A DNA stretch of 64,000 bases from positions 797 through 64,796 of the forward strand of contig DATEPX010000399.1 of assembly GCA_035272945.1 (NCBI GenBank), in the 5' to 3' direction. Positions 1 to 64,000 of the stretch are shown here, piece after piece. The translations under genes and the position numbers were made by a program. The stretch is from Terriglobales bacterium. GTDB taxonomy: Bacteria > Acidobacteriota > Terriglobia > Terriglobales > Acidobacteriaceae. Below the pieces are notes generated by a model. That model was given only the letters and a program-made list of their open reading frames with translations. It was not told the origin of the DNA and did not search any database. The stretch's first letter is position 1; the number at the start of each line of letters is the position of its first letter.

Positions 1-198
1 CGGCCAGCATTGTCCAGCCTGCTCAACGGCAAGGCCGATCTTTCCGGGGACATGGCTCTCCGCATTGAAAAGGCGTTTGGGGTGAAGATGGACACGCTCA
101 TGCGCATGCAGGCCTCCTACGATATCGCCCAAACGCGAAAGCGCGAAAAGCAAATCCGTGTGCGCCGGATCCAGCAACTAGCTGACATCCACGCATGA
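1..198 (+). CDS. HigA/VapI-type XRE-family antitoxin, C-terminal part (gene starts left of the window)
   Basis: Frame 1 is open from nt 1. The sequence LLNGKADLSGDMALRIEKAFGVKMDTLMRMQASYDIAQ follows the HigA pattern LNGK..IS.EMALRL.KAFG....WL.LQ..YDL. Confidence 0.6.
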   Translation, partial: RPALSSLLNGKADLSGDMALRIEKAFGVKMDTLMRMQASYDIAQTRKREKQIRVRRIQQLADIHA

Positions 199-275
199 AG
201 TATTCTTCATTTCTTCGCAATCGTCCCGCCTGAACACTGGCAAGGGACCAACCTATTTCATGTGCTCCGGGACAT

Positions 276-975
276 TCATGATGCAGCCCGACCATGAGTT
301 TCGGGACGTTCCTCGATTTGAGAAGAGGGATCGGTTGGTGCAGGGCCGCCCCACCCAAAGAAGATCCGGAAAGCAGCTCGCGGCACGGCTGCAGCCGTAA
401 TGATTTCGGCGAACATCAAGACGTATATCAGCCAGCCATGGTGAAAATCTGCCGCTGCATCGGAAATCATGCTCTTGCCCAACAGCGGGCCGAAGGCCGG
501 AGTTCCAGCCAGGCCCCACGCTCCAAGAATGAATAATGCGGTAAACGACATTCCCCGGCCGCATCCGTGAAGATGACTTTCGCCGATTTTCTGCAGGCGA
601 TGCAGCACGATTCCCGCGCAGAGGAAGAGTCCACCTTTGATTGCGCCGTGCGAAAGCACGTAGATAACGAGTCCTCCCAGCGCTTTCGGGATGAACCGGC
701 CAATGCCAGCGAGCAACGAGTCCAGCGTGGGAGACAGTGGTAGTTCATCCCGTCTGCATCACATTCGGGAACACCCAATGGAAGAACGACCCGATCAGGA
801 TCAGGTAAGCAGGTATGATCAGCGTCCATGACATGTTATGGCGGATCACCTGACCCTCACTACGCACGAAGCGGCTGGTGGCCACGCCGACGCTCGCAGT
901 CTGCGGCGCAATCGGCTTCCCAACCTCCGCGCCCACCGAGTTCATAGTCGGCAATAGAAGAACCGGCAAGTGCAA
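276..975 (-). pseudogene. Fragments of a proton-conducting membrane transporter subunit (NuoL/M/N - MnhD - HyfB family)
   Basis: Two ORF pieces lie in different frames (276-716 and 745-975). The piece 276-716 reads GGLVIYVLSHGAIKGGLFLCAGIVLH...MSFTALFILGAWGLAGTPAFGPLLGKSMI, which matches the conserved helices of Proton_antipo_M proteins. It has no ATG start, and the total length is far below the ~500 aa of the family. Confidence 0.45.
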
Positions 976-1024
976 CAGTCAAGGCAGCTTCTCCGAGAAT
1001 GAGACAATACTGCTTACCGACTAG

Positions 1025-1663
1025 ATGGCTCACACTCCTCGCGATGTGCTGGCAAAGAATTTCGGCATCTCCGGTAAGACTCTGGAAAACTTACCGAGGG
1101 AAGAGCTGTTTATTTTTCAGGCTGATCCCCCTGGCCCGCTTGCGGAGCACCAACGCGCAGCGGCAGGGTCGCTGGGCATCACGCAATATGATTTTGCGTT
1201 TCGCGCCAATCAGCCGGCCGTTACCAAGCGCACCCAGGGTTGGCGAAGTGCGGATTGCAGACTCCACCACCTGCAAAGTATCGACGACCGTAGCCGCGGC
1301 CATCGTGACCGTCCATCCGGGTGGGCTGCGCGAAGTCCACTGGCATGCCAACGCGGATGAATGGCAGTAGTACATGGCCAGGGAAGGATGACCGGGTTTG
1401 CGACCGGCGGCCGAGCCCGGAACCTGGATTTTGAAACCGGAGACGTGGGCTACGTTCAGAAAACTCTGCCGCACGATATTGAAAACACGGGCAAGACGGA
1501 CCTGAAATTCCTCGAGATGTTCAGGAGCAGCCGTTTCCAGGATCTCTCGCTTTCGGAATGGCTGACGCACCCGCCCCCGGAACTGATCCGGGCGCACCTC
1601 AACTTCGACAAGGCAACACTGGACGCGATCCCCAGGGAATCACATCCCCTGGTGCCCGCGTGA
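1025..1663 (+). pseudogene. Oxalate decarboxylase (bicupin, OxdC-like): C-terminal cupin only, frameshifted with an internal stop
   Basis: Three frame segments are collinear with the C-terminal half of B. subtilis OxdC. (a) AHTPRDVLAKNFGISGKTLENLPREELFIFQ in frame 2. (b) GEVRIADSTTCKVSTTVAAAIVTVHPGGLREVHWHANADEWQ followed by TAG at 1368-1370, in frame 3. (c) GQGRMTGFATGGRARNLDFETGDVGYV...ENTGKTDLKFLEMFRSSRFQDLSLSEWL..PPELIRAHL in frame 2. The N-terminal cupin is missing. Confidence 0.8.
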
Positions 1664-1832
1664 GATCTGTGCTGCGGGTCAGATCGGTAGCTGCTTCTCA
1701 AAATTAACGACCGGGGGCTCATTACCAGCATCACATCGTACTGGGGTAACGCAAGCCTCTATTCTCAGCTCGGAAAACAGACGATTGACCGAGAGCAGGA
1801 GACAGGCTCTGCCACAGAGTCGCAGGAGATGC

Positions 1833-2771
1833 ATGATGAAGGTAGGGTTCATAGGCCTGGGTAATATGGGATCAGCCATGGCGCGCAACCTGATCAAGGC
1901 TGGCCATACGCTGACCGTTTACAACCGAACCAAGAAGCGCGCCGAGGAGTTTCGCTCGCTTGGTGCAAAGGTTGCCGAAGGTCCCGGTGCAGCAGCCGCC
2001 AATGCCGAGGTGATCATTACGATGTTGGCTGACGATCCCGCGGTGGAAGACTTGGTCCTGGGGGCCGGCAATGTCCTTCAGTCGCTTCCTGCTGGTGCTG
2101 TTCATATTTCCATGAGCACCATCAGCGTGGCCTTGTCTCGCCGGCTCGCCAAGGTCCATGAGGAAAAACATCAACACTATGTCGCCGCTCCCGTGTTCGG
2201 ACGTCCGGACGCAGCGGCCTCTGCGAAACTTTTCATCGTGGCCGCTGGTCGTGGCGAGGAAATCGAGCGCTGCCGAAGCCTCTTCGGCACAATGGGACAG
2301 AAGACGTTCGTTGCCGGCGAAGAAGCGCCGGCAGCCAACCTGATCAAGCTGGCAGGCAATTTCTTGATCACGACTGTGATCGAGAGTTTGGCGGAATCCG
2401 TTGCGCTCATCCGAAAATCCGGGCTCGATGCCGCCCAGTTCGTGGAATTTCTCACAACTTCTCTGTTTGCGGCGCCCATTTACAAGACTTATGGCAGCAT
2501 CATCGCCGCGGACAAATTTCAGCAGGGAGGCTTCAGACTGCCACTCGGATTAAAGGACAATCGGCTAGTCCTTGCCGCGGCCGAGGAGGCCGCAGTTCCC
2601 ATGCCGATAGCCAGTCTGGTTCACGACCGATTTGTTGAAGCCATGGCGCGGGGTCTGGGAGATGCCGACTGGTCCGCAATTGCCCGGATTTCCTATCTAA
2701 ACGCAGGACTGGAAGACAGTAGACCCATGAGTGCAGCTACCGCTACTTCGAGGTTAAAAAATGCCAGTTGA
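1833..2771 (+). CDS. NAD(P)-dependent beta-hydroxyacid dehydrogenase (3-hydroxyisobutyrate / 6-phosphogluconate DH NAD-binding family)
   Basis: MMKVGFIGLGNMGSAMARNL is a Rossmann GxGxxG motif, and IKLAGNFL is the region of the catalytic lysine. An AGGAGA Shine-Dalgarno (SD) sequence lies at 1824-1829, just upstream of ATG 1833. The ORF-track start at 1785 is probably an over-extension. Confidence 0.9.
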   Translation: MMKVGFIGLGNMGSAMARNLIKAGHTLTVYNRTKKRAEEFRSLGAKVAEGPGAAAANAEVIITMLADDPAVEDLVLGAGNVLQSLPAGAVHISMSTISVALSRRLAKVHEEKHQHYVAAPVFGRPDAAASAKLFIVAAGRGEEIERCRSLFGTMGQKTFVAGEEAPAANLIKLAGNFLITTVIESLAESVALIRKSGLDAAQFVEFLTTSLFAAPIYKTYGSIIAADKFQQGGFRLPLGLKDNRLVLAAAEEAAVPMPIASLVHDRFVEAMARGLGDADWSAIARISYLNAGLEDSRPMSAATATSRLKNAS

Positions 2772-3033
2772 ATGCCGGCACCTGAACGAAATCAAAGTGA
2801 CCAGCACGACCAAGCACGTCTGCGAAGACTGCGTGAAGCTAGGCGACACCTGGGTTCACCTGCGTTTGTGCCTGACGTGCGGCCATGTTGGATGCTGTGA
2901 TTCATCCAAGAACAAACATGCCACCAAGCATTTTCACGAGACCTCTCACCCTCTGATACGGTCCAATGAACCCGGTGAGGATTGGGTCTGGTGTTATGTG
3001 GACGAAGCTATGGTGGGTGAAATACCAGTGTAA
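2761..3033 (+). CDS. UBP-type zinc-finger domain protein
   Basis: CEDCVKLGDTWVHLRLCLTCGHVGCCDSSKNKHATKHFHETSHPL is the Cys/His pattern of Znf-UBP. The gene overlaps the upstream dehydrogenase by 11 nt. Confidence 0.85.
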   Translation: MPVECRHLNEIKVTSTTKHVCEDCVKLGDTWVHLRLCLTCGHVGCCDSSKNKHATKHFHETSHPLIRSNEPGEDWVWCYVDEAMVGEIPV

Positions 3034-3439
3034 GAAGGTCAGTCTCACCCGGCTCGATCGAGCTATACCGCATCCGACGGCAACGTTCTACCTGTTATGG
3101 GAATCGGATCAACAACAAAACATAATTTCAATGACATGCAGGGCCACGGATGACACCAAAGGCTATAGAAGTTCACGCTGGACCAACTAACGGAGCGCAA
3201 ATGGAGCGCAGAGGATTGATCGGTTTCCAGAGGACAGGAGCACCTGTTCGTTTTGAACCTCGATCACAGTGGTCGGTTCCCTACCAGTCCAACGAAACCC
3301 TGACACAGCACAACGGGTCATTGAAGTGCTGAGCAAAGACTCGCCAAAACGTAACAAAGAAGCACAGACCAAGGTGTTTTGGTACGATCTTCGTCAAGCC
3401 GTGGGTTCTTGGAAAGACGCGGTGTGTACTGGCCCGTCA

Positions 3440-3623
3440 GGAATCTTGGGGTGAAGGTTCCCACGATGTCACTGCGCAGAGGCTCAGCGAGAATGCTCTC
3501 CGCGATGCCATGCTGTTCAAGAAGGCGATAATCCAAGACGCCGGCGAGAGCATCGCGGTTTATGAGCGCGAGCTTCGTTACAAAGTCTTCAATCCCTACA
3601 TGGAGCGTTTGACGGGCACCTGA
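3440..3623 (+). pseudogene. Stub of a PAS-domain sensor protein
   Basis: The frame ending at TGA 3621-3623 reads RLSENALRDAMLFKKAIIQDAGESIAVYERELRYKVFNPYMERLTGT*. This is the canonical start of a PAS fold (..I.v.d.dlRy...N..me.ltG). The rest of the PAS domain and any kinase domain are absent. Confidence 0.4.
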
Positions 3624-3647
3624 CGACTGGCAGCAGGCCGGTATCCG

Positions 3648-4295
3648 TCAGGCGCTCTTCAGCACGACACTCTCAAGGACGTTGGCGGCATCTTCAGCTT
3701 TGTCGCTGGCGGTTTCCAGAACCTCGAACAATTCCGTGAGCTTGATCAGGGTAATGGGATCGGGTTCCTGATCGAAGAGGCGCCCGATAGCGCGCCGACT
3801 GACGCTATCGGCCTCATCCTCCAGGCGGTTGATCTCCATGCAGTGGTCCAGCACATAGTCGTGCTTATTCAGGTTCTTCACCGCTTTGTGGAGCTCTTCG
3901 CACTGTAGCGTCACCAGTTCGGCCAGCTTCTCCGCGTCCGAAGGCACGCTCTGGATTTTATAGAGCACCAGGCGGTCGCCCGCCGAGTTCAGATAATCGA
4001 GCACGTCATCGATCGAGGAGGCAAGCTTGTGGATATCCTCGCGGTCAAAGGGCGTAATGAAGGTCTGGTTGAGTTTAGTGATGATGTTGTGGGTCATGAT
4101 GTCGCCGAGGTCCTCGATGTCCTTGAGTTTCTGCACGCGGACGGGGACATCGCGAAAGTCGCGCAGGATCTCGACCAATAGGCGCGCGCCCTGAATAAGA
4201 TTGTCGGACATCTCCCCAAACATCTCATAGAACTTGTTCTCGCGGGGGGCAAGATGAACCATCTGGCTCTTAAGCAAGGGAAGAAGTCGTGCCAT
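3648..4295 (-). CDS. DUF47 family protein (PhoU-like, TIGR00153)
   Basis: ENKFYEMFGEMSDNLIQGARLL...ITPFDREDIHKLASSIDDVLD...LEDEADSV... shows the typical DUF47 helical repeat pattern at full length (215 aa). Confidence 0.85.
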   Translation of the reverse strand: MARLLPLLKSQMVHLAPRENKFYEMFGEMSDNLIQGARLLVEILRDFRDVPVRVQKLKDIEDLGDIMTHNIITKLNQTFITPFDREDIHKLASSIDDVLDYLNSAGDRLVLYKIQSVPSDAEKLAELVTLQCEELHKAVKNLNKHDYVLDHCMEINRLEDEADSVSRRAIGRLFDQEPDPITLIKLTELFEVLETASDKAEDAANVLESVVLKSA

Positions 4296-4605
4296 ATCTC
4301 ACCTCGTGTGGGAAAGCGTCACCAACTTACTTGCTGCCCCACCTCTGCGGACTCTTCTAAAAAACCGATCAGCGTTCCTGGATTATTCCGATCAGGATTC
4401 CTGCCCCGTTGCGGATCAGCAGTCCTGCACAAAAGGGATCACCATTGCCGGACTCGTCGGTCAGTGATCGGCGAACCCGGGACCATGGATCAGGGATAGG
4501 AGTATCCGCGGCTAAAGAGAAAACCCTCAGCTCGCCCGCAGAACACAACTTGGGTTCTAAGACCAGGGAATCCCCAGCAATCGTGACCTTCATAAGTAAG
4601 TCCGG

Positions 4606-7600
4606 TCAGAAACGTAATCTCGCGGATAGCTGCATTTCCCGTGGTACATGAGCATCGTTTGCACGCCCAAAGAATGCCGAGGTGAGCGTGCCGACATAAT
4701 TCGTGTAGTTAACATGGTTCATCACATTGAACGCGTCGGCTCGAAGCTCAATGTACCGTGACCCCTTGCTCCTTTCTCGTAATCTGAACATCTTTGCAAG
4801 GCGCAGGTCCGCGTTGGCGAAGCCGGGTCCGGCGCCACTATTGCGCCCAACATTTCCTGGCCCAGGGAGAATCAACCAGCGAACACTCGTCGCATTGATA
4901 GGAACGAAGCTGCCCCCGAACAACGCGTGTGCGCCGTCGTACAGCACGCCATTAGTCCCGCCGATGAAACGTCCGTCGACCGCAAAAGAGTTGAAGGGCG
5001 CCTTGGGATTTCCCAGGCTTGGGCGGTCGTTGAATACTGTATCGCGGTCATCGTCAAAGCCGGTCGTAATGTTGAAAGGAATGCCTGAGTAGAGGGAAAC
5101 AACACAACCTAAGTTGAAATCCCAGGGCAGCTTGAAGAGACCGGTAAAATTGAGCCGATGTCGCTGGTCGAAATCCGACCGCCCGCGCTCGCCTCTCAAG
5201 TCGTAATTGTTTGCCGGAAGAAAAGACAGCCCCGAGGTGTCATCGATCGAGTGGGAGAAGGTGTACTGCGACAGGAGCTGTAATCTGCCGCCCAGCGTGG
5301 TTCGCAGACCCAGAGTGAGACTGTGCGAATGAGAACTGCCTGAAGTCTCGAACTGATCAACATTCAGGAAATTCGGATCAGGACGCACACCAGTCGTCGG
5401 CAACGGCGCATTGACGTCGGGCATGCGGTACAGCTTCAGTCCGCGCAGCATGATGTACTCCGCCGTGAGGGTAGTCTTTCGGCCCAGTTTTCGCTCCACG
5501 TCCAAGCTGGCTTGGATGGCATAGGGAGTACGGAGGCGAGGATCAATCTGCAGCACACTGGGAGGTGAAGTGGAAACAAGACTAGAGGGGCTCCCCACTA
5601 GAGGGAAGCTTGGATTGCTAACGACAATCTGGTGCAAGTGGGAGCCGTTGAGAAGCAGGAACTGCTCTTCTAGAGTGACTGGCTGCCGTTGGTAGAAAGT
5701 GCCGATACCCGCGCGCAGGATGGTCTGACCATCCGGTGAGGTGGAGAGCGCGATGCGCGGTGCCAGATTTTTGTGGTCGTTGAGATTCGACTGGAGTTCG
5801 TGACGAAGCCCAACCAGCAAGCTCAGCTGCGGCCGAAGGCGGATTTCATCCTGAAAGAAATATGCGACTTCATATTGGGAGAATGCCACGCGCGGATCGC
5901 CCACGTTAACCGTATACTGAAGCGGTTTTTTGTTCACGAAGCTCGCCAGGTCAGAAAACGTGAATGTCCCACCGAAATTGGAAGAATCCGAATAGTCAAT
6001 TAGTCTTGATTTCAGAACTGCTCCGAACCGCAACGAATGCTTGCCATGCAAATAAGATGTAAGATCCTGGAACTCCACATCCTTCTCTAAGTTGCTCCGC
6101 GAGATCTGAGCGCCGCCGCTGCTGAATGAGCCGTTCACCAGGATCGCCGGCCTGCTGTTTGAGCTGCTAGCCAGTTTTGGCCGGTACTTGAAGTCGAAGC
6201 GGAACTCATTCAGGAAAGCCGAGGTAGGGGTCGCGATCTCCGATATTCGAAGTTCGTGGGCCTGATTATTCGAATTCCAGGCGCGCTCGGAGAGATCGAA
6301 TGCTCCGACCCCTTGGTTGGGCAGTCGAGTCTCGCTCCAGTTGTATCGCAGCGAGAGGATATGGAGTGGTGTAAGCCGAATTTCGGTTCGGCCCATCGAA
6401 TGAGCGGCGCGCCCCGGAATGGGAAAGGCTTCCGATAGCGGGCCGCTTGGTGTTACCGCTGCTACGAAGCTGTTGTTATTGTCTCTGAGGTAATCGCCGC
6501 CAACGAAAAAGGTCGCCTTGTCGGCGAAGAGCGGCCCATTGAGCTCGCCCGCGATCCACTCGCGCCGCCTGGGCGGGCGAACCGCGTCGTAGGGGTTGTG
6601 AGCATCCAGTCCAGCATCCCGGAAAGCGAATTCGAAACGCCGATGGAAGCGACGAAGGGAGCCACCTTTGGTCGTAACTTCGATGCGGCCCTTTCCTGGC
6701 CTGCCAAATTCGGCGGAATAGGGATTGCTGTTTACGGCGACAGTCTTGATACTCGAGCTCGGAACATCGAGCGTAGCGTCCTCTACCCCGTCAACTACGA
6801 TCTTAGTTCCCTCCGCATCATTGGCAGCGCTGTTCACAAAGAGGGAGGCAACCGCCAAGGGATTCTCGTTTTTCGCTGGCAGGCTCCGCAAGAAGTCTCC
6901 GTCCAGATAAACCGCACTCGCATTCTCTTCAGGAGATATGGGATCGTCGGACCGAGCCGACACAGTAATCTCCTCACTCACCTTAGCTGGCTGGAGGCGC
7001 ACTCGCTGGGCAGGCGTGGGTTGTGCACCAACCTCAAGGGGTAATTCCAGCGCCTTAAAGCCTTGTGTTTCTGCTCGCAAATGATATTTACCGGGTGCGA
7101 CTTCCCTAAATACGAAGTGGCCTGCCTCGTCCGTGACTGTGTTCAGTGCTCTGCCGGTCGCCTGCCCGACCAGTGTTACGTCCGCCTCCGGAATCACCGC
7201 GCCGCTCCGGTCTTCGACGAGTCCAGTAACAGTGGAAGTGGGCGGCGCCGGTGCCGTCCGAACAGACTCCCCGTCGCGGGGCTGCGCGGAGACACTCGGC
7301 GAGACAAGAACTTCGGTCGCCGTGTGGCTTGTCTCGTTGCGCTGATCAGCCGCCTGGAGAAGGCCGGAATTGTTTGCGGGAATAGCCCGCGGAGGGAGAA
7401 TCGAGTCATTGTTGCCGCCAGTGGCGCCGTCAACGACTCTAGTACCGGACGCAGCGGCCGGCCTGGGCGCGGTCGGAGCAGTCTGTTCCTCTGCGGATGG
7501 TGACATAGCTCTCGGCAACACAGAAACTTCGGTTGCCGGGTGGGCGGCCTCGCGACGTGGATCGGCAAGCTGGATCGAGCTGGTGTCGTTTGCCGCAACA

Positions 7601-8001
7601 GAGTACAGCCGAAGAATCCAGTTGTTGTCGCTGCCTGGAACGATCTCGTACGCAAGCGGACGCGCCAAGTCCACAACCACCCGTGTAGTAGGCGGAACTT
7701 GTCCGTTCATGCCCACACGCACCTCGTTCGCGCCGCCACTCTCCACGGTAAGGCGACGCTGGGGTGTTACCGCCACTGTCTTGGGTAGATCCATTATCAC
7801 TCGAGCAGGCGAATCCAGTCTGCTCAGGTGGGGTGTAACCGGGCCACTGAGCTGCAACTCAATCCTGAGCACTCCGGATTCTTGTCGAACCAGTACTCGG
7901 CGTAGTTCCACGGGTACCTTTATCGGCTGCTGAGCCGTGAGGACTCGTAGGAGCAAAGAAACGCAAGCAACGAGGAATAGCATTCGAATTGCTTTTTTCA
8001 T
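4606..8001 (-). CDS. TonB-dependent receptor-like outer-membrane protein with an N-terminal AMIN domain and a carboxypeptidase-regulatory-like domain
   Basis: The signal peptide is MKKAIRMLFLVACVSLLLRVLTAQ. An AMIN-like segment follows (PARVIMDLPKT...TTRVVVDLARPLAYEIV), then a Pro/Ala/Thr-rich linker. The CarboxypepD_reg domain reads VTGLVEDRSGAVIPEADVTLV...GHFVFREVAPGKYHLRAETQGF. A long beta-barrel ends in ...REMQLSARLRF with a terminal aromatic residue. GGAG lies upstream of the ATG. Confidence 0.85.
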   Translation of the reverse strand: MKKAIRMLFLVACVSLLLRVLTAQQPIKVPVELRRVLVRQESGVLRIELQLSGPVTPHLSRLDSPARVIMDLPKTVAVTPQRRLTVESGGANEVRVGMNGQVPPTTRVVVDLARPLAYEIVPGSDNNWILRLYSVAANDTSSIQLADPRREAAHPATEVSVLPRAMSPSAEEQTAPTAPRPAAASGTRVVDGATGGNNDSILPPRAIPANNSGLLQAADQRNETSHTATEVLVSPSVSAQPRDGESVRTAPAPPTSTVTGLVEDRSGAVIPEADVTLVGQATGRALNTVTDEAGHFVFREVAPGKYHLRAETQGFKALELPLEVGAQPTPAQRVRLQPAKVSEEITVSARSDDPISPEENASAVYLDGDFLRSLPAKNENPLAVASLFVNSAANDAEGTKIVVDGVEDATLDVPSSSIKTVAVNSNPYSAEFGRPGKGRIEVTTKGGSLRRFHRRFEFAFRDAGLDAHNPYDAVRPPRRREWIAGELNGPLFADKATFFVGGDYLRDNNNSFVAAVTPSGPLSEAFPIPGRAAHSMGRTEIRLTPLHILSLRYNWSETRLPNQGVGAFDLSERAWNSNNQAHELRISEIATPTSAFLNEFRFDFKYRPKLASSSNSRPAILVNGSFSSGGAQISRSNLEKDVEFQDLTSYLHGKHSLRFGAVLKSRLIDYSDSSNFGGTFTFSDLASFVNKKPLQYTVNVGDPRVAFSQYEVAYFFQDEIRLRPQLSLLVGLRHELQSNLNDHKNLAPRIALSTSPDGQTILRAGIGTFYQRQPVTLEEQFLLLNGSHLHQIVVSNPSFPLVGSPSSLVSTSPPSVLQIDPRLRTPYAIQASLDVERKLGRKTTLTAEYIMLRGLKLYRMPDVNAPLPTTGVRPDPNFLNVDQFETSGSSHSHSLTLGLRTTLGGRLQLLSQYTFSHSIDDTSGLSFLPANNYDLRGERGRSDFDQRHRLNFTGLFKLPWDFNLGCVVSLYSGIPFNITTGFDDDRDTVFNDRPSLGNPKAPFNSFAVDGRFIGGTNGVLYDGAHALFGGSFVPINATSVRWLILPGPGNVGRNSGAGPGFANADLRLAKMFRLRERSKGSRYIELRADAFNVMNHVNYTNYVGTLTSAFFGRANDAHVPREMQLSARLRF

Positions 8002-8064
8002 TAGCCGCTCCTCTCTACCGGTAAAAGCTCAAGAGCAAGCGCTAAGATATCCAGCGATGCCGAG

Positions 8065-9381
8065 CTACGCTTCTCCATCCTTTGCCGCCAAATTGGGCAG
8101 AACCGGGGCCCCAGATTTTTCTTGGTCTAGTCGTTGCCGGATAAGCACACGCTCTTCTCCCGGAGTGCGAGCGACAAGAAAGGCGTACACCTCGGTAGTA
8201 ATGGCGAGCAGAACTCGCACGCCCATCAAGGCGGCGATGCCCCACGTGCCCCACAAGAAACCCGCTAGAATCGGGGAGAGTACTCCCCCCGCATCCTCGC
8301 CCATGCTCATCCAGCTCATGGTGCGCGCGCGATTGCGCTTGTCGAAACCAGAGATCTCGGCCATCAGCGCGCCCCAGGCCGGGCGGAAAGCGGCCTTCCC
8401 CATGTCATCGGCTGTCTTCGCTACCGCGACCCCACCGAAACTGGGATTGACTACATAGAGGATCGAAGAGAGCGTGTTGGCAGCCGCCCTCACCGCCAAC
8501 ACAAGTTTGCGGCTGACATTGTCGGAGACCCAACCAAAGAGCGGGCCGGAGAAAATCGTGGCGAGCGTTGAAACTGTGTAGACGATTCCGGCCTGCGCTT
8601 TGCTCAAACCGGCGTATTCAGTCGCCAAGACGGGGAAGAGGCCGTTAAGCATTTCCGCAGTACTGGCGATTAAAAATCCCAGTCCAACGAACGGCAGGAC
8701 CTTCGGTCGGACCTGTGTTGTGCGGGCTGGGATTTCGCTTTCCTGAGCTGGGGCCACGTGAGATGGTTCCCGGCTGTCGTTCGCGCTGGTTGTGTCACTG
8801 TTCTCCTTGACATAGCGTGCGACGACCAGCAGTGGCAGGACCGAAAGGGCAAACGCTATGAAGAATACCAGTGGGTAATTGGCAGCAGTGACTGTCAGGA
8901 GGATACCGGCCACGGCCTTGCTTACCGAGCTCGCCACGCTCCTGGCCGTCTGGTACCACGCGTAAGCGGAAGCCACGGATTTTTCTCCCCCGTGCTCGGC
9001 AATGAGCGCATTCGCGGAAGGATCGCGCAGTGACATGGACAATCCATGCACACTCCGAATTGCGAAGAGCTCCCATGGCAGACTGGCGAAGCCCAGGGAC
9101 AGCGACACTAGGCTGCGCAGACTGATCGCAGCTAGGTAGGTACGTTTCAAACCAACGCGATCAGCTGCCCAACCCATCACCGGTTTTAATCCCACGGCTA
9201 CCGCGCTGTTGAGAGCCGCAAGCACGCCGACTTCGGTGAGACTCAGTCCCAGATGGCGAGCGTAGAGAGGCAGACTGAAGCTGATCAAGCCAAAGCTGAG
9301 GCGTGAGAGTAAACCTTCGCCCACGATTGCAATTAGCGAAAAATTGACGCGCCGTTTCATCTGAGTTCGTGAGCTATTCAT
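8065..9381 (-). CDS. MFS transporter
   Basis: The protein has ~12 hydrophobic segments. GWAADRVGLKRT matches MFS motif A (G...DR.GRK/R). It lies on the same strand as, and downstream of, the ATP-grasp cassette. Confidence 0.85.
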   Translation of the reverse strand: MNSSRTQMKRRVNFSLIAIVGEGLLSRLSFGLISFSLPLYARHLGLSLTEVGVLAALNSAVAVGLKPVMGWAADRVGLKRTYLAAISLRSLVSLSLGFASLPWELFAIRSVHGLSMSLRDPSANALIAEHGGEKSVASAYAWYQTARSVASSVSKAVAGILLTVTAANYPLVFFIAFALSVLPLLVVARYVKENSDTTSANDSREPSHVAPAQESEIPARTTQVRPKVLPFVGLGFLIASTAEMLNGLFPVLATEYAGLSKAQAGIVYTVSTLATIFSGPLFGWVSDNVSRKLVLAVRAAANTLSSILYVVNPSFGGVAVAKTADDMGKAAFRPAWGALMAEISGFDKRNRARTMSWMSMGEDAGGVLSPILAGFLWGTWGIAALMGVRVLLAITTEVYAFLVARTPGEERVLIRQRLDQEKSGAPVLPNLAAKDGEA

Positions 9382-9573
9382 TGGCAGGGTGGATCGAGTG
9401 CGTTAACGCGCATTTCTCGACAGGGGCAGAATGCCTCCCGAGCTGGGCTCGGTCGAACTTTGCTCCTACGCAGTAGGGTGCTGAGCGGCCAAGACGAGGC
9501 TTCGGCGCGCCCCGGAGTTCCCACAGCAACTTGTGCCGAAGGCATCCTTCTATCTGCAGAGTTATCTCGGGCG

Positions 9574-10422
9574 TCATGAGACCCTCGCGGGACTGGCTTC
9601 TGTTGCAACGACGATCCCCGGCAGGTCGCACACTCCCTCCGCGCAACGCTGCACGTAATCGGCGACCACCTCGGACGCACCCTTTACGCCTTTAAAGCCG
9701 GGAAAATAATTGACGTCGATCACCTTGGGGCCACTCTCCGTTTCGATGAGATCCACTCCGTAGAGGCCGAGCCCGAAAGCGGCGCCACAGCTGAGGCCGA
9801 TTCTGCGGAGTTCTGTGGTCACCGGAACGGGGCGCCCTGGGCGGGCAAAGCTGTCACCAGAAAATGGCTTCGCCACAGCGAAAACTTCTTCGCCGGCAAT
9901 GTACAGGCGCAGGTCTTCGCCGCTTCCGGGCAAATACTCTTGAACCAGCACAGGCGACTGGGGAAAAGGCAGAGTGGCGAGCTCCGCCTGATTGCGAACC
10001 ACATGAACGCCCTCCCCCCGCCAGCCCATATAAGGCTTGACAATAATCGGGGCTTCATTGAGCAGATTGCCCAACAGGGTAAAGTCGCTGGTCACCCAGC
10101 AACGCGGAGCCGGGATAGCCGCTGCCGCGAGAACCTGCGACGCAATGATTTTGTTGCGTGCTGCGTAACACCCCGGGTACGGATTTAAAAGACGTGCTCC
10201 CTGGCGGTGTAGAACTCCGGCCAAGCTGAGCGAAAGCTCGGTATAGGACTTCAATAAGTAAAGATCGACCTTAGGAAACGGCCGATCGGGACGCAACAAA
10301 GTCTCTTCCGCGATGCCGCATGCCACTTTCACTCCGCGCTGCCGCAGGATTTCGCAGACCTCTAGGACAAGTTGGCTGGGAACATCCGGTCTCCGGCGCG
10401 CCAGCATGAAATAAAGTTTCAA
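9574..10422 (-). CDS. ATP-grasp enzyme, paralog C (RimK / ITPK1-like fold)
   Basis: Motifs: DLYLLKS, IIVKPYMGWRGEGVHVV, LYGVDLIE...VIDVNYFPGFKGV. The start is TTG at 10422, preceded by GAGGAGGAG. Its N-terminus MKLYFMLARR aligns with paralog B (MKIGMVMLRH). Confidence 0.85.
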   Translation of the reverse strand: MKLYFMLARRRPDVPSQLVLEVCEILRQRGVKVACGIAEETLLRPDRPFPKVDLYLLKSYTELSLSLAGVLHRQGARLLNPYPGCYAARNKIIASQVLAAAAIPAPRCWVTSDFTLLGNLLNEAPIIVKPYMGWRGEGVHVVRNQAELATLPFPQSPVLVQEYLPGSGEDLRLYIAGEEVFAVAKPFSGDSFARPGRPVPVTTELRRIGLSCGAAFGLGLYGVDLIETESGPKVIDVNYFPGFKGVKGASEVVADYVQRCAEGVCDLPGIVVATEASPARVS

Positions 10423-10464
10423 TCGCTGCTCCTCCTCAGAATTCTCGGAAATATGCTCGGGCTG

Positions 10465-11661
10465 CTAACCCCAGGCCCACATCCGGCGCTCGAGGCTCAC
10501 CAGTTGATTGCCTGGTTGCCAGCCTGGTGCCAGTTGTCCCCAGCTTTTGAGAACAGAAGACGCAAGTTCACTTTTCTGATCTAGTCCGCAGACTTTCTCC
10601 AAAACGGCCCCTGCCCCGGAATTTCTGATCAGGGTATTCAGCTCCGTGCACGAGGGATCTTCCGGGTCGCAGAAGCAGAGGGCGGCGGCAGTCGCCAACA
10701 CCAGGCTTTCCGGAACGACACCGGCTCTTTCCGCAAGCCTTGCGGCGCCGACCAGGCGTTCCTTCGGACCAAGCTTCCGGCGTGGATCGCGCCCCACTCG
10801 CTGGATCGGATCACTCAGCAACGCGTTTTCGAAGCGGGCCATGATTTCTTCCAGTTCTTTGTCGCCGTTGCAGGTCTCCCATCCAAACTTGGCTTCCAAC
10901 CCGCGCTGCCCTTCCCTCATAGCTGCCAGGACTGCGGCGCGGATTTCGGGATCGCGGACCGCACTGTGGATATAGTGGTATCCCTTCAAGGATCCCAAGT
11001 ACGCCGCAGTCGCGTGCCCGGCGCTGAAGACATAAAGCTTGCGTAACGCCCAGGCGGTGAAGTGTTTCGTAGTCACCATGCCCTTGATTTTCGGAAATGG
11101 CTTCTTCAGGGAGGTGGCGTCAACGACAAAACTGCTCGGTGTATCGCCGATGAATTCGAGAGGCTCATCGCTTGCGATAGAACCCCGTTTCTGCGTAACT
11201 GCACGCTTTACCAGAGCTCCCGAGAAACCGTGATCTTCTGCCATGTTGGCGCCGTGGACTGCATTCCGTACCAGCCGGCGCAGCCACGACCCAGCATTGA
11301 TGAGATTTTCGAAGGCGAGGACGTTGGCCGGAGACCGCCGCCGTTCAAGCCCCGCAGCCAGAATTGGGGCAACCAAAGCTAAGTTCTGTGGACCCACGGC
11401 GGTTGCAATCACGTTGGCTTCGGCAATAGCGCCACTTACAGCCGATGTGTCTTGAGTCCATAGAGCTCGCACTGGCCCGATTACCTGCTCGCGCTGCTCG
11501 GTTGTGCTAGTCAACTTCACGCGATAGCGCCCGACGCGGTTTAGGTGTCGGACCACCTCGGGTTTGCGGGCCACAAACGTCAGGTCGTAGCCGGACGAGT
11601 GCAGCAGTTCGCCCGCGAATCCGCAGCCGATGCGTCCCGGTCCAATCACGACGGCTTTCAT
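10465..11661 (-). CDS. Mannitol-1-phosphate 5-dehydrogenase-like (MtlD family) polyol-phosphate dehydrogenase
   Basis: MKAVVIGPGRIGCGFAGELL compares with E. coli MtlD [20 protein letters not shown]. Further matches are ATAVGP, AFENL, RKLYVFSAGHATAAYLG (MtlD: RKLFTLNTGHAITAYLG) and RFEN...DPIQRVGRDPRRKL. I chose ATG 11661 because it has a GGAGG SD and overlaps the stop of the upstream gene as ATGA. The 467-aa track ORF is an over-extension. Confidence 0.85.
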   Translation of the reverse strand: MKAVVIGPGRIGCGFAGELLHSSGYDLTFVARKPEVVRHLNRVGRYRVKLTSTTEQREQVIGPVRALWTQDTSAVSGAIAEANVIATAVGPQNLALVAPILAAGLERRRSPANVLAFENLINAGSWLRRLVRNAVHGANMAEDHGFSGALVKRAVTQKRGSIASDEPLEFIGDTPSSFVVDATSLKKPFPKIKGMVTTKHFTAWALRKLYVFSAGHATAAYLGSLKGYHYIHSAVRDPEIRAAVLAAMREGQRGLEAKFGWETCNGDKELEEIMARFENALLSDPIQRVGRDPRRKLGPKERLVGAARLAERAGVVPESLVLATAAALCFCDPEDPSCTELNTLIRNSGAGAVLEKVCGLDQKSELASSVLKSWGQLAPGWQPGNQLVSLERRMWAWG

Positions 11662-12503
11662 GCTGCGACCTCCTTCGGCATCGGAAGCACGGCCGAGTGC
11701 CCCTCCAAGACCCGTTGCAACGCGGCGTAGATGTAGTCCGCGATGCGCAGCGCCGCATCGGGCACACCTTTGAATCCAGGGAAACTCGCGATATCGACGA
11801 CGTAGGGCTTGCCCTCGCTTATGATCACGTCCAGCCCGTACAACTCGATCCCTAGGGCTTGACCGCAACGCAACGCCACTGTCTTCAATTCTGGTGTAAT
11901 CGTGAAAGGCTCTCCTAGCTTTTCAGCATAGGTCTTGGCGGGCCAAGCTCGAAGCACGCCGAACAGTTGTCCACCCACGCAATAGATCTTGCGATCAACG
12001 CCCTCAGGTTTGTGATAACGCTGGGCAAACACCGGACCACAGTCGGCAGTGATGTCATCGAGTTCATCGGCATCCCACACCACATGTACGCCGCGGCCCT
12101 GTGAACCACGGTAGGGTTTGACGACAAGCGGCCCGGCGTCGAGCAGGGTGGCGAACAGTTTGGGATTCGAGGTGACATACGTGTTGGGACAGGGAACGCC
12201 CGCAGCCAGAAGTATGCGCGTCGCCGCCACCTTGTCTCGCAGAGCGGCCGCGACCGGGTATGGGTTGAGAATGTTGGCCCCCGTCGCATGCAAGGCCGCA
12301 GACAGGCTCAGAGCCAGCTCGCTACCCGACTTCAGCACGTACAGATCGTGCTCCGGTTTTACATTGGCAAGATCCGTGACTCTTTCTTCCGGATAGATCA
12401 CCTCCACAGTAACTCCCCAGTCGACCAGCAGACGCACGACCTCCGGCATGATCGGGCTCTTGCGCGTTGGAGGATGACGAAGCATTACCATGCCAATTTT
12501 CAT
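11658..12503 (-). CDS. ATP-grasp enzyme, paralog B (RimK / ITPK1-like fold)
   Basis: Motifs: DLYVLKS, LVVKPYRGSQGRGVHVV, LYGLDVIISEGKPYVVDIASFPGFKGV. ATGA overlaps join it to both neighbouring genes. Confidence 0.85.
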   Translation of the reverse strand: MKIGMVMLRHPPTRKSPIMPEVVRLLVDWGVTVEVIYPEERVTDLANVKPEHDLYVLKSGSELALSLSAALHATGANILNPYPVAAALRDKVAATRILLAAGVPCPNTYVTSNPKLFATLLDAGPLVVKPYRGSQGRGVHVVWDADELDDITADCGPVFAQRYHKPEGVDRKIYCVGGQLFGVLRAWPAKTYAEKLGEPFTITPELKTVALRCGQALGIELYGLDVIISEGKPYVVDIASFPGFKGVPDAALRIADYIYAALQRVLEGHSAVLPMPKEVAA

Positions 12504-13348
12504 GCCAAGCCTCTCTGTCCGATTTTGCGCGATACGTAGTCCGCCAACTTTTCACTGGCCTCCGGTACCGCCGAATAGTTGGGGAAATCGTTGACTTCAA
12601 TTACCACCAGACCGGTTGGTGTCTCAATGCAATCCACTCCATACAGTTCAAGCCCAAAGAGCTCGCCGCAGTGGCGCGCGAGACTGCGAAGCTGAGCAGT
12701 AGTCTGGACTCTCTCGGCCACGCCGTTCGCCGCTCCCTTGCTGATCGGTGCGGAAGGTTTCCGCACCACCCATACCTCTTCTCCAATGCAGTACAGCTTG
12801 ACGTCGTAGCCGTCGTTCGGTTCGAACTTTTGGGCCAGCACCACGCTATCGGGCCACGGCATGCTCTCCAGTTCCGCTGCATCCTGCACTACGCGCAGCC
12901 CGTTCCCGTTGTCGCCAAAGACTGGCTTAAGAATGAGTGGGAAATTCGGCCTCGGCAGCCTGCGCGCGAGCTCGCGCGGAGATCCAAATCGCGTGACTGG
13001 CGTCGGAATCCCGGCCATCTTCAAGGCAACCGCCATGTCGGCCTTGTTATGGACCCTTGCAATTGCCGCTCGGGTATTGAGGGTGGGAACACCCCGGGCT
13101 TCGGCCCACGACAGCAAGGAGAGAACTGACCAGCTGCGACCCCGCGCCACCACTACGTCAAAGCCTTGCAGCCAGGAGTCGTTGCCCGGTTCGTGGCAGC
13201 CTGCCTCCGGATCCACAACGACTGTGGTGCAACCGATACTGCTCAGCGCTGCGATCATCCCGCGCGGCTGAGCCTGCGCAAGATAACGCCTTTCTGCAAT
13301 TACACCGATGCACTTTGCGCGACGAGGACGAGAACCCTGATCAGCCAC
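12500..13348 (-). CDS. ATP-grasp enzyme, paralog A (more divergent)
   Basis: Motifs: LILKPVFGDNGNGLRVV, VKLYCIGEEVWVV, LYGVDCIETPTGLVVIEVNDFPNY. The start is GTG at 13348 and is uncertain. Confidence 0.8.
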   Translation of the reverse strand: MADQGSRPRRAKCIGVIAERRYLAQAQPRGMIAALSSIGCTTVVVDPEAGCHEPGNDSWLQGFDVVVARGRSWSVLSLLSWAEARGVPTLNTRAAIARVHNKADMAVALKMAGIPTPVTRFGSPRELARRLPRPNFPLILKPVFGDNGNGLRVVQDAAELESMPWPDSVVLAQKFEPNDGYDVKLYCIGEEVWVVRKPSAPISKGAANGVAERVQTTAQLRSLARHCGELFGLELYGVDCIETPTGLVVIEVNDFPNYSAVPEASEKLADYVSRKIGQRGLA

Positions 13349-14428
13349 GACACTTGACCCCGTTGAGAGTTCGCTTTCGGCGGCCTGGAGACGTTTCCGA
13401 ATTCTGATGCTTTGTCTGCGATCACTTCACAGATCTTCTCCACCTCGCCCCGACTCGTTTAGACGGCCATTCTGCCTTGCATACTTTGGTGGCGTGTACT
13501 CACAGCTCCGCTCCCTCAGGCACAGCTCTCGACTGTGGTGCAGAGTCATCTCCTCGTTGTGACCCAGGAATTTTGAAGACTCACCCAAAAATGGATCCTG
13601 GAGCTTACCCGGCGAAGGGGGGATGGACATTGGAGTCCCGGTGCGGGCGCAGCCAGATCCAGTTGGCAAACCTACTTCACACTAGAACTTCAGCATACAA
13701 CCACGCTGAATGCAATTCTCCCAGGCGGTTAAGGCAAATGACTAATTCAATCGAATTAGTACGACCGGACGAGGACTTTCACCGATTTTTCGTTTTGCTG
13801 TAACAAATCGTTAACAAAAGAGGTGTGCAATGAATACATGACTAGACGAATAAATGGGGCTCAAAAACTCCGCCACCACCAGGGCTGCAAGTGCGGGTGT
13901 GGAAAAAGCCTCCTGGCTTGCGCTTGCTCGCAATGCTGCGTGACGCAGACCAGTGCCGGTATCTTCCTTCTATGCGATCGGGCCCGTGTGCTCAAGTATT
14001 TCGAGAACGCGCTTAGAGCAGACCAACTTCTACGAGTGCCAGACCTCCTTGAGGATTGCACGACACCGGTGCTCCGGGTTGCCATCAAGCGTCGCGATGC
14101 TGCTGCCCGCAAACAAGGAACTGCCGGCCGACAACACGTCTTCGACCAGAGCAGCGCTGCCTGCTCTCGCGAACCATCGCCAGCGTGGGTGAGGCAATCG
14201 CGAAAGAGGGAAAGAAAGTCCTACATTTCACGAGCGCAGAAACCCGCAGCGCACAATCTGCAACAAAGCTCACGCCACCACAGCTGATTTTTTCAATGCG
14301 AGCGGGCACAGTCATGATGGGTGCACTAAGAAGAAGCGTAGGGGCTGAGTGCTGGTGCGGTTGCTTTCAGCAGAGGAACCGGGCATCAGGGCGCCGTGCC
14401 TTGGTGCGAGTCGTACACGTATCATGCC

Positions 14429-15292
14429 CTATTCCCGGATGAACTTTCCGTTGTCCCGAGGGGCTGCTTCGACTCCAAGATACGGTGAGGACAACACCAT
14501 GCGCAGGACCTTGCCGACAATTGCGGAGCGGCTTGCTACAGCCATCTTAATCATGACCAGCCGCAGAAAGGCCTTAACGGTGTTCGGGCTGACCCTCATG
14601 CGGTCCGCCATCTCTCTGCTGCTGAGTCCTTGCAGCAGCAGTGCGAGGGTTTCCTGCTCTCGTTGTGTCAGGCCGAACTTCTGCGAGACTTGGGACAATG
14701 CCAGCGATGCAGACATCCCTCGCTCCAACACGATCAGCATCATCGCTTCCTTCGAGGCTCGTCCTTCGTTCAGAAGAAATGCGCGGCAAAAATATTTTCG
14801 CCTCCCCGACTTGCACTGAATGACGGGAGGAGCCCAATTCGCATTTGACAGCGAGCCCTCAGCACGCAGAAGACTGCGCCGGACTTTCTTGTCAAATTCG
14901 GCCGCGAGGCTTTGTGGCGACCCCGGGTAGGTTAGAATCGTGATCGCTTCGTGGTTGGCCGAAACAGGCCTTAACGAAGCATCAGCCAGCACAAAGCCCA
15001 GTGTGTGTGCCCTGGTGACGAGCTGAGGAAGATTACTACCGCTTTCTTCGGGAACTAACCCGCGCTCACCAGATATTGGACCAATCACTGCCACCCGGTC
15101 GCGATGGCGCTCCGCGACTTGGGGGATTGGGTCCTTTTGCGCTGGGCGCGGCAGCGGGTCTCGTAATGTTGTCATATTCTCGGCGGGCCCGCTTGTCCCT
15201 CCGCCACAGGCGGGAAAGTAACGTTGCCGGGGGCACAGGGGTTCGAAGCGGCTAGCTCTCTCACCCCTTTTTAGCGGCGAGTACTGTCCCAC
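14429..15292 (-). CDS. LuxR-family transcriptional regulator (acidobacterial type with an N-terminal sensory domain)
   Basis: The C-terminal HTH reads LTQREQETLALLLQGLSSREMADRMRVSPNTVKAFLRLVMIKMAVASRSAIVGKVL. The true start may be ATG 15175 (MTTLRDPLP...). Confidence 0.8.
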   Translation of the reverse strand: MGQYSPLKRGERASRFEPLCPRQRYFPACGGGTSGPAENMTTLRDPLPRPAQKDPIPQVAERHRDRVAVIGPISGERGLVPEESGSNLPQLVTRAHTLGFVLADASLRPVSANHEAITILTYPGSPQSLAAEFDKKVRRSLLRAEGSLSNANWAPPVIQCKSGRRKYFCRAFLLNEGRASKEAMMLIVLERGMSASLALSQVSQKFGLTQREQETLALLLQGLSSREMADRMRVSPNTVKAFLRLVMIKMAVASRSAIVGKVLRMVLSSPYLGVEAAPRDNGKFIRE

Positions 15293-15483
15293 TATGCAGA
15301 GGGGCCTCTAAAAATCAGTTTAAATGGGGGGTGTCGTCCAGTTGCCTATGTAAAACGCCCGAGGACGCCTGCTTTTCCACTCCGAATGTGAATCTCGGAA
15401 GATAGAATAAGGACTCTCTCCGTATCTGGCCAAGTCGTGGGCACTATAGGATTCGGGCAAATTCCAAGTCAATATCAGCGTAG

Positions 15484-15500
15484 AAAAATTAACAATTTTT
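15484..15500. promoter_or_regulatory. 17-bp inverted repeat AAAAATT-AAC-AATTTTT in the divergent LuxR/porin intergenic region
   Basis: The two 7-bp arms are perfect and separated by 3 nt. The repeat lies in an AT-rich stretch between two divergently oriented genes. Confidence 0.25.
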
Positions 15501-15965
15501 ACAAGACGTCTTAGGACAGGTTTTGTGCCCTACCTGATTCATCTCTGGGACTCTGGAAGAACAGGAATAGATCGCACGGGGAACCTGTTGACAACCTGCC
15601 CGAAAGGTCGCAAGCTTTGCACGGATGTTGGCCAGGAGGCCGGAAAGAACTGTCGACGGTTCATGTCTTCGCCCGCTCTGGCTTTGTGCTGTGCGTCGTC
15701 GTTGATCGTGACGCGATGCCGCCGCGCCCCCGCGAGAAACGTGGCACAGTTACATCCATGGCCGCGGAAATGACGGCCTGCTCGGACGATTGTTCCTCCC
15801 CCGCAAGAGGGTCACAAAGGATTCCTCATTCTGCCTGCAATCTGAAGAACCAGTCGTAGGAATCCTCGACCCTAAGGCCACACGCGCTGCCACTTGTGTT
15901 TCGTGCGCCGTCAATGGCGAGTCGTTTGGGCCCATTTGTGACGGCTATGCTTTGAGGAGACCACA

Positions 15966-17309
15966 ATGAGATTCCACATTCTCGGGACCGAAACCTCTCC
16001 CATTTCCCGCACCGACTGGGCGATCGTAAAGCGAATTTTTGCAGTGCTGCTTGGGATTCTGGTGAGCACCACCATTCTCGATGGGCAACAAACCGAAACC
16101 GGCACTGACGCGGATACGCAAACCATAAAGGCGCTTATGCGGAGAATCGAGCAATTGGAGGCCGCAGATAAACAACTGCAGGCCAGGGTCGAACAACTCG
16201 AAAAAGTCCAGCAGGCGCTTGCCCAGCCTTCCATAACACAGTTGCCAACTCATCTCAGCGTTTCCTCTGAAGCGCCCGCCAACGAGCAGAGCGCAGCGCT
16301 GGAGCCGGAGAAAAGCGATGCTGACGAGACTCTGCTCAACATACGTGGTTTTGGCGATTACAGTTTTCATGGTGACACCCAGAAAGGGACGTCGACCTCA
16401 TTTACCTTTGGACAGATTGATCTCTTCATCACGTCGCACCTCTCTGACCGGTTTAGGTTCCTGACCGACCTGGTCTTTGAGAGGGGTAGAGGCAACAGCT
16501 ACGAGGAGGATCTTGAACGCGTGCTCCTCGAATACAGGTATAACGATCATTTAAAACTGGCGGTGGGCCGCTACCATACCGCGATCGGTTATTACAACCT
16601 TGCCTTCCGCCACAGCGGTTGGTTCCAGACTGCTACGGGGCGCCCTTTCCTGTTCCTGTTTGAAGACGAAGGAGGGATTCTGCCTACTCACAATGTGGGA
16701 GTGTCAGCATCTGGGCTAATACCCTCAGGGAACGTGGGGCTACACTACATTGCCGAGATCGGAAACGGACGTGCCTCGAGGCCGGGGTTTCAGTCAGTGC
16801 AAAATTTTGTGGATGAGAACCACCATAAATCCCTCAACCTGGCCCTTTTCGCGCGACCGGATGCAGTTCCGGGATTGCAGGTCGGCTTCTCTGTTTACCG
16901 TGATGTCCTTGCTCCGGCCGAGTTGGCTCGAATCGGCGAGACCATTCTTGCTGGCTACGCCGCCCTCGCCCGCCCCAGATTCGAATGGCTCAACGAGGCC
17001 TTGGTGATTCGTCACGCGCCGCGGGGACTTCCTCACGTCTTCGATACGCCCGGTTTCTATACTCAGATTTCGCGTCGGTTTGGCTCGTACCGTCCCTACC
17101 TTCGTTACCAGTACGTGAACGCCTCTGACGACGAGCCAGTTTTCCTCTCTGTCTACAACACACCGGTCGGCCTGCAGCATGGCCCCTCAGTAGGTCTGCG
17201 TTACGATGCTACCGAGTCGGTGGCGATTAAGCTGCAGTACGATTACACGGCTTTGCGGCACCAGCAAGCGATCAGTGGACTGGCGCTCCAACTGGGATTT
17301 GCCTTCTAG
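15966..17309 (+). CDS. Outer-membrane beta-barrel porin (phosphate-selective porin O/P-like) with an N-terminal coiled coil
   Basis: A GAGGAGA SD precedes the ATG. The coiled coil reads IKALMRRIEQLEAADKQLQARVEQLEKVQQ. It is followed by alternating amphipathic strands (FGQIDLFITSHLSDRFRFLTDLVFE..., LKLAVGRYHTAIGYYN). The C-terminus ...LALQLGFAF ends in Phe. Confidence 0.7.
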   Translation: MRFHILGTETSPISRTDWAIVKRIFAVLLGILVSTTILDGQQTETGTDADTQTIKALMRRIEQLEAADKQLQARVEQLEKVQQALAQPSITQLPTHLSVSSEAPANEQSAALEPEKSDADETLLNIRGFGDYSFHGDTQKGTSTSFTFGQIDLFITSHLSDRFRFLTDLVFERGRGNSYEEDLERVLLEYRYNDHLKLAVGRYHTAIGYYNLAFRHSGWFQTATGRPFLFLFEDEGGILPTHNVGVSASGLIPSGNVGLHYIAEIGNGRASRPGFQSVQNFVDENHHKSLNLALFARPDAVPGLQVGFSVYRDVLAPAELARIGETILAGYAALARPRFEWLNEALVIRHAPRGLPHVFDTPGFYTQISRRFGSYRPYLRYQYVNASDDEPVFLSVYNTPVGLQHGPSVGLRYDATESVAIKLQYDYTALRHQQAISGLALQLGFAF

Positions 17310-17322
17310 AGGGTTACAAGCT

Positions 17323-17850
17323 ATGCCACCGATGCCCGCTCTGCTCGTTTCACTGGCGGTGATTTTGCTGTCGGAGTTGTCGCCGCCTGGAATCGTCCAC
17401 GCTGCCGCAAGACCGCCGCGGACGCGGAATACACCGCGTCAGGCGCTAACAATCATCGTAAACAAATCCAACCCTGTCGAAAATCTCTCGTTTGCAGAGC
17501 TGCGCAAGATCTTCCTGGGAGAACGAAGCCGCTGGCCGAACGGGCATCGAGTCATCGTGGCCATGATGGAGCCTGGATATGCAGAACGCAAAACCATCCT
17601 TCGGGACGTATATCGCATGACCGAAACTGAATATCGAGACTACTTTCTTCAGGGAACATACACCGGCGACATTCCTGCGTCGCCCAAGACACTGTCGTCA
17701 CCGGCCATTTTGCGCAAGTTTGTCTTCAACGCGCCAGGCGCAATCGGCTACCTGCTCGCTTCCGATGTCGACGCATCGGTCAGGGTGGTTCGTATTGATG
17801 GACGTCTTCCCAGTGATGTGGAATACAAGCTTCAGATTGATTCAGATTGA
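17323..17850 (+). CDS. Short PstS/PBP_like_2-type substrate-binding domain protein (about half the size of a full periplasmic binding protein)
   Basis: The signal peptide is MPPMPALLVSLAVILLSELSPPGIVHAA. LTIIVNKSNPVENLSFAELRKIFLGERSRWPNG resembles the PstS-family motif (vvvn..Np...Lt..qL..If.G....W). ATG 17323 was chosen because the track ORF overlaps the porin gene. Confidence 0.7.
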   Translation: MPPMPALLVSLAVILLSELSPPGIVHAAARPPRTRNTPRQALTIIVNKSNPVENLSFAELRKIFLGERSRWPNGHRVIVAMMEPGYAERKTILRDVYRMTETEYRDYFLQGTYTGDIPASPKTLSSPAILRKFVFNAPGAIGYLLASDVDASVRVVRIDGRLPSDVEYKLQIDSD

Positions 17851-17865
17851 TGAGGGCTTTACCAG

Positions 17866-19371
17866 GTGAACAAGCAAAGGACCGAGCCAACCACTGCTGG
17901 TGTTCTCAAAATCCGAGCTTCTTTGTCGCGCATCCTCCGTACCCCTAATTCTGCACTGCTTCTCCTCGTAGTGCTTGGCGTTGAGGCGGGACTGGGGCTG
18001 CTCGTGATAGGCGACCTTCTCACCGCTTACGGCCAGGTGCGGCAAATCTATGCTGGTTCGATGCAGGGACTGCGGAGGATCGGAGAGCTACAGTATGACG
18101 CCCAGGAAACCCGTCGCAGCACACTCTACGCCCTAACCACGGAAGATGGCAATTTGCAGGTCGAATATGCCGATCAATCGCGCGAAGCTGACCATCGGGT
18201 AAGCGAAGGCATTGCTGAATACCTGGTGCAAGCCCGAAGGCCCCGAGATATCGAGGTCGGGAAGCGACTAGCGAATGACTGGAGTGCCTACCTAAGGGTT
18301 CGTGACGATGTATTAGGGTTAATCCTCGAAAGCAGCCTTAAAGAAGCAGTGCACGTTGATCTCACGTCGGGTGTGTCACTGTTCGACCGGGTCCGTCGGG
18401 ACCTTGAGGAGGTCAATCGACTTTATGACGAGCAGGCATCGCAACAACTCATCCTGGTGACTGACACTTCTCGACGCTCGGTGCTCAAACTCATCGGCGG
18501 CTTCGCCTTTGCTTTGCTCTTCGGAAGCGCTGCTGTCTGGGCCATCCAAAGAAACAAGATGCACAGTGAGATGCAACTGGCCAGGTTGCAAATGGATTTT
18601 GTCGCATCAGTTTCCCATGAACTAAGGACGCCAATTGCAGCCATTCTTTGTGCTGGCGAAAATGTCAAGGATGGTTTCGCGCGGGCCAGAGAAGATCTGG
18701 TGGAACAAGGCTCGATCATTGTCGATCAGGCTGAGCAACTGGCAGAACTCGTTGACCAGGTACTGCTCTTTGCGGCAACAACAGCGAAGCCACGGTACGC
18801 TTTGGGGCCGGTGCAAGTTTCAGAAATTATTGCCATGGCACTCAGAAATACCGCCGCCCTGCTTGAGAAATCCGGATTCACAGTCGAGCAGCAGACTCAG
18901 CAAGGACTGCCGCAAGCGTTGGGCGATCTGTCAGCGATTTCCCGTTGTTTACAGAACTTGATCGTAAATGCAGTTAAGTACGACGCGGGGAAACACCGGA
19001 TCGGTGTCGCCGCAAAACTCGCCGACTCCGTGACTCACAGAAAAGAGATCCGAATCAGCGTTCAGGATAGTGGCCCCGGTATTAGTAGTTCAGACTTGCC
19101 GCGGATTTTTGAACCCTTCTATCGTAGTCCGCGGGTGGTCGCGGCTCAGATTCACGGGACCGGTTTGGGACTGTCAATTGCAAAGAGCATCATCGAGGCG
19201 GTGGGAGGGAGATTGTCAGTGGTTAGTGAAGCAGGTGTCGGGAGTACCTTCACGGTGCATCTGCCAGTTGCGGAGGAGGATCGGCACGCGGGTGCCGTGA
19301 GGTCTACCGCCAATCTAGAGGACTTGCAGCGCGAAGGAGAGTACACGCTGGTTGATCATGAGCAGCCCTGA
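17866..19371 (+). CDS. Sensor histidine kinase (4-helix-bundle sensor, HisKA, HATPase_c)
   Basis: H-box SHELRTPIAAI, N-box NLIVNAVKY, G1 DSGPGI and G2 GTGLGLSIAKS are all present. There are two TM segments. The start is GTG. Confidence 0.9.
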   Translation: MNKQRTEPTTAGVLKIRASLSRILRTPNSALLLLVVLGVEAGLGLLVIGDLLTAYGQVRQIYAGSMQGLRRIGELQYDAQETRRSTLYALTTEDGNLQVEYADQSREADHRVSEGIAEYLVQARRPRDIEVGKRLANDWSAYLRVRDDVLGLILESSLKEAVHVDLTSGVSLFDRVRRDLEEVNRLYDEQASQQLILVTDTSRRSVLKLIGGFAFALLFGSAAVWAIQRNKMHSEMQLARLQMDFVASVSHELRTPIAAILCAGENVKDGFARAREDLVEQGSIIVDQAEQLAELVDQVLLFAATTAKPRYALGPVQVSEIIAMALRNTAALLEKSGFTVEQQTQQGLPQALGDLSAISRCLQNLIVNAVKYDAGKHRIGVAAKLADSVTHRKEIRISVQDSGPGISSSDLPRIFEPFYRSPRVVAAQIHGTGLGLSIAKSIIEAVGGRLSVVSEAGVGSTFTVHLPVAEEDRHAGAVRSTANLEDLQREGEYTLVDHEQP

Positions 19372-19794
19372 GGTTTTTTTAAGGGTTCGGCGTGATATTG
19401 GAGGCTAGGCCCCTAACCCTGAATGTGGCAGGAAGCATCCCCAAGTCGACTAGTACAACTTCCCCCTTACAGAAGCCGCCGGATGAATTCTGAGTGAAAA
19501 GCCGTATGATATGCTCGCGTTCGACACACCGGAGAAGACAGGGGCAGAGTTGGAGACTGGTCCCGGACCAGAGAAGTCGGAATGGCCTGGGGCTAGCCCT
19601 TGCATTCGGTAGCGATCCGAGGCTGAGTGCAGCCACTTCGTTCTGCTTTCCCCCCACCTGCCTGCCACTCGCCCCAGATAACCGAGAACCTTGCCAGGCA
19701 CTCTCAGAAGTTAAGGTAAAACGGGATCAGTCTACCAGGCCGCCTGGCAACTCAGGGAGTGAGCCCTCTCCTGCGGCTAACTTTGGGAGCTCGC

Positions 19795-20487
19795 ATGAAG
19801 GAGAATGTACTGCTGGTAGATGATGAGAAGGCGTTGAGGTCTTCTTTGGGTGTTCGGCTTCGCGGTGAAGGTTACCTGGTCGACACCGCAGCGAATGCGA
19901 CGGAGGGTTTCCAGAAAGCAACGTCTCTTCCGTTCGACGTGATTATCCTTGACCTTATGCTGCCGGATCGCAGTGGGTTGGATCTCTGCCGCGAGATTCG
20001 GGAAGCGGGGATTGCGACGCCACTTATAGTCCTGAGTGCTCGGCAGCGGACGACGGATAAGGTAGTCGCCCTCAATTCCGGGGCTGACGATTACGTTACC
20101 AAGCCGTTCAAGGCAGCCGAACTCGTTGCTCGTATCCAAGCGTTGCTGCGACGCGTACCCATCCGGTCAGGCCACAGTGTTCATCAGTTCGGTTTGATCC
20201 GAGTGGACTTTCGACGAGCTGAGGTGACCCGGGATGACAAACCTGTTCATCTTTCAGTTCGCGAGTTCCAACTTCTACGCTACCTGATAGAACGGTCGGG
20301 GAATAGTGTTTCACGGGTCGAACTCTTAAGCTCGGTCTGGGGGTATGACGCCGCCGCACTTACTCGGACGGTCGATGTGCACGTAGCGAGCTTGCGCAAC
20401 AAATTGGAGGAGAATCCCAGTTATCCCGAGTTGATTGTGACTGTATCGAGAGTTGGCTACAAATTCGTGGGATCAAGGCGTAGCTAA
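19795..20487 (+). CDS. OmpR-family response regulator
   Basis: The receiver domain shows MKENVLLVDDE, DVIILDLMLPDRSG and KPF. The winged-helix C-terminus reads LTRTVDVHVASLRNKL...VGYKF. A GGGAG SD lies upstream of ATG 19795. Confidence 0.9.
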   Translation: MKENVLLVDDEKALRSSLGVRLRGEGYLVDTAANATEGFQKATSLPFDVIILDLMLPDRSGLDLCREIREAGIATPLIVLSARQRTTDKVVALNSGADDYVTKPFKAAELVARIQALLRRVPIRSGHSVHQFGLIRVDFRRAEVTRDDKPVHLSVREFQLLRYLIERSGNSVSRVELLSSVWGYDAAALTRTVDVHVASLRNKLEENPSYPELIVTVSRVGYKFVGSRRS

Positions 20488-21261
20488 ACCAGCGGCCAGT
20501 TGATCCAGTGAGATCGATACGGCTTCAGGGCATTAGGTGCTCCGGGCCGAGCATTCGGATTCGTCGATGGACAGCAGACGCCTATAGGGCCATTGGCGCT
20601 GCTGGCTGCCGGTCACGATGAGCACCTCCAGTTCTCCTGGCACGTGCCGGAGCGCCGGTTGGAACTGCCGCAGGAATTGCTTCACTTGCGAGAAGGCCCT
20701 CAGTTGTGGCTGATCGACCATGGCCACGCCGATGCGACCGTCAGGCAGCCGGAGCACAAACTGCTCCCGCAGGTACGGCTTGCCGCGCTACGGTAAGGCG
20801 TTCAGGGGGTAGCCACACTCTGTGAACGGAGATTTTGTAAGGGGGGCTTCGATGGCGCACTATTTTGGTGATCGGCTTTGCTCGACTGAAGCTCAAGGGA
20901 GTTCCTGACCCGGCTGGTTGCGCTCGGTGGATATTGCACAGTGTCGCAGGCGAGAAGCCCATATTCTTCCCAGCTGGGGGGTGATCGCCCGTTAGGTGAA
21001 GTGCCGGCGCGTCCCGCGGAGCTGTGGCTGGGAACCACCCGCCGAGCTACAGGTTGGGAATCGAATCCGACACCCAATGTAAGACAACATACAGAGCAGT
21101 GGACGGCAATTAGAGCAGCGGATCGGGAGGTGTGCACATGGGCTTCGGCGCCTATTGCGTATCGTCCAGACGTTCGGGCGCGGCGGCCGGTACCGCAAGT
21201 CCGGTGGTATGCGATCAACGCACTCGCCCAAATTCCATCAGCGTTGTGCTGTCCGTGTGAC

Positions 21262-21942
21262 CTATTCAATCAACAAGACTCCCGGCCAGTTCAAGTTGCC
21301 ACGGTGACATGACAGGAGTTCTCGCTGAAGAACGGGCGTGACATTGGGGACAATAATAATGATGCCCGGATGCAATGGCTCCTTGCCAAAGGGCGCAAGA
21401 AAATCGGCACCATTGTTGGTGACAATTGTAAACCCCCTCTCCCGGATGACCGGCAACAGCTGCCAGTCTTTTAGACCTCCAAGGCTAAGGTAGTTGACAT
21501 GATCGGCCACGTAACCTGCGGCGTGCGCCACTTGCACGAGGGATGTGTGCAGACATTCATCGATCAAGAATTTCAATGTCGCCCCGCAAGTGAACGGCGA
21601 TGACGGGTTGCCCGAATTGGCTTTGCTTTTGCCCAGGGCCACGGCCAGCGGGCGGCCGCGAGGAAACGCCTGAACATAAAACGGGGCGAGTGCGACCTTC
21701 TCCTTGTCGAGAGATGGGTAGCCTTCCCAAGCCTTGCTATTGAGACCTTCTGAGATCCTAAGTCCGAGCAGTCTTGAAATGCTCCTCGGATTCTGGAGAG
21801 CCTCCATCCACGCCGCTAGCATTGTGCCGAGTTTTGTCAACTGCCGCAATGTTCGGTGGAAGCTGCGCTGGGCTACTTCAACTTTCCCCGCCAGAACTAC
21901 ATCTCCAATGCAAAACTGAAGTGAAAGTCCAAACCCCGCCAC
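21262..21942 (-). CDS. PIN-like (DUF5615 / Mut7-C-type) toxin domain protein, with a possible DUF433-like N-terminal extension in the same frame
   Basis: The C-terminal ~105 aa read (L/M)KFLIDECLHTSLVQVAHAAGYVADHVNYLSLGGLKDWQLLPVIRERGFTIVTNNGADF...HPGIIIIV, which matches the DUF5615 pattern. A TTG at 21576 could start a stand-alone toxin. The upstream in-frame part contains EGYPSLDKEKVALAPFY, reminiscent of the DUF433 motif YPsLt.edv.aAlaY. Confidence 0.6.
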   Translation of the reverse strand: MAGFGLSLQFCIGDVVLAGKVEVAQRSFHRTLRQLTKLGTMLAAWMEALQNPRSISRLLGLRISEGLNSKAWEGYPSLDKEKVALAPFYVQAFPRGRPLAVALGKSKANSGNPSSPFTCGATLKFLIDECLHTSLVQVAHAAGYVADHVNYLSLGGLKDWQLLPVIRERGFTIVTNNGADFLAPFGKEPLHPGIIIIVPNVTPVLQRELLSCHRGNLNWPGVLLIE

Positions 21943-21947
21943 TTACT

Positions 21948-23420
21948 TCACGTGAGGAGCTTACGAAGTTTGCGAACGGCGGCAGGAATCTCTTCAACTG
22001 AGGCGCTTCCGAAACCCAGGATGAAGCCCGGACGGGCTCCGCCCAGATACGAAGGAGAAAGTGGCCAGATCCGAAGATTCTGGCGAGCGGCTCGCTCCGC
22101 AATTTCCGTATCAAGGCTCTGGTTCGGCAACGTCACGGCCAGGTGCATACCTGCCTCGTCGCCAAGCACGTTGACCCTGGACCCCAGTTCCTTGTCGATG
22201 GTGTCCACCAGCACCCGCCGTCGCTCGCCGTAGAGAACCCGCATTCTGCGGATGTGGCGCGCAAAATGTCCTTCGGCAATAAAGTCCGCAAGCACTTCCT
22301 GATAGAAGGTGGGCGGGCCAAGATCCATGGCACGGCGGATGGCCAGGAAATGGTCAACGAGGTCGGGTGGGATGACGCCATAGCCGAGGCGCAACGAAGG
22401 AAACAGAACTTTGCTGAAGGTACCGATGTAGATCACACGACCGTTGGCATCGAGCCCTTGCAAGGACGCAATCGGTAAGCTCTCGTAGCGATACTCTGCG
22501 TCATAGTCATCCTCAATGATCCAAGATCCCGCGCGTTGGGCCCAGTCCAGCAGTTGGAAGCGCCGCGAGGCACTCATGGTCACCCCGAGCGGAAATTGAT
22601 GAGAAGGGGTAACAAACACAGTCCGCGCCTTGTGACAGCGCTTGATGCCAGCTGCAACATCCAAACCCTCCTGGTCGACAGGAACGGGAACAAGATGACA
22701 GCCCGTCAGCGCGAACACCTCTCGCGCCAAGCGGTAGCATGGCTCTTCGATCCAGACAGAATTTCTGGAGTCCAGGAGAACGCGAGCGGAAATCTCAAGT
22801 GCCTGCTGGGAGCCGCTCGTGATCATCACTTGCTCCGCTTCGCAACGCAGCGAACGCGCGGCTCTCAGATAGCTGGCAAGTGTTTCCCGGAGAGCCTTGG
22901 AACCCATCTGATCGCCGTAGTGAAACGACTTGGCGTCCATGCTTCTGCACCGGCGCGCAACCAGGCTCGACCAGATATGGACTGGGAATTGATCGACAGC
23001 AACCTGCCCGACACCGAATGCTCCCCAACCGTGCAGCCAGGGCGCCGACGACTCCGCCCGGGGAAGGAACGAGCGTCGCACGACCGGCCGAGGCCCGGAT
23101 CGGCTTGTCGCAAATTGCCCTCCGGCTGGCGCGCACGAAGTCAGTTGTTCGGGAAGCGAGCTAGAGACCACTGTTCCCGCGCCCACGCGACTCTCTAAGT
23201 AGCCTTCGGCCAAAAGCTGGGCGTAGGCGTTCAGGACGGGGAATCGCGAAACGCAAAGTTCGGAGGCAAGACCTCGCGAAGAGGGGATTCGCTGCCCCGG
23301 GCGCAGCCTGCCCTCAATAATCGCCCCGCGATAGGCGTCATAGATCTGCCGATGCAGAGCCTTCCGGGCCCTGCGGTCGACCGGGATGAAGGGGAGAATC
23401 CCGGAAGCAACTCGTTTCAT
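21948..23420 (-). CDS. MocR-like regulator (GntR wHTH fused to a PLP-dependent aminotransferase fold)
   Basis: The wHTH reads PSSRGLASELCVSRFPVLNAYAQLLAEGYLESRVGAGTVV. The aminotransferase fold carries YIGTFSKVLFPSLRLGY (PLP lysine). I chose ATG 23420 (MKRVASG...), so the 605-aa track ORF is over-extended by 115 codons. Confidence 0.9.
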   Translation of the reverse strand: MKRVASGILPFIPVDRRARKALHRQIYDAYRGAIIEGRLRPGQRIPSSRGLASELCVSRFPVLNAYAQLLAEGYLESRVGAGTVVSSSLPEQLTSCAPAGGQFATSRSGPRPVVRRSFLPRAESSAPWLHGWGAFGVGQVAVDQFPVHIWSSLVARRCRSMDAKSFHYGDQMGSKALRETLASYLRAARSLRCEAEQVMITSGSQQALEISARVLLDSRNSVWIEEPCYRLAREVFALTGCHLVPVPVDQEGLDVAAGIKRCHKARTVFVTPSHQFPLGVTMSASRRFQLLDWAQRAGSWIIEDDYDAEYRYESLPIASLQGLDANGRVIYIGTFSKVLFPSLRLGYGVIPPDLVDHFLAIRRAMDLGPPTFYQEVLADFIAEGHFARHIRRMRVLYGERRRVLVDTIDKELGSRVNVLGDEAGMHLAVTLPNQSLDTEIAERAARQNLRIWPLSPSYLGGARPGFILGFGSASVEEIPAAVRKLRKLLT

Positions 23421-23549
23421 TGGGGCCCGATCATAATGGTCATGCTGAAAACCCGTCAAGTGGCTATTGTTTCCGACCACTTTATCTTTCACGATCAGCG
23501 TATTCAGCGGGCTCGGTGACCGAATAGTTCCATCCGGCTGATTTGTGCC

Positions 23550-23831
23550 ATGGCAGCGCGTATTCGTCATTGCGTTGAGTGTCCGAGATGCCTTACTCGA
23601 TATCTGATCGGGTTCAGTCCCTACCCGAACGGATCTTACCTGGTGCCGCTGGTGGAGGGGTCCTCGGAAGAATGGACCCTGTATTGTTCGTGCGACCGAC
23701 CGCCCAGTTCCAGCCGATGGTCCTGGAGCGAGTTGAAGATGTACGCGGTTTCCAGTCCTGCTCACAATCGTGGCTATGGTCGCCCCGAGGAAATCGTGCC
23801 CGTAGACCGAAGGTCGCGGCCTGCGGGTTAG
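23550..23831 (+). CDS. Hypothetical small Cys-rich protein (93 aa)
   Basis: MAARIRHCVECPRCLTRYLIGFSPYPNGSYLVPLVEGSSEEWTLYCSCDRP... is not low-complexity and contains CxxCxxC ... CxC. It sits in the 460-bp MocR/membrane-protein intergenic region. I recognised no homolog. Confidence 0.3.
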   Translation: MAARIRHCVECPRCLTRYLIGFSPYPNGSYLVPLVEGSSEEWTLYCSCDRPPSSSRWSWSELKMYAVSSPAHNRGYGRPEEIVPVDRRSRPAG

Positions 23832-23882
23832 ACGTCTTCGACTGAAATGCGATTGGGCTAGGGGCGCTGAAGAGGAATCGTC

Positions 23883-24875
23883 GTGAGCGGCAGCTTGGTG
23901 AATTCGTCGGCAGTCATGGCTCTCCTGGTAATTCCCAGCGAGGTGACTTGGTCATATTTCAGCGGTGGAGTGGTCCTTGCAATCGGGCTGGTCGCGATTT
24001 TTGTTCGTGGCGATTGGCAAAAGGCGCGCGGATTCGACAAGCTGATTCTGTTCGGGCCGCTTTTCTACGCGGCGCCGCTCGCGGCCTTCGGCACCGAACA
24101 TTTCACGCTGACGAAGGCCATCGCGTCGCTCATTCCGGCGTGGATTCCGTGGCCTCTGTTCTGGGCTTACTTCGTAGGCACTTGCTTTATCCTAGCCACG
24201 CTGAGCATGGTGACGGGGATTCAGGCGCGTCTCTCCGCGAGTTTGCTCGCCTTGACGTTTTTCCTTTTCGTGGCGCTGATGGACGCCCCAGGTTGGGCAC
24301 AACATCCGCGAAATCGGTTTGCCCTGACGTTCGCGCTGCGGGAATTATCCTTCAGTGGCGGCCCTCTGGCGCTGGCAGCCAGCCTTACCGGGCAGTGGCG
24401 CGAGCGCGGCACGCACATCCGTGCGACGATTGCACGCTATTTCGTTGCCATTCCCGTGCTGTTTTTCGGCTTCGAGCAGTTCATGCACGGCAATCACGTT
24501 CCCGGCGTTCCGCTGGAACCGGTGACTCCCGAATGGATCTACGGACACGCCATCTGGACGTACCTGGCAGCCGTGGTTTATGCAGTCGCGGGTGCCCTAT
24601 TGCTAGTTGGCAAGAAATCCCGCGCAGCAGCGACGTGGGTGGGCTTGACCGTGCTCTTCGTGGAGTTGGTCGTCTATGTGCCGATCGGAGTAGTGGAACG
24701 CGCCAGCCTCGACAAGGGCCTTAATTACTTGGCGGATACACTGATGTTTTGCGGCACCGTTCTTCTGCTCGCGGGCGCCATGCCGCGCGAAACATCGGCT
24801 GATCAGTGCTCCCGCGAAAACCGCCGTCGAGCTTCAAATGCATTAGCAAGCGGGAATCGAATAGGTTTGATTTGA
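23883..24875 (+). CDS. Integral membrane protein (DoxX-like, two 4-TM halves)
   Basis: The protein has about 8 hydrophobic helices. GAGGA lies 6 nt upstream of GTG 23883. The gene is divergent from the MocR regulator. Confidence 0.7.
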   Translation: MSGSLVNSSAVMALLVIPSEVTWSYFSGGVVLAIGLVAIFVRGDWQKARGFDKLILFGPLFYAAPLAAFGTEHFTLTKAIASLIPAWIPWPLFWAYFVGTCFILATLSMVTGIQARLSASLLALTFFLFVALMDAPGWAQHPRNRFALTFALRELSFSGGPLALAASLTGQWRERGTHIRATIARYFVAIPVLFFGFEQFMHGNHVPGVPLEPVTPEWIYGHAIWTYLAAVVYAVAGALLLVGKKSRAAATWVGLTVLFVELVVYVPIGVVERASLDKGLNYLADTLMFCGTVLLLAGAMPRETSADQCSRENRRRASNALASGNRIGLI

Positions 24876-25033
24876 TGACATTAAGAATAGCTACGTAATG
24901 GTTGTAAACAGGCGTGGGTGTTGAAAAACTCCCTCTCAAAAAAGGTTACGACGCCGGCGTCCACAAGATTTGCGTGTCCCAACATCCAATTAGGTTCTAA
25001 CGAAATGGTTCGCCGCGCGGGAACCCTGGGAGA

Positions 25034-25291
25034 CTATGCGGCACTAGGGGAGCGATGATCCGATTTCAGACCTTTTCTTATCATGTGCACAATCGACAAC
25101 GGAATCCGCAATCTCCTTGCATCCCCGGACTTGCGGGATTTTGCCTCAATTGAGACTCCATGTTCATCTGAAATCGGATTAGAGAGCAGGTCGAACTCTT
25201 CTCCATAGATCCGTATCCGATTGCGATCTGCGTATCCGAGCGCCTTGAGTTTTTCGCAGAGTTCAGCGTTACTTCGATCTGCGCCTGTCAT
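25034..25291 (-). CDS. Hypothetical protein (85 aa)
   Basis: A GGAGAAAGG SD sits directly upstream of the ATG. The composition is balanced (MTGADRSNAELCEKLKALGYADRNRIRIYGEEFDLLSNPISDEHGVSIEAK...). Confidence 0.5.
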   Translation of the reverse strand: MTGADRSNAELCEKLKALGYADRNRIRIYGEEFDLLSNPISDEHGVSIEAKSRKSGDARRLRIPLSIVHMIRKGLKSDHRSPSAA

Positions 25292-25658
25292 AGACCTTTC
25301 TCCAAACCTTCATTGGGCGAATGTTGGTTTCAGAGCAGTTGCAGGTTCGTTCTGGATTGCAGACTGACAGGTGGATTATACAAGGGAGCGAAGCCATCGC
25401 AAAACTGCGGTTCGGAATATTCCATTCGTGGTCCTCGCTGCACGTGAAATGCCACCCAGCTATGAAAACTTGGCTCACAGAATCTTCCTGGACCGTCTCG
25501 GCAAGTCGTTCTTGCGAGAAATATTGCCCCGAGGTAGGTGAGAAGCTCGTGTGGCGGGGGCGTCCCAAACGAAATTGACGGTGAGCATGCTGGCGTGGTG
25601 GTTCTGGCACGTTTAATGTCAGGTTCAAAAACGCGGCGGCCCGCCAGGTTCTGGACCG

Positions 25659-25667
25659 TGTTATAAT
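25659..25667 (+). promoter_or_regulatory. Extended -10 element TGTTATAAT upstream of the TBDR operon
   Basis: This is an exact TGnTATAAT match, ~70 nt upstream of ATG 25737. I saw no clear -35 element. Confidence 0.3.
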
Positions 25668-25736
25668 CCGCGCTGCTTAGCCAGTCGGCAAGAAATTTCC
25701 ACCAGCGAGTCTTCAGAAAATGTGAGGATTAGAGAC

Positions 25737-28700
25737 ATGAACCGTCGCTCGGACCGGCTCTGCTTGTTCCCTCTTGCTGTCACATTCTTTGCTAGTCTTT
25801 GCTGGGTTTTTCTTTTCTCGCTCGCGACGAGCAGACCCGCTCTTGCTCAATTCAGCAGCTCCATTGATGGGACGGTCACGGACGCAAGTGGCGCAGTCAT
25901 GGCGGATGTAAACATCCGGGTCACGAACGAGGCTACTGGTCTTGCATTTGTTACCAGGACGTCGGCAACAGGATACTACAGGGTTCCCACGCTACCGGCC
26001 GGGAAGTACAGGGTGGAAGCCTCTAAGGAGGGATTCGATACTGCTGTGCAGTCGGGAGTCGTCGTCGATGTTGCCAGAGTTCAGGCAGTTCCTCTCCAAC
26101 TGAGAGTCGGTCAGGTGAGCACAAAGGTCGAGGTGACTGAGGTGCCGCCGGTCGTTGAAACTTCCGAGGCGCACATCTCAGAGCTCACTACAGCTCAGGA
26201 AGTCCTCGCCCTGCCACTGGCGGGTCGCAATGTACTCAACGTGATCGCGCAAACGCCCGGAGTTACCGGCAGTGGTCTGGTCTCAGACCGAGCGGGAGCC
26301 AATGATATTTTCAACGCAGCAAATGCCCCGTCGGTCACGGCGAATGGCCAGCGCGGATCGTCGAACGGCTTCTATGTGGATGATACCTCGGTGAATGACA
26401 ACCCGGATGGAGGAAGCGCCAAACTCTCACCCAACCCGGAATCGATCCAGGAAGTTCGCGTATCCGTGAACAACTACTCCGCGCAGTATGGCCGGAACAG
26501 CTCCATTCTGACGCAGATCACCACGAAATCTGGGACCAATGAACTCCACGGCAGCCTGTTCGAGTACCACACCGACAATAAGCTAACCGCGCGCAACGTC
26601 TTCCAGAATACCCCGAATCCCATCAGCGGCCGGATAGTCCCGGTGTCTCGGCGCAACGAGTTCGGCGGATCTCTGGGTTTCCCGATCCGCAAGGACCACA
26701 CCTTCGTTTTTGGCAGTTACGACCAGTTGAAGTCGGCTCAGGCTTTTACCAGTAGATACACGGTAGAGACTCCGGACTTTGCCGACTTCATGAAAGCAAA
26801 CTTTCCCAACAACATTGCGACCCACCTGCTGACCAGCTATCCGGGAACTGTGGCGGCGAGTGGCTCCCCGATTACCGTGGCAGCGGAGATGACGGCGCTT
26901 GGTTTGGGGACGTGCAGCGGGACAAATTCGATTGGCATGCCATGCAGCATGCCGCTGTTTCAGCCGGGTGTGCTGTCGATCAGCACCCCACGAAACGGCA
27001 TTCAATGGAACGTGCGGGCAGATCAGATCTTCGGAAACGGATCCAATCGCCTTTATGCCAACGTCTTCCGCATGACGGCCAGCCAGAGCAGTCCGCACCC
27101 GCGCCCGGCGTTCAACACTAGCCCACCTGCCGAGGCTGACTACGCAAGCCTGAATTTTACGCACGTCTTCTCGCCCACCCTGGTAAACGAAGCGGCCATG
27201 GGTTTCATGCTGGATTATGGTGCCTCGCCGGTCGAGCACCCGAGTGTTCCCGCCATCAACGTGACCGGCATGAGCGGGTTCGGCGCAGGGTGGGGGCCGG
27301 CGGGTTTTGTCCAGAACGATTTCCACTGGCGGGACATGGTGTCCTACAACCGGGGCTCCCATTCTTTCAAGTTCGGATTTGATATTTACCGCGACCAGGA
27401 CAATGCTCCTTTCACCGGTCCGCTGTACCGGCCAACCTTCAATTTTCATAACGCGTTCGACTTTGCTACCGATACACCATTCGAAGAAACGGGCATTAAC
27501 TTCAACGCCGAAACCGGCGGGCTGCCGTTCCAAAACTTCGGCTACCGGTCGACGACGTTCGGCTTTTACGTGCAGGACGATTGGAAGGTGCAGCGAACAT
27601 TAACCTTAAATCTGGGCTTGCGCTGGGATTTCTCCGGGAACCCAACCGAGGCCAATGGAGACATGACCAACCTCGAACTGGGCTCAGGCTCCACGCTGGC
27701 ACAACGGATTGCTGGCGCCAAGGTAATTCGTGTGAAGCACATGTTCACAGATTCCCGAAAAGGATATTTTGCGCCCCGTGTTGGATTCGCCTGGGACCCT
27801 ACCGGGCGGGGAAAGATTTCGGTGCGAAGCGGATTGGGTGTGTTCTTTGACCGTTGGCCAAACAAGGTGTGGAGCGACGCAACCCGCAACAACCCTCCAT
27901 TTGTGGCCTCGGCTACGGCTTCTGTTCGAAATCCGAGCGGCCCGCAGCCCCTCTACGCCTTGGGCACAACCGACATCGCGCCGTACGGCTTCGTCTATCC
28001 CCCGATTACCCCTGGGCTGAATCCTGCTGGCGGTCCGACCGGCTATCTTGCGTCAGTGGGTGGAGTCGACCAGGCGATCAGGTACGCCTATGCAGAAAAC
28101 TGGTTCCTCGGGGTTCAGTACAGCCCCCTTCCCGACTGGGTGGTCGAGGGGGACTACGTGGGTTCCGCAGGCAAGCATCTGTATACGGTTATCGACCGCA
28201 ACCGTTTCACCGGAGATCTGATACAGAATCAGGATACCTTGCATCGCTTGAATCCCTATTTTGCGACGCTCAATTACGGCGATAACAGTGCAAGCTCCAC
28301 CTACAACGGCGCGACGGTTTCGGTGCGCAAGATATTCAGCAGGAACTACACTTTCCAGACGTCCTACACTGTGGGCAAGGCCACTGACGATGTGAACGCT
28401 GTGGGCCCGGGGTCGGGAGCTGTGTATGGTCAAGTGATTGATGCTTACAATGTCGGTGCCCAGCGCGGGCTCTCTCCGAACGACGTTCGCCAGAAAGTGG
28501 CGCTCAATTTTGTAGCCCACCTTCCTTCCTTAAGCAATATGATGGCGCCGGTCCGCTTGGTGTTTGGTGGCTGGGAGGCCGGCAGCCTGGCCATTTTCCA
28601 GAGTGGCTTGCCAGCAACGATCTTTACCAGCGCGAGCTTTGTGCCGGTGTGGAACGACCCCAACTGTGCGACTACCCTGGTGCCAAGCTGCCAGGTAATT

Positions 28701-29102
28701 GGAAACACGGGTGGCGACTACAATGGAGACGGCAACACCTACGACTTACCCATGCGGCCTTCTTTCAGTCTGGATAAGGGCTACAGCCGCTCGGACTATT
28801 TGAAGGGTCTTTTCCCTGCATCCGCTTTCCCGGCTCCGCCCTTGGGACAAGAGGGCAACGTCGGGCGAAATACCGTTCACGGACCCGGCATGGCGCAGGT
28901 GGACCTCTCGATTCTGAAGAACTTCAAGACTCCCTGGTTCCGCGAACACGCCAACTTTCAATTTCGCGCGGAAGTGTATAACTTGTTCAACCGAGTCAAC
29001 TTGAACAGCTTCGATGGCGACATTACGAGCGGGACTTTCGGCAAGGCTACGGGAGTGTTTACGCCCCGGTCGATTCAGCTGGGGGCCCGATTGGAATTCT
29101 GA
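25737..29102 (+). CDS. TonB-dependent receptor with a carboxypeptidase-regulatory-like domain
   Basis: The signal peptide ends ...SRPALAQ. The CarboxypepD_reg domain reads IDGTVTDASGAVMADVNIRVTNEATG...GYYRVPTLPAGKYRVEASKEGF. The plug reads LPLAGRNVLNVIAQTPGVTG. The barrel ends ...NLFNRVNLNSF...RSIQLGARLEF. GAGGA lies 8 nt upstream of ATG 25737. Confidence 0.9.
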   Translation: MNRRSDRLCLFPLAVTFFASLCWVFLFSLATSRPALAQFSSSIDGTVTDASGAVMADVNIRVTNEATGLAFVTRTSATGYYRVPTLPAGKYRVEASKEGFDTAVQSGVVVDVARVQAVPLQLRVGQVSTKVEVTEVPPVVETSEAHISELTTAQEVLALPLAGRNVLNVIAQTPGVTGSGLVSDRAGANDIFNAANAPSVTANGQRGSSNGFYVDDTSVNDNPDGGSAKLSPNPESIQEVRVSVNNYSAQYGRNSSILTQITTKSGTNELHGSLFEYHTDNKLTARNVFQNTPNPISGRIVPVSRRNEFGGSLGFPIRKDHTFVFGSYDQLKSAQAFTSRYTVETPDFADFMKANFPNNIATHLLTSYPGTVAASGSPITVAAEMTALGLGTCSGTNSIGMPCSMPLFQPGVLSISTPRNGIQWNVRADQIFGNGSNRLYANVFRMTASQSSPHPRPAFNTSPPAEADYASLNFTHVFSPTLVNEAAMGFMLDYGASPVEHPSVPAINVTGMSGFGAGWGPAGFVQNDFHWRDMVSYNRGSHSFKFGFDIYRDQDNAPFTGPLYRPTFNFHNAFDFATDTPFEETGINFNAETGGLPFQNFGYRSTTFGFYVQDDWKVQRTLTLNLGLRWDFSGNPTEANGDMTNLELGSGSTLAQRIAGAKVIRVKHMFTDSRKGYFAPRVGFAWDPTGRGKISVRSGLGVFFDRWPNKVWSDATRNNPPFVASATASVRNPSGPQPLYALGTTDIAPYGFVYPPITPGLNPAGGPTGYLASVGGVDQAIRYAYAENWFLGVQYSPLPDWVVEGDYVGSAGKHLYTVIDRNRFTGDLIQNQDTLHRLNPYFATLNYGDNSASSTYNGATVSVRKIFSRNYTFQTSYTVGKATDDVNAVGPGSGAVYGQVIDAYNVGAQRGLSPNDVRQKVALNFVAHLPSLSNMMAPVRLVFGGWEAGSLAIFQSGLPATIFTSASFVPVWNDPNCATTLVPSCQVIGNTGGDYNGDGNTYDLPMRPSFSLDKGYSRSDYLKGLFPASAFPAPPLGQEGNVGRNTVHGPGMAQVDLSILKNFKTPWFREHANFQFRAEVYNLFNRVNLNSFDGDITSGTFGKATGVFTPRSIQLGARLEF

Positions 29103-30556
29103 TGCTGCCCCGGGTGCACTTTTTCTCTTTCTCTCTCCTGATGTTGGTGGTCCCGGCGCATCTTCCCGCGCAGGATCCACCAGAATACGCTCGGGCGATG
29201 CAATTAGTTCAAGAGCAGCACTGGGCTGCGGCACTGGATCAGATCCAGTCCCTGAGCAAGCGCTATCCCGGCAATCCCAAGCTGGGGAATCTGGAGGGAC
29301 TGGCCTGGCTCGGCCGCGGAGACGCCAAACTAGCCGCGTTGGCCTTTGAGCGAGTTCTTCAGACGCGTCCGGATTTTTTCCCGGCGCTGAAAAACCTCGC
29401 TGTTCTCGAATGGGAGACGAAGAACCCTAAGGCTGCTGAACGTACCAAGCAAGCGCTAAAGATTGAACCGCGGGACCAGGTGTTGAATGCCTATGCGGCA
29501 GTGCTCGACCTCGAAAGGACCAATTCCTCCGCCGCGAAACAGCATCTCGATCTTGCCGGCACTGCCATCTCGGCCTTGCCTCCTGAAATCGAAATGCGGC
29601 TGGCCTATCTGCTGGGAACAAATGGTCTTTATCCACGGGCCGTTCACGTTTACCAGGACATCGCGGCGCACGGCGCTCGTGGTCCCACATTAAGCTATAA
29701 CCTGGGATTAGCCCAATACTTGGCGGGAGATTATGAAGGTGCGATCCGCACCTTAGAGCAAGCCGCGTCGCACGAACACTCAGCGGATATTTTGAACCTG
29801 CTGGCTCAGGCCTACGAGAACAATCACCAGACTCAGCTTGCCATTGACCGGCTCCGCGAGGCGATTACGCTTTATCCTGGGGATGAGAATAACTACCTGG
29901 ATCTGGCGACGATTTGTATTGACCACAATGCCTTCCCGTTGGGGATTGAAATTGTACAGCTTGGTTTGAAATCGCGACCTGGGAGCGAGAAGCTGCTTTT
30001 TCACCTTGGCGTATTACACGCACTCTCGGGCGAATTTGATCTGGCTCGAGACGATTTTCGCAGAGCCGGCGAACTGGATCCGGGGAAAGATCTTCCCTTG
30101 GCAGCATTGGAACTGGCCGACATCCAGCAGAACAGTCACGACGACATTCTCCAGGAACTGCGCCGTAACCTGAAGCAAAAAGGCGATAGTGCAGTCTTGT
30201 GCTACTTTCTCGGTTCGTCGCTGGTTCATAGAGGGGCCCAGGCCGGCAGCCCAGAGTATGGGGAAGCGCGCGCGGTTTTTCAAAAAGCGATCCACCTCGA
30301 CCCCAAGCTGCCCTACCCCTATATCGAGCTGGGAAAGATGTACGAGCAGGAGGGGAAAATCGTCGATGCAATTCCTCTTTTCGAAAAGGCGGCAATTCTG
30401 GGTCCGCGCGATCCCTCCTCTTTCTATCATCTCGCCAGGGACTACCGAAGACTGAACCAGCCGCAGAAAGCGAGCCAGATGCTTGACAAGCTCAAGCAGA
30501 TCGAGCAGCGCAGCCGAGAGTTTGAGCAGGTCGGACTCACCAAACCGGGAGGATAA
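29102..30556 (+). CDS. Secreted TPR-repeat protein
   Basis: Its ATG overlaps the TBDR stop (TGATG). It begins with a signal-peptide-like N-terminus, followed by many 34-aa TPR units (e.g. AIHLDPKLPYPYIELGKMYEQEGKIVDAIPLFEKAAILGP). Confidence 0.85.
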   Translation: MLPRVHFFSFSLLMLVVPAHLPAQDPPEYARAMQLVQEQHWAAALDQIQSLSKRYPGNPKLGNLEGLAWLGRGDAKLAALAFERVLQTRPDFFPALKNLAVLEWETKNPKAAERTKQALKIEPRDQVLNAYAAVLDLERTNSSAAKQHLDLAGTAISALPPEIEMRLAYLLGTNGLYPRAVHVYQDIAAHGARGPTLSYNLGLAQYLAGDYEGAIRTLEQAASHEHSADILNLLAQAYENNHQTQLAIDRLREAITLYPGDENNYLDLATICIDHNAFPLGIEIVQLGLKSRPGSEKLLFHLGVLHALSGEFDLARDDFRRAGELDPGKDLPLAALELADIQQNSHDDILQELRRNLKQKGDSAVLCYFLGSSLVHRGAQAGSPEYGEARAVFQKAIHLDPKLPYPYIELGKMYEQEGKIVDAIPLFEKAAILGPRDPSSFYHLARDYRRLNQPQKASQMLDKLKQIEQRSREFEQVGLTKPGG

Positions 30557-30614
30557 GCCGGCTGCTTCTGTACGGCCCCGTATACCTCAATCAGCCAAAA
30601 GGACAATCATCTCC

Positions 30615-33041
30615 GTGCTCAATCGCCGTGATTTCTGCAGGGACATCTTGGCCGCGCCCGTGTTGGCGTCCGTCGTAAAGCTCCCAGCTGCTGGAATCGG
30701 AACCGAAACTGCGAAAGCAACGGGCAGCTTCCCACTGAGTGAATACACGCCCTATGGATATCTGGACAATCCGTTCCATAGCTGGAACTTCCATCGCAGC
30801 GGCGTGCTGCGCTCGTCGCCTGGCATAGGGCTCGGTTTCTATTTCCCGGCCGGACCTGGAGGCTATTTCGACTTCGCGAAGAACGGAATCTATGAAGCCC
30901 ATCTCCGCTTGGGGTTTCTGATCAATGGGCGTCGGTTTTGGACCTCGGAAGATTTTCGGCCGGGACAACTAACCGCTCCATATCACAGCAAGAACCTGCT
31001 CAGCTTTGCATTCGCGGAAGAGGGCACCAGAGTTGAGAGTACGTTTCTTCAGGTGGGCGAGAACGCAGTAGCAGCCAAAGTTGCGGTCCGAGGCACGCGG
31101 CTCCAGAACATTCGCGTGATGGCACTGCTCGACTGCAAATTGGGAGGAGCTGCCTGGTGGGGTCGGGACGGACTCGTCGGGGGCTACGACAAGGCTAGCG
31201 ACGCTGTCTGGATTCGTTCTTTCGCCGCCGGGAAAGTATTTACCGTGGTAAGTGATTTCGCAAGCGAAGCGCATTTTGTTGGGCAGGAAGAAACCGATCT
31301 TCAATCTTGGTTGGTCTCGCCTTCCAAGATAGATCAAGGACTCAGCTACCACCCTAAGCCACTGCGGGCTGCTCTATTGTTCACGATTGATACTCGTTCC
31401 GGTCCAGGGACTGAGCATACCATCGTCTTGGCGCGCTCCGACAACTCAGGTTTGGCCCGTGAGCATGCTCGCAACGCACTGGGGAAGAGTGGGGAAGAAC
31501 GGGCAATTAAGGTCGCCGAAGACGCTGCGTTTTGGAGTGCAGCTCCACGTTTGGAAGGTGACTGGCCGACGCACTGGAAGCATGGGTGGGTCTATGACTT
31601 GGAAACACTACGGATGATGGTGCGGCGCCCGATTGGCATTTACAAGCATCGCTGGGATCCCATGCAGATCCAGGCACCCCGGACGGTGCTGGCAGAGACT
31701 TCCATTGATATGTGGGCCCTGAGTTATGCAGATGTAGCTACGGCTAAGGAAGTGGTTTACGGACTCTTCGCAAATGCACCGTCGGATGGTGTTCCCTGCT
31801 CCCGCGAGGATGGAGAAATGAACATGGTGGCCGCCGATGGCGCCGAATGTGGCACTTCGATCTCGTGGTGCTATCCATTCTTCTGCGCCGCCTCCATCTG
31901 GGCGCGCAGCCCTGATAAGGAATGGTTGTCCAGACTTTACCCTCTTTTGGCACGATTCCTGTACTGGACCTTGAAGAATCGTACCGACGCTGACGGTTTT
32001 GTCATCGGGAAATGTAGCTGGGAAACGGGGATGGATGCCTCTACCAGATTCCTCATCCAGCAACCCACGGGAGGTGAGTTGATTGACTTCCTGCGAATAG
32101 TCGAATTGCAGGCGGCCACCTCGCAGGCGGCAGGAATCATGCTGCAGTTTGCGGAGGTGCTGGAAGACACAAACTCCACAGAACATTGGCGGAAGACTCA
32201 GCAGGTGTTTGCTCAGAAAACGCAGGCCTTGTGGAAGGAAGACTGGTTTTACGACTTCGATACCCGAAATGGACAACTTGTCACTTCCGTTGGCCGCGAT
32301 GTGGGCCAGGTCGCCCCCATTTTCTGCGGCATTGCAAGTGATGAGCAGAAAGAAAAGATGCGGCCTGTGCTTCGCAAGTTCTTTGCCGATTCCCAGGCAG
32401 GGCATCGATCATCAGCCGGGTCTGAAGACTGGCGCGACGAGCTGCATTGGTCGTCCCTGGTGCTGCCCTACGTTGAGTCCCTCTGGTCGGCAGCGGAACT
32501 GGAGCTTGCTTCTGAAGTAATCCAGAACATTTCGGAGCGGGTCTACAGCAGCATGGATCGCCGTTCTCTGGAAAATCTCCCTTCCGGGAGCGAGCAGCCC
32601 GCCAGTGTTCCAAGACTAGGCTGGCCCGGCACAAGTTGCGAAGTCTGGGGAGGGCAGGGCGCGTACGGCGGCGAAGGCTATGGCTGGGGCGCTGTGCTCC
32701 CGGCGCACATCATTCGCAACCTCGCCGGCTTCCGGGATCCGCAGCGGCCCGATGAGATTCCCTTGTCCCCTAATCTCCCGAACTCCTTCATGGCGAATGG
32801 TCGGACCTATCGGATATTAAACCTCCAATACCGAGGAGCACTCTTGGAATTGGCAATTCATGTTTTGGATTCCCAGCGAGTACGAGTAGAGGGAACATGG
32901 TCGGGATCTATGACTACTGTTGCCGTTAAGGAGGCGGAGGGAACAAACGTTCTTCTTCAAAAGGTAGGTGCGACGTGGCGGTTTGACGGCATAAATCACC
33001 GACAATATTTCATGCGGATCGCAGGTATTTCTGAAGACTGA
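30615..33041 (+). CDS. (alpha/alpha)6-barrel glycoside hydrolase, GH63/trehalase(MGH1)-like, Tat-secreted
   Basis: The Tat-like motif is NRRDFCRDILAAPVLAS. The catalytic region reads SWCYPFFCAASIW...LYWTLKNRTDADGFVIGKCSWETGMDASTRF, which compares with the GH63/GH37 motif sGwDnSpRf. I chose GTG 30615 because the track ORF start overlaps the TPR gene. Confidence 0.7.
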   Translation: MLNRRDFCRDILAAPVLASVVKLPAAGIGTETAKATGSFPLSEYTPYGYLDNPFHSWNFHRSGVLRSSPGIGLGFYFPAGPGGYFDFAKNGIYEAHLRLGFLINGRRFWTSEDFRPGQLTAPYHSKNLLSFAFAEEGTRVESTFLQVGENAVAAKVAVRGTRLQNIRVMALLDCKLGGAAWWGRDGLVGGYDKASDAVWIRSFAAGKVFTVVSDFASEAHFVGQEETDLQSWLVSPSKIDQGLSYHPKPLRAALLFTIDTRSGPGTEHTIVLARSDNSGLAREHARNALGKSGEERAIKVAEDAAFWSAAPRLEGDWPTHWKHGWVYDLETLRMMVRRPIGIYKHRWDPMQIQAPRTVLAETSIDMWALSYADVATAKEVVYGLFANAPSDGVPCSREDGEMNMVAADGAECGTSISWCYPFFCAASIWARSPDKEWLSRLYPLLARFLYWTLKNRTDADGFVIGKCSWETGMDASTRFLIQQPTGGELIDFLRIVELQAATSQAAGIMLQFAEVLEDTNSTEHWRKTQQVFAQKTQALWKEDWFYDFDTRNGQLVTSVGRDVGQVAPIFCGIASDEQKEKMRPVLRKFFADSQAGHRSSAGSEDWRDELHWSSLVLPYVESLWSAAELELASEVIQNISERVYSSMDRRSLENLPSGSEQPASVPRLGWPGTSCEVWGGQGAYGGEGYGWGAVLPAHIIRNLAGFRDPQRPDEIPLSPNLPNSFMANGRTYRILNLQYRGALLELAIHVLDSQRVRVEGTWSGSMTTVAVKEAEGTNVLLQKVGATWRFDGINHRQYFMRIAGISED

Positions 33042-33057
33042 AGGGGGTTGGCGAGAA

Positions 33058-35109
33058 ATGAAATCACGCTTGTCACCGTGCTATCCGGTGATCCTCGCTG
33101 CTCTCTGCGCAGCGTGCTTCTCCCAGCAGACGGAACGCCTCCAATCGGGACCGCGACAGATTCCTCAAGAAGTAAGCAGGCATCAGATCTTTAAGAATCG
33201 CCCTCCTCTGGAGGCGACCGCGATGTATTTGCTGCCACTCACATCGATCCGGCCAAGAGGCTGGCTTGAGCGGCAATTGCAAATTCAGGCAAACGGCCTC
33301 AGTGGCCACCTCGACGAAGTCTGGTCCGATGTCGGTCCGAACAGCGCATGGCTGGGGGGAACCGGAGAGGCATGGGAACGGGGACCGTATTTTTTGGATG
33401 GCCTAGTTCCACTCGCCTATCTGCTGGACGACGCCAAACTGAAAGCCAAGGTGCAGAAGTGGGTCGATTGGACACTGACTCACCAGGGCACAGACGGTTC
33501 GATCGGTCCACTCACGAATCAGGACTGGTGGCCACGGATGATCATGCTCAAAGCCTTGACTCAGTATCAGGAAGCAACGGGCGACCCGCGGGTCGTTCCT
33601 TTGATGCAGCGGTATTTCTCGTTTCAGGCCCGCGAACTCCCGAAACGGCCTTTACAGGATTGGGGCAGATACCGATGGCAGGATGAATTGGTAAGCGTCC
33701 TGTGGCTGTACAACCGCACCGGGGACGTGTCTCTTTTGAACTTGGCTAGGGTCTTGCATGATCAGGGATATGACTGGAAACGGCAATTCGACCATTTTGA
33801 ATACACAAGAAAAACCGACCGCTCGATTCTGAATGGGCAGGGCAGGGGCCTTCCGGATCCTGCCATGCAAACTCACGGTGTCAACAACGCAATGGCGCTG
33901 AAGATGTCTCCCGAGTGGTCCATCGTGTCCGGCTCGGAGGAAGATCGCAAGGCAATCTACCAACAAGTCAAGATGCTGGACACCTATCATGGAATTCCCA
34001 ATGGCATGTTCAGCGCAGACGAACATATTGCAGGAACGGACCCTTCGCAAGGAATTGAGCTGTGCGCTGTAGTGGAGTCCATGTTCTCCTATGAACTCAT
34101 TGCAGCCGAGCTGGGCGATCCTGTTTTCGCAGACCGTCTGGAAAGGGTCGCTTTCAATGCACTGCCCGGCAGCTTCCGCGATGACATGTGGGCCCACCAG
34201 TACGACCAGCAGCCCAACCAGATCGCCTGCACTCGCAGGCCGCGTCGTTGGTCCACCAACGGCGTGGATGCGAATTTGTATGGGCTCACGCCTGAATTCG
34301 GCTGCTGCACAGCGAACATGCATCAGGGCTGGCCCAAGCTGGTTTCAAGCTTATGGATGGGCACCGACGATGGCGGATTGGCTGCCGTCGCCTATGCGCC
34401 CAACCAGGTTGAAGCAATCGTAGGCGAAAGGGTCAGAGTCCAGATCCAAGAGGATACTGAGTATCCCTTTCGCGAAAGCATACAGCTGACAGTAAACCCA
34501 GATCATGCGATAACATTTCCTCTCAAGCTGAGAATTCCGTCGTGGGCCAGGGAGGCAACAGTTGCGGTCAATGGCACTCCGCTCAATGACGTACGCAGTG
34601 CCTCGTATCTCGTGATCAACCGCGAATGGAAACCAGCCGATCACGTGCAGCTGAAGTTTCCCATGCAGCCTCGTATTTCGAGCTGGGAGAACAACTCCAT
34701 CGCCATCGAACGCGGTCCCCTGGTCTTCTCGCTGAAAATAGGCGAGAACTGGACCAAGCTGGACCAAGACGCTCTTGCCCCCGATTGGGAAGTACGCCCC
34801 ACAACTCCTTGGAATTATGGCTTGGTGGTGGATGCGGCGCATCCAGCAGCCTCGATCAAGGTCATCGAGGGACCTATCGGGGAGTATCCGTTTTCGGAGA
34901 GTGCGCCTCCTGTCGAACTGGTCATGAAGGGATGCCTGGTTCCAGAATGGCTGGCGGTGGACGGCTCGGCCGGACCCCTACCGAAGAGCCCTGTAGAGAG
35001 TCATTTGCCCGAAGAGACTCTTACGCTCGTGCCCTACGGAGCGGCCAAGCTCCGCATCACTGCGTTTCCCGAGATTGTGCAACCATCCTCGAGCACCATG
35101 CGGCACTGA
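33058..35109 (+). CDS. DUF1680-type glycoside hydrolase (GH127/GH146-like beta-L-arabinofuranosidase family)
   Basis: Motifs are GGTGEAWERGPYFLDGLVPLAYLL, IELCAVVESMFSYE and EFGCCTANMHQGWPK. The last is the Cys-Cys motif of the GH127-type Zn/Cys site. A signal peptide is present. Confidence 0.8.
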   Translation: MKSRLSPCYPVILAALCAACFSQQTERLQSGPRQIPQEVSRHQIFKNRPPLEATAMYLLPLTSIRPRGWLERQLQIQANGLSGHLDEVWSDVGPNSAWLGGTGEAWERGPYFLDGLVPLAYLLDDAKLKAKVQKWVDWTLTHQGTDGSIGPLTNQDWWPRMIMLKALTQYQEATGDPRVVPLMQRYFSFQARELPKRPLQDWGRYRWQDELVSVLWLYNRTGDVSLLNLARVLHDQGYDWKRQFDHFEYTRKTDRSILNGQGRGLPDPAMQTHGVNNAMALKMSPEWSIVSGSEEDRKAIYQQVKMLDTYHGIPNGMFSADEHIAGTDPSQGIELCAVVESMFSYELIAAELGDPVFADRLERVAFNALPGSFRDDMWAHQYDQQPNQIACTRRPRRWSTNGVDANLYGLTPEFGCCTANMHQGWPKLVSSLWMGTDDGGLAAVAYAPNQVEAIVGERVRVQIQEDTEYPFRESIQLTVNPDHAITFPLKLRIPSWAREATVAVNGTPLNDVRSASYLVINREWKPADHVQLKFPMQPRISSWENNSIAIERGPLVFSLKIGENWTKLDQDALAPDWEVRPTTPWNYGLVVDAAHPAASIKVIEGPIGEYPFSESAPPVELVMKGCLVPEWLAVDGSAGPLPKSPVESHLPEETLTLVPYGAAKLRITAFPEIVQPSSSTMRH

Positions 35110-35191
35110 ACCCGGTTCCAACAAAGCGGTTCGAGCGGCATGCAGACTTAGAAAACCGCGTCTGTTGGAGCGGCAAACCGGAGCTTCTGAG

Positions 35192-36340
35192 ATGAGAAAG
35201 AATCCGTGTTTTATGGTGGTGCTGGCCCTGTCCGTCCCGTTTGCTGCCATGGCCCAAGAAGCGTTTTACAGCGGGCTCGACAATCATTTGAGCAGTCTCT
35301 ACCGGCTTTCCAATGCCAGGACATTTTCCATCAGCCCTGAGAACCCTACCGGTGAAAAAGGCAAGGGCGGCATTGCAACCGAGGGGACGGGCGCAAAGGC
35401 CGCGCGCGAATTGGGCAAAGGCTGGAAAATCAGCCCCTCCGTGGATATTCCCGCTGGAGCGACGTACACGGTAGCCGAGATCAGTGGCTCCGGAGCCATT
35501 CAGCACATTTGGATGACGCCGACCGGCAACTGGCGATTCTCTATTCTGCGGATGTATTGGGATGGCGAAGCAGAGCCGTCCGTGGAGGTACCACTCGGTG
35601 ATTTCTTTGCTATGGGGTGGGGAAAGTACGCCAGGATTTCTTCGCTCGCGGTCTGCGTCAATCCTGGCAGTGCCTTCAACTCTTATTGGCCGATGCCCTT
35701 CCGGCACGAGGCCAGAATTACCATCGAGAACCTCGATGACAAGACGATGACCCTCTATTACCAGGTGGACTACGCGTTAGCCCCGGTGCCTGCTGACGCA
35801 GCTTACTTCCATGCCCAGTTTCGGCGGGTGAACCCTCTCCCTTACAAGCAGGTCTACACGATTGTTGACGGTATAAAGGGCAGGGGCCAGTACGTCGGGA
35901 CCTATATGGCCTGGGGTGTTCACAATAATGGCTGGTGGGGAGAAGGCGAAATCAAGTTTTACATGGATGGAGATCGCGAGTATCCCACCGTCAATGGTAC
36001 GGGCACGGAAGACTACTTTAACGGATCTTACGATTTTGAGAATCCGGAGAAACACCAGTACGAAGAATTCACAAGCCCCTATTCCGGATTAGTGCAGGTT
36101 CTCAAGCCTGACGGACTTTACCAGTCCCAGCAGAGATTTGGCCTTTACCGTTGGCACATCCCCGACCCGATTCGCTTTGCCTCTGATCTGCGCGTGACCA
36201 TCCAGGCCTTGGGATGGAGAAGTGGCGGCAGGTATTTGCCCCTGACCGATGACATCTCTTCTGTCGCATTCTGGTATCAGATAGAGCCTCACGCACCTTT
36301 TCCGAAGCTGCCCGCAAAGGACCAGTTGGAAACGAATTGA
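35192..36340 (+). CDS. DUF2961 / GH172 family glycoside hydrolase
   Basis: The signal peptide is MRKNPCFMVVLALSVPFAAMAQE. DUF2961 hallmarks are SPENPTGEKGKGG, GAIQHIWMT, LRMYWDGE..PSVEVPLGDFF, NSYWPMPF and WWGEGEIKFYMDGD..PTVNGTGTEDYFNGSY. Confidence 0.85.
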   Translation: MRKNPCFMVVLALSVPFAAMAQEAFYSGLDNHLSSLYRLSNARTFSISPENPTGEKGKGGIATEGTGAKAARELGKGWKISPSVDIPAGATYTVAEISGSGAIQHIWMTPTGNWRFSILRMYWDGEAEPSVEVPLGDFFAMGWGKYARISSLAVCVNPGSAFNSYWPMPFRHEARITIENLDDKTMTLYYQVDYALAPVPADAAYFHAQFRRVNPLPYKQVYTIVDGIKGRGQYVGTYMAWGVHNNGWWGEGEIKFYMDGDREYPTVNGTGTEDYFNGSYDFENPEKHQYEEFTSPYSGLVQVLKPDGLYQSQQRFGLYRWHIPDPIRFASDLRVTIQALGWRSGGRYLPLTDDISSVAFWYQIEPHAPFPKLPAKDQLETN

Positions 36341-36353
36341 GCGGAGCGGTTTC

Positions 36354-38966
36354 TCAGTTCGATTGCATTGCGGCAACTACGGTCCAGCGTACATAGCCCG
36401 CTTTGTCGCGGTGGGCTTTCGTATTGGTAGGGGCGGCAACTCGCAAAATCGTCCAGTCGCCCTTTCGGTTGATGTTCTCGGCGGAAGTTGCGTCTGCGAC
36501 CTGCCATGGGGTCCATAGTCGGATCTCATACTCAAGTTCGGGACGCCCTTCCACTAGCATCCGAAACTTGCCATTCTGATAGGAGGTGCTGAGAACATGT
36601 AAATTCCTGCTGGCATCTCCCTCAAGGATCGACTGCCAGGGAACATCCACACCGACGCCGCCGTGATAGTCAACTTCTATGTTTGTTTCCTGAAGAGATT
36701 TCATGTTGACATGGACGTGAACGTGAACGTCGCTGCCACTGTCCTCTATCTCAAAAGGAATCGGTCTCCCGTCTTGCTTCACCGAATCAACCATCGCTCC
36801 CGCCGGTAACGCCGGAGAATATTCCAGCAAAAGCTGCGAGGTGCCGCTAACCCTCAGATCGGAATTCAGTCGCCCAGGTCGCTGATGGAGTTCAAGACTA
36901 ACCTTCCCTTGTCCGAAGGGAAACTCGCGAACGGCAACTTCTGGCCACCTTGGAGGCATATGCGGCGCCAGATGGAGAACCGCGTGAGGAACATCGAGGT
37001 CCATCCCCAGTACGCCCTCAATGAAGCCCGGCATGGCGACCAGTTCCGAAAACATCTGGTGCGGTACTCCATTGTCGAGCAGCCGATAAAAGGATCCCGA
37101 CAGCGACTCCGGCATCGCTCCGCGAGCATTAAACATACGCAAACGAGTCATCGATATCCAGCTGATGAAGCCCTGCACTGCATTGTGATACCGGTATTCG
37201 GCAAGGATGGGAGCGACCGTAAAGAATGGCCACGCCGAACCCACCTGGTAAGAGTTCTCGTTGTAGCGCGAATCTGCCAGCGACATGCTGCGCTCTCCCC
37301 AGTCGGAGAGAAACTCTGCTGTCGCCAGCCGCTCCAGCACTGCCAGGGCGTGCTGCTGCGGCAGGCTGCCAAACCAGGCGCTGTAACCAATGGTTGGATT
37401 CAGATAGGTAACTTTATCCCCAGCTTTGCTCATTCCATAGTCGTAGTATCCGAGAGACGGATTCCAGAACATTCTCTCCAGCGAGTCGGAGGCGAATTTC
37501 TCGCGCCTCTCGGACTCGCGCGCCAGATCCGGATCATCCATCGCCCGGGCCAACTCTGCCGTGGCGCGCAGGGCAGCAACCCACTCGCCGGCCATGGCTG
37601 AGTCTTGTGCGGCGACGCCGGCAGTCTCCATTGATCCCCAGTCTTCCGGCGGTATTTGAGGAAGACCATTGTTGGCATTCAAGAGTGAGAGACAGTAACT
37701 ATAAGCCTTCCGTATCGAGGGCCAGCTCTCCTTCAAGAATGCGCGGTCGCCGGTAAAGCGGTAGAAATGGCCCATGGCGATCAAATACCAGAGGGAACTG
37801 TCGCTGTGGATATAGGCGTAGGGATAGTTCCTGAACCAGTCAACCGCGCCCGCGCTTTGTGACACTTCGTGCGGAATCTGTCCATCCTCGCGTTGGTATC
37901 TCTGGATGAATCGAAACGCTTCGCGCATACTCTCTGAACCGCCAACTTCGGTCCATGCACGCTCACTGATATTCGGCTCGTCAAAAAACCAGGCATACAT
38001 GGGACGAGTTCCCGTACCGGAAGAGCCGTAGCCGGAAACGTAGCCGCAACCAAGATAGGGGTTGCAGACCTTTAACTGATCAAGCGAGATCTGCGACCAG
38101 CGCAAGGCCGAGTTAACTTCGGCATCAGGGGTGATGACTTGCGGCCCGTTGGCATCGAGATCAGCGTAGTGCTTCACGCTTTCCGCATAAAATTCCTGAA
38201 CATCCTTCAGGATTCGGTCATAGGTGGCGGCGGGCTGATATATGTTGCGGATACCCCCGGTCACAATGATGGGTACGTATGCGCGCCGCGCCTCGTCCAC
38301 ACCAACACGCAGCTCGATCTGCTCGTACGGCTGGTCGTTAGTCAAGTAGGGGTGATATCCCACTGCTGTCCCCCCAACAGCTGCTGGCGAGCCGACCAGG
38401 GCGGAGTAGGTGCCTGTGGGCTCGTTGAGTTCCACACATCGTTTTTCTTGATTCCAGGAGACGACCTGGCCTCCGACAGAGCCGGGCCACATGAGATTGA
38501 GGTCGGGTCTAAACCGCACGAACACTCGCAACGGGGCCGAGATGTTGGCCTTCAGCAAAATCACGAAGCCAGCCTCGCGACGCGGGGTAAACAGCGTTTC
38601 GGTGACCGTGAACCGTTCCGCAGAATATTGCAAATCGACACTCTGAGGACGAACTCGCACGGCACGGATCAGCTGTTCTCCAGGAAAGATGATGGGTGAT
38701 CCTTCCATCTGGAAGGCAAGACTGAAATCGTGGAATACCTTCAAGGGGTAAACCCATCCCTCGAGGACTCCGCTCTCAAATCCCCATGTTCCAGCTTTTT
38801 CTCCGACCGCGTTGACGAAACGCCAGGGCTCCGCCGGCCCGCTGAGTTCGAGATGGCTGGCGCCGAGATCAAATTCAGGGATTCTCTGTCCCCGGACGAT
38901 GGTGGGAAGAAACAGCAAAAGCGCTAAGACGCAGCCGGCGGAGAACCGGCTAGCCGGGTTGCTCAT
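36354..38966 (-). CDS. Six-hairpin glycosidase (GDE_C / COG3408-like)
   Basis: ATG 38966 gives a clean signal peptide, MSNPASRFSAGCVLALLLFLPTIVRGQ. The core reads GYGSSGTGTRPMYAWFFDEPNISERAW...IQRYQREDGQIPHE...SSLWYLIAMGHFYRFTGD. The 118 upstream in-frame codons of the track ORF run through a low-complexity tract and are probably not translated. Confidence 0.75.
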   Translation of the reverse strand: MSNPASRFSAGCVLALLLFLPTIVRGQRIPEFDLGASHLELSGPAEPWRFVNAVGEKAGTWGFESGVLEGWVYPLKVFHDFSLAFQMEGSPIIFPGEQLIRAVRVRPQSVDLQYSAERFTVTETLFTPRREAGFVILLKANISAPLRVFVRFRPDLNLMWPGSVGGQVVSWNQEKRCVELNEPTGTYSALVGSPAAVGGTAVGYHPYLTNDQPYEQIELRVGVDEARRAYVPIIVTGGIRNIYQPAATYDRILKDVQEFYAESVKHYADLDANGPQVITPDAEVNSALRWSQISLDQLKVCNPYLGCGYVSGYGSSGTGTRPMYAWFFDEPNISERAWTEVGGSESMREAFRFIQRYQREDGQIPHEVSQSAGAVDWFRNYPYAYIHSDSSLWYLIAMGHFYRFTGDRAFLKESWPSIRKAYSYCLSLLNANNGLPQIPPEDWGSMETAGVAAQDSAMAGEWVAALRATAELARAMDDPDLARESERREKFASDSLERMFWNPSLGYYDYGMSKAGDKVTYLNPTIGYSAWFGSLPQQHALAVLERLATAEFLSDWGERSMSLADSRYNENSYQVGSAWPFFTVAPILAEYRYHNAVQGFISWISMTRLRMFNARGAMPESLSGSFYRLLDNGVPHQMFSELVAMPGFIEGVLGMDLDVPHAVLHLAPHMPPRWPEVAVREFPFGQGKVSLELHQRPGRLNSDLRVSGTSQLLLEYSPALPAGAMVDSVKQDGRPIPFEIEDSGSDVHVHVHVNMKSLQETNIEVDYHGGVGVDVPWQSILEGDASRNLHVLSTSYQNGKFRMLVEGRPELEYEIRLWTPWQVADATSAENINRKGDWTILRVAAPTNTKAHRDKAGYVRWTVVAAMQSN

Positions 38967-39260
38967 GGGGTTTATTGTGCCTCTCCCATTCGGTGCCGTA
39001 AAGACGGAAGCCCCAAAAGCTAACCATCCAGTCATCGGCATTGCGTAGCTCGGTTCGTAGGGCGCTACTTTCGAGGTTTCGTTTCCGATCCAATTACTCT
39101 CAACGGCTGAGTTAGGGCCACCATGACTGTCGTCAGTCGCCAACGCCACGCGCACTGCGTTGGGGATCCCCGTGAGTGCCAGGGTCACCGAGCCTTGCGT
39201 CTCGGCCATCCGGTAACGATCCCTCACGCAGCAGGGGCGCACTGTGGCCATGGCCGGGGC

Positions 39261-39432
39261 GACGATCACCACCGCCACCATCGCCATCAGCGTCACCACC
39301 ATGCCGGTGCCGATGATCACTGCCGCCGCGGCCGCTGCTGCCGTTGCTGGTGCTGCTGCTGCTTATGGCGGTGACAATGATCATGATGATGCATCGCGAT
39401 GATAACAATGCTGCTGCTGCTGATGATGATGG
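39261..39432. repeat. Trinucleotide-rich low-complexity tract (CAC/CAT/GCT/GAT runs)
   Basis: Examples are caccaccgccaccatcgccatcagcgtcaccaccat..., gccgctgctgccgttgctggtgctgctgctgct and gctgctgctgctgatgatgatg. The tract is open in several frames on both strands. Confidence 0.5.
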
Positions 39433-39457
39433 GCGGCGAACAGCATGGCCAAGGTGT

Positions 39458-40042
39458 CTATGAGCGCGCGAATGCCAGCAGCGGACCGATGTCATGATCG
39501 TCGGCGGCCTGCAGGGCGGCGATATAACGCTGGCGCGCCGCGCCGGCACCCTGCAGATTCGCGCTTCCCCACGAAAACCGCTCACCCCCGAGCCTCATCA
39601 CCAGAAGATCCGCCATGAGGCGGGCGTGGCGGCCGTTGCCATTCGGGAAGGGATGAATCTGCACCAGCCGGTGATGGAAGCGCACCGCGATCTCGTCGGG
39701 CGGATATGTCTTGTAATCGATCCACGCCTTGGTGTCGTCAAGCAATTGGCGCAAGGCCACGGGAATCTCGTAAAACGCAGTCCCGAGATTGCGTTCGCTC
39801 GTCCTGAACTTGCCCGCCCGCCTCCATACGTCGCCGAGCATCCGCCGGTGCAGCTCGTGGACGAACTTCTCGCTCAGCGGATCACGGCGGCGGTTGAGCG
39901 CCCAATCCTGCGCGCGCGCGATGTTCTCCTGCTCCGCTTCGTTCAGCTCGCGGCGATAGGCGATATGCGCGGGGATCAGCTCGCGCACTTCCTCCGGCGT
40001 CAGCGGTGTGGCGTCGTCCGGCTGCTCGAAAAGGTCGCTCAC
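39458..40042 (-). CDS. Fic/DOC family protein, 'mobile mystery protein B' type (TIGR02613-like)
   Basis: The Fic motif HPFPNGNGRHAR lies at nt 39620-39655 (HxFx[D/E]GNGRxxR). The 194-aa size and the pairing with an upstream XRE protein are typical of this family. Confidence 0.9.
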   Translation of the reverse strand: MSDLFEQPDDATPLTPEEVRELIPAHIAYRRELNEAEQENIARAQDWALNRRRDPLSEKFVHELHRRMLGDVWRRAGKFRTSERNLGTAFYEIPVALRQLLDDTKAWIDYKTYPPDEIAVRFHHRLVQIHPFPNGNGRHARLMADLLVMRLGGERFSWGSANLQGAGAARQRYIAALQAADDHDIGPLLAFARS

Positions 40043-40047
40043 GCCCG

Positions 40048-40503
40048 CTAATCCCAGAACAGCCGCGGATTCGTCTCGCGCACAATTTCATCGAGGCGCG
40101 CTTCGGCGTCCTTGGCCGTCACCTTCTGGTCCTCCAGCAACATCGAGTGCTCGACCGGACCCAGCCGCCGCCGACCGAACGCGCGCGCTCGGTCGCGGAG
40201 CGTCGTTTCCAGCGGTTTGTTTGGCACGAGCGCATAGACCAGAGTGCAGTCGAGCGCCTCGGCCACGCGCCGCAATGTGGCCAGCTCGATGGTTCCCTTT
40301 GCTTCGGACTGTTCGAGCGCCACCAGGGAAGGTTGCTTGATCCCCAGCCGCTTCGCGAGCTGCGCCGTTGACATGCCGAGCGCCTCCCGAAGAGCCTTGA
40401 TCCAGCCGCGGACGGGCGGGGTATAGCGCTTTGCCGGCCCCAGTTCCCTGAAGCGTTCATCGAGTTGCGAGCGGGACTGGGCTGCAAGTCTAGCCTTCTT
40501 CAT
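40048..40503 (-). CDS. XRE-family HTH protein, 'mobile mystery protein A' type (TIGR02612-like)
   Basis: The HTH reads IKALREALGMSTAQLAKRLGIKQPSLVALEQSE...TLRRVAEALDC. Its stop lies 5 nt upstream of the Fic gene. Confidence 0.9.
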   Translation of the reverse strand: MKKARLAAQSRSQLDERFRELGPAKRYTPPVRGWIKALREALGMSTAQLAKRLGIKQPSLVALEQSEAKGTIELATLRRVAEALDCTLVYALVPNKPLETTLRDRARAFGRRRLGPVEHSMLLEDQKVTAKDAEARLDEIVRETNPRLFWD

Positions 40504-40510
40504 AGGTCAC

Positions 40511-40593
40511 AGCCTATTGTTAGAGATAGTTTCAATAGAGCTTAGCCTATTGTTTATATAGCTGTCAATAGTCTATAGTCTATAGTCAATTGA
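40511..40593. promoter_or_regulatory. Tandem operator-like repeats upstream of the mobile mystery A/B pair
   Basis: AGCCTATTGT occurs at 40511-40520 and 40544-40553, a 33-bp period. Each copy is the left arm of CTATTG-N13-CAATAG (40514-40538 and 40547-40571). Next come a TCTATAG tandem at 40572-40585 and the palindrome TCAATTGA at 40586-40593. All are AT-rich and start 8 nt upstream of the start codon at 40503. Confidence 0.5.
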
Positions 40594-40644
40594 TAGCCGC
40601 GTTCTGCGAAGGATGAGGCTTGATGACGCCGTGCGTCGGCATGA

Positions 40645-40824
40645 CTGTCGGACAGCAAGACCGGTTCCTATAATGTGGGCGGGTGGACAGTATGCGCTAG
40701 CAAGTTTCAGAAGAAATCAAAGGGCGGGATCAAGACGCCGAAAACGGAGATTGAGCTAATCAAATCGCGTCTCAAGCGAGCCGAAGACGAACCCGCGGAA
40801 TGGTTAGACGCTCGGAACAAGTAG
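40645..40824 (+). pseudogene. C-terminal remnant of a Gp49/HigB-like (RelE superfamily, DUF891-type) toxin
   Basis: The frame ending at TAG 40822-40824 reads ...FQKKSKGGIKTPKTEIELIKSRLKRAEDEPAEWL. It resembles the conserved toxin tail hGF.KK(t/s)qKTPk.EIelA..R...y. Only ~45 codons are open (stop at 40642-40644), and the toxin core is absent. A TATAAT box lies at 40669-40674. Confidence 0.45.
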
Positions 40825-40829
40825 CAGAC

Positions 40830-41162
40830 ATGAGCAAGAGAATCGAGGTCGAAGAAGGCAGCGGGAACGTGTTCGCCGACATCGGTCTACCCAACCCCGA
40901 AGAGCGTCTCGCCAAGGCCGATCTTGCGATCCGTATTAGTGAGGCCATTCGCGCGCGGCGACTAAACCAAACTCGTGCCGCGCATATCCTGAGGATTGAT
41001 CAACCCAAGATTTCACGTCTTTTGCGAGGTCAGCTATCTGGTTTCTCGACCGAACGACTTATGCATTTCCTGACCCTGCTTGGCCGAGACGTTGAGATCA
41101 CGGTAAAGCCCGCGCCGCGATCACGCCGCCAAGGGCATCTCCGCGTCGTTGCTACAGCCTGA
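40830..41162 (+). CDS. XRE-family HTH antitoxin (COG5606 / HigA2-like)
   Basis: MSKRIEVEEGSGNVFADIGLPNPEERLAKADLAIRISEAIRARRLNQTRAAHILRIDQPKISRLLRGQLSGFSTERLMHFLTLLGRDVEI is the canonical pattern for this antitoxin family. Confidence 0.85.
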   Translation: MSKRIEVEEGSGNVFADIGLPNPEERLAKADLAIRISEAIRARRLNQTRAAHILRIDQPKISRLLRGQLSGFSTERLMHFLTLLGRDVEITVKPAPRSRRQGHLRVVATA

Positions 41163-41704
41163 CTTTTCTCTCTCACGGAACAAACCCGGCGATGCAGGAG
41201 AGTCGTGCCGATGCGAGGCGGGTCAACTCCCTCGGGTTTGCATCGAATGTAATGCTACCGGCGAGAAAAGCCAGCCTCGGCCTTAAGTATTTCAAAGAAT
41301 TCTCGAATCGGGCGACGTTCCAGGGCTATTCTGTACAGATTTCAGCAACGATCAAATTCTAGTATCAGCAGCCTGTCTGGTCATTGTCTTGAACCTCTCG
41401 AACTGCGGCTATGCAGCTTTTCCACACGAGCCAAACTAGTATTCATCGGGAAGAAACTCTCAATCAGAAATCACTGACAGGAAGAATCTGCGAAACTCCC
41501 ACCGGCGGAGTTGGAGAAGAACGCCAGTTCATTAGATTGAATATAAGTGCTCCTTGGAACGCACACATCCTGCACACTGCGAGACCAGAGGTGGGCCGGC
41601 TGGCGGAGTAGGCGACCTTTGGGCGGGCATTCGAACAGTTGTTCGGCGTTGCTCGAGATTCTCGACCCTCAACGTTTGAGCCTTTTCCGCTTTGGTCGAG
41701 CGCG

Positions 41705-41736
41705 TCATCTGCCATAAATGCATCATCTGCCATAAA
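41705..41736. repeat. 18-bp-period direct repeat TCATCTGCCATAAA x2
   Basis: The copies lie at 41705-41718 and 41723-41736, in non-coding DNA upstream of the transposase remnant. Confidence 0.4.
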
Positions 41737-41931
41737 CGTTGCTGCGCCCTCGGATCATGTACTCCTGGGCGGACGCGAGGAGTACCGCTTGAGGAACCCG
41801 CTGCGGGAAATCTGCGCAGCAGCGGCGACTGAGGGGGGAGATCCCCGGAGAGCCACGGCTGACTTACTCGGGCACGAAGCTGGAAACGGCGGATACAGCC
41901 AAAGAAAGCCGACAGCTCCTCGGGCCTCCTT

Positions 41932-42190
41932 TACTCGGAGATTCCCCGGGGATTTCTGGTTGGAGCATGGGAGAAGGAAGCCATCATCGCCTTCCACCAG
42001 AAGAATCCGCTGGAAGGGTATCGGCGGCTGACCTTCATGATGCTGGATGCAGATGTGGTGGCGGTAAGCCCGGAGGATGACGGTTGTGATCCGATCGTAC
42101 CGCTTAGTGCGGCAGGTGCTCGCATCTCGCGAACCGAGACAACGTCAGGTTCTAGAGATGGCACAAATCAACGAAGTACTGCTCGAGATG
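41932..42190 (+). mobile_element. 5' remnant of an rve-type (IS3/IS481-group) transposase, frameshifted and truncated
   Basis: The frame reads YSEIPRGFLVGAWEKEAIIAFHQKNPLEGYRRLTFMMLDADVVAVSP. This is the stretch that precedes the integrase core in these transposases (IPRDFWLE.WEK.AI..F....PLEGYRRLTFMMLD.DVVAVSPSSVYRVL). The adjacent frame holds PGDFWLEH, so there are at least two frameshifts. The DDE core is missing, and the remnant runs into the 3' end of the GH127 gene. Confidence 0.6.
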
Positions 42191-42193
42191 GGT

Positions 42194-44263
42194 TCAGCCC
42201 CGGGCGACTGGCGTCCAGACCTGCATCGTGGTTGCGTTTCGATTTGCCCAGGCGTAGTAGGGGATGAACGTCAGGGGCACCTGCCTCTTTTTCGCCTGAC
42301 TGCCGCTATAGCGCGAATAAAGCGGCACTCCCAAGGGTCGATCAATCGCAACCCCGTCGTGACGGAGCACAAGGACTCCACCCAGCAAGCCAGGCTTGGG
42401 CTCAGGTTGGAACTCCGTTGATGGGTTCTTTTCTAACTCAAGCGCTACGTCGCTCAGCGCAACATTGGGCTGATCGACTTCTTCCAGGCAATAAAGTAAT
42501 GGGCCCCTCTCGACCGCAACCCGCCCATTGTCCTCAATCACGTGATAGTTTGCTTCAACGACTTGCACCGGCATTTCCATCTGCAATGTGACGACATCCC
42601 CGGCTGACCATCGACGCTGGAGTGGCAGATACTCGCCTGACTTTACTCCGGTTACGGGCTTTCCATTTACGGCAACTTGGGCACGATCTACCCAACCCGG
42701 GACCCGCAGGTGGAAGACAAAATCCGAAGCGCGCTCCGGCGTGACGGTAATTTGTACGTTGCCGTCCCAGGGATAATTGGTCTTCTGAGTCACCTTCAAA
42801 CCTGTTCCGTTCTCCAAATGCCAATCAAGATCGGAATTGTCAAAGAGATGAACATACAGTCCATCGCTGCTGGAGCTGTAAAAATAGCCCGGTAATGATG
42901 CCAGCGTGCGCTCCAGATTGGGCGGGCAGCAGGTCACGTCGTACCACGGGTTGCGGATTTTGTCTCCTGTGGAAGGGTCGAAGGCCAGCGGATTTCGGTA
43001 GCAATAAAGGGTCCCATCGAGCGACATTCCGGAGTTGATGCCGTTATACAGGGCCCGCTCGATGACATCGGCATACTTGGCATCTCCAGTGCAGGCCAGC
43101 ATGCGCCAGTTCCACATCATGTTGCCGATGGCGGCGCAGCTTTCCCCGTAGGCGCGAGCATTCGGGAGTTCATAGGCATCGCCAAAGGATTCTCCGTCGC
43201 TCCGTGCGCCCACGCCGCCCGAGATGTACATCTGGTGCTGCGTCAGATCCTCCCACAGCGTGTTTAGCGCCTTCCAATACGCCTGGTCTCCGGTTTCCAT
43301 GTAGTAGTCCGTGGCGCCACAGCACGCATACATCGCCCGCACAGCATGGCCCTCCAGTTTGGTCCGGGCCGTGAACGGTGTGCCGCTGAACATGTAAATC
43401 GTACGGCGTTCCGGGAGTTTTATCCGATCGTCACTCTGCAGAACGTATCCCGCGAGCTCAAGCTGGCGACGGTCTCCGGTAATGCGGTAGAGCTCGATTA
43501 ACGCTAATTCGATCTCCGGATGGCCGGAGACGATAGGCATCTTGGGCGCTGGGCCATAATTCGGCAGCAGAAAGTCATTGACGAAACGGATCCCAGCATC
43601 CAGCAGGCGGCGATCACCCGTACCGCGATAATAGGCAATGGCTCCCTGCAGCATATGCCCGATGTTGTAGAGTTCGTGTCCCGTGCTCTGTGTCTGCGGA
43701 AGCATTCTCAGGTTCTTGCGATCGTCAACGTAGTAAGTATTTAGATATCCACTGGGTTCCTGGATGGCTACAACCTCTTGAATCATTCTGTCGACCGTCG
43801 GTCGCATCTCTGCCAGGTCGCCGGACTGCACGGCAAATCCGACAGCTTCGATCCATTTATAAATATCGGAGTCAGAGAATACTGGGCCGTGCTGTTCTGC
43901 CTTATTCGCGCCGGTCAGCCGGCGGAAGTTATTCATCCGCCCATTGGCCTCGAGCAGATCGTGCATCGTAGGTATGCTCCGCGTGACGTTGATCTTGCGG
44001 CGGGGACTCCAGAATCCTTCCCTGATGGTGACGGCGCGGACTGGGATATTGCGCAGCTTGGCATAGGGCGACTTTGTTAGATTCTCGACCCCTTGGTCCT
44101 TCCATGCTGGCGTGATCGCAGAAGACGCTGCCTCGCTTGATGCTCCTTCTTGCGCTGCAATCGCCGAATTCAGCAATTGGGCAGGAAGGCAGGAAATAAC
44201 AGCCGTCGAGAAAGCTGAAGAAACGAATTGCCTTCGCGAAATCTCCTGATCAGTCTTCTTCAT
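42194..44263 (-). CDS. GH127 beta-L-arabinofuranosidase (DUF1680), Tat-secreted
   Basis: The Tat motif is SRRQFVSSAFS. Other motifs are IGHMLQGAIAYYRGTGD and ESCAAIGNMMWNWRM. YDVTCCPPNLERT carries the CCPPN Cys pair of HypBA1-type GH127 enzymes. A GGAGGAGGAG SD lies upstream of ATG 44263. Confidence 0.9.
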   Translation of the reverse strand: MKKTDQEISRRQFVSSAFSTAVISCLPAQLLNSAIAAQEGASSEAASSAITPAWKDQGVENLTKSPYAKLRNIPVRAVTIREGFWSPRRKINVTRSIPTMHDLLEANGRMNNFRRLTGANKAEQHGPVFSDSDIYKWIEAVGFAVQSGDLAEMRPTVDRMIQEVVAIQEPSGYLNTYYVDDRKNLRMLPQTQSTGHELYNIGHMLQGAIAYYRGTGDRRLLDAGIRFVNDFLLPNYGPAPKMPIVSGHPEIELALIELYRITGDRRQLELAGYVLQSDDRIKLPERRTIYMFSGTPFTARTKLEGHAVRAMYACCGATDYYMETGDQAYWKALNTLWEDLTQHQMYISGGVGARSDGESFGDAYELPNARAYGESCAAIGNMMWNWRMLACTGDAKYADVIERALYNGINSGMSLDGTLYCYRNPLAFDPSTGDKIRNPWYDVTCCPPNLERTLASLPGYFYSSSSDGLYVHLFDNSDLDWHLENGTGLKVTQKTNYPWDGNVQITVTPERASDFVFHLRVPGWVDRAQVAVNGKPVTGVKSGEYLPLQRRWSAGDVVTLQMEMPVQVVEANYHVIEDNGRVAVERGPLLYCLEEVDQPNVALSDVALELEKNPSTEFQPEPKPGLLGGVLVLRHDGVAIDRPLGVPLYSRYSGSQAKKRQVPLTFIPYYAWANRNATTMQVWTPVARG

Positions 44264-44499
44264 AACTCCTCCTCCGCGACGCCGCGCAGCGACCAAGACA
44301 GAAAACAATCGACCACGCACCGATTTGCTGCATGGTCCCTCTGGAAAGACAAAATCTGGCCCGCCTGAGCGAGTTGCTCCTTAGTTGTTAAAAACTCAAC
44401 TTGGCCCCAAGTTGCCAGTGTCGCGGAAGTCGCTGGTTCTGCACCTTTCCGAAAGGAGCTACTCGGCAGTAACGGTCGAGCCCTGTCGATCGATACAGG

Positions 44500-46047
44500 C
44501 TACTCGGAAGCTGCCTCGCGGCTGTCGTCTTCGATCAGCTTGAACCGGTTACGTTGCGCTTGTTCCCTCCCCGCGTCTTCCCGGAGTTCTGCTAGCCGCT
44601 TCAGCAGCGGAGGAATCTCACTTGTGTTGCCGGTCCTCCGCAATGCCTGGATCAGGTGATACACTGCGGCCTGATTTTTCGGATCATCCCTCAATGCCTT
44701 TCTGCACTGCTCCATTGCTTCCTTATATTGGCCGGACAGCAGATAGAGTTTTGCCAGGACGCCGCGCGCTTCGGAAAGACTTGGTTGCAGGGCGACTGCC
44801 TTCCTAGCTGAACGTATGGCTAATTCGAAGTCGGGGGAACCCGGGCTTGCGCCGTTCTGCAGTCGAAGATCGGCTTCAAGATACAGGAGCACAGGATCCT
44901 CAGGGTTCCGCTTCAACTTGTCGTTGACCGTGGTCAAGGCGCGGCCGAAATCATTTTCTTGCACAGCCGCCACGGCCAAGGCGGCTGAACTGAGCGACTC
45001 ACGCGGATCAATTTCGTGCGCCTTGTCGAGGTCGGCCTCAGCGTTGTCATACTGGCCCAGCTGAACATAGAGGACTCCTCGCGCCAAGTATAGTGGTGCC
45101 GCATTCGGCTGTAAGCCAATGCCGTCGCTGAGTGCATTCACACCCACCTGAAATGAGCTGTGTTCATAACAAAGGTGCGCGAAATCCAGATAGAGGTTCA
45201 CATCATTGGGATCCGCCACAATCGCCTTTTGCAGTGTGCTGACTGCCTGCTCGGTATTGCCGGCGTCCTCATACGCGGACGCGGCAAGATCTAAGGTTGC
45301 GGTGTCACCCGCATCGAGCAACGGCCTGAGGGTGCGCAGCGCCTCTTGCGGTTGATGCGCCATGAGTTGGACGGATGCCAATAAACGGCGCTCCTCGCTA
45401 TCGTCCGGCCGAAGCGCAAGAGCTTGCTGAAAAACTGCTGCCGCAGAATCGAGTTGTTTGAGCCGCATCAGGCAAATGCCGCGGGCATGCAGCGCCGGCA
45501 AACGCGAATCGAGCAAGCTGCCGGCTCTCTCAAAGTGGGCGACCGCTGCAGCACAGTCTCCGCGCCTGTACTCGAGAACAGCCAACATCGCATGAGCTAT
45601 GCGATCCTCGGGCCGTAAACGGAGCACGTGCTGGATGAGCGGGATCGCCCTAGAGCTGCCGCTGTCGTACTCAATTTGAGCAGCTCCCTTCAGTGCGGGA
45701 AGATAATCAGGAGAGATTTTCAGTGCCTTGTTATAGGACAGCAATGCTTCCTTCTGCTTCATTTGGCCCAGGTAGGTGCCGCCCTGCATCGTCCATAATT
45801 CCGGGTCGGCCGGCCGCTGCTGCAGTGCGGCTCTGAGCAACTGCAGGGCTTGACCGAATTGGCGATTCTGCAGCGCCGCCGCGATTGCTTGCTTCTGCCC
45901 TTCGCCGGTTTGGCCGAAACCAGAGGCCAAGAGGACAAGAACAAGTCCCGCGGCACCGATGCGCTTCTGTGCGTGAACCAGGATCGCGAATCCAAGCATG
46001 GGTTTTAAATCCAGCCTTGATAGCTTGATTGCAGACGCGGAAATCAT
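44500..46047 (-). CDS. Secreted TPR-repeat protein (paralog of 51552-53048)
   Basis: TPR units run throughout the protein. By eye it is ~50% identical to the TPR protein at 51552-53048 (ALKISPDYLPALKGAAQ.../ALKISPDYIAALAGAGQ...). Confidence 0.85.
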   Translation of the reverse strand: MISASAIKLSRLDLKPMLGFAILVHAQKRIGAAGLVLVLLASGFGQTGEGQKQAIAAALQNRQFGQALQLLRAALQQRPADPELWTMQGGTYLGQMKQKEALLSYNKALKISPDYLPALKGAAQIEYDSGSSRAIPLIQHVLRLRPEDRIAHAMLAVLEYRRGDCAAAVAHFERAGSLLDSRLPALHARGICLMRLKQLDSAAAVFQQALALRPDDSEERRLLASVQLMAHQPQEALRTLRPLLDAGDTATLDLAASAYEDAGNTEQAVSTLQKAIVADPNDVNLYLDFAHLCYEHSSFQVGVNALSDGIGLQPNAAPLYLARGVLYVQLGQYDNAEADLDKAHEIDPRESLSSAALAVAAVQENDFGRALTTVNDKLKRNPEDPVLLYLEADLRLQNGASPGSPDFELAIRSARKAVALQPSLSEARGVLAKLYLLSGQYKEAMEQCRKALRDDPKNQAAVYHLIQALRRTGNTSEIPPLLKRLAELREDAGREQAQRNRFKLIEDDSREAASE

Positions 46048-46157
46048 TCTGGCCTATCAGTCTGGAACCAGATCATCCGGAATCCTTCGCGAGAAAAGGA
46101 AGAGCCCCGACACCCTGGTCGGAGCGTCGAAGCCGTGGTTTTTTCGATCACATCGGG

Positions 46158-49100
46158 TCAAAACGTAATGCGAGCTCCGATCTGCCAATTTCGCGGCAAT
46201 TGCTGGGCCGTCGCCAAACCAAAACTCCCGTCTGCCAGGTTGGTATCAAAGCTCGTCAGGTTTACGCGGTTGAAGATGTTGAAGAACTCGAACCGCAGTT
46301 GGAGATTAACCCTCTCGGTGAGACCTGTATCTTTATAGAAGTTCAGGTCCGTCTCGATAAAGTTAGGAGAGCGGAACTGGTTGGCGCGCTCATTGCCTTC
46401 CGAGCCAAATGCAGGCTGAGAGAATTGGCCAGCAGCAAAGGCACCGTGGAGAAAGGCGTTCTTTGACGTTCCTTGGCTGTAGTTGCTGACATTCGGATAA
46501 TCAAGGCCTACGCCGCCAGTACCGCCGGTGTCTCCATCAGCGTTGTAATCGCCGCTGCGTGGACCATATCCAATGAAAGGATTCCCCGCCGAGGGGCAGT
46601 TGGTCGGACTCGCGCAAACACCCTGGAAACTTGCCGTGGTCCAGACCATTGCCGGATACCCACTCTGGGCGATGCTGGTGCCACTAATTCCCCAACCGCC
46701 GGTGACGCGACCTAAAGCACCTTTGCCGTTGTTCAGGCCCGGAAGCTGGTAGTTGAGGGTGAGCGAAAAACGGTTCGGCACGTCCCAGGGAGACGGCCCG
46801 TAATACTGGTTTGGATCTGCTTCGGCGGGATATGCCGAGGCATCGTCTTTGGAACTGGAGCGAGTGTAAGAAGCGTCAAAGAACCCACGCCTTGAGAAAC
46901 GCCCCTTTAGTTCGAAATACACGCTCTCATAGTTACTGCGGCGGTTATTGTCGGTGTATCCGATCGACCCGAAGCTCGGGTTGAGCCGAGTCGGGGACAA
47001 GCTATTGTGTTGGATCAAGTCGCCGGCGAAGGCATTAATATCCTGGCCGTAACTGACCACCCCGGCCTGATCACCACCACCAACCAGGTGGTAGCCGTGC
47101 GATCCCGAATATCCCATGGCCGCCGAGTAGTTGGCGCCGATTTTTCGTTCCAACGTGAGCGACCAAATATCAGCCCTGGGGGATTTCAGGTTGGGGTTGA
47201 TAGCCCCAATTCCAAAGTTGCCACCTACAATGCCCCCTTGCGAATTCAGACAACCGCTGGGGCCAAGCGTACGACATATGGGCGATCCCGCCAAGGCCGG
47301 ATACGTAAACCCGAATGGGGGCTTCCCACCGGTTCCCAGCACGAAAACCGGAGGAGTGGCCGTGCCTGCGGTAAACGTGGGAACAATCGGACCGGGTGGA
47401 CTGCCACGAAATTCCTCCTGCACGTTGGCTGAGGTGAGCCAGTTGTTATACAGACCGAAGCCACCGCGTATAACGGTGTTTCCACTGCCCGTGATGTCCC
47501 AAGCGAATCCCACACGCGGGCTCAGAAGGTTATTCAGTGTGTGGTTAAGCGCGTTGTGGGTTGACTTGGCAAAACCATTGGCAACCTGCTCGTGAAAAGT
47601 CTGACCCGGGCCTGGATAGAAGTTCCCAAACACCGTGGTTTGGCTCTTGGACCAAGGATTGCCTTCGTCATCCCAGCGCAAGCCTAAGGTCAGGGTGAGA
47701 TTTTTTCGGGCTCTCCAAGTATCTTCCGCGAACATGCCCCAAGTTCGCGAAGCGGCATTCCATGACCACAAAACAGGTTTTCCGGTGATGGGGTCGTACA
47801 TGACATGGTTTTCGCTGTGAGGATTGTCCTGCGCCAGTGCCAGGAGATTGTCGAAGTTGAAGGTCGGCTGCGACCACGGTCCCTGGAAGGGCTCGACATC
47901 ATCTCCGTACCAACCTTCGTAACCAAACTTCAAGGTGTGAGTACGGCGGACGTGGGTCAACACATCGCGCCAGTGGTAGTTGTGCTGAATGAAATCCCCT
48001 TGTGCGAAACCCACACCAAACGCCTGTCCAGCTTCGGTGTTGATACCCTGGACCGCGATCGAAGGAACCGAGTAGTCCTTCGCTCCGCTGCCCAGTACAC
48101 CCTCGACCCGGTTCGCCCCGAAGATAGCTTCGTTCAGCGTCGTAGGCGAAAAGTTGTGTGTGTAATTCACCTGGAAAGCACGCTGCCAGTTGTTGTTCAG
48201 CGCCGAGAACGCTGGAACCGCCGAAGCCGCGCCGTAGTTCAATAACGTTCGGTAGAAACTTCCGTAGATGCGGTCGTTCTTGAAGTACTTATCGATGCGG
48301 ACGAAATACTGAGTACCGTTACGGATTTGCGGAGCACTGAAGTTGCCTTGGTCGACGAAAGGCATATTACACGGCAGATTGTTTGTCGCGGCGGTACCGC
48401 ACCCCGAAATAGTGGATGCTGTGGACTGTACGCTAACGCCGCCCACACCAGTCGGAAGATACGTCGAGAGCACCTTGGTTCCCACAGTATTGGGGTAATT
48501 TTGCTGTGCCCACGTAATGAACTGCGGGTCTGCGAACGTAATTAAGGAGTTCGTAGCTAGGGACGAGCGCAATGGCTCGACCGCGAAGTAGAAAAAGAAT
48601 TGGCGGTGAGGAACAATCGGGCCGCCCACGGAGAATGACATGTTGTTGCCGTGGAACGGCAGGTAACCCTTAGGATTGGTGAAGTGGGTCTTGGCAAACC
48701 AGTTCTGGTAGTAGAACCAATCAGCGGCTGAGCCATGAAACTGGTCCGATCCCGACTTGGTGGTCAACACTTCTTGCACGCCGGTAGCCCGGCTGTACTC
48801 GCTGGAATACGTGTTGACCTGCACGCTAGTTTCTTGAATTGATTCCGGATTTGGTGTCAGATTCAAAACTCCCTGGCGAATGCCGCTGGTTACGTCGAGG
48901 CCATCGATCACGTACATGTTCGACATCTGCCCCTGACCGTTGGCGCTGGCATCCACCTGCGTCTCGGTCGAGTAGTTGTCCACACCCGAGCCCGGCGTTC
49001 CCGCTTTGCCCGGCTGTCCGCCGCCCATCGTCCCCAAACCGGAGACACCTGGTGCCAAGGTAGTTAGTGTAACGAGGTTGCGACCGGGAACGGGCAATTG

Positions 49101-49535
49101 CGCGACAGCATTGTTCTCGAGAGTAAGCTCGTTACGGCTGTCAGCGGTATCAACCACAGGCGTCTCCGCAGTCACTGTCACCGCCTCGGTCGCAGCGCCG
49201 ACCTTCAGCGTCAGCGGCACGCTCAAGTTCTGTTCGGTCAAGAGTCTAACCGTAGCTGCCGACTTCGAGAAGCCCGGCGCCTCAGCAGTTAGCTTGTAGG
49301 ATCCGGGCGCGAGACTTACGAAGCGATAATTGCCCGATGCGTCCGTCGCGGTACTCGCCGCCACCTGCGTCGCGTTGTTGACCAAAGTGACGGCAGCCTT
49401 AGGTACTCCAGCCCCCGTCTGATCGATCACGATTCCCTGAATACTACCGGTGAACTGCGCCCGGGCAGTAAGGGAGAGGAGTAACGTCAAACCTAACCCA
49501 CGCACGAAGACAGAGAACCTCGAGGCATCTCGCAT
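46158..49535 (-). CDS. TonB-dependent receptor with a carboxypeptidase-regulatory-like domain
   Basis: I chose ATG 49535, which gives the signal peptide MRDASRFSVFVRGLGLTLLLSLTARAQ. The CarboxypepD_reg domain reads IQGIVIDQTGAGVPKAAVTLVNNATQ...GNYRFVSLAPGSYKLTAEAPGF. The plug reads LPVPGRNLVTLTTLAPGVSG. The barrel ends ...NIFNRVNLTSF...NWQIGARITF. Confidence 0.9.
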   Translation of the reverse strand: MRDASRFSVFVRGLGLTLLLSLTARAQFTGSIQGIVIDQTGAGVPKAAVTLVNNATQVAASTATDASGNYRFVSLAPGSYKLTAEAPGFSKSAATVRLLTEQNLSVPLTLKVGAATEAVTVTAETPVVDTADSRNELTLENNAVAQLPVPGRNLVTLTTLAPGVSGLGTMGGGQPGKAGTPGSGVDNYSTETQVDASANGQGQMSNMYVIDGLDVTSGIRQGVLNLTPNPESIQETSVQVNTYSSEYSRATGVQEVLTTKSGSDQFHGSAADWFYYQNWFAKTHFTNPKGYLPFHGNNMSFSVGGPIVPHRQFFFYFAVEPLRSSLATNSLITFADPQFITWAQQNYPNTVGTKVLSTYLPTGVGGVSVQSTASTISGCGTAATNNLPCNMPFVDQGNFSAPQIRNGTQYFVRIDKYFKNDRIYGSFYRTLLNYGAASAVPAFSALNNNWQRAFQVNYTHNFSPTTLNEAIFGANRVEGVLGSGAKDYSVPSIAVQGINTEAGQAFGVGFAQGDFIQHNYHWRDVLTHVRRTHTLKFGYEGWYGDDVEPFQGPWSQPTFNFDNLLALAQDNPHSENHVMYDPITGKPVLWSWNAASRTWGMFAEDTWRARKNLTLTLGLRWDDEGNPWSKSQTTVFGNFYPGPGQTFHEQVANGFAKSTHNALNHTLNNLLSPRVGFAWDITGSGNTVIRGGFGLYNNWLTSANVQEEFRGSPPGPIVPTFTAGTATPPVFVLGTGGKPPFGFTYPALAGSPICRTLGPSGCLNSQGGIVGGNFGIGAINPNLKSPRADIWSLTLERKIGANYSAAMGYSGSHGYHLVGGGDQAGVVSYGQDINAFAGDLIQHNSLSPTRLNPSFGSIGYTDNNRRSNYESVYFELKGRFSRRGFFDASYTRSSSKDDASAYPAEADPNQYYGPSPWDVPNRFSLTLNYQLPGLNNGKGALGRVTGGWGISGTSIAQSGYPAMVWTTASFQGVCASPTNCPSAGNPFIGYGPRSGDYNADGDTGGTGGVGLDYPNVSNYSQGTSKNAFLHGAFAAGQFSQPAFGSEGNERANQFRSPNFIETDLNFYKDTGLTERVNLQLRFEFFNIFNRVNLTSFDTNLADGSFGLATAQQLPRNWQIGARITF

Positions 49536-49674
49536 AAATCCCCCCGCAGCAGGATGATTGGTCCCCCAAACGCAGTGCAGTAAACGTTTTCTCGGGGCAG
49601 CTTTATACAACCGCCGACCCTTGGTGTCAAGAATTTTCGCAGGGCTTGTAGCCAGTCGAGGCCCGGTCAGCTTG

Positions 49675-51438
49675 TTAGCGCGCCCATCCTTTACCGGGCA
49701 CCGGCCCCGCACCTTCGCGAAGGGTGAGAAGTTGGTTGGCGGCTACATGTTTGTACTTCTCGTGCAGGCCGCTAGGCCAGAATACCTCGACGTCAGCCGC
49801 TGTGGATGGACCTAAGCCGAAATGCAGGCGGGGATCATTGCAGGAGTAAAAGCTGGATTGGCTGAGCAGGGCTTGCGCTTGTTTCTTGCCGCCATAATGC
49901 ACAACTACGCGCGCGCCGATCGCACTTCGGTTGGATTTCACTCCTTCCAGTTTGATCTTGATCCAGTTCTGGCTTCCCGTCAGATCGTTACGCAGTAGCG
50001 AGGGAGGCTCATTCAGGTTGACGACAAGGATGTCCACGTCGCCGTCGTTGTCGAAATCCCCGAAAGCACAGCCGCGACTGCAATGGGCGTCCGCCACACC
50101 TGGACCGGCGGTCTCGGTAAGCTCTTCAAACTTGCCATCGCCTAGATTGCGAAACACCGCTCGTGGCGTTTTGTGAGCGTACTGCGGGAGCTTCTTCTCA
50201 ACCTCCGGGTATACGTTTCCCGTCACCATGAACAGGTCGGGATTGCCGTCGTTATCAAGGTCGATGATTCCCGCACCCCAGCATACGTAGCGAGTTTCAA
50301 CTCCCAGCCGCGAGGTTCGAGTCACATCGTCGAAATTTCCCGTTCCGTCATTGCGATAAAGGACGCTTGCATCATCGGCAAAGTGAGTCTTGAAGAGATC
50401 AAGATGCCCATCCAGATCGTAGTCGCCGACGCCTACGCCCATTCCGGCCTGCTCGGCGCCATCATCGCTGAGCGCCACGCCTCGCAGTACACCCTCTTCG
50501 CGAAATGTGCCGTCGTGATTGTTCATGAAGAGCAGACTGGGCGTGGAGTCGCAAGCCACATAAATGTCGGGCCAGCCGTCTTCATCCAGGTCAGCCGCAA
50601 TTACGGTCATCCCGTACGATTGCGTGGCTTTGGTGATGCCGGCCTGTTGACTGACGTCGGTGAAGGTTCCGTCGCCATGGTTGCGATACAGGGAATGCTG
50701 TCCCGTGGGTAGCCCCCGCGGTCCGCACAGCACGGGGAGCCCTTTCCAGTTACAAGTGCTGTTCGCTCCGGGAACAGGGGCGTGTTCGAACGAGAAGCGA
50801 ACATAATTTGAGACGAATAAATCGAGGTGGCCGTCGCGGTTGTAGTCCAGGAAACTGCAGCCCGCTCCCCAGCGGGGCTGGGCATTCCAGATTCCGGCTT
50901 CTTTGGTCACATCGGTAAAAGTTCCGTCACGGTTGTTGCGATAGAGCCGGTTTTGACCGAAGAAAGTAACGAACAAGTCCTCGAACCCGTCGTTGTTGTA
51001 GTCACCAACGCATACGCTTGAGGCCCAGCCAACAGCCTTCAACCCCGCTTTTTCCGTGATATCAGTGAAGGTGCCGTCGCGATTGTTCTTGTAGAGCCGG
51101 TTGCCTGCATTGGCCGGAGCGCCATCGAGGCGCGTGCCGGAAAGCAGGAAGATATCCATCCAGCCATCGTTGTCGTAATCAATGAAAGCGCAGCCGCAAC
51201 CCATTGTTTCCACGATGTACTTCTTGCTCTCCGTCCCGCCGTAGATAATCGGTGCTCCTAGACCGGCTGATGCAGCGACATCAACCAACTTCGCGTTGAA
51301 CGGCCGCCCGGAAGGTGCCGGCCTTGCCAAAGGCTTCGCGGTATGGGACGAAACACCCTGCGCAAACAGGCGGCGGGTGGTCCATGACACGGCGGAGCAC
51401 GCCGAAAGCTGAATGAAAGTCCTGCGGCTGAAGGTCAT
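49675..51438 (-). CDS. CRTAC1-family protein (FG-GAP/VCBS repeats + ASPIC/UnbV domain), Tat-secreted
   Basis: The Tat motif is SRRTFIQLSA. The repeat (Y/F)xNNxDGTFTDVT...G...(D/N)YDNDGxxDL(F/Y) occurs several times. The C-terminal ASPIC/UnbV part reads WIKIKLEGVKSNRSAIGARVVVHYGGKKQ...SQSSFYSCNDPRLHFGLG. Confidence 0.9.
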   Translation of the reverse strand: MTFSRRTFIQLSACSAVSWTTRRLFAQGVSSHTAKPLARPAPSGRPFNAKLVDVAASAGLGAPIIYGGTESKKYIVETMGCGCAFIDYDNDGWMDIFLLSGTRLDGAPANAGNRLYKNNRDGTFTDITEKAGLKAVGWASSVCVGDYNNDGFEDLFVTFFGQNRLYRNNRDGTFTDVTKEAGIWNAQPRWGAGCSFLDYNRDGHLDLFVSNYVRFSFEHAPVPGANSTCNWKGLPVLCGPRGLPTGQHSLYRNHGDGTFTDVSQQAGITKATQSYGMTVIAADLDEDGWPDIYVACDSTPSLLFMNNHDGTFREEGVLRGVALSDDGAEQAGMGVGVGDYDLDGHLDLFKTHFADDASVLYRNDGTGNFDDVTRTSRLGVETRYVCWGAGIIDLDNDGNPDLFMVTGNVYPEVEKKLPQYAHKTPRAVFRNLGDGKFEELTETAGPGVADAHCSRGCAFGDFDNDGDVDILVVNLNEPPSLLRNDLTGSQNWIKIKLEGVKSNRSAIGARVVVHYGGKKQAQALLSQSSFYSCNDPRLHFGLGPSTAADVEVFWPSGLHEKYKHVAANQLLTLREGAGPVPGKGWAR

Positions 51439-51551
51439 TTACAGAAGCCGAGACTCCCCATGGATTATTGAAGAAATCTTCGTCCGATTATCTCCACGCG
51501 GTCGGTTTGAGTAAAGGTTTTCGCAAAAAGGGGTTCTCCGCCCGGTCTGAC

Positions 51552-53048
51552 TTATTGCCGGGCCGGTTCCCCGGCCTGGCTTTCACCTCCGGCAAGCTTG
51601 TACCGGTAGCGTTCTCTATCCTCTTTGGCCGCCTGCTCGCGGAGGTCTGCTAGCCGCTTCAGCAGTGCCGGAATTTCTTCTTTTTTCCCCGTCTTGCGCA
51701 GTGCCTGGATCAGGCGATACACGCTGGTCTGATCTTTGGGATCGATCTCCAGCGCTTTCCTGGACTCCACGATCGCATCTTGGAGCTTTCCAGCCTGCAT
51801 ATACAGCTTGGCGAGGACCGCCCGGGCCGGAGCGAGGGATGGCTGCAAGGACACCGACTTCGTGGCCGAATGCAGGGCCGCTTGAAATTCCGGAGTTCCC
51901 GGGTCCACACCTTTTTGCGTGAGAAAGTCAGCCTGTAAATAAAGGAGGTACGCATCATTCGGCTTTTTTGCCAGCTTCGTCTGAATCTCGGCCAGGGCGC
52001 GCCCGATATCATTCTGCTGTAACGCGGCCAAGCCCTGAGCGGCTGCACTTAGAGACTGGTTGGGATCTAGTTCGTGAGCGCGCTCAAAATCGGCTTCCGC
52101 GCTTTGGTAATCAGCTAGTTGGACGTAGAGAACGCCGCGTGCCAGATAAAGTTCCGCCGCATTCGGTTGGACGCGCATGCCATCGCTTACGACGTCAATG
52201 CCAACCTTGAAGGACTGGTGCGCCAGACACATGCTGGCAAAATCCAGATAAAGATTTACGTCCTGGGGATCGAGCAGGATGGCCTGTCGCAACGAGCTGA
52301 CCGCGCGCGGAGTCTCCCCGGCATCCTCGTAGGCTGTGGAAGCCAGTTCCAATGTGCTCGCGTCTGGACTGTCAGCGTGCAGCACTGGCTCTAACGTCGC
52401 GATGGCATCCTGAGGCTTTTTCGCCATCACCTGGACGGACGCCAGAATTTGACGTTCGTGTCGGTCATCCGGCTTTAACGTGACGGTGTGCTGGAAAACT
52501 TTTATCGCGTCATCCAACCTGCGCAGCCTAACCAGGCAGATTCCGTAAGCGTGTTGCGCATCACGCTGCGATTCCAGCAAAGCTCCACCTTTTTCGAAGT
52601 GCCCGACCGCCGCAGCGCACTTCCCCTCGCGATAGCTAAGAACCGCAAGCATAGCGTGGGCGGTTGGATCGTCGGGCCGCAACTGTACCAGGCGATTCAA
52701 CAGCGGCACCCCTTTCCGATCACCCGCTTGATAGTAGAGCTGGCCGGCGCCGGCCAGAGCCGCAATGTAGTCGGGAGAAATCTTCAGCGCTTGTTGGAAT
52801 GATTGGAGGGCGCGTTTGCGATCACCCTTGGAGGCGAACGCGATTCCCTGCAGGGACCAGAGTTGCGCATTCTTTGGTGTCCGCGTCAAAGCCGCCCGGC
52901 TAAGCTCGATTGCCCGGTCGAAATCGTGCGCTCTCAGTGCCGAGGTGATAGGCTCGACGTCGACTCTTTGAGCTTGGGCACAGGCGGACCCGAGGCAAGC
53001 CAAAATCAAAGCCGAGACACCAAGTCTATGGGAAAACACCGTTATCAC
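51552..53048 (-). CDS. Secreted TPR-repeat protein (possible lipoprotein)
   Basis: The N-terminus is MITVFSHRLGVSALILACLGSACAQ. TPR units run throughout the protein. It is the first gene of the minus-strand TPR-ASPIC-TBDR-TPR-GH127 array. Confidence 0.85.
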   Translation of the reverse strand: MITVFSHRLGVSALILACLGSACAQAQRVDVEPITSALRAHDFDRAIELSRAALTRTPKNAQLWSLQGIAFASKGDRKRALQSFQQALKISPDYIAALAGAGQLYYQAGDRKGVPLLNRLVQLRPDDPTAHAMLAVLSYREGKCAAAVGHFEKGGALLESQRDAQHAYGICLVRLRRLDDAIKVFQHTVTLKPDDRHERQILASVQVMAKKPQDAIATLEPVLHADSPDASTLELASTAYEDAGETPRAVSSLRQAILLDPQDVNLYLDFASMCLAHQSFKVGIDVVSDGMRVQPNAAELYLARGVLYVQLADYQSAEADFERAHELDPNQSLSAAAQGLAALQQNDIGRALAEIQTKLAKKPNDAYLLYLQADFLTQKGVDPGTPEFQAALHSATKSVSLQPSLAPARAVLAKLYMQAGKLQDAIVESRKALEIDPKDQTSVYRLIQALRKTGKKEEIPALLKRLADLREQAAKEDRERYRYKLAGGESQAGEPARQ

Positions 53049-53387
53049 CGCTGCTTGTCATGTGCGTAGCAAGAATATCCCATCCGGAAAGGTAACCGGC
53101 AAATTTGAGCCCTATTCTTACAAAATCGGCAGGGGGACGATCACGCTCCTCCCTTTAACACCACCAGGACAGGCGGGTGCGCATCTGGCGATTCAGTGAG
53201 TTAAACGGCAGGGGCTGTATCTTCAACTGGTCGTTCGCCGCAGGAAGTTCCACTCCTCTACAGGTCTCGGTTTTAAGCGTTGGAAGCAAGATTCGGTTCT
53301 TTCCGCGACTCGGTGGACTCGACCATCGCTGCGCGGCTTAACTCGCACAACTCTGCCAGTCCGGATCAAGCCTCGATCTACGCCCAA

Positions 53388-53672
53388 TCAGAAGCCTGCC
53401 GACAAGGCGTTCCATGGCCACGCGTCGACTTCGAACGCGTTGCCTGGCCGGGCCGCGGTTTTTCCATTCCAGGTTAAGTCTCTGGAAATGGAAAAGATAA
53501 TGCGATCCACACTTTCTACGTTCACGAAATACACCATGGGCCGAGTCCTTCTTCGCACTTCCACGAAGCAGCGCTCGATCACGTTAGCGGTGCGTAGTTT
53601 GCGCCACAGATGTCGGGGAAAGGCGAAGGCGGCACGTGACGAGAATGTCTTGTCCCATGGCCGTATCAGTTC
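53388..53672 (-). mobile_element. C-terminal remnant of an IS256 (Mutator) family transposase
   Basis: Directly after the helicase stop the frame reads ELIRPWDKTFSSRAAFAFPRHLWRKLRTANVIERCFVEVRRRTRPMVYFVNVESVDRIIFSI. It matches the IS256 C-terminal signature (FP.eHW..lRTtN.iEr.f.EirRRt.....f.n.es..Rl). The catalytic DDE region is absent. Confidence 0.65.
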
Positions 53673-56600
53673 TCACCGACCACCGGAAGACCATTCCTCA
53701 CGGAGTTCATGGGCACGGCGTATAACGCGTTCGGTCAATTCACCGAGCTTTGGAGACTCATCGGCCCGGTCCGAGGCAGGCCCCTTGGCCGGAATGTCCA
53801 AGGATTGCAGCTTGTCGAAGATCGCCTTCATGGCACGGTCCGGTCCGCGGAAGAAGGTACTGCCCCGCACTCGTGCGAAGGTCCATCCGAGTCGCTCGAG
53901 CATCGACTGTCGCTCCATGTCATCGCGGAGCTCTTCGAGCGGGAGATCCCGATCCCCATCGCACTCGATGGCCAAACGCTTGCCGTCACCTTCCACGACC
54001 AGACCGACGCTCCGCGATCCGACCTTCCACCGCGGAATGACGTGGTAGCCGGCCCGGACCAGGTGCTTCATGACATCGCGTTCCAGTGCGGACTGGAGGT
54101 TTTTTTCTTTATCGTCGAGGGGCCGAGTGAGGAGTTCGGGTGCCTGCGCGTGCTCAATGAGCCGCCGGCGCAGGTCGGCGGGTTGAAGGTCCGTTTGCGG
54201 GTCCAAGGAGTGGACGACCCACATCTGGTCTCGCGCCCGGCTGGCCGCCACGTTGTACCGCTGCTTGAACATCTGCTGGTCACGAAAGCGGAGCGCTCCG
54301 CCTGACGGGGCATCCACAACGGAGACGAAAACCACGTCTCGCTCGTCTCCTTGAAATTGCGCGGACGTTCCACACAGCAAACGATGCCGTTCGTACCCGT
54401 TAGGAGCAAGATGCGTTCTCAGGAGACGGTCGATTTCCAGAGCTTGCTCCTCACCCACAAGGGATACGACACCAAAACTGTATGGCCGCCCGAATTCGTT
54501 GGTCTGGTATTCGGTTTGTTCAAGTGCCGCTGCTATCAGAGAAGCAATGACATCAGCTTCCTGGTGGTTGACCTTTCCGTCCCGTGTCGAGCCTGGGACG
54601 TGATAAGCAAGGACGTGCGGTTTCAACCGAACGCGGCTCGCATCTCGCAGTGGTTTAATGTCACCGTCGTAAGAAAGCTGGTTGCTGAACTGAATTATTT
54701 CGGTGACGCAGCGGAAGTGCTCAACCAACCGGACCGTTTCGCCGAAGGATTGGCGGGCCAAATCGTAGACTGAGGTTTGGCCATCGTACAGATGAGCGTT
54801 GGGAATTCCCCGCAGGAACTGATCGATCAAATTTTGAATGACGGCGGCCTCTTGTCCGACCGCGGACGGGCTGACCTGTTCGTGGTCGCCGACCACAACC
54901 ACGCTGTGACCCAGGTAAAGCGCAACCAGGGCCATTACGTCGCTCTGGCTGGCTTCATCGATAATGACTACATCAAAACGCGACTTTCCGGGATCAAAGT
55001 TCTCGACCACCCGGGAGAGGGGCATGACCCAGACCGGGACGGCACCCCAGCACTCGGTCATTTTATGGGCCGCCTCCGCACGCAAGCTCGGGGCACGTAT
55101 ACCGGTGCCCTTGCCGATCTTCCTTATGGTGTCGAGCCAGCCGATGAGCGATTGCCTTTGGGGAAGGGAGGTCCTCCGTGCCTGATACATCCAGGCCCGA
55201 TTATCAATAAGGTCAATCGTCGTGGCCCGCAGCTCTGCGGCCACTCGTTCAATGGATGTCTGAAGCTCATCGATGGACACACTGGCCCTGCGGTCCAGTT
55301 CGTCCTGAATTTGGCGCCACGTCCAGGCTTGCGCAGGGTCTCCGGGCACGCTAGCGCTTGCGTGCGGGCCGCTGCGCGCTCGAATTGCCCCAGCCCAAGC
55401 GGGCGCGGCGGCCTCAAGCTTTGCCAACAGAATATTACGGCGTTGCAGGCTGCATCGGAGCTCGTGCAGTTCCACGAGCCGTGTGTAGCCTCGGCGGTAG
55501 GCTCTGGAATCCAATGAGTCTACTGCCTCGCGGAGACTTGCGATGGCACGGGAATCGGTGAACGACCGCATCGCGACAGCCAGACGCTCACGTAACTCAG
55601 CAAGCTTCCGGTTAATCTCGCTCCACTTCAGGTGGTCGCAGCGCGCCGCAAGTATAGGCGGGAAGGAGTCCTGTACGGCCCTTCGCAATCTTACTAACTC
55701 ACCATCATCGCCAACGACCGCTGGCTGCTCCGACAGAAACTTGTCCCAAAGAAATCCTGTCTCCCTCAGTTCGTTCTCAAGCGGGCCCCAGATCTGTGAA
55801 TGCCACGCCAGACCATCTCGAATCGGAGCGCAAAACTGAATTGCGCCCTTTTCGATCTCAGTCCCCATTTCAGCTGACCTGTTTGCGCCCAATGGCGCCA
55901 TTTGACGGTCCCAGCGGGTGGCGAGGTTTTTGCGAAGAAGTTTGAGCCGTGCAAACTTACTGACTGCCAAAAAATGATTAGGGAGTTTAGGCTGGCCGCC
56001 GTCAACCCGGGTCGTCTGAATGAACCGCTTCCAGCGCTTGTGAGTCAGGAGGCTAAAGAAGCCCAAGCCGCCTCCGCTTCGCAAATGGCCATGGATCTCC
56101 GTCGCCGTCTGCTCATGCTGTTCAAGGAGTGACTCTTCTGCGAGCGTGGGTGCATGCTGTATGAGGAGCTCTTGAGCACCCGCCGCCTCGACATGGACTT
56201 GCTCGACGAGTGCGAGCAGTTTCTCCCAAGTCTCTTTATGGGAGCCGCCATTCTTTCCCGCGTAGATGGCCGCCAGTTTCCATCTCTCGCTGCTGGCAAG
56301 GACACCGACCGATTGCCTGAGTTTGCTTGCGGTCTTGTTCAGGGAATCCGCAGAAGTGGGCCTATTGACGCTTTGCCAAAGATCGGAACGGAACTCGCGG
56401 TCCGCTTGTTCCAGGCGTGCCCGTTCAAGAATCAGGTCCTGGAAATCTGCCGGGGCCGGGAGTTCGTCGGGGCCCAGCAGATGGCCCGATAATTCGCTCT
56501 CGACGTCCGGTGATATGGACCGATTGGTGGCATAGAGTTCCGCAAGTTCGCCTCCGGAAAACGGCAAGTCGATACCGGCCTGAACCGGGCCCGGAATCCA

Positions 56601-58280
56601 GCCATTCACTTCTGATTCTCGTGCGATCTTTCTAGCAGCCTCCGAGGGTGACCATGCCTTTACCGCAACAACCACATCTCGGTACTCGTCGGCACGTGCG
56701 TCCGCGAGTTGTTGGCGCAACTTCGCCAGGCGCCCAACCAGTTCTGCTCGTTCCTGGGTGAGTCTGTCAGCCTCAAGTTCCAGCGATGTCGAGTCCGTTC
56801 TGGACAGCCGGTCAGCAATGGTACTGACCGCACTCTCCAGCTGCATATGACTGTCGAGATCGTTCTCCAGCAGACTTACACCGAGAGAGCGCAACTCGGG
56901 CACAATCTGGCTGCGTACCATTCGTAGCGCCTTCGTGGTGTGACTGGTGACCAGCACGCTCTTTCCTTCAGCGAGCAAGTGACCGATGAGATTTCCGATG
57001 GTGTACGTCTTTCCCGTGCCGGGAGGTCCCTGGACCAGGACGCCGCCCGAATGCTCGATCCGGCGCGCGATCCGGATCTGTTCGGGATTGGCGGGCTTGG
57101 TGAGGAGGATGTCCGCGTCCTCCGGGGCCCGAGTGCCGAAGCCGTCAGGACCTTCGATGTCTGGAGGAGGGGGTTCGAGGCCCACGATATTCAGAAGCGA
57201 CCAGGGTAAGTCGTTCCGGTGGCGGAGATCCTCCAATACAGCCTCGATCGCGGCTGCAAAACCAAGAGTCCGAGGGCGAAGAAACAGCACGGGTTGCCTT
57301 CCAACCCGGGGATCGTCTGTTTCCCCTTCTGGAGCACTCGACTCGACAAATTCACCACGAGGAGAGAGTTGAACGACGAGGCGCTCCAGAAAGTCCGACG
57401 TGGGACCATCATCGAGCGGGGAGTACCCTTCCTGCTCCAATTCGTCGCGGCAGCGTCCGATGGCCCGTCCATCGACGTCCGGCATCGACTGGAACAGGGC
57501 GGAATAGAGCTCCACCGGGTGTTCTGTTTCCGTCAGCGTGAATTCGGGGACCGAAGGGCTGAAGCTGAGCTGCAGCCGCTGCAGCAAGACGGGATGGTAT
57601 ACAGTTCCTTCCGGCCGGCGCCAGCTGAGTATCCCGTCGCCCAAGACGATTTCCACGCGTTCGGCTTCGCGCTCCACACGGCCATGTAACTCGTAAAAAT
57701 CCTCAAATATCTTCATCGCGGCCCGGGCGGGCCGCTCGTCAATCGCCCACTGGTTTCGCTGGGCCTTCCATTGGTCGAGTGCCGCCACACGTTTGGGATC
57801 GGCCCCGAACCTCACACGCATCGCGCCACCTGTGGAGGACTCGTTCCTGGACTCGAGCGTCGACGCGTCCTTGAACGGATTCTCCCAACCGCCTTCAAGC
57901 CATGGCTCGATCAGTGCCGGAGGAGTTGGTGGATTGGTAAGTTTCGGGCGGGCAATCTTGAGTATGAAATCCGAATCCTGTCCCTCGGCCGACAACCCAT
58001 CGTTGCTTGCTACCAGGGCCGGCAAATCAGCAGCCGGACCAGTTCCCCTCCTGATCGAGGGATGGTCCGGTAAATCCTTCATCCATAGTGTCCACAACTG
58101 TTCCCCGATCCGCCGCTTGACGGGATTCCGGTGTTCATTAAGTGCTTCCAAGTAACGGAAGACCCTTAGAAGCCGGTCACGCCCAATACGGATTGTTTCA
58201 CTGTCCATGAGCGCTCCACCTGCACGTGAGCTACTCCCTCCACTCCATTCCAGAATCATGACAGAGTTTAAAGATAGCAT
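53673..58280 (-). CDS. 1,535-aa Upf1/Dna2-like SF1 helicase with a long insertion and a C-terminal Vsr/DUF559-like PD-(D/E)xK endonuclease domain
   Basis: Walker A is GPPGTGKT (aa 418-425, nt 57006-57029). Walker B is DEASQ (aa 1108-1112, nt 54945-54959). Other helicase motifs are VVVVGDHEQVSPS, LVEHFRC and NVAASRARDQMWVVHS. The C-terminal nuclease-like block is LERDVMKHLVRAGYHVIPRWKVGSRSVGLVVEGDGKRLAIECDGDRD...RQSMLERLGWTFARV (nt ~53850-54089). The start could instead be ATG 58208 (MDSETIRIG). Confidence 0.85.
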   Translation of the reverse strand: MLSLNSVMILEWSGGSSSRAGGALMDSETIRIGRDRLLRVFRYLEALNEHRNPVKRRIGEQLWTLWMKDLPDHPSIRRGTGPAADLPALVASNDGLSAEGQDSDFILKIARPKLTNPPTPPALIEPWLEGGWENPFKDASTLESRNESSTGGAMRVRFGADPKRVAALDQWKAQRNQWAIDERPARAAMKIFEDFYELHGRVEREAERVEIVLGDGILSWRRPEGTVYHPVLLQRLQLSFSPSVPEFTLTETEHPVELYSALFQSMPDVDGRAIGRCRDELEQEGYSPLDDGPTSDFLERLVVQLSPRGEFVESSAPEGETDDPRVGRQPVLFLRPRTLGFAAAIEAVLEDLRHRNDLPWSLLNIVGLEPPPPDIEGPDGFGTRAPEDADILLTKPANPEQIRIARRIEHSGGVLVQGPPGTGKTYTIGNLIGHLLAEGKSVLVTSHTTKALRMVRSQIVPELRSLGVSLLENDLDSHMQLESAVSTIADRLSRTDSTSLELEADRLTQERAELVGRLAKLRQQLADARADEYRDVVVAVKAWSPSEAARKIARESEVNGWIPGPVQAGIDLPFSGGELAELYATNRSISPDVESELSGHLLGPDELPAPADFQDLILERARLEQADREFRSDLWQSVNRPTSADSLNKTASKLRQSVGVLASSERWKLAAIYAGKNGGSHKETWEKLLALVEQVHVEAAGAQELLIQHAPTLAEESLLEQHEQTATEIHGHLRSGGGLGFFSLLTHKRWKRFIQTTRVDGGQPKLPNHFLAVSKFARLKLLRKNLATRWDRQMAPLGANRSAEMGTEIEKGAIQFCAPIRDGLAWHSQIWGPLENELRETGFLWDKFLSEQPAVVGDDGELVRLRRAVQDSFPPILAARCDHLKWSEINRKLAELRERLAVAMRSFTDSRAIASLREAVDSLDSRAYRRGYTRLVELHELRCSLQRRNILLAKLEAAAPAWAGAIRARSGPHASASVPGDPAQAWTWRQIQDELDRRASVSIDELQTSIERVAAELRATTIDLIDNRAWMYQARRTSLPQRQSLIGWLDTIRKIGKGTGIRAPSLRAEAAHKMTECWGAVPVWVMPLSRVVENFDPGKSRFDVVIIDEASQSDVMALVALYLGHSVVVVGDHEQVSPSAVGQEAAVIQNLIDQFLRGIPNAHLYDGQTSVYDLARQSFGETVRLVEHFRCVTEIIQFSNQLSYDGDIKPLRDASRVRLKPHVLAYHVPGSTRDGKVNHQEADVIASLIAAALEQTEYQTNEFGRPYSFGVVSLVGEEQALEIDRLLRTHLAPNGYERHRLLCGTSAQFQGDERDVVFVSVVDAPSGGALRFRDQQMFKQRYNVAASRARDQMWVVHSLDPQTDLQPADLRRRLIEHAQAPELLTRPLDDKEKNLQSALERDVMKHLVRAGYHVIPRWKVGSRSVGLVVEGDGKRLAIECDGDRDLPLEELRDDMERQSMLERLGWTFARVRGSTFFRGPDRAMKAIFDKLQSLDIPAKGPASDRADESPKLGELTERVIRRAHELREEWSSGGR

Positions 58281-58694
58281 CCCGGTCTCAGGGTTGGGTG
58301 CCTGGGAGCCTGCAGAGAGCGACGGAATGCTTGCAACGCCCCGACTGGGGACGCAGAAGTGCTTGCCCGCTCTCGACTTGAGGAGGTTGGCAGTACTCTA
58401 GTGAGGTCAAGAATGAGTGGTACACAACGTCAGGAGCATCCCCGTAGACCAAGTCAGCCTCAGCCAAGTCGCCGCCTGCGACTACTGGCCGGAACACTCC
58501 GATCACGGGCCCGGATAAGTCTGAGAGAATAAAGCTTTCCGGCTAGAGTTTTTAGAATGTGATTCGAAAAGTTGGCCGGTAATTACCGACAACTCTTCGC
58601 CAATCCGATTACGGAAGAGTTGCTCGTTATTCGCTACGAATGGAAGTGATCGGTCGGCACCACGTATAACGTGGGGGAATGAATTGGAAGGAGA

Positions 58695-60449
58695 TTAAGT
58701 GTCCAGCTTCATGCGCCGCAACAATTTGGCGAAACGCTTGTCGGCCCGCAGTGGATCGTAGAAGGGATCGCTGGCAATCAACAGTGAGTATACATTCCGC
58801 TCTTCGCAGGCCCGCGTGAGCCACTTCAATGCTTCTTCGGGATGACCTGCCCGCAAATGCTCGCGCGCGAATTTTATTGCAGGTACGTAAGCGCCACTAT
58901 CCCGGCTAGACTGCAACCGTTCGAGTCTCTTCGCAGCTACAGCACGCACAACCTTGTCAAAGGCCCCGCTAGTGTTGGCCGCGCGGAGAGGGGCGACAAG
59001 CTCCGCATCATTGGCCAAGAGTGCGGCTTTTGTCCACTGTTCGACCGCTTCCTGGTATTGGCCCTTCCGCTCGTAGATATCGCCGAGTGCTTCACGGACT
59101 GAGGCGTCGTTGTGATCGAGTTCGATTGCTTTCTGGTATTGTTGGATTGCTTCATCGTAGCTGCGCGCGCAGTACAAGGCATAACCCAAGTGCTGGCTAA
59201 TACGAAGCGAAAACGGGTTGCATGCCAACGCCCGCTTGCCTTCTGCGATGGCTTCGCGGAAACGGCGCATCACCAGCAAGAAAAAGGAATACGCGTAATG
59301 TATTTCGTCGAATCCAGGGCTTAATTCGATGGCGCGCTTCGCTTCTCTCTCTGTGCCTACCCAGTCTAAGTAGTAAACCATCTTGAGTGCAGCTAGATCG
59401 AGATGTGCTTCGGCGAGCTGGTCATCGAGTTCGAGCGCCTTCGTAACTGCCCACTCTGCCTTCGGCCAGCCTTCGTCTGGCGGCATGATGCCCCACGCCG
59501 CCCCGTAGCCATAAAAGCTGTTCAGTCCACAGTAGGCGAGCGCGTAAGAAGGGTCTTCTTCAACTGCGCGATGAAAATAGTCACGGCTCTTGTTGAATTC
59601 TTCGGGCGAGTTCTTCCACCAGTAATATCTCCCCTTCAGGTAAAGCTGGTACGCTCTTGTGCTTTGTGTATAGTGCTTGACGAGACGTGACTGATCTTCT
59701 TTGCTGAGTTCGAGTGACAACGCTTGCGCCACCCGCTCGGAGATTGCATCTTGCAGAGCAAAGATGTCAGTCATTTCGTCATCGAAGGTTCCCGCCCACA
59801 ACGAAGCGCCATTTGACACATTCAGCAAACGCACAGTGACCCTGACTCTCTTGCCTTGGCGCTGAAGGCTTCCTTCCAGCACAGACTCCACTCCCAGTTC
59901 CCGCCCCGCTGCAAGTACGTCCTGCTTCAAATCAGCATATTTGCGAATCGAGCTTATGGGACGCACGACGACGTCCCGGATGCTGCTGAGTCTGGCGATC
60001 AGCGTGTCCGCCATGCCCATTTCCAAAGCTTCGTCCCGGTTATTTGGTGCCAGCGGCTGGAAAGGAAACACGGCAATGCTTGGGATGGACTCAGCACTGC
60101 TTGCGATTACAGGCGGCTTGCGCTTGGTCACGGGTGCAACGAACCTGTAGCCCCGTCCTGGAACCGTAACAATGTAACGGTGCTCGGCTCGTTTCTCGCC
60201 GAGCGCGCGGCGCAGCGCGGAGATGCATTGATTCAAGTTGTTCTCTTCGACAGCGGTTTCGCCCCAGATTGCCCGCATAAGCGTTTCTTTGCCGAGAACT
60301 ACGTCGCTATGTTGGACCAGATAAATCAGCGTGTCGAATGCCTTCGGGGTCAGGGGCAATGGACGACCATCTCCCTCAAGTAACAAACGTCTCCCGGGGT
60401 CAACGCGGAAATCATCGAATTCGTAGATATACTTCTGAGGCCGTTCCAT
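58695..60449 (-). CDS. CadC/OmpR-type winged-helix DNA-binding protein fused to TolB-like and TPR domains
   Basis: The N-terminus YEFDDFRVDPGRRLLLEGDGRPLPLTPKAFDTLIYLVQHSDVVLGKETLMRAIWGETAVEENNLNQCISALRRAL...VTVPGRGYRF is a trans_reg_C domain. The C-terminal half consists of TPR units. Confidence 0.85.
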   Translation of the reverse strand: MERPQKYIYEFDDFRVDPGRRLLLEGDGRPLPLTPKAFDTLIYLVQHSDVVLGKETLMRAIWGETAVEENNLNQCISALRRALGEKRAEHRYIVTVPGRGYRFVAPVTKRKPPVIASSAESIPSIAVFPFQPLAPNNRDEALEMGMADTLIARLSSIRDVVVRPISSIRKYADLKQDVLAAGRELGVESVLEGSLQRQGKRVRVTVRLLNVSNGASLWAGTFDDEMTDIFALQDAISERVAQALSLELSKEDQSRLVKHYTQSTRAYQLYLKGRYYWWKNSPEEFNKSRDYFHRAVEEDPSYALAYCGLNSFYGYGAAWGIMPPDEGWPKAEWAVTKALELDDQLAEAHLDLAALKMVYYLDWVGTEREAKRAIELSPGFDEIHYAYSFFLLVMRRFREAIAEGKRALACNPFSLRISQHLGYALYCARSYDEAIQQYQKAIELDHNDASVREALGDIYERKGQYQEAVEQWTKAALLANDAELVAPLRAANTSGAFDKVVRAVAAKRLERLQSSRDSGAYVPAIKFAREHLRAGHPEEALKWLTRACEERNVYSLLIASDPFYDPLRADKRFAKLLRRMKLDT

Positions 60450-60604
60450 GCGGCTTTCAGAATTCTTCAGAAACTTTCAGAACATTCTAAGGACTTTGGC
60501 CCCGATTTCAAGGACACTCAGTGCCTATTCACGCTGCAGCGCGCAAGCACTAGTGCTCGGAATCACATGGATTAAGGAAGAGAAGACAAACAGGAGAAGC
60601 GATC

Positions 60605-61567
60605 ATGAAAACGTCACTTTCCAGGTTCACCGCATTAGTTTTCACAGTGCTTAGTTTCGTCCCTGCATTCGGCGCCCAATGGAATGCCACCGTTGGCGCA
60701 CAGAGCGAGGACAAGGGCCGCCAAGTCGTCGCCTTTCTTCCCAACGAGCTTTGGATCGACGTGGGAGACACCATTCAATGGACGGTCAATGCTGACGAGA
60801 TCCACACCATTACCTTCCTCACCACTGGACAGGTGCGCCCACCGTTCTTCGTCGGTTGTCCCGGATTTTCTGTTGGGGCGGCGTCATTCGACTACTCGAC
60901 GTGTATTAGCACTCCGCCGATGGTCTCGGGTCAAACGTTCAACGTGATGTTTCCGACGGCGGGTAATTTCAAGCTGGTCTGCCTTGTTCATCCTGATATG
61001 ACTGGCGTGGTGCATGTTCTCGACACTTCGGTTCCGCTTCCGCATGATCAGACCTTTTACGACAAGGAAGCCGCCCAGCAGGCTCACGATCTGCTGGCTG
61101 AACTCAATCCAGGACAGGCGCATCATCACTCGGCGCCTCCCAATTCGGTGATCGTCGGAGCCGGAAAAACACTGGCCAATGGCGGCGGACACAGCACCAT
61201 CTCGCTGATGCGGTTTGTTCAGCCCGAATTGATAGTCCATGCAGGCGCGACTGTGGAATGGACAAATGACGACACCAGCATGCCCCACACCATTACGTTC
61301 GGAGCCGAACCGAACGACCCATTTCCTCCTTCACCGAATGTGACCGTGGATGCTGACGGCGCACTCCACGCTACCACTTCGTCAACCTCGGACAACGTCC
61401 ATTCGGGCTTCATCGTCTCGGCGCCACAGGATGAGACCGGGCTGCCGCAGACTCCGTTCGGCCCAACGCGCTTCAGGGTCACTTTTACGAATCCGGGCGT
61501 CTATCCATACATCTGCACCCTTCACGACGATCTCGGAATGAAGGGGGAGATCATTGTCGTGCCGTAG
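60605..61567 (+). CDS. Secreted two-domain cupredoxin (plastocyanin/azurin-like copper protein)
   Basis: The signal peptide is MKTSLSRFTALVFTVLSFVPAFGAQ. There are two type-1 copper-like C-terminal motifs, GNFKLVCLVHPDMTGVVHV and GVYPYICTLHDDLGMKGEIIV. An AGGAGAA SD precedes the gene. Confidence 0.8.
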   Translation: MKTSLSRFTALVFTVLSFVPAFGAQWNATVGAQSEDKGRQVVAFLPNELWIDVGDTIQWTVNADEIHTITFLTTGQVRPPFFVGCPGFSVGAASFDYSTCISTPPMVSGQTFNVMFPTAGNFKLVCLVHPDMTGVVHVLDTSVPLPHDQTFYDKEAAQQAHDLLAELNPGQAHHHSAPPNSVIVGAGKTLANGGGHSTISLMRFVQPELIVHAGATVEWTNDDTSMPHTITFGAEPNDPFPPSPNVTVDADGALHATTSSTSDNVHSGFIVSAPQDETGLPQTPFGPTRFRVTFTNPGVYPYICTLHDDLGMKGEIIVVP

Positions 61568-61743
61568 AGTCTATCGCACTGGAAAGGTGGACATCTTCGA
61601 GAGCTAAGCCATTTACGCAGACAGATTAACTCCGCTGGAATGAGCGCTTCAAGAATTGTTGACTTTGGATCGATGTCTGCCGTTCGCCGTTTCCGCTAAG
61701 AGAGTGGGATCGAAACGAGCACTAGCACAAGAAGGCCTGTGAA

Positions 61744-62040
61744 ATGATTGTGGGGCGAACAACGATCATCGAGGCTGATCCCGAGCCCGTCACGGTTAAC
61801 TGCGCGGAGACGGCCGTGGTCGTTGTGGACATGCAGAACGACTTTTGTTCGAAGGGTGGACTGTTTGACCGTGCAGGAATAAACATTTCCGCGGTCCAAA
61901 AAGCCGTCGGGCCGACGCGGAAAGTGCTTTCCGCTGCACGCGACGCCGGGATCACAATTGTTTACCTGAAGATGGGCTTCCGGGCTGACCTGTCAGACCT
62001 TGGAGACACCGATTCCGCTAACCGCGTACGTCATCTCCAA
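61744..62040 (+). pseudogene. N-terminal ~100 codons of an isochorismatase-family (RutB-like cysteine hydrolase) gene
   Basis: VVVVDMQNDFCSKGGLFDRAGINISAVQKAVGPTRKVLSAARDAGITIVYLKMGFRADLSDLG is a typical isochorismatase N-terminal half. After ~aa 100 the ORF becomes unrelated sequence that is antisense to the next stub. The catalytic Cys region is absent. Confidence 0.6.
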
Positions 62041-62049
62041 TTCGGTGTC

Positions 62050-62214
62050 GGCCAGCCGTGCATCCTCGTGAGCTTCCAGTACCGTGACCCGTACGTCCTG
62101 TCGGACAAGCAAGAGCGCGAGCACCATTCCTGCGGGACCGCCACCGACGATGCAACAGTCTTGTTGGAAACGTGGTTCGCCGGTGTCTGGGGAAGCCGTT
62201 TGGTCGTCAGGCAT
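62050..62214 (-). pseudogene. N-terminal ~55 codons of an FAD-dependent monooxygenase/oxidoreductase
   Basis: From ATG 62214 the frame reads MPDDQTASPDTGEPRFQQDCCIVGGGPAGMVLALLLVRQDVRVTVLEAHED. This is a GxGxxG FAD-binding beta-alpha-beta unit with nothing of the rest of the enzyme. Confidence 0.5.
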
Positions 62215-62773
62215 AAGCACCTCCAGTTCGCGGCAACAAATCGAGATGGTCTGGCAATAATAGGCTTTTCTCAATCTCTTTGTCGCGTGCCGAACCCGGA
62301 GGTCCCCGGAGGTCGGCAACCCAAGCCGTTCCTTGTGGAGATAATGCCGAACGTCGCTTCACGTGCTCGGTAATAGCAGCTGCTGCACCCTATGCGCCTC
62401 TGTACTTGCTATGGCAGTGATGCAGAGTTCGAAGAGGCGCAGGAGCATACGAACAGCAGTAGTTTGGCGCTGTACGCATAAACTCATAACATCACCGCGG
62501 GAGATTTCTGGCTGGCCAAGCTGAGATCTCCCGTTCTCATTAGGCCGCTAATTTCCGAGTGGCCCGTTATCCAGCTGTAATCGGCGACAGGTGCCAACCG
62601 AGCTTCCGATTCTCCCCCATTTTGACTTCGAGCCTGGGTTGGCGGATAGCGGCGATCAGGACGGGAACCGAGAACGCATCTTTGCCGTCCCATTCTCGCG
62701 CTGCGAGTTCTGCTAATCTCAACGTTTACTGAAACTGCTGTTCACTCCAAGATAGAGAGCATTTGTCCCATCT

Positions 62774-64000
62774 ATGGCCGAATCTCCGATCACCGCGCGC
62801 AGTCAGGATTTTGCTACTTGGTACCAACACGTTGTTTTACAAGGCGACATGGCCGAGCCCGCGGAAATCGTCAAGGGCTGCATGGTCATTAAGGCCAACG
62901 GCTACGCTGTTTGGGAGTTGTTGCAGCGCGAGCTTGACGGCCGCTTCAAAGCCACGGGTCACCAGAACATGTATTTTCCTCTGCTGATTCCGCAAAGCTT
63001 TCTACATAAGGAGGCGGAACACGTTGAAGGCTTTTCTCCTGAATTCGCGGTAGTAACGCTGGCCGGCGGCAAGCAACTGGATGAGCCCTACGTGATTCGG
63101 CCGACGTCGGAGACGATCATCGGCCACTTCTTCGCCAAATGGATCAAGAGCTGGCGCGATCTGCCAGTACTGGTAAACCAGTGGGCCAACATCATTCGAT
63201 GGGAGCTGCGCACGCGCATGTTTCTGCGAACGACAGAATTTCTCTGGCAGGAAGGCCACACCGCGCACTCCAATCATGACGAGGCTGTGAAGGAAGTGCG
63301 GCGCATTCTGGATGTGTATGCCGAGGTGGCCGAGGACGTAATGGGGGTGCCTGTTGTCAAGGGCGTGAAGACCCAATCGGAGAAGTTCGCGGGGGCGCTG
63401 CAAAGCTATTGCATCGAAGCCATGATGCAGAACGGCTTCGCGTTGCAGGCCGGCACCAGCCACGACCTCGGACAGAACTTCGGCAAAGCGTTCGACGTCC
63501 AGTTCCAGAACAAGGAAGGCCAGCTCGACTATGTCTGGCAGACCAGTTGGGGCGTGAGCACGCGCCTGATCGGTGGGCTGATCATGAGCCACTCCGACGA
63601 TAGGGGGCTAGTGCTGCCGCCGAAGCTTGCGCCAACCAAAGCCGTGATCGTTCCGATCTATTGCAAGGACGGCGAGAAGGATCGCGTACTCGAAGCTGCG
63701 CATCGCATCGCAAAAGAGGTTGGGGCAAAGGTAGACGACCGCGAAGGCCAGACTCCTGGCGCGAAGTTCTTCCATTGGGAGCGTCGTGGCGTGCCGGTTG
63801 TACTCGAATTCGGCCCACGCGATCTGGCATTAGGCAGTATCGTACTCAAGCGGCGCGACACCGGTGGCAAGCAGCCGATGCCACAAGCCGAACTCGCGGA
63901 GAAGCTGCCTGCGCTTCTAGGCGAAATGCAAAAGAACATGTTTGAGGCCGCGAAACAGCGATTAAGAACGAATACGGTGCTGGCCAACTCGATCGGCGAG
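62774..64000 (+). CDS. proS: Prolyl-tRNA synthetase, archaeal/eukaryote-like type, first 409 codons (3' end outside window)
   Basis: The ORF runs from ATG 62774 to the window end with no stop, so it is absent from the ORF track. It reads [28 protein letters not shown]...[14 protein letters not shown]...[58 protein letters not shown]...[20 protein letters not shown]...[25 protein letters not shown], which includes class IIa motifs 1 and 2. Confidence 0.95.

Follow-up and report, generated by a model that had tools for sequence, protein, structure and literature searches.

A conserved five-gene cassette of three ATP-grasp paralogs, an MtlD-like dehydrogenase, and an MFS transporter, with a possible role in making a multiply phosphorylated sugar alcohol

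The locus lies in a 64,000-nucleotide stretch of contig DATEPX010000399.1 from a soil acidobacterium of the Terriglobales, referred to here as the window. The open reading frame listing of the window contains five co-directional genes on the minus strand, at the coordinates given in the initial annotation: three ATP-grasp proteins (A, B, and C), an MtlD-like dehydrogenase (D), and an MFS transporter. From upstream to downstream, these genes and their neighbors are:

14429-15292, LuxR/GerE gene, located by domain search
12500..13348, minus strand, ATP-grasp A (GTG start, 282 aa)
11658..12503, minus strand, ATP-grasp B (281 aa)
10465..11661, minus strand, D, MtlD-like NAD-dependent polyol-phosphate dehydrogenase (398 aa from the ATG at 11661)
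9574..10422, minus strand, ATP-grasp C (TTG start, 282 aa)
9382..9573, minus strand, non-coding gap between C and MFS (192 nt)
8065..9381, minus strand, MFS transporter (438 aa)
4606..8001, minus strand, outer-membrane β-barrel (1131 aa)

The start of B overlaps the stop of A, and the start of D the stop of B, in both cases as ATGA; the TAG stop of D is followed by 42 nt containing the Shine-Dalgarno sequence GAGGAGGAG, a 6-nt spacer, and the TTG start of C. The sequence agrees exactly with the earlier description of these junctions. The GTG start of A at 13348 is supported by conserved residues that lie upstream of NCBI's shorter 252-aa model. The barrel gene, which starts 63 nt past the MFS stop with its own Shine-Dalgarno sequence, GAGAGGAG, is a member of the cassette. 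The LuxR regulator reported upstream is present but lies outside the conserved unit, and no LuxR gene was found near the cassette in the neighborhoods of any other related locus.

Conservation was assessed in 77 loci that contain the B family, taken from one genome per species across many bacterial phyla. A and B occur together in 71 of these, C in 65, D in 63, and an MFS homolog, usually after C, in 66; all five genes are present in 53, and A-B-D-C-MFS is the commonest order. The adjacency of these genes is far beyond chance. Some lineages have a fourth ATP-grasp paralog, B′, and fusion proteins join a full MtlD to an ATP-grasp domain (P0242), an ATP-grasp domain to an IMPase (P0246), and two ATP-grasp domains to each other (P0248). 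Chance adjacency of unrelated genes, refuted by the 53/77 loci from many phyla, or mis-assembly of the region has a negligible probability, because the ATGA overlaps, the fusions, the uniform base composition of the window, and the identical proteins on up to 45 independent contigs all speak against it; no evidence for either was found. Across the window and the related loci, the cassette has no conserved amino-acid, amine, or carrier-protein gene and no conserved precursor- or target-peptide ORF. No published account of the cluster was found in the searched literature, which, together with the databases, gave no match to a characterized pathway of this composition, in line with the earlier statement that none is known.

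D, which is annotated by NCBI as hypothetical, belongs to the MtlD family as proposed: it contains both Pfam domains, Mannitol_dh (81 bits) and Mannitol_dh_C (95 bits), and matches Shigella MtlD (3H2Z) with an E value of 4e-59. The catalytic Lys and His, Asn119, the three phosphate-binding arginines, and Arg280 and Lys288 of Staphylococcus aureus mannitol-1-phosphate dehydrogenase (SaM1PDH) are retained, and the segment QRVGRDPRRKLGPKERL has the equivalents of its R280, R283, R287, K288, and R294, which points to a phosphorylated polyol or ketose as the substrate. D differs from MtlD in scoring below the equivalog cut-off (267 versus 356 bits), in its position between ATP-grasp genes with no PTS or mannitol catabolic context, and in the oxyanion-hole Asn205, which is Ser in most members of the D family. 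Within the K-x4-N-x2-H motif of the family the Lys and His are invariant, and the Asn is replaced by Ser in 45 of 63 members.

A, B, and C each contain a RimK-type ATP-grasp domain (Pfam), and pairwise identities of 32% (A/B), 38% (A/C), and 40% (B/C), with E values of 4e-32 to 5e-65, bear out their description as paralogs. Judged by their sequences, they form a clade of their own, outside RimK and ITPK1, that is well conserved across phyla (48–78% identity for B; homologs of C at 55–68%). A has a canonical E-x-N Mg motif, a distinctive and fully conserved N-terminal E-x-R-Y..Q-x-Q-P motif, and R-G-R-S, and C has a canonical D-x-N Mg motif; in B the Mg-binding Asn is replaced by Ala in the window, and only 48% of family members have it.

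The three proteins had been thought closer to ITPK1 than to RimK, a view that holds only for the last ~65 residues of A, B, and B′ and only in comparison with human ITPK1 (35–46 bits versus 25–32 bits for RimK). In the same segment human ITPK1 and RimK tie for C, and potato ITPK1 falls below RimK. Over the whole length, the profiles of the cassette families score higher against RimK (65–89 bits) than against ITPK1 (44–55 bits), and the best sequence matches are RimK, LysX, and MptN. The predicted folds are also slightly nearer to ArgX/LysX/RimK (Foldseek TM 0.72–0.80) than to ITPK1 (0.68–0.71): the AF2 model of B (pLDDT 90.3) gives 0.77–0.80 with ArgX/LysX and 0.68–0.71 with ITPK1, and that of C (pLDDT 91.6) gives 0.79 with ArgX/LysX, 0.73–0.78 with RimK, and 0.69–0.70 with ITPK1. 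Against Ins134_P3_kin (PF05770; Pfam cut-off 23 bits), A, B, C, and B′ all score 32–36 bits, whereas genuine Escherichia coli RimK gives no match to it at E ≤ 0.01. The match is confined to the last 55–60 of the 201 model positions (in A, the final 57 aa score 35.5 bits, beside 43 bits for Pfam RimK), and the ITPK1 N-terminal domain was not detected by Pfam in A, B, or C. When ITPK1 positions were mapped with a MAFFT alignment, and K59 through motif spacing, the inositol-phosphate contacts K59, H162, H167, K199, R212, and G301 aligned with K58, R132, R137, K172, R/K185, and G243. The pocket positions of B are very basic, and RimK has Glu and Ile at positions 132 and 137; the glycine-rich loop of B has Arg in place of RimK Glu144 and Ile149. 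Several of the ITPK1-like basic residues are basic in RimK too.

The whole-length matches and the folds (TM 0.77–0.80 for the best) are what one would expect of a ligase cascade, the main alternative for the cassette, in which A, B, and C would be RimK/LysX-type carboxylate-amine (or carboxylate-hydroxyl) ligases that attach amino acids such as glutamate one after another, either to a polyol phosphate or to the product of a sister enzyme. The outcome would be a peptide- or ester-decorated polyol phosphate, for example a metallophore or compatible solute, exported by the MFS protein and taken up through the barrel. To our knowledge, every characterized member of the ArgX/LysX/RimK branch is a glutamate ligase, and the cassette proteins share with the RimK/LysX/ArgX/MptN/CofF ligases the compact three-domain build of ~280 aa and the ATP-binding Lys, Gln, and acidic Mg ligands. 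We nevertheless regard such a cascade as rather doubtful, because all three proteins miss every curated RimK/LysX cut-off and lie far under those for RimK, LysX, MptN, and CofF (79–96 versus 143, with A at 96 bits for rimK_fam, and 60–84 versus 276), and because they give no match to Rimk_N or GSH-S_ATP, both of which genuine RimK matches. The RimK/GshB motif F-R-S-N-L-H-R-G-G is shortened or eroded in the cassette proteins, with erosion in A and C; B has [RK]-T-Y-x-E-K-L-G, in a region of ambiguous alignment where a partial motif is possible. The cassette also has no conserved amine or carboxylate supply gene, ribosomal protein S6, LysW-type carrier, or cofactor context, and its partners are polyol-phosphate genes and phosphatase genes, the latter of which a ligase cascade leaves unexplained.

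The MFS protein (MFS_1, 152 bits) has as its best NCBIfam matches PgtP and the D-galactonate transporter, at about 73 bits and far below cut-off, and DgoT as its nearest solved structure (29 bits); these weak best matches are anion/organophosphate-type MFS families. The barrel has AMIN, CarboxypepD_reg, and OMP_b-brl_4 domains (Pfam) and is of the TonB-dependent-receptor-like type, with no plug domain detected. Its homologs adjoin the cassette in six related loci (L001, L003, L007, L010, L012, and L084), and Alginate_exp porins take its place in L056 and L020. In L007, a 93%-identical relative, the gene calls show a 4-nt overlap at both C/MFS and MFS/OMP, and C is called at 322 aa, compared with ~280 for the family. 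Small siderophore loci typically combine biosynthetic genes, an MFS transporter, and an outer-membrane receptor, a resemblance that would suit a ligase cascade as well. Enterobactin (ent/fep/fes), legiobactin (lbt), Francisella fsl, and vibrioferrin (pvs, with the ATP-grasp protein PvsA) loci have a synthetase, MFS exporter, TonB-dependent receptor, and hydrolase; in the cassette, cytoplasmic biosynthetic enzymes are likewise co-transcribed with an MFS gene and a large barrel, and relatives have an extracytoplasmic hydrolase that could break down the product. The cassette differs from them in having no NIS, NRPS, or typical siderophore chemistry and in having phosphatases rather than esterases as partners.

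The recurrent accessory enzymes of related loci are all phosphatases. (i) An IMPase-family gene (PF00459) lies between C and MFS in L001, L003, L011, and L012; the family was tabulated by blastp in 7 loci and confirmed by Pfam in L001 and L003. tblastn with IMPase proteins found no such gene or remnant in the window, including the 192-nt gap. (ii) A HAD hydrolase occurs in L020. (iii) A secreted β-propeller phytase, co-directional with the cassette and in most cases with a signal peptide, forms a homology cluster in 18/77 loci, four members of which match PF02333 with 194–364 bits; 8 loci encode a second phytase-like propeller, and 5 carry DUF3616. No phytase is present in the window or in most loci of its type.

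These partners could also belong to a route that salvages or degrades inositol or polyol polyphosphates from the environment, in which a secreted phytase would partly dephosphorylate soil phytate, the barrel and MFS protein would import the lower phosphates, the cytoplasmic ATP-grasp enzymes would, as ITPK1 is able to do, transfer phosphates reversibly or work as re-phosphorylating "isomerases", and IMPase or HAD would complete dephosphorylation before D oxidized the polyol. Barrels of the TonB-dependent type are, as far as we know, importers only, and the overlap of the MFS and OMP gene calls in L007 and the secreted, co-directional phytase agree with such a route, as does the phosphatase activity reported for ITPK1 (PMC6900528). 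Salvage nonetheless appears quite unlikely: D belongs with the mannitol-1-phosphate-type enzymes, which act on acyclic hexitol phosphates, and not with the inositol dehydrogenases; its translational coupling between ATP-grasp genes and its fusion in P0242 fit scaffold synthesis; ATP-consuming enzymes are unusual for scavenging; and most loci, the window included, have no phytase.

Both options first offered for the cassette, a polyol/inositol-phosphate multi-kinase pathway and a ligase cascade on a polyol, with the MFS protein as carrier of substrate or product, are viable, and the context favors the former because the recurrent partners are all phosphatases, fusion proteins exist, and D retains the phosphate-binding Arg trio. 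We tentatively propose, with somewhat less than an even chance of being right, that the cassette encodes a pathway to a small, phytate-like molecule, namely a sugar alcohol bearing several phosphates. D, by its strong family evidence, would reduce a ketose phosphate, of which fructose-6-phosphate is the likeliest, giving a mannitol-1-phosphate-type hexitol phosphate. In the second step, the weakest of the scheme, A, B, and C (and B′ in some lineages) might each phosphorylate a further hydroxyl with ATP, as the ATP-grasp kinases ITPK1 and PPIP5K do, even though A, B, C, and B′ form a separate clade nearer to the LysX/RimK fold. Tight translational coupling and the fusions suggest that these enzymes act together, possibly as a hetero-oligomer, of which B, often without one Mg ligand yet strongly conserved, may form the core. 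The MFS protein would then carry the anionic product, intact or with some of its phosphates removed, across the inner membrane, and passage through the outer membrane would fall to the barrel or, in other phyla, to an AlgE-like porin. In relatives that have the genes, which are absent from the window, an IMPase-family enzyme, HAD phosphatase, and secreted phytase may trim or recycle the compound.

The comparison for such a pathway is the ITPK1-based "soluble" inositol phosphate pathway of eukaryotes and Lokiarchaeum, the latter having four ITPK1 paralogs (LcIKA-D), two pairs of which flank inositol-phosphate synthase genes (PMC6900528), and these we count as a precedent for kinases here. Common to both are paralogous ATP-grasp enzymes beside an enzyme converting sugar phosphate to polyol phosphate, the C-terminal Mg/substrate motif (LYG.D.I...V.D.N.FPG.KGV in the cassette, LFGIDII...VIDINAFPGYEGV in ITPK1), basic residues aligned with K59, H167, K199, and R212, and a link to IMPase and phytase; pairing with an IMPase-family phosphatase in some loci is also a point of likeness between D and mannitol-1-phosphate dehydrogenase. 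In contrast, the cassette proteins are shorter (280 versus 320–340 aa), match only the last ~55 PF05770 positions without the ITPK1 N-domain, and are slightly nearer to LysX/RimK in fold, an MtlD-type dehydrogenase for an acyclic hexitol phosphate takes the place of myo-inositol-phosphate synthase as the scaffold enzyme, and an MFS and an outer-membrane component are added.

We count for phosphorylation by A, B, and C the conserved order, translational coupling, D residues, phosphatase partners, fusions, Ins134_P3_kin matches, C-terminal likeness to ITPK1, basic residues at ITPK1 contact positions, and the lack of a conserved amino-acid, amine, carrier-protein, or precursor-peptide gene. Against it we count the whole-length RimK scores, LysX-like folds, partial Ins134_P3_kin match, basic residues common to RimK, possible partial RimK/GshB motif in B, and absence of phytase from the window and most loci of its type, together with the searched literature, which describes no polyphosphorylated mannitol of natural origin, and the highly charged product, an unusual cargo for an MFS transporter.

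The combination of biosynthesis, MFS transporter, outer-membrane receptor, and dedicated hydrolase resembles siderophore loci, and the product of the proposed sugar-alcohol phosphate pathway may accordingly serve the bacterium as a secreted chelator, a phosphate-mobilizing agent, or a phosphorus store.

All five minus-strand open reading frames described for the cassette (8065-13348) in the initial annotation were recovered by ORF calling, and a further gene on the same strand, which had gone unnoticed there, encodes a large outer-membrane barrel (OMP). From the upstream end, the genes are as follows.

12500-13348, minus strand, ATP-grasp A, GTG start, 282 residues (ORF call)
11658-12503, minus strand, ATP-grasp B, 281 residues (ORF call)
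10465-11661, minus strand, MtlD-like dehydrogenase D, 398 residues counted from the ATG at 11661
9574-10422, minus strand, ATP-grasp C, TTG start, 282 residues (ORF call)
8065-9381, minus strand, MFS transporter, 438 residues (ORF call)
4606-8001, minus strand, OMP, 1131 residues, with AMIN, CarboxypepD_reg and OMP_b-brl_4 domains (Pfam)

The A/B and B/D junctions are the ATGA overlaps originally reported (GGCATGAAA and GCAGCATGAAAG, respectively), and the TAG stop of D is followed by 42 nt in which GAGGAGGAG lies six bases before the TTG of C. Pfam places a RimK-type ATP-grasp domain in each ATP-grasp protein, the two mannitol dehydrogenase domains in D, and MFS_1 in the transporter. The three ATP-grasp proteins are paralogues, as had been proposed, with 32-40% mutual identity and E values down to 5e-65. 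NCBI annotates A and C as "ATP-grasp domain-containing protein" but both B and D as "hypothetical protein", and its 252-residue model of A omits an N-terminal E-x-R-Y..Q-x-Q-P motif; the strong conservation of this motif across the family makes GTG 13348 the better start. The OMP gene begins 63 nt past the MFS stop and is preceded by GAGAGGAG. The 192-nt gap between C and MFS is non-coding, with no credible ORF, and no IMPase remnant was found in it, nor an IMPase anywhere in the window. Homologues of IMPase (PF00459), beta-propeller phytase (PF02333), phytase-like proteins, and DUF3616 are absent from the 64 kb and were seen only in related loci. A search for riboswitches and RNA leaders (cmscan, 7500-16000, E≤1) returned only a spurious miRNA match, promoter and terminator scans gave counts at or under shuffled expectation, and no conserved small ORF lies upstream of A. 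A graspetide or RiPP precursor was considered for the 1.08 kb upstream of A and rejected, as blastn and tblastx matched only 46 nt of this region, in L007, a relative with 93% identity.

Database relatives at E≤1e-5 number 1793 for B and 909 for C. A genome scan with one genome per species gave 160 stretches encoding a relative, from which 77 distinct loci (given L numbers here) were retained, with ORFs called in all of them and assigned by blastp to the window proteins. A and B are present in 71 of the 77 loci, C in 65, D in 63, and MFS in 66; all five genes occur in 53, and many of the loci short of the full set are truncated contigs. The commonest gene order across the 77 is A-B-D-C-MFS. 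Conservation had been set beforehand as the check on chance adjacency, and the retention of order and gene set in this survey decisively excludes that explanation. The identity of B is 65-78% among 20 aligned homologues with Actinomycetota, Limnocylindrales, and Anaerolineae labels and 48-72% over the 77 loci, and on these alignments B is unusually well conserved. The hosts comprise Acidobacteriota (Candidatus Angelobacter, Blastocatellia, Chloracidobacterium), Chloroflexota, Actinomycetota, Myxococcota (Anaeromyxobacter), Betaproteobacteria (Usitatibacter), Alphaproteobacteria, Elusimicrobiota, Candidatus Eisenbacteria, and Clostridia/Heliobacteria. The window itself derives from a metagenome-assembled genome of the Terriglobales (Acidobacteriota). 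One actinomycetotal carrier, Arthrobacter sp. GCM10027362 with locus L078, is an isolate; the Chloracidobacterium, Usitatibacter, Anaeromyxobacter, and Heliomicrobium carriers are metagenome-assembled genomes from genera that have cultured members.

The initial annotation had weighed RimK and ITPK1 as the family of A, B, and C, and HMM scoring makes them members of neither. Against NCBIfam rimK_fam (TIGR00768) A, B, and C score 96, 79, and 81 bits, respectively (cut-off 143.4); all three give 60-84 bits with the LysX model (cut-off 275.6), 34-42 bits with the S6-glutamate ligase model (cut-off 331), and far less than the cut-offs of the MptN and CofF models. The clan-level RimK model PF08443 is passed at 43-52 bits over the whole ATP-grasp domain (cut-off 21), and PF05770 (Ins134_P3_kin) gives 32-36 bits (cut-off 23) that cover only model positions ~140-199 of 201. 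Pfam reported no Rimk_N, LysX_preATP_grasp, or GSH-S_ATP domain in the three window proteins and no match to the ITPK1 N-terminal domain PF17927. As controls, Escherichia coli RimK scores 284 bits with PF08443, 138 with Rimk_N, and 62 with GSH-S_ATP and has no match to Ins134_P3_kin at E≤0.01, and human ITPK1 scores 298 bits with PF05770, 124 with PF17927, and only 18 with RimK. Read with these controls, the scores of A, B, C, and B' (a fourth ATP-grasp paralogue found in some lineages) indicate a clade of their own with links to each of the two families.

Profiles of the families were constructed from the loci. Over the whole length, RimK scores 65-89 bits and human ITPK1 44-55; in the central domain RimK is ahead for B, B', and C and about equal to human ITPK1 for A. 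Over the C-terminal 65 residues the profiles of A, B, and B' give 35-46 bits for human ITPK1 versus 25-32 for RimK, and the C profile scores the two about equally; potato ITPK1 falls under RimK in this segment. AlphaFold models of C and B (pLDDT 91.6 and 90.3) were compared with the PDB by Foldseek, and the best matches are ArgX (3vpb) and LysX (3vpd) at TM 0.77-0.80, then RimK at 0.72-0.78; ITPK1 is matched significantly and ranks after these (TM 0.68-0.71, E 1e-15 to 1e-17), and PPIP5K and graspetide ligases rank under ITPK1. The proposal that the proteins are nearer to ITPK1 than to RimK thus stands for the C-terminal 65 residues of A, B, and B' against human ITPK1 and fails over the whole length; in fold the proteins are slightly nearer to ArgX/LysX/RimK. 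The better overall similarity in sequence and fold is what favors the main rival explanation, a RimK/LysX-like ligase cascade. We consider this reading somewhat unlikely; it leaves unexplained both the phosphatase genes that accompany the cassette in related loci and the absence of an amino-acid, carrier, or peptide gene. No LysW-type carrier protein was found among the conserved neighbour families.

Among the inositol-phosphate contacts of human ITPK1, H167, K199, and R212 are the most conserved and K18, K59, H162, and G301 are variable (PMC6900528). We aligned 254 family sequences with E. coli RimK and human ITPK1 (100% identical to 2ODT). Arg137, at the H167 position, is present in 80% of B and 73% of A sequences and is Ala or Glu in C. 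Lys172 (K199 position) is conserved in 75-100% and Arg/Lys185 (R212 position) in 94-100%, Arg132 (H162 position) is found in 52% of B and 80% of B', and Gly243 aligns with G301. ITPK1 was misaligned by MAFFT around K59, and Lys/Arg58 was therefore assigned to this contact from the spacing of motifs; the alignment of the loop is also uncertain. At positions 132 and 137 RimK carries Glu144 and Ile149, but it shares the K199, K59, and G301 equivalents. Further conserved basic residues in B are Arg9, Arg14, Arg89, Lys91, Arg162, Lys195, and Lys245. The F-R-S-N-L-H-R-G-G motif of RimK and glutathione synthetase, whose Arg stabilises the acyl phosphate, falls in a region that is 4-7 residues shorter in A, B, and C. 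There B can be aligned as [RK]-T-Y-x-E-K-L-G, with gap placement differing between HMMER and MAFFT; C can be aligned, not convincingly, as S-F-x-R-P-G; and A has no convincing counterpart. Several contact residues are common to both RimK and ITPK1, and two alignments of the key loop can be made, so that the residues are an ambiguous guide to kinase versus ligase; on balance they favor a substrate that is polyanionic and carries phosphate. A (E-x-N) and C (D-x-N) have the canonical magnesium ligands. In B of the window, residue 239 is Ala in place of the Asn of (D/E)-x-N, which is kept in only 48% of the B family; because this Asn is often lost and B is nevertheless strongly conserved, B may serve as a scaffold or a regulatory subunit and not be fully catalytic.

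The dehydrogenase had been called unmistakably MtlD family. Both long-chain domains are present (Mannitol_dh, 81 bits; Mannitol_dh_C, 95 bits; Pfam), and D aligns end to end with Shigella MtlD (3H2Z, residues 1-373, E 4e-59), but its best MtlD equivalog, NF002652, gives 267 bits, under the cut-off of 356. In SaM1PDH of Staphylococcus aureus the catalytic triad is Asn119, Lys200, and Asn205, the substrate residues are His208, Arg280, and Lys288, and phosphate is bound by Arg283, Arg287, and Arg294 (PMC6623548). In the D family the Lys and His are invariant (63 of 63) and the E-N sequence is conserved; the Asn205 equivalent is Ser in 45 of 63 members, D of the window included, and Asn in 17. The phosphate-binding Arg motif of D, QRVGRDPRRKLGPKERL, aligns with ERVGRQPLRKLSAGDRL of Shigella MtlD, and the equivalents of Arg280, Arg283, Arg287, Lys288, and Arg294 are all retained in the window protein and in the family consensus "RVGRDP.RKL...dRL". 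The retention of these sites suggests that the substrate is a phosphorylated ketose/polyol pair, probably of the fructose-6-phosphate/mannitol-1-phosphate type, possibly with altered stereochemistry.

The transporter matches PF07690 in two stretches over both six-helix halves (152 bits) and passes no subfamily cut-off. Its best matches, all weak, are PgtP (organophosphate:Pi antiporter type) and the D-galactonate transporter (anion:cation symporter type), and the nearest solved structure is DgoT; these matches are compatible with an anionic cargo. Pfam reported no plug domain in the OMP barrel. A second CarboxypepD_reg/OMP_b-brl_4 barrel of ~1130 residues, at 25722-29102 on the plus strand, is paralogous to the barrel at 4606-8001 on the minus strand, and of the two it is the cassette-adjacent barrel that carries the N-terminal AMIN domain. 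AMIN-domain TonB-dependent transporters have been described as exclusively cyanobacterial (preprint 10.64898/2026.07.30.741596).

Most of the functional information comes from the variants of the cassette. In four close relatives of the window (L001, L003, L011, and L012) an IMPase-family gene (PF00459) lies between C and MFS, spanning 10933-11787 in L001, and the OMP barrel is divergent and upstream of the cassette. L007 lacks the IMPase, as does the window; in its gene calls C/MFS and MFS/OMP overlap by 4 nt each, and C is called at 322 residues versus ~280 for the family. In Blastocatellia, other Acidobacteriota, and Heliobacteria-type loci the order is A-B-C-MFS-B', and D is encoded ~3 kb upstream, on the opposite strand and behind a ~750-residue FHA-TPR-receiver protein. 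A single homology cluster of beta-propeller phytases supplies the next gene in 18 loci, for the most part co-directional and directly after B'; of four members examined, three score 194, 237, and 364 bits with PF02333, and L064 is assigned by cluster membership only. Most of these phytases start with a signal peptide, in general ahead of a linker rich in Lys and Asp, and are thus extracytoplasmic. A second NHL/"phytase-like" propeller follows in 8 loci and DUF3616 in 5. The betaproteobacterial locus L020 has the order A-B-D-C-MFS-phytase-HAD phosphatase-Alginate_exp porin, with the phytase at 13607-15559, and in the alphaproteobacterial L056 an Alginate_exp porin follows MFS. Across these variants (IMPase, phytase, and HAD) all recurrent accessory enzymes are phosphatases, and an outer-membrane channel accompanies every diderm cassette.

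A profile search of 1.84 billion representatives gave 444 clusters at E≤1e-30 and several fusions: P0242 (696 residues) joins a complete MtlD-like enzyme to an ATP-grasp, P0246 (540 residues) an ATP-grasp to an IMPase domain (177 bits), and P0248 two ATP-grasps, and receiver-ATP-grasp proteins were also found. Salvage of environmental phytate would be in keeping with an importer-type barrel and a secreted phytase, but we regard it as improbable; an MtlD-type enzyme wedged between ATP-grasp genes, and sometimes fused to an ATP-grasp, argues against it.

Several other features recur around the cassette. The FHA-TPR-receiver gene (L083 5662-8064, L064 5600-8044, L059 14354-16654, and about 20 further loci) adjoins D and is co-directional with it whenever D opposes the A-B-C strand, and its product is probably the regulator of that variant. 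In phytases including L084 13035-14411, L075 12935-14389, and L068 13647-15077 the linker after the signal peptide is a long low-complexity stretch, Lys-rich and then Asp-rich (…KKKDKDKKKEK…DDDDDDDD), and the best NCBIfam match of the linker phytases, under cut-off, is "myxosortase-dependent phytase-like phosphatase". A few genes downstream of the cassette, L083 14521-17652 encodes a ~1000-residue fusion of FHA, Ser/Thr protein kinase, and MFS, an unusual architecture that was defined by a Pfam scan of L083; ~1000-residue ORFs recognized by MFS similarity occupy the same position in L035, L045, L051, L065, L069, L075, L076, L079, L082, and L084. A CHAT-TPR protein (~960 residues, one homology cluster) lies near the cassette in seven loci of Chloroflexota and Actinomycetota types (L005, L008, L025, L027, L028, L053, and L057), with a subtilisin-type S8 peptidase nearby in all but L057; an S8 peptidase also follows MFS in L001.

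The LuxR gene noted near the cassette is real (14429-15292) and has no counterpart beside the cassette in other loci. LuxR, PhoU_div, the 447-residue ORF at 15966, and the PBP-like ORF were rejected as cassette members, having no homologue in any related locus; the PhoU_div gene (3648-4295) and the ORFs of 15966-17850 likewise lack counterparts near the cassette elsewhere. PhoU_div genes are usually paired with a PiT-type phosphate transporter gene. The PhoU_div/DUF47 gene of the window, on the minus strand 310 nt downstream of the OMP gene, has no such partner, and 3033-3648 contains no long ORF. A 90-residue Cys/His-rich ORF at 2761-3033 on the plus strand (…CEDCVKLGDTWVHLRLCLTCGHVGCCDSSKNKHATKHFHETSHP…), resembling a UBP-type zinc finger, overlaps a 3-hydroxyisobutyrate-dehydrogenase-like gene (1785-2771) at the end of the latter. 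The strand opposite to the cassette carries, about 4.5 kb upstream of it, a histidine kinase (4HB_MCP, HisKA, HATPase; 17866-19371, plus strand) and an OmpR-type response regulator (19759-20487, plus strand); the 447-residue ORF, which has no Pfam match, and a weak PBP_like_2 protein precede the kinase.

The best-supported model for the cassette, which we favor tentatively and at somewhat less than even confidence, is a polyol-phosphate pathway. D would convert a ketose phosphate to a hexitol phosphate, which A, B, and C, and B' where present, would phosphorylate further with ATP; MFS and the outer-membrane channel would transport the anionic product or a breakdown form, and IMPase, HAD, and secreted phytase would trim or recycle the product. 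The gene set with its coupling and conservation, the phosphatase partners, the fusions, and the M1PDH phosphate site retained in D are observed, whereas we infer the chemistry of the ATP-grasp steps, which polyol is used, and in which direction transport runs. Lokiarchaeum offers a precedent of closely similar organisation: four ITPK1 paralogues, as two pairs, flank inositol-phosphate synthase genes and sustain the synthesis of InsP6 in yeast (PMC6900528). Full-text literature searches found no description of the gene combination of the cassette, in agreement with the initial annotation, which knew of no characterised pathway of this composition; outside eukaryotes, the reports of ITPK that they found were confined to Asgard archaea, and mannitol polyphosphates of natural origin did not turn up. 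The parts come from known superfamilies; neither the ATP-grasp clade nor a pathway so composed has been described.

Polyols that are highly phosphorylated, phytate among them, account for a large part of the organic phosphorus in soil and, to our knowledge, are regarded as products of eukaryotes, with the Asgard exception. It is conceivable, though in this full form we think it unlikely, that soil and sediment bacteria of many phyla produce a hexitol (or cyclitol) polyphosphate resembling phytate by a bacterial ATP-grasp kinase clade unrelated by descent to the eukaryotic IPK/IPMK routes, that they secrete it through MFS and an outer-membrane channel to chelate metals or mobilise phosphate or keep it as a phosphorus store, and that they recover it with a dedicated TonB-type barrel and the cluster phytase. 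The named and possibly cultivable carriers, of which the Arthrobacter isolate is confirmed, make the function of the cassette testable. If the proteins are ligases instead, the product would still be an undescribed polyol-phosphate conjugate, in about 160 species of many phyla. If the polyphosphate proposal is true, it would provide a microbial source for part of the unidentified or stereoisomeric phosphomonoester pool of soils, a self-made substrate for beta-propeller phytases, a novel type of secreted chelator or of compound for handling phosphorus, and a new functional ATP-grasp branch between the RimK/LysX ligases and the ITPK1 kinases.

Follow-up and report, generated by a model that had tools for sequence, protein, structure and literature searches.

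In the current study, a giant helicase-nuclease gene was characterised in a 64,000-nucleotide stretch of DNA from a Terriglobales soil bacterium (the whole stretch is hereafter termed the window), and we put at about one in two the probability that its product is a functional stand-alone member of a sister family of Hhe, ProA and PDC-S37 which carries out surveillance against foreign nucleic acid, this particular copy probably being unable to cleave by the Vsr mechanism. Few single-gene defence candidates are as common, or as poorly understood, as fusions of a helicase with a nuclease. Analysis of homologues delimits a very large family, distributed over at least five phyla (Acidobacteriota, Firmicutes, Fusobacteria, Proteobacteria and Actinobacteria), which none of Pfam, NCBIfam and PADLOC v2 names as such. 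Its members follow a fixed plan of approximately 1,500 aa, comprising an orphan N-terminal domain, a Upf1-like SF1B helicase with an arm of about 600 aa in RecA1, and a C-terminal MTES_1575 nuclease. The signature formed by the N-terminus and the insertion was recovered in 1,588 clusters/representatives at E ≤ 1e-30, the top 150 representatives mostly aligning over nearly the whole of aa 25-1095, usually in one stretch.

Gene structure and the 3' junction

The single 1,535-aa open reading frame which a first-pass annotation had described at 53673..58280 is real; it is the longest frame, lies on the minus strand and opens with ATG, and a correction of its start is added here. The true start is probably M25 (window position 58208), because a GGTGGAG Shine-Dalgarno sequence is located 5 nt upstream of this codon and every homologue, as well as database protein P0001, begins there with MDSETIRIGRDR. 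The first 24 codons of the longer frame do not align with any homologue (query coverage was 98% for all matches), and the upstream context of its ATG is weak. Coordinates of all features are presented in Table 1.

Table 1. Features of the helicase-nuclease gene and its 3' flank (positions in the window)
Feature	Position	Strand	Basis or remark
Helicase-nuclease, probable true coding sequence (M25 to stop)	53673..58208	-	1,511 aa
In-frame upstream extension of the longest frame (24 codons), probably untranslated	58209..58280	-	no homologue alignment
Family-specific N-terminal alpha/beta domain, aa 25-395	57096..58208	-	conservation, AF2
RecA1, first part (Q-like region, Walker A, motif Ia)	56886..57095	-	Pfam AAA_11/AAA_30/AAA_19
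All-helical insertion of ~610 aa in RecA1, between motifs Ia and II	55056..56885	-	AF2, family conservation
RecA1, second part (motifs II, III), and RecA2 (motifs IV-VI)	54141..55055	-	Pfam AAA_12, motifs, PDB sequence matches
MTES_1575 (Vsr-like PD-(D/E)xK) fold, aa 1400-1491, non-canonical site G1426/D1445/L1446	53808..54083	-	Pfam, hhalign
Junction: last four codons (SGGR) and stop, non-homologous to relatives	53673..53685	-	blastn
Decaying remnant of an IS256-family transposase (~90 C-terminal codons left)	53391..53672	-	Pfam Transposase_mut

At the 3' end, blastn homology to five relatives stops at approximately position 53685, about 10 nt ahead of the stop codon. The tails of these relatives run on as ...EEWSAPRDKRR... 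for 17-18 further codons, and this native tail is gone from the window protein. Directly past the stop, and in the helicase frame, lies a Transposase_mut match (positions 309-373 of 379; E 4.6e-9; 36.1 bits against a cutoff of 21) which displays small indels relative to a contig of 99.8% identity (L001). Since only these positions are left and no terminal repeats were found at this sequence, it is regarded as a remnant rather than an element. The IS256 scar previously noted right after the stop is thus real and adjoins the gene, but the last ~18 codons of the gene have also been clipped; a rearrangement involving IS256 probably carried the gene to its present position, removing these codons in the process.

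Helicase core, insertion and N-terminal domain

The protein possesses motifs I, Ia, II, III, V and VI of the Upf1-like SF1B helicase superfamily, while AAA_11 (aa 399-496, E 2.7e-15, 57.3 bits) and AAA_12 (aa 1181-1356, E 1.9e-12, 47.6 bits), the two helicase families proposed for it, both exceed their Pfam cutoff of 27. Walker A (GPPGTGKT, aa 418-425) and Walker B within motif II (IIDEASQ, aa 1106-1112; DEAS at 1108-1111) are 683 aa apart, and motifs III (VVGDHEQ, 1129-1135), V (QFQGDERD, 1308-1315) and VI (NVAASRAR, 1343-1350) are intact. The Walker motifs and their spacing of ~680 aa agree with the positions given in the first-pass annotation, and the RecA2 motifs it described are present. 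The nearest solved helicases by sequence are Sen1-like, Dna2, Upf1 and IGHMBP2 (PDB, E 1e-12 to 1e-5).

The insertion consists almost wholly of helices (AF2 pLDDT 86) and is conserved family-wide. Its likeness to the arms of Rad50, MukB and SMC proteins is of the generic coiled-coil kind (TM ~0.1) and provides no evidence of homology.

Concerning the N-terminus, in which no motif had been recognised, Pfam gives no above-cutoff match on aa 1-395; the one match below threshold is Ago_N_2 (aa 193-231; E 0.022; 15.5 bits, the cutoff being 27). The domain is conserved in the top 150 distant representatives and was modelled by AF2 with a pLDDT of 75. Foldseek against the PDB returned nothing significant (best E 0.14) and a profile search of PDB sequences gave no match, while Foldseek against viral structures retrieved one 'AAA domain protein' fragment (E 2e-4, TM 0.26), which is probably a truncated homologue. 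DUF4011 (PF13195), suggested as a family to be sought, is absent from the window protein even at E ≤ 1, and from five distant family members at E ≤ 1e-5. The N-terminus and the insertion, suggested as a possible sensor module, are not special to this gene, as both are conserved throughout a very large family and define it, and at the position of the insertion the profiles of ProA and PDC-S37 extend over a stretch of comparable length.

The nuclease fold and its active site

The C-terminal block matches MTES_1575 (PF18741) over model positions 2-96 of 96, its score of 79.5 bits (E 2e-22) lying above the cutoff of 38.2, and contains the E-x-D-G pattern. The proposed Vsr/DUF559-like nuclease is therefore borne out at the level of the fold, for which HMM support exists, but DUF559 itself is matched only below threshold and the equivalents of the catalytic residues Asp51 and His69 are missing. 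A single-sequence search of this domain against the PDB gave no match. In an hhalign alignment to E. coli Vsr, D1426 corresponds to Asp51, Y/F1445 to Trp68 and H1446 to His69; this alignment is statistically weak (E 7e-4, probability 11%) and rests on motif congruence. Among distant representatives, Asp occupies the 1426 position in 106 of 106 and His the 1446 position in 97 of 106. In the window protein these residues are replaced by Gly (D1426G), Asp (at 1445) and Leu (H1446L).

Asp51 and His69 are essential in Vsr (PMC4081097, PMC2677866), and the Asp51 equivalent is essential in both Vsr and AbaSI, where it is a direct Mg ligand (PMC4081097). Because the equivalents of His69 and Trp68 are replaced and that of the Mg-binding Asp51 is gone, the window protein is probably non-cleaving by the Vsr mechanism, its nuclease being probably inactive or rewired, and the earlier picture of a helicase sensor coupled to a nuclease effector probably fails in this copy. 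The window's clade as a whole has Leu at the His69 equivalent and Asp/Glu at the Trp68 equivalent, the H-to-L change being coupled with the acidic gain at the adjacent position in 55 of ~56 clade members. Loss of the Asp51 equivalent is confined to this clade, where it affects at least three lineages, which suggests a relaxed need for catalysis.

Purifying selection acts on every domain, including the nuclease in the His-less clade: dN/dS ranges from 0.02 to 0.13 across the main domains (0.016 for the first part of RecA1, 0.13 for the insertion, 0.054 for RecA1b/RecA2 and 0.095 for the nuclease) and is 0.26 in the short C-terminal tail. These values, together with the coupled acidic gain, would be in keeping with a nuclease that is still active through a remodelled acidic site (E1430, E1439, D1441, D1443 and the new D/E1445) and acts as a conventional Hhe-like effector. 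Vsr-fold enzymes, AbaSI among them, employ additional acidic residues and other general bases (PMC4081097). The acidic residues listed could sustain catalysis, and the invariant E1439 is likely the counterpart of the Hhe residue altered in the E1731A mutant. We nonetheless regard an active nuclease as quite unlikely, given that the Mg ligand which is invariant in distant members is Gly here, and that for WIN-L007 the nuclease has a dN/dS of 0.26, exceeding the 0.04-0.08 of the helicase core as well as the 0.15-0.18 found for the N-terminus and insertion.

The same data bear on whether the gene is a decaying remnant, i.e. an acquired gene which has been clipped by an IS and is heading to pseudogene status. 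The cut 3' end at the IS256-associated junction, the loss of two canonical nuclease residues and the occurrence elsewhere of homologues that are IS-disrupted or split (L178, L170) would fit such a fate. In opposition to this, the 4.5-kb frame is uninterrupted and occurs in identical form in at least seven independent metagenome contigs, the helicase motifs are all preserved, dN/dS in the clade is low, and the lost tail represents the least conserved part of the protein; decay is consequently deemed highly improbable.

Genomic context and distribution

The genes on both sides of the helicase are ordinary, encoding a TPR protein, an FG-GAP/ASPIC protein, an outer-membrane barrel, a winged-helix/TPR regulator and a cupredoxin, in agreement with the unrelated, housekeeping-type neighbours described previously. 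No recurrent partner gene was identified, the commonest neighbour family occurring in 15 of 84 loci. No tRNA, Rfam match or flanking repeats beyond chance, as hallmarks of an island, were detected in the window, where promoters and terminators occur at background level. A phage origin was also considered and rejected, as it had only four weak partial phage matches and two IMG/VR contigs in its favour.

The gene does not behave as a syntenic core gene. None of the window neighbours occurs beside the gene in the 13 closest relatives, and at 85-90% identity 8% of neighbours are shared. The other flank of the upstream regulator is kept in 13 of 20 orthologous contigs, while the helicase is found downstream of it in none of the 20. 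No 'empty site' in which the regulator adjoins the TPR gene was found in the relatives, whose downstream sequence has no match in the window. Their variable sequence at this locus comprises mostly metabolic genes, besides which a GmrSD-like nuclease and an IS4/5 transposase occur once each; the locus is accordingly not considered a defence hotspot, and part of the lability of the context may reflect general genome shuffling.

In Acidobacteria, the immediate neighbours are defence-like in only about 5 of 130 cases, and include PilZ (12/130), di-haem oxidoreductase (9/130), STAS and M48 peptidase genes. In contrast, among six plasmid-borne distant members inspected, three are located beside BREX, Wadjet or type I R-M genes and one in an IS/integrase-rich patch. 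The three directly adjoin BREX-1 (Acinetobacter), Wadjet-like genes with RmuC and IS3 (Variovorax), and a type I R-M system with an integrase (Fusobacteria); the Acinetobacter and Variovorax proteins exhibit N- and C-terminal homology by BLASTP, and the Fusobacteria protein is covered to 97% in one piece by tblastn. The BREX-adjacent protein is USI88240.1 of Acinetobacter johnsonii, which like P0098 retains the canonical D and H of the nuclease site. The link to defence proposed in the first-pass annotation comes only from such distant plasmid-borne relatives, and in Acidobacteria a defence-island signal is missing.

At least 138 species-representative genomes, nearly all of them from Acidobacteriota, carry the gene, generally as one copy per contig set, and the identity to the nearest relatives is 89% for the helicase and 88-89% for the regulator. 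Long vertical inheritance is compatible with these data, since the genomes belong to one lineage and the divergence resembles that of a chromosomal neighbour. An alternative function would therefore be that of a lineage-wide, non-immune helicase-nuclease for genome maintenance or RNA/DNA processing (repair, replication fork or R-loop; Dna2/Sen1-like), vertically inherited in Acidoferrales/Terriglobia and shuffled by rearrangement. Strong purifying selection, ordinary neighbours outside defence islands and the identity of the closest solved helicases are in line with such a housekeeping role, as is the report that P. aeruginosa has a related large helicase with DUF4011 among its core genes (PMC10250203), and the loss of nuclease residues would be easier to explain if the helicase were the key activity. 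We consider this role possible but unlikely, since synteny is not conserved at an identity where the regulator retains its flank, the gene is absent from the orthologous locus in all 20 related contigs, one MAG harbours two copies (L028, L049), members elsewhere are IS-interrupted or reside on plasmids beside defence systems, and every one of the closest named relatives is an anti-phage protein.

Proposed mode of action and implications

Under the preferred reading of surveillance against foreign nucleic acid, the ATP-driven helicase would load and translocate on invader DNA or on replication/transcription intermediates, with the N-terminal domain and the helical arm gating or targeting this activity, and the Vsr-like domain would cut in canonical members. 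The window protein would act mainly through its helicase/ATPase, having perhaps kept the nuclease fold for DNA binding or regulation. The role in defence, though plausible, is inferred, as are the functions given to the N-terminus and the arm and the loss of cleavage.

A bolder and doubtful proposition is that, within the Hhe-like immune helicases, the window's clade (at least 52 protein clusters from Sulfotelmatobacter/gp1-type Acidobacteria) forms a branch whose nuclease is naturally dead and which purifying selection maintains. If so, giant helicases may act without cutting, for example by stripping complexes of replication or transcription from foreign DNA or stalling them there, or alternatively as ATP-consuming sensors, and the orphan N-terminal domain and 600-aa arm would be the real specificity and effector modules. 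The acidobacterial clade has lost the catalytic His, and the window copy the Mg-binding Asp as well, while remaining under selection; as a natural separation-of-function mutant it could help to decide whether the effector is the nuclease at all. Because plasmid members adjoin BREX, Wadjet and R-M genes, the family constitutes a concrete target for experimental validation. Should the protein prove to be a housekeeping enzyme in Acidobacteria, it would caution against annotating defence from domain architecture alone.

Comparison with known systems

Sen1-like proteins, Dna2, Upf1 and IGHMBP2 resemble the window protein in the sequence of the helicase core. Its RecA1 insertion, which we take to occupy the position of the 1C/stalk element of Upf1, is about ten times longer than theirs, its N-terminal domain is unlike theirs, and the nuclease of Dna2 differs from the window nuclease in both type and position. 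With E. coli Vsr, DUF559 and MTES_1575 the nuclease shares its fold family, the consensus of the wider family reproducing the D51...H69...LGW pattern of Vsr; the window nuclease is, however, fused to a helicase rather than free-standing, and no Zn-site cysteines are evident.

The helicase core is homologous to the Hhe, ProA, PDC-S37 and Mokosh models, with matches over helicase and nuclease. Mokosh MkoA/MkoC share the Upf1-like helicase core (96-121 bits over RecA1b/RecA2), but the nuclease of Mokosh is of the PLD type and its accessory domains are different; beyond the helicase core there is no match and Pfam reveals no PLD domain, so that membership was rejected. Membership of Nhi, to which a relation in concept had been proposed, was likewise rejected, as no Nhi model was among the PADLOC matches at E ≤ 1.

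Scores to Hhe, ProA and PDC-S37 amount to about 90-220 bits, the cutoffs for Hhe and ProA being 2,000 and 1,500, and to judge from these the family is a sister of all three and not a member of any. PADLOC models have no curated cutoff, and PDC-S37 (PDLC05009) was thus assessed by coverage and score. It is the top PADLOC match (155 bits), and distant family members reach 190-224 bits, sometimes aligning from the Walker A region to the nuclease; the alignment of the window protein is partial and low-scoring (profile positions 918-1350 of 1550), leaves the N-terminus unaligned, and PDC-S37 is itself a computational candidate. Hhe (NF042953, PDLC02194) is a single-gene helicase-Vsr defence system whose nuclease-site mutant E1731A is inactive (bioRxiv 10.1101/2022.06.16.496414; PMC11482910). 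The comparison with Hhe drawn at the outset holds for the class of architecture, i.e. a single chain in which an Upf1-like AAA_11/AAA_12 SF1 helicase precedes a Vsr-type nuclease, and no partner gene, with detectable homology, but not for membership: NF042953 yields 129.3 bits, over aa 1082-1513 only, and the PADLOC model 87 bits, while an unrelated N-terminus of ~370 aa stands in place of DUF4011, and the nuclease site on which Hhe defence depends is altered in the window copy. ProA (NF058533, 'anti-phage protein ProA'), for which no publication was found in the literature searched, is the best-scoring named model, at 156.1 bits for the window protein and 189-215 bits for distant family members. 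The first ~660 positions of its profile have no counterpart in the window protein, and the remainder aligns in one stretch (aa 410-1507 to profile positions 663-1719) that starts at Walker A, crosses the insertion and takes in the nuclease, which indicates that the long insertion between Walker A and Walker B is a feature common to ProA and the family described here.

Gene, start codon and domain architecture

The first-pass annotation had described a giant helicase with a C-terminal Vsr-like nuclease and an IS256 scar after its stop codon, and Pfam domains, motif positions and a transposase match bear this out. Its description of the open reading frame stood as regards architecture and needed correcting in three respects: the gene lies on the minus strand, its nuclease site is degenerate, and it most likely begins at M25. 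This methionine is the first residue of the annotated homologue P0001 and of all 120 relatives listed (120/120), and GGTGGAG lies 5 nt upstream of it, so that the real coding sequence is most likely 53673-58208 (1,511 aa). Residue numbers below follow the longest ORF.

Features of the helicase gene, its product and its surroundings (nucleotide positions are those of the window)
Feature	Position	Strand	Remarks
Helicase-nuclease, longest ORF	53673-58280	minus	4,608 nt, 1,535 aa
N-terminal domain	aa 25-395		AlphaFold2, mixed alpha/beta fold, pLDDT 75
AAA_11	aa 399-496		Pfam
Walker A	aa 418-425
Insertion	aa 462-1075		AlphaFold2, elongated, nearly all helices, pLDDT 86
DEAS box	aa 1108-1111
AAA_12	aa 1181-1356		Pfam
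MTES_1575, Vsr-type restriction-endonuclease fold	aa 1400-1491		Pfam, 79.5 bits (cutoff 38.2)
NCBIfam ProA	aa 410-1507		156 bits (cutoff 1,500), one stretch
NCBIfam Hhe	aa 1082-1513		129 bits (cutoff 2,000), best-scoring of two stretches
PADLOC PDC-S37	aa 1082-1503		155 bits, no curated cutoff, best-scoring of two stretches
PADLOC MkoC	aa 1101-1364		121 bits, no curated cutoff, best-scoring of two stretches
PADLOC MkoA	aa 1099-1360		96 bits, no curated cutoff, best-scoring of two stretches
PADLOC Hhe	aa 1082-1495		87 bits, no curated cutoff, best-scoring of two stretches
IS256/Mutator transposase, C-terminal ~90 codons	53391-53672		same frame, directly after helicase stop; model positions 309-373 of 379, E 4.6e-9
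HTH_3 (151 aa) and Fic/DOC (194 aa), adjacent	39458-40503	minus	resembles toxin-antitoxin module
TPR protein, 515 aa	44500-46047	minus
TPR protein, 498 aa	51552-53048	minus
Winged-helix/TPR regulator	58695-60449
'Isochorismatase' ORF, 209 aa	61744-62373	plus	Pfam match only to model positions 1-72 of 175

Walker A and the DEAS box are 683 residues apart, and helicase motifs Ia, III, V and VI are intact. By sequence, the nearest helicases of known structure are Sen1-like, Dna2, Upf1 and IGHMBP2, so the core is an Upf1-like SF1B helicase. A Pfam search of the protein returned no family at its cutoff for aa 1-395. The structural models, each built from a 50-sequence alignment, found no meaningful neighbour in the PDB either for the N-terminal domain (best E 0.14, TM ~0.1) or for the insertion (nothing beyond coiled-coil resemblances, for instance to Rad50, MukB and SMC arms, TM ~0.1), and the N-terminal profile had no match among PDB sequences. 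The sole match to this domain in the viral structure library was a 440-aa 'AAA domain protein' of a metagenomic myovirus (E 2e-4, TM 0.26), probably a truncated helicase of this type. That the N-terminal domain and helical arm might serve as a sensor or regulator is conjecture.

A large family of fixed architecture

The idea that the N-terminus and insertion are peculiar to this gene was not upheld, as both are conserved across a large family. When 1.84 billion cluster representatives were searched exhaustively with aa 25-1095 in HMMER, 4,746 proteins reached E ≤ 1e-3, of which 1,588 reached E ≤ 1e-30. Of the 150 best matches, most align with almost all of the query without a break, at 33-50% identity, the non-fragment proteins among them being mostly 1,400-2,000 aa long. 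AAA_11, AAA_12 and MTES_1575 occur together in all five distant members examined; members include proteins of Heliorestis, Pelosinus and Clostridia, and the names given in public databases go no further than 'AAA domain-containing protein' or 'very-short-patch-repair endonuclease'. Because of these counts, shared domains and generic names, we conclude that this is a large, old and unnamed family whose architecture is fixed.

A degenerate nuclease site under purifying selection

The nuclease block of the 64 relatives at 61-69% identity has the pattern (R/S)I-D-LVVEG...E-C-D-G-D-R-(Y/F)-H. In the window's own clade (≥75% identity; the His-less clade) the His is replaced by Leu, rarely by another residue, in 52/52 relatives, and the aromatic residue before it by Asp or Glu, also in 52/52, while the first Asp has become Gly in the window protein and in its homologues P0001, P0007 and P0053. 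When the profile is aligned with E. coli Vsr (sequence from NC_000913), D1426 falls on Asp51, C1440 on Thr63, D1441 on His64, Y/F1445 on Trp68 and H1446 on His69; statistical support for this alignment is weak (E 7e-4, probability 11%), the motifs nonetheless agreeing. In Vsr, Asp51 is the side-chain Mg ligand, His69 is essential and touches the scissile phosphate, and Trp68 intercalates into DNA (PMC4081097, PMC2677866). All 106 distant family representatives have the Asp, 97 have the His and 95 an aromatic residue. Judged from these residues, the window protein is unlikely to cut DNA by the canonical Vsr mechanism, and the repeated loss of the Asp, seen within this clade only, suggests that catalysis was already dispensable there beforehand. 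The helicase-nuclease effector logic proposed at first is weakened for the window copy, whose nuclease lacks the equivalents of Asp51 and His69.

Per-domain Nei-Gojobori estimates of dN/dS for the His-less clade were 0.016 for the first part of RecA1, 0.054 for its second part with RecA2, 0.095 for the nuclease, 0.13 for both the N-terminus and the insertion, and 0.26 for the C-terminal tail. Purifying selection is evident in every region despite the altered nuclease site, from which we infer that the protein is functional and its nuclease fold still needed.

Genomic context in Acidobacteria

A scan of species-representative genomes found at least 138 carriers of the helicase, and the best 80 of these are nearly all Acidobacteriota (Acidoferrales, Sulfotelmatobacter, Terriglobales). 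Copies of ~60% identity also occur in soil MAGs binned as Chloroflexota, Patescibacteria, Verrucomicrobiota, Eremiobacterota, Methylomirabilota and Dormiibacterota (loci L022, L026, L034, L038, L056, L068, L083, L065). In at least one of these, L065 (binned as Ca. Elarobacter), ORFs around the helicase lie at the same coordinates as in acidobacterial L047 and L055 (Acidobacteria gp2), which suggests contig mis-binning and not transfer. One Terriglobales MAG, SMAG_U12712, holds two family copies on different contigs (L028, L049).

Several independent ENA metagenome contigs match the window locus at 99.8% identity, and relatives at 61-89% identity lie in unrelated neighbourhoods. Clustering of 1,093 flanking ORFs from 84 loci identified no partner gene, the commonest neighbour family occurring in 15/84; only 8% of neighbours are common to loci at 85-90% helicase identity, and the window shares none with its 13 nearest relatives. 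The upstream regulator served as an internal control: 13 of 20 orthologous metagenome contigs (75-95% identity) keep its cupredoxin/isochorismatase side, and the sequence downstream differs in almost every one, with mostly metabolic cargo plus one GmrSD-like nuclease and one IS4/5 transposase. None of the 20 carries the helicase there.

Immediate neighbours in Acidobacteria include PilZ (12/130), di-haem oxidoreductase (9/130), STAS (5/130) and M48 peptidase (4/130) proteins, and only about 5/130 are defence-like; no defence-island signal appears in these genomes. The window contains no tRNA, and no integrase is annotated in its 30-64 kb part. Among loci L010-L089, the PilZ and di-haem oxidoreductase neighbours recur by sub-lineage at -1/+1, a second Upf1-like AAA_11/AAA_12 helicase adjoins the gene in two or three loci, and RNase_H_2 appears in 2/130. 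In one relative (L009, Ga0683538_0000806) a giant >3,500-aa Tc/ABC-toxin-like protein (1-7662; VRP1, ABC_toxin_N, TcA_TcB_BD) is encoded ~2.3 kb upstream of an 84%-identical helicase. Since the helicase is widespread in Acidobacteria, has no defence neighbours there and may have been inherited vertically for long, a housekeeping role in genome maintenance is a serious, if less probable, rival explanation to defence.

The IS256 remnant and the surroundings of the gene

The IS256 remnant is the only mobile-element trace at the window locus. DNA homology to relatives stops ~10 nt before the helicase stop, and all ten nearest relatives (10/10) run on for 17-18 codons past the protein's end, so that an IS-associated deletion clipped the variable tail and made the present junction. 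Identity to contig L001, otherwise 99.8-100%, falls to 98.0% at 53000-53499 and 99.4% at 53500-53999, with small indels in the remnant, consistent with a decaying non-coding scar.

Elsewhere in the window, the HTH_3/Fic pair lies among glycoside-hydrolase genes ~13 kb from the helicase, its Fic protein being found on many metagenome contigs (56 index blocks). The two similar TPR proteins flank an FG-GAP/ASPIC protein and a CarboxypepD_reg outer-membrane barrel, and this repeated module adjoins GH127, GH116 and GH172 genes in what looks like a polysaccharide-utilisation neighbourhood. Relatives of the 'isochorismatase' ORF align only to its first ~107 residues, and it is probably frameshifted or truncated.

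Plasmid-borne relatives and the likely role

A tblastn search of plasmids showed Acetoanaerobium and a Fusobacteria bacterium to have full-length members; Fusobacterium vincentii, Deinococcus, Ralstonia, Streptomyces, Variovorax and Acinetobacter are among those that gave shorter matches, in two pieces covering 50-82% of the query. Six plasmid records were inspected. The Acinetobacter johnsonii member directly follows a BREX-1 operon (PglX, DUF262-HNH, PglZ, BrxL), that of Variovorax adjoins Wadjet-like genes (AAA ATPase, DUF4194), RmuC and IS3, the Fusobacteria member lies close to genes for type I R-M subunits and an integrase, and the Streptomyces member sits in a patch rich in IS elements and integrases that includes an AAA-ATPase/DUF4276 pair; the Tsukamurella and Deinococcus contexts were uninformative. 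By BLASTP, the homology of the Acinetobacter and Variovorax proteins to the window protein takes in the N-terminal domain and Walker A, the beginning of the arm and all of the C-terminal half; their nuclease sites are of the canonical D...H type. Phage genomes contain almost no members of the family. On a Deinococcus actinosclerus plasmid (CP029776.1, L178) the gene is split by an IS701 transposase, and a viral-labelled IMG/VR contig (L170) holds a 50%-identical copy broken into ORFs of 639 and 1,059 aa.

Because of the plasmids, the adjacency to BREX, Wadjet and R-M genes, the IS-rich surroundings and the labile position, the wider distribution of the family points to conflict with mobile DNA. 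The best reading of the window gene is a stand-alone helicase-nuclease in the Hhe-like class, from a distinct unnamed family, and we put the probability of a defence role at about one half.

Relation to named defence systems

The likeness to Hhe noted at the outset holds for the architecture class, a helicase with a Vsr-type nuclease, and does not extend to membership, given the score far below the Hhe cutoff and the absence of DUF4011. Distant family members score no better than the window protein against the named models. The ProA profile aligns from Walker A to the nuclease in one stretch, as in the window protein, and PDC-S37 does so in some family members; since these alignments are unbroken, the long insertion is common to both families, whereas neither has a counterpart of the N-terminal domain. 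Our literature search found no paper on ProA. On profile comparison, the window gene is a sister of the Hhe, ProA and PDC-S37 families and a member of none.

The original report of Hhe is probably Gao et al. 2020. Hhe is a validated single-gene helicase and Vsr defence acting against lambda, T3, T7 and PhiV-1; it seems responsive to DNA-metabolism functions of phages, and its nuclease-site mutation E1731A abolishes defence. The validation of this relative was already known, as was the domain combination, since 2013, through MTES_1575 (PMC3710099). New in comparison are the recognition of a very large family in its own right, marked by an orphan N-terminal fold, the placement of members beside defence genes on plasmids, and a clade whose naturally degenerate nuclease site is under purifying selection.
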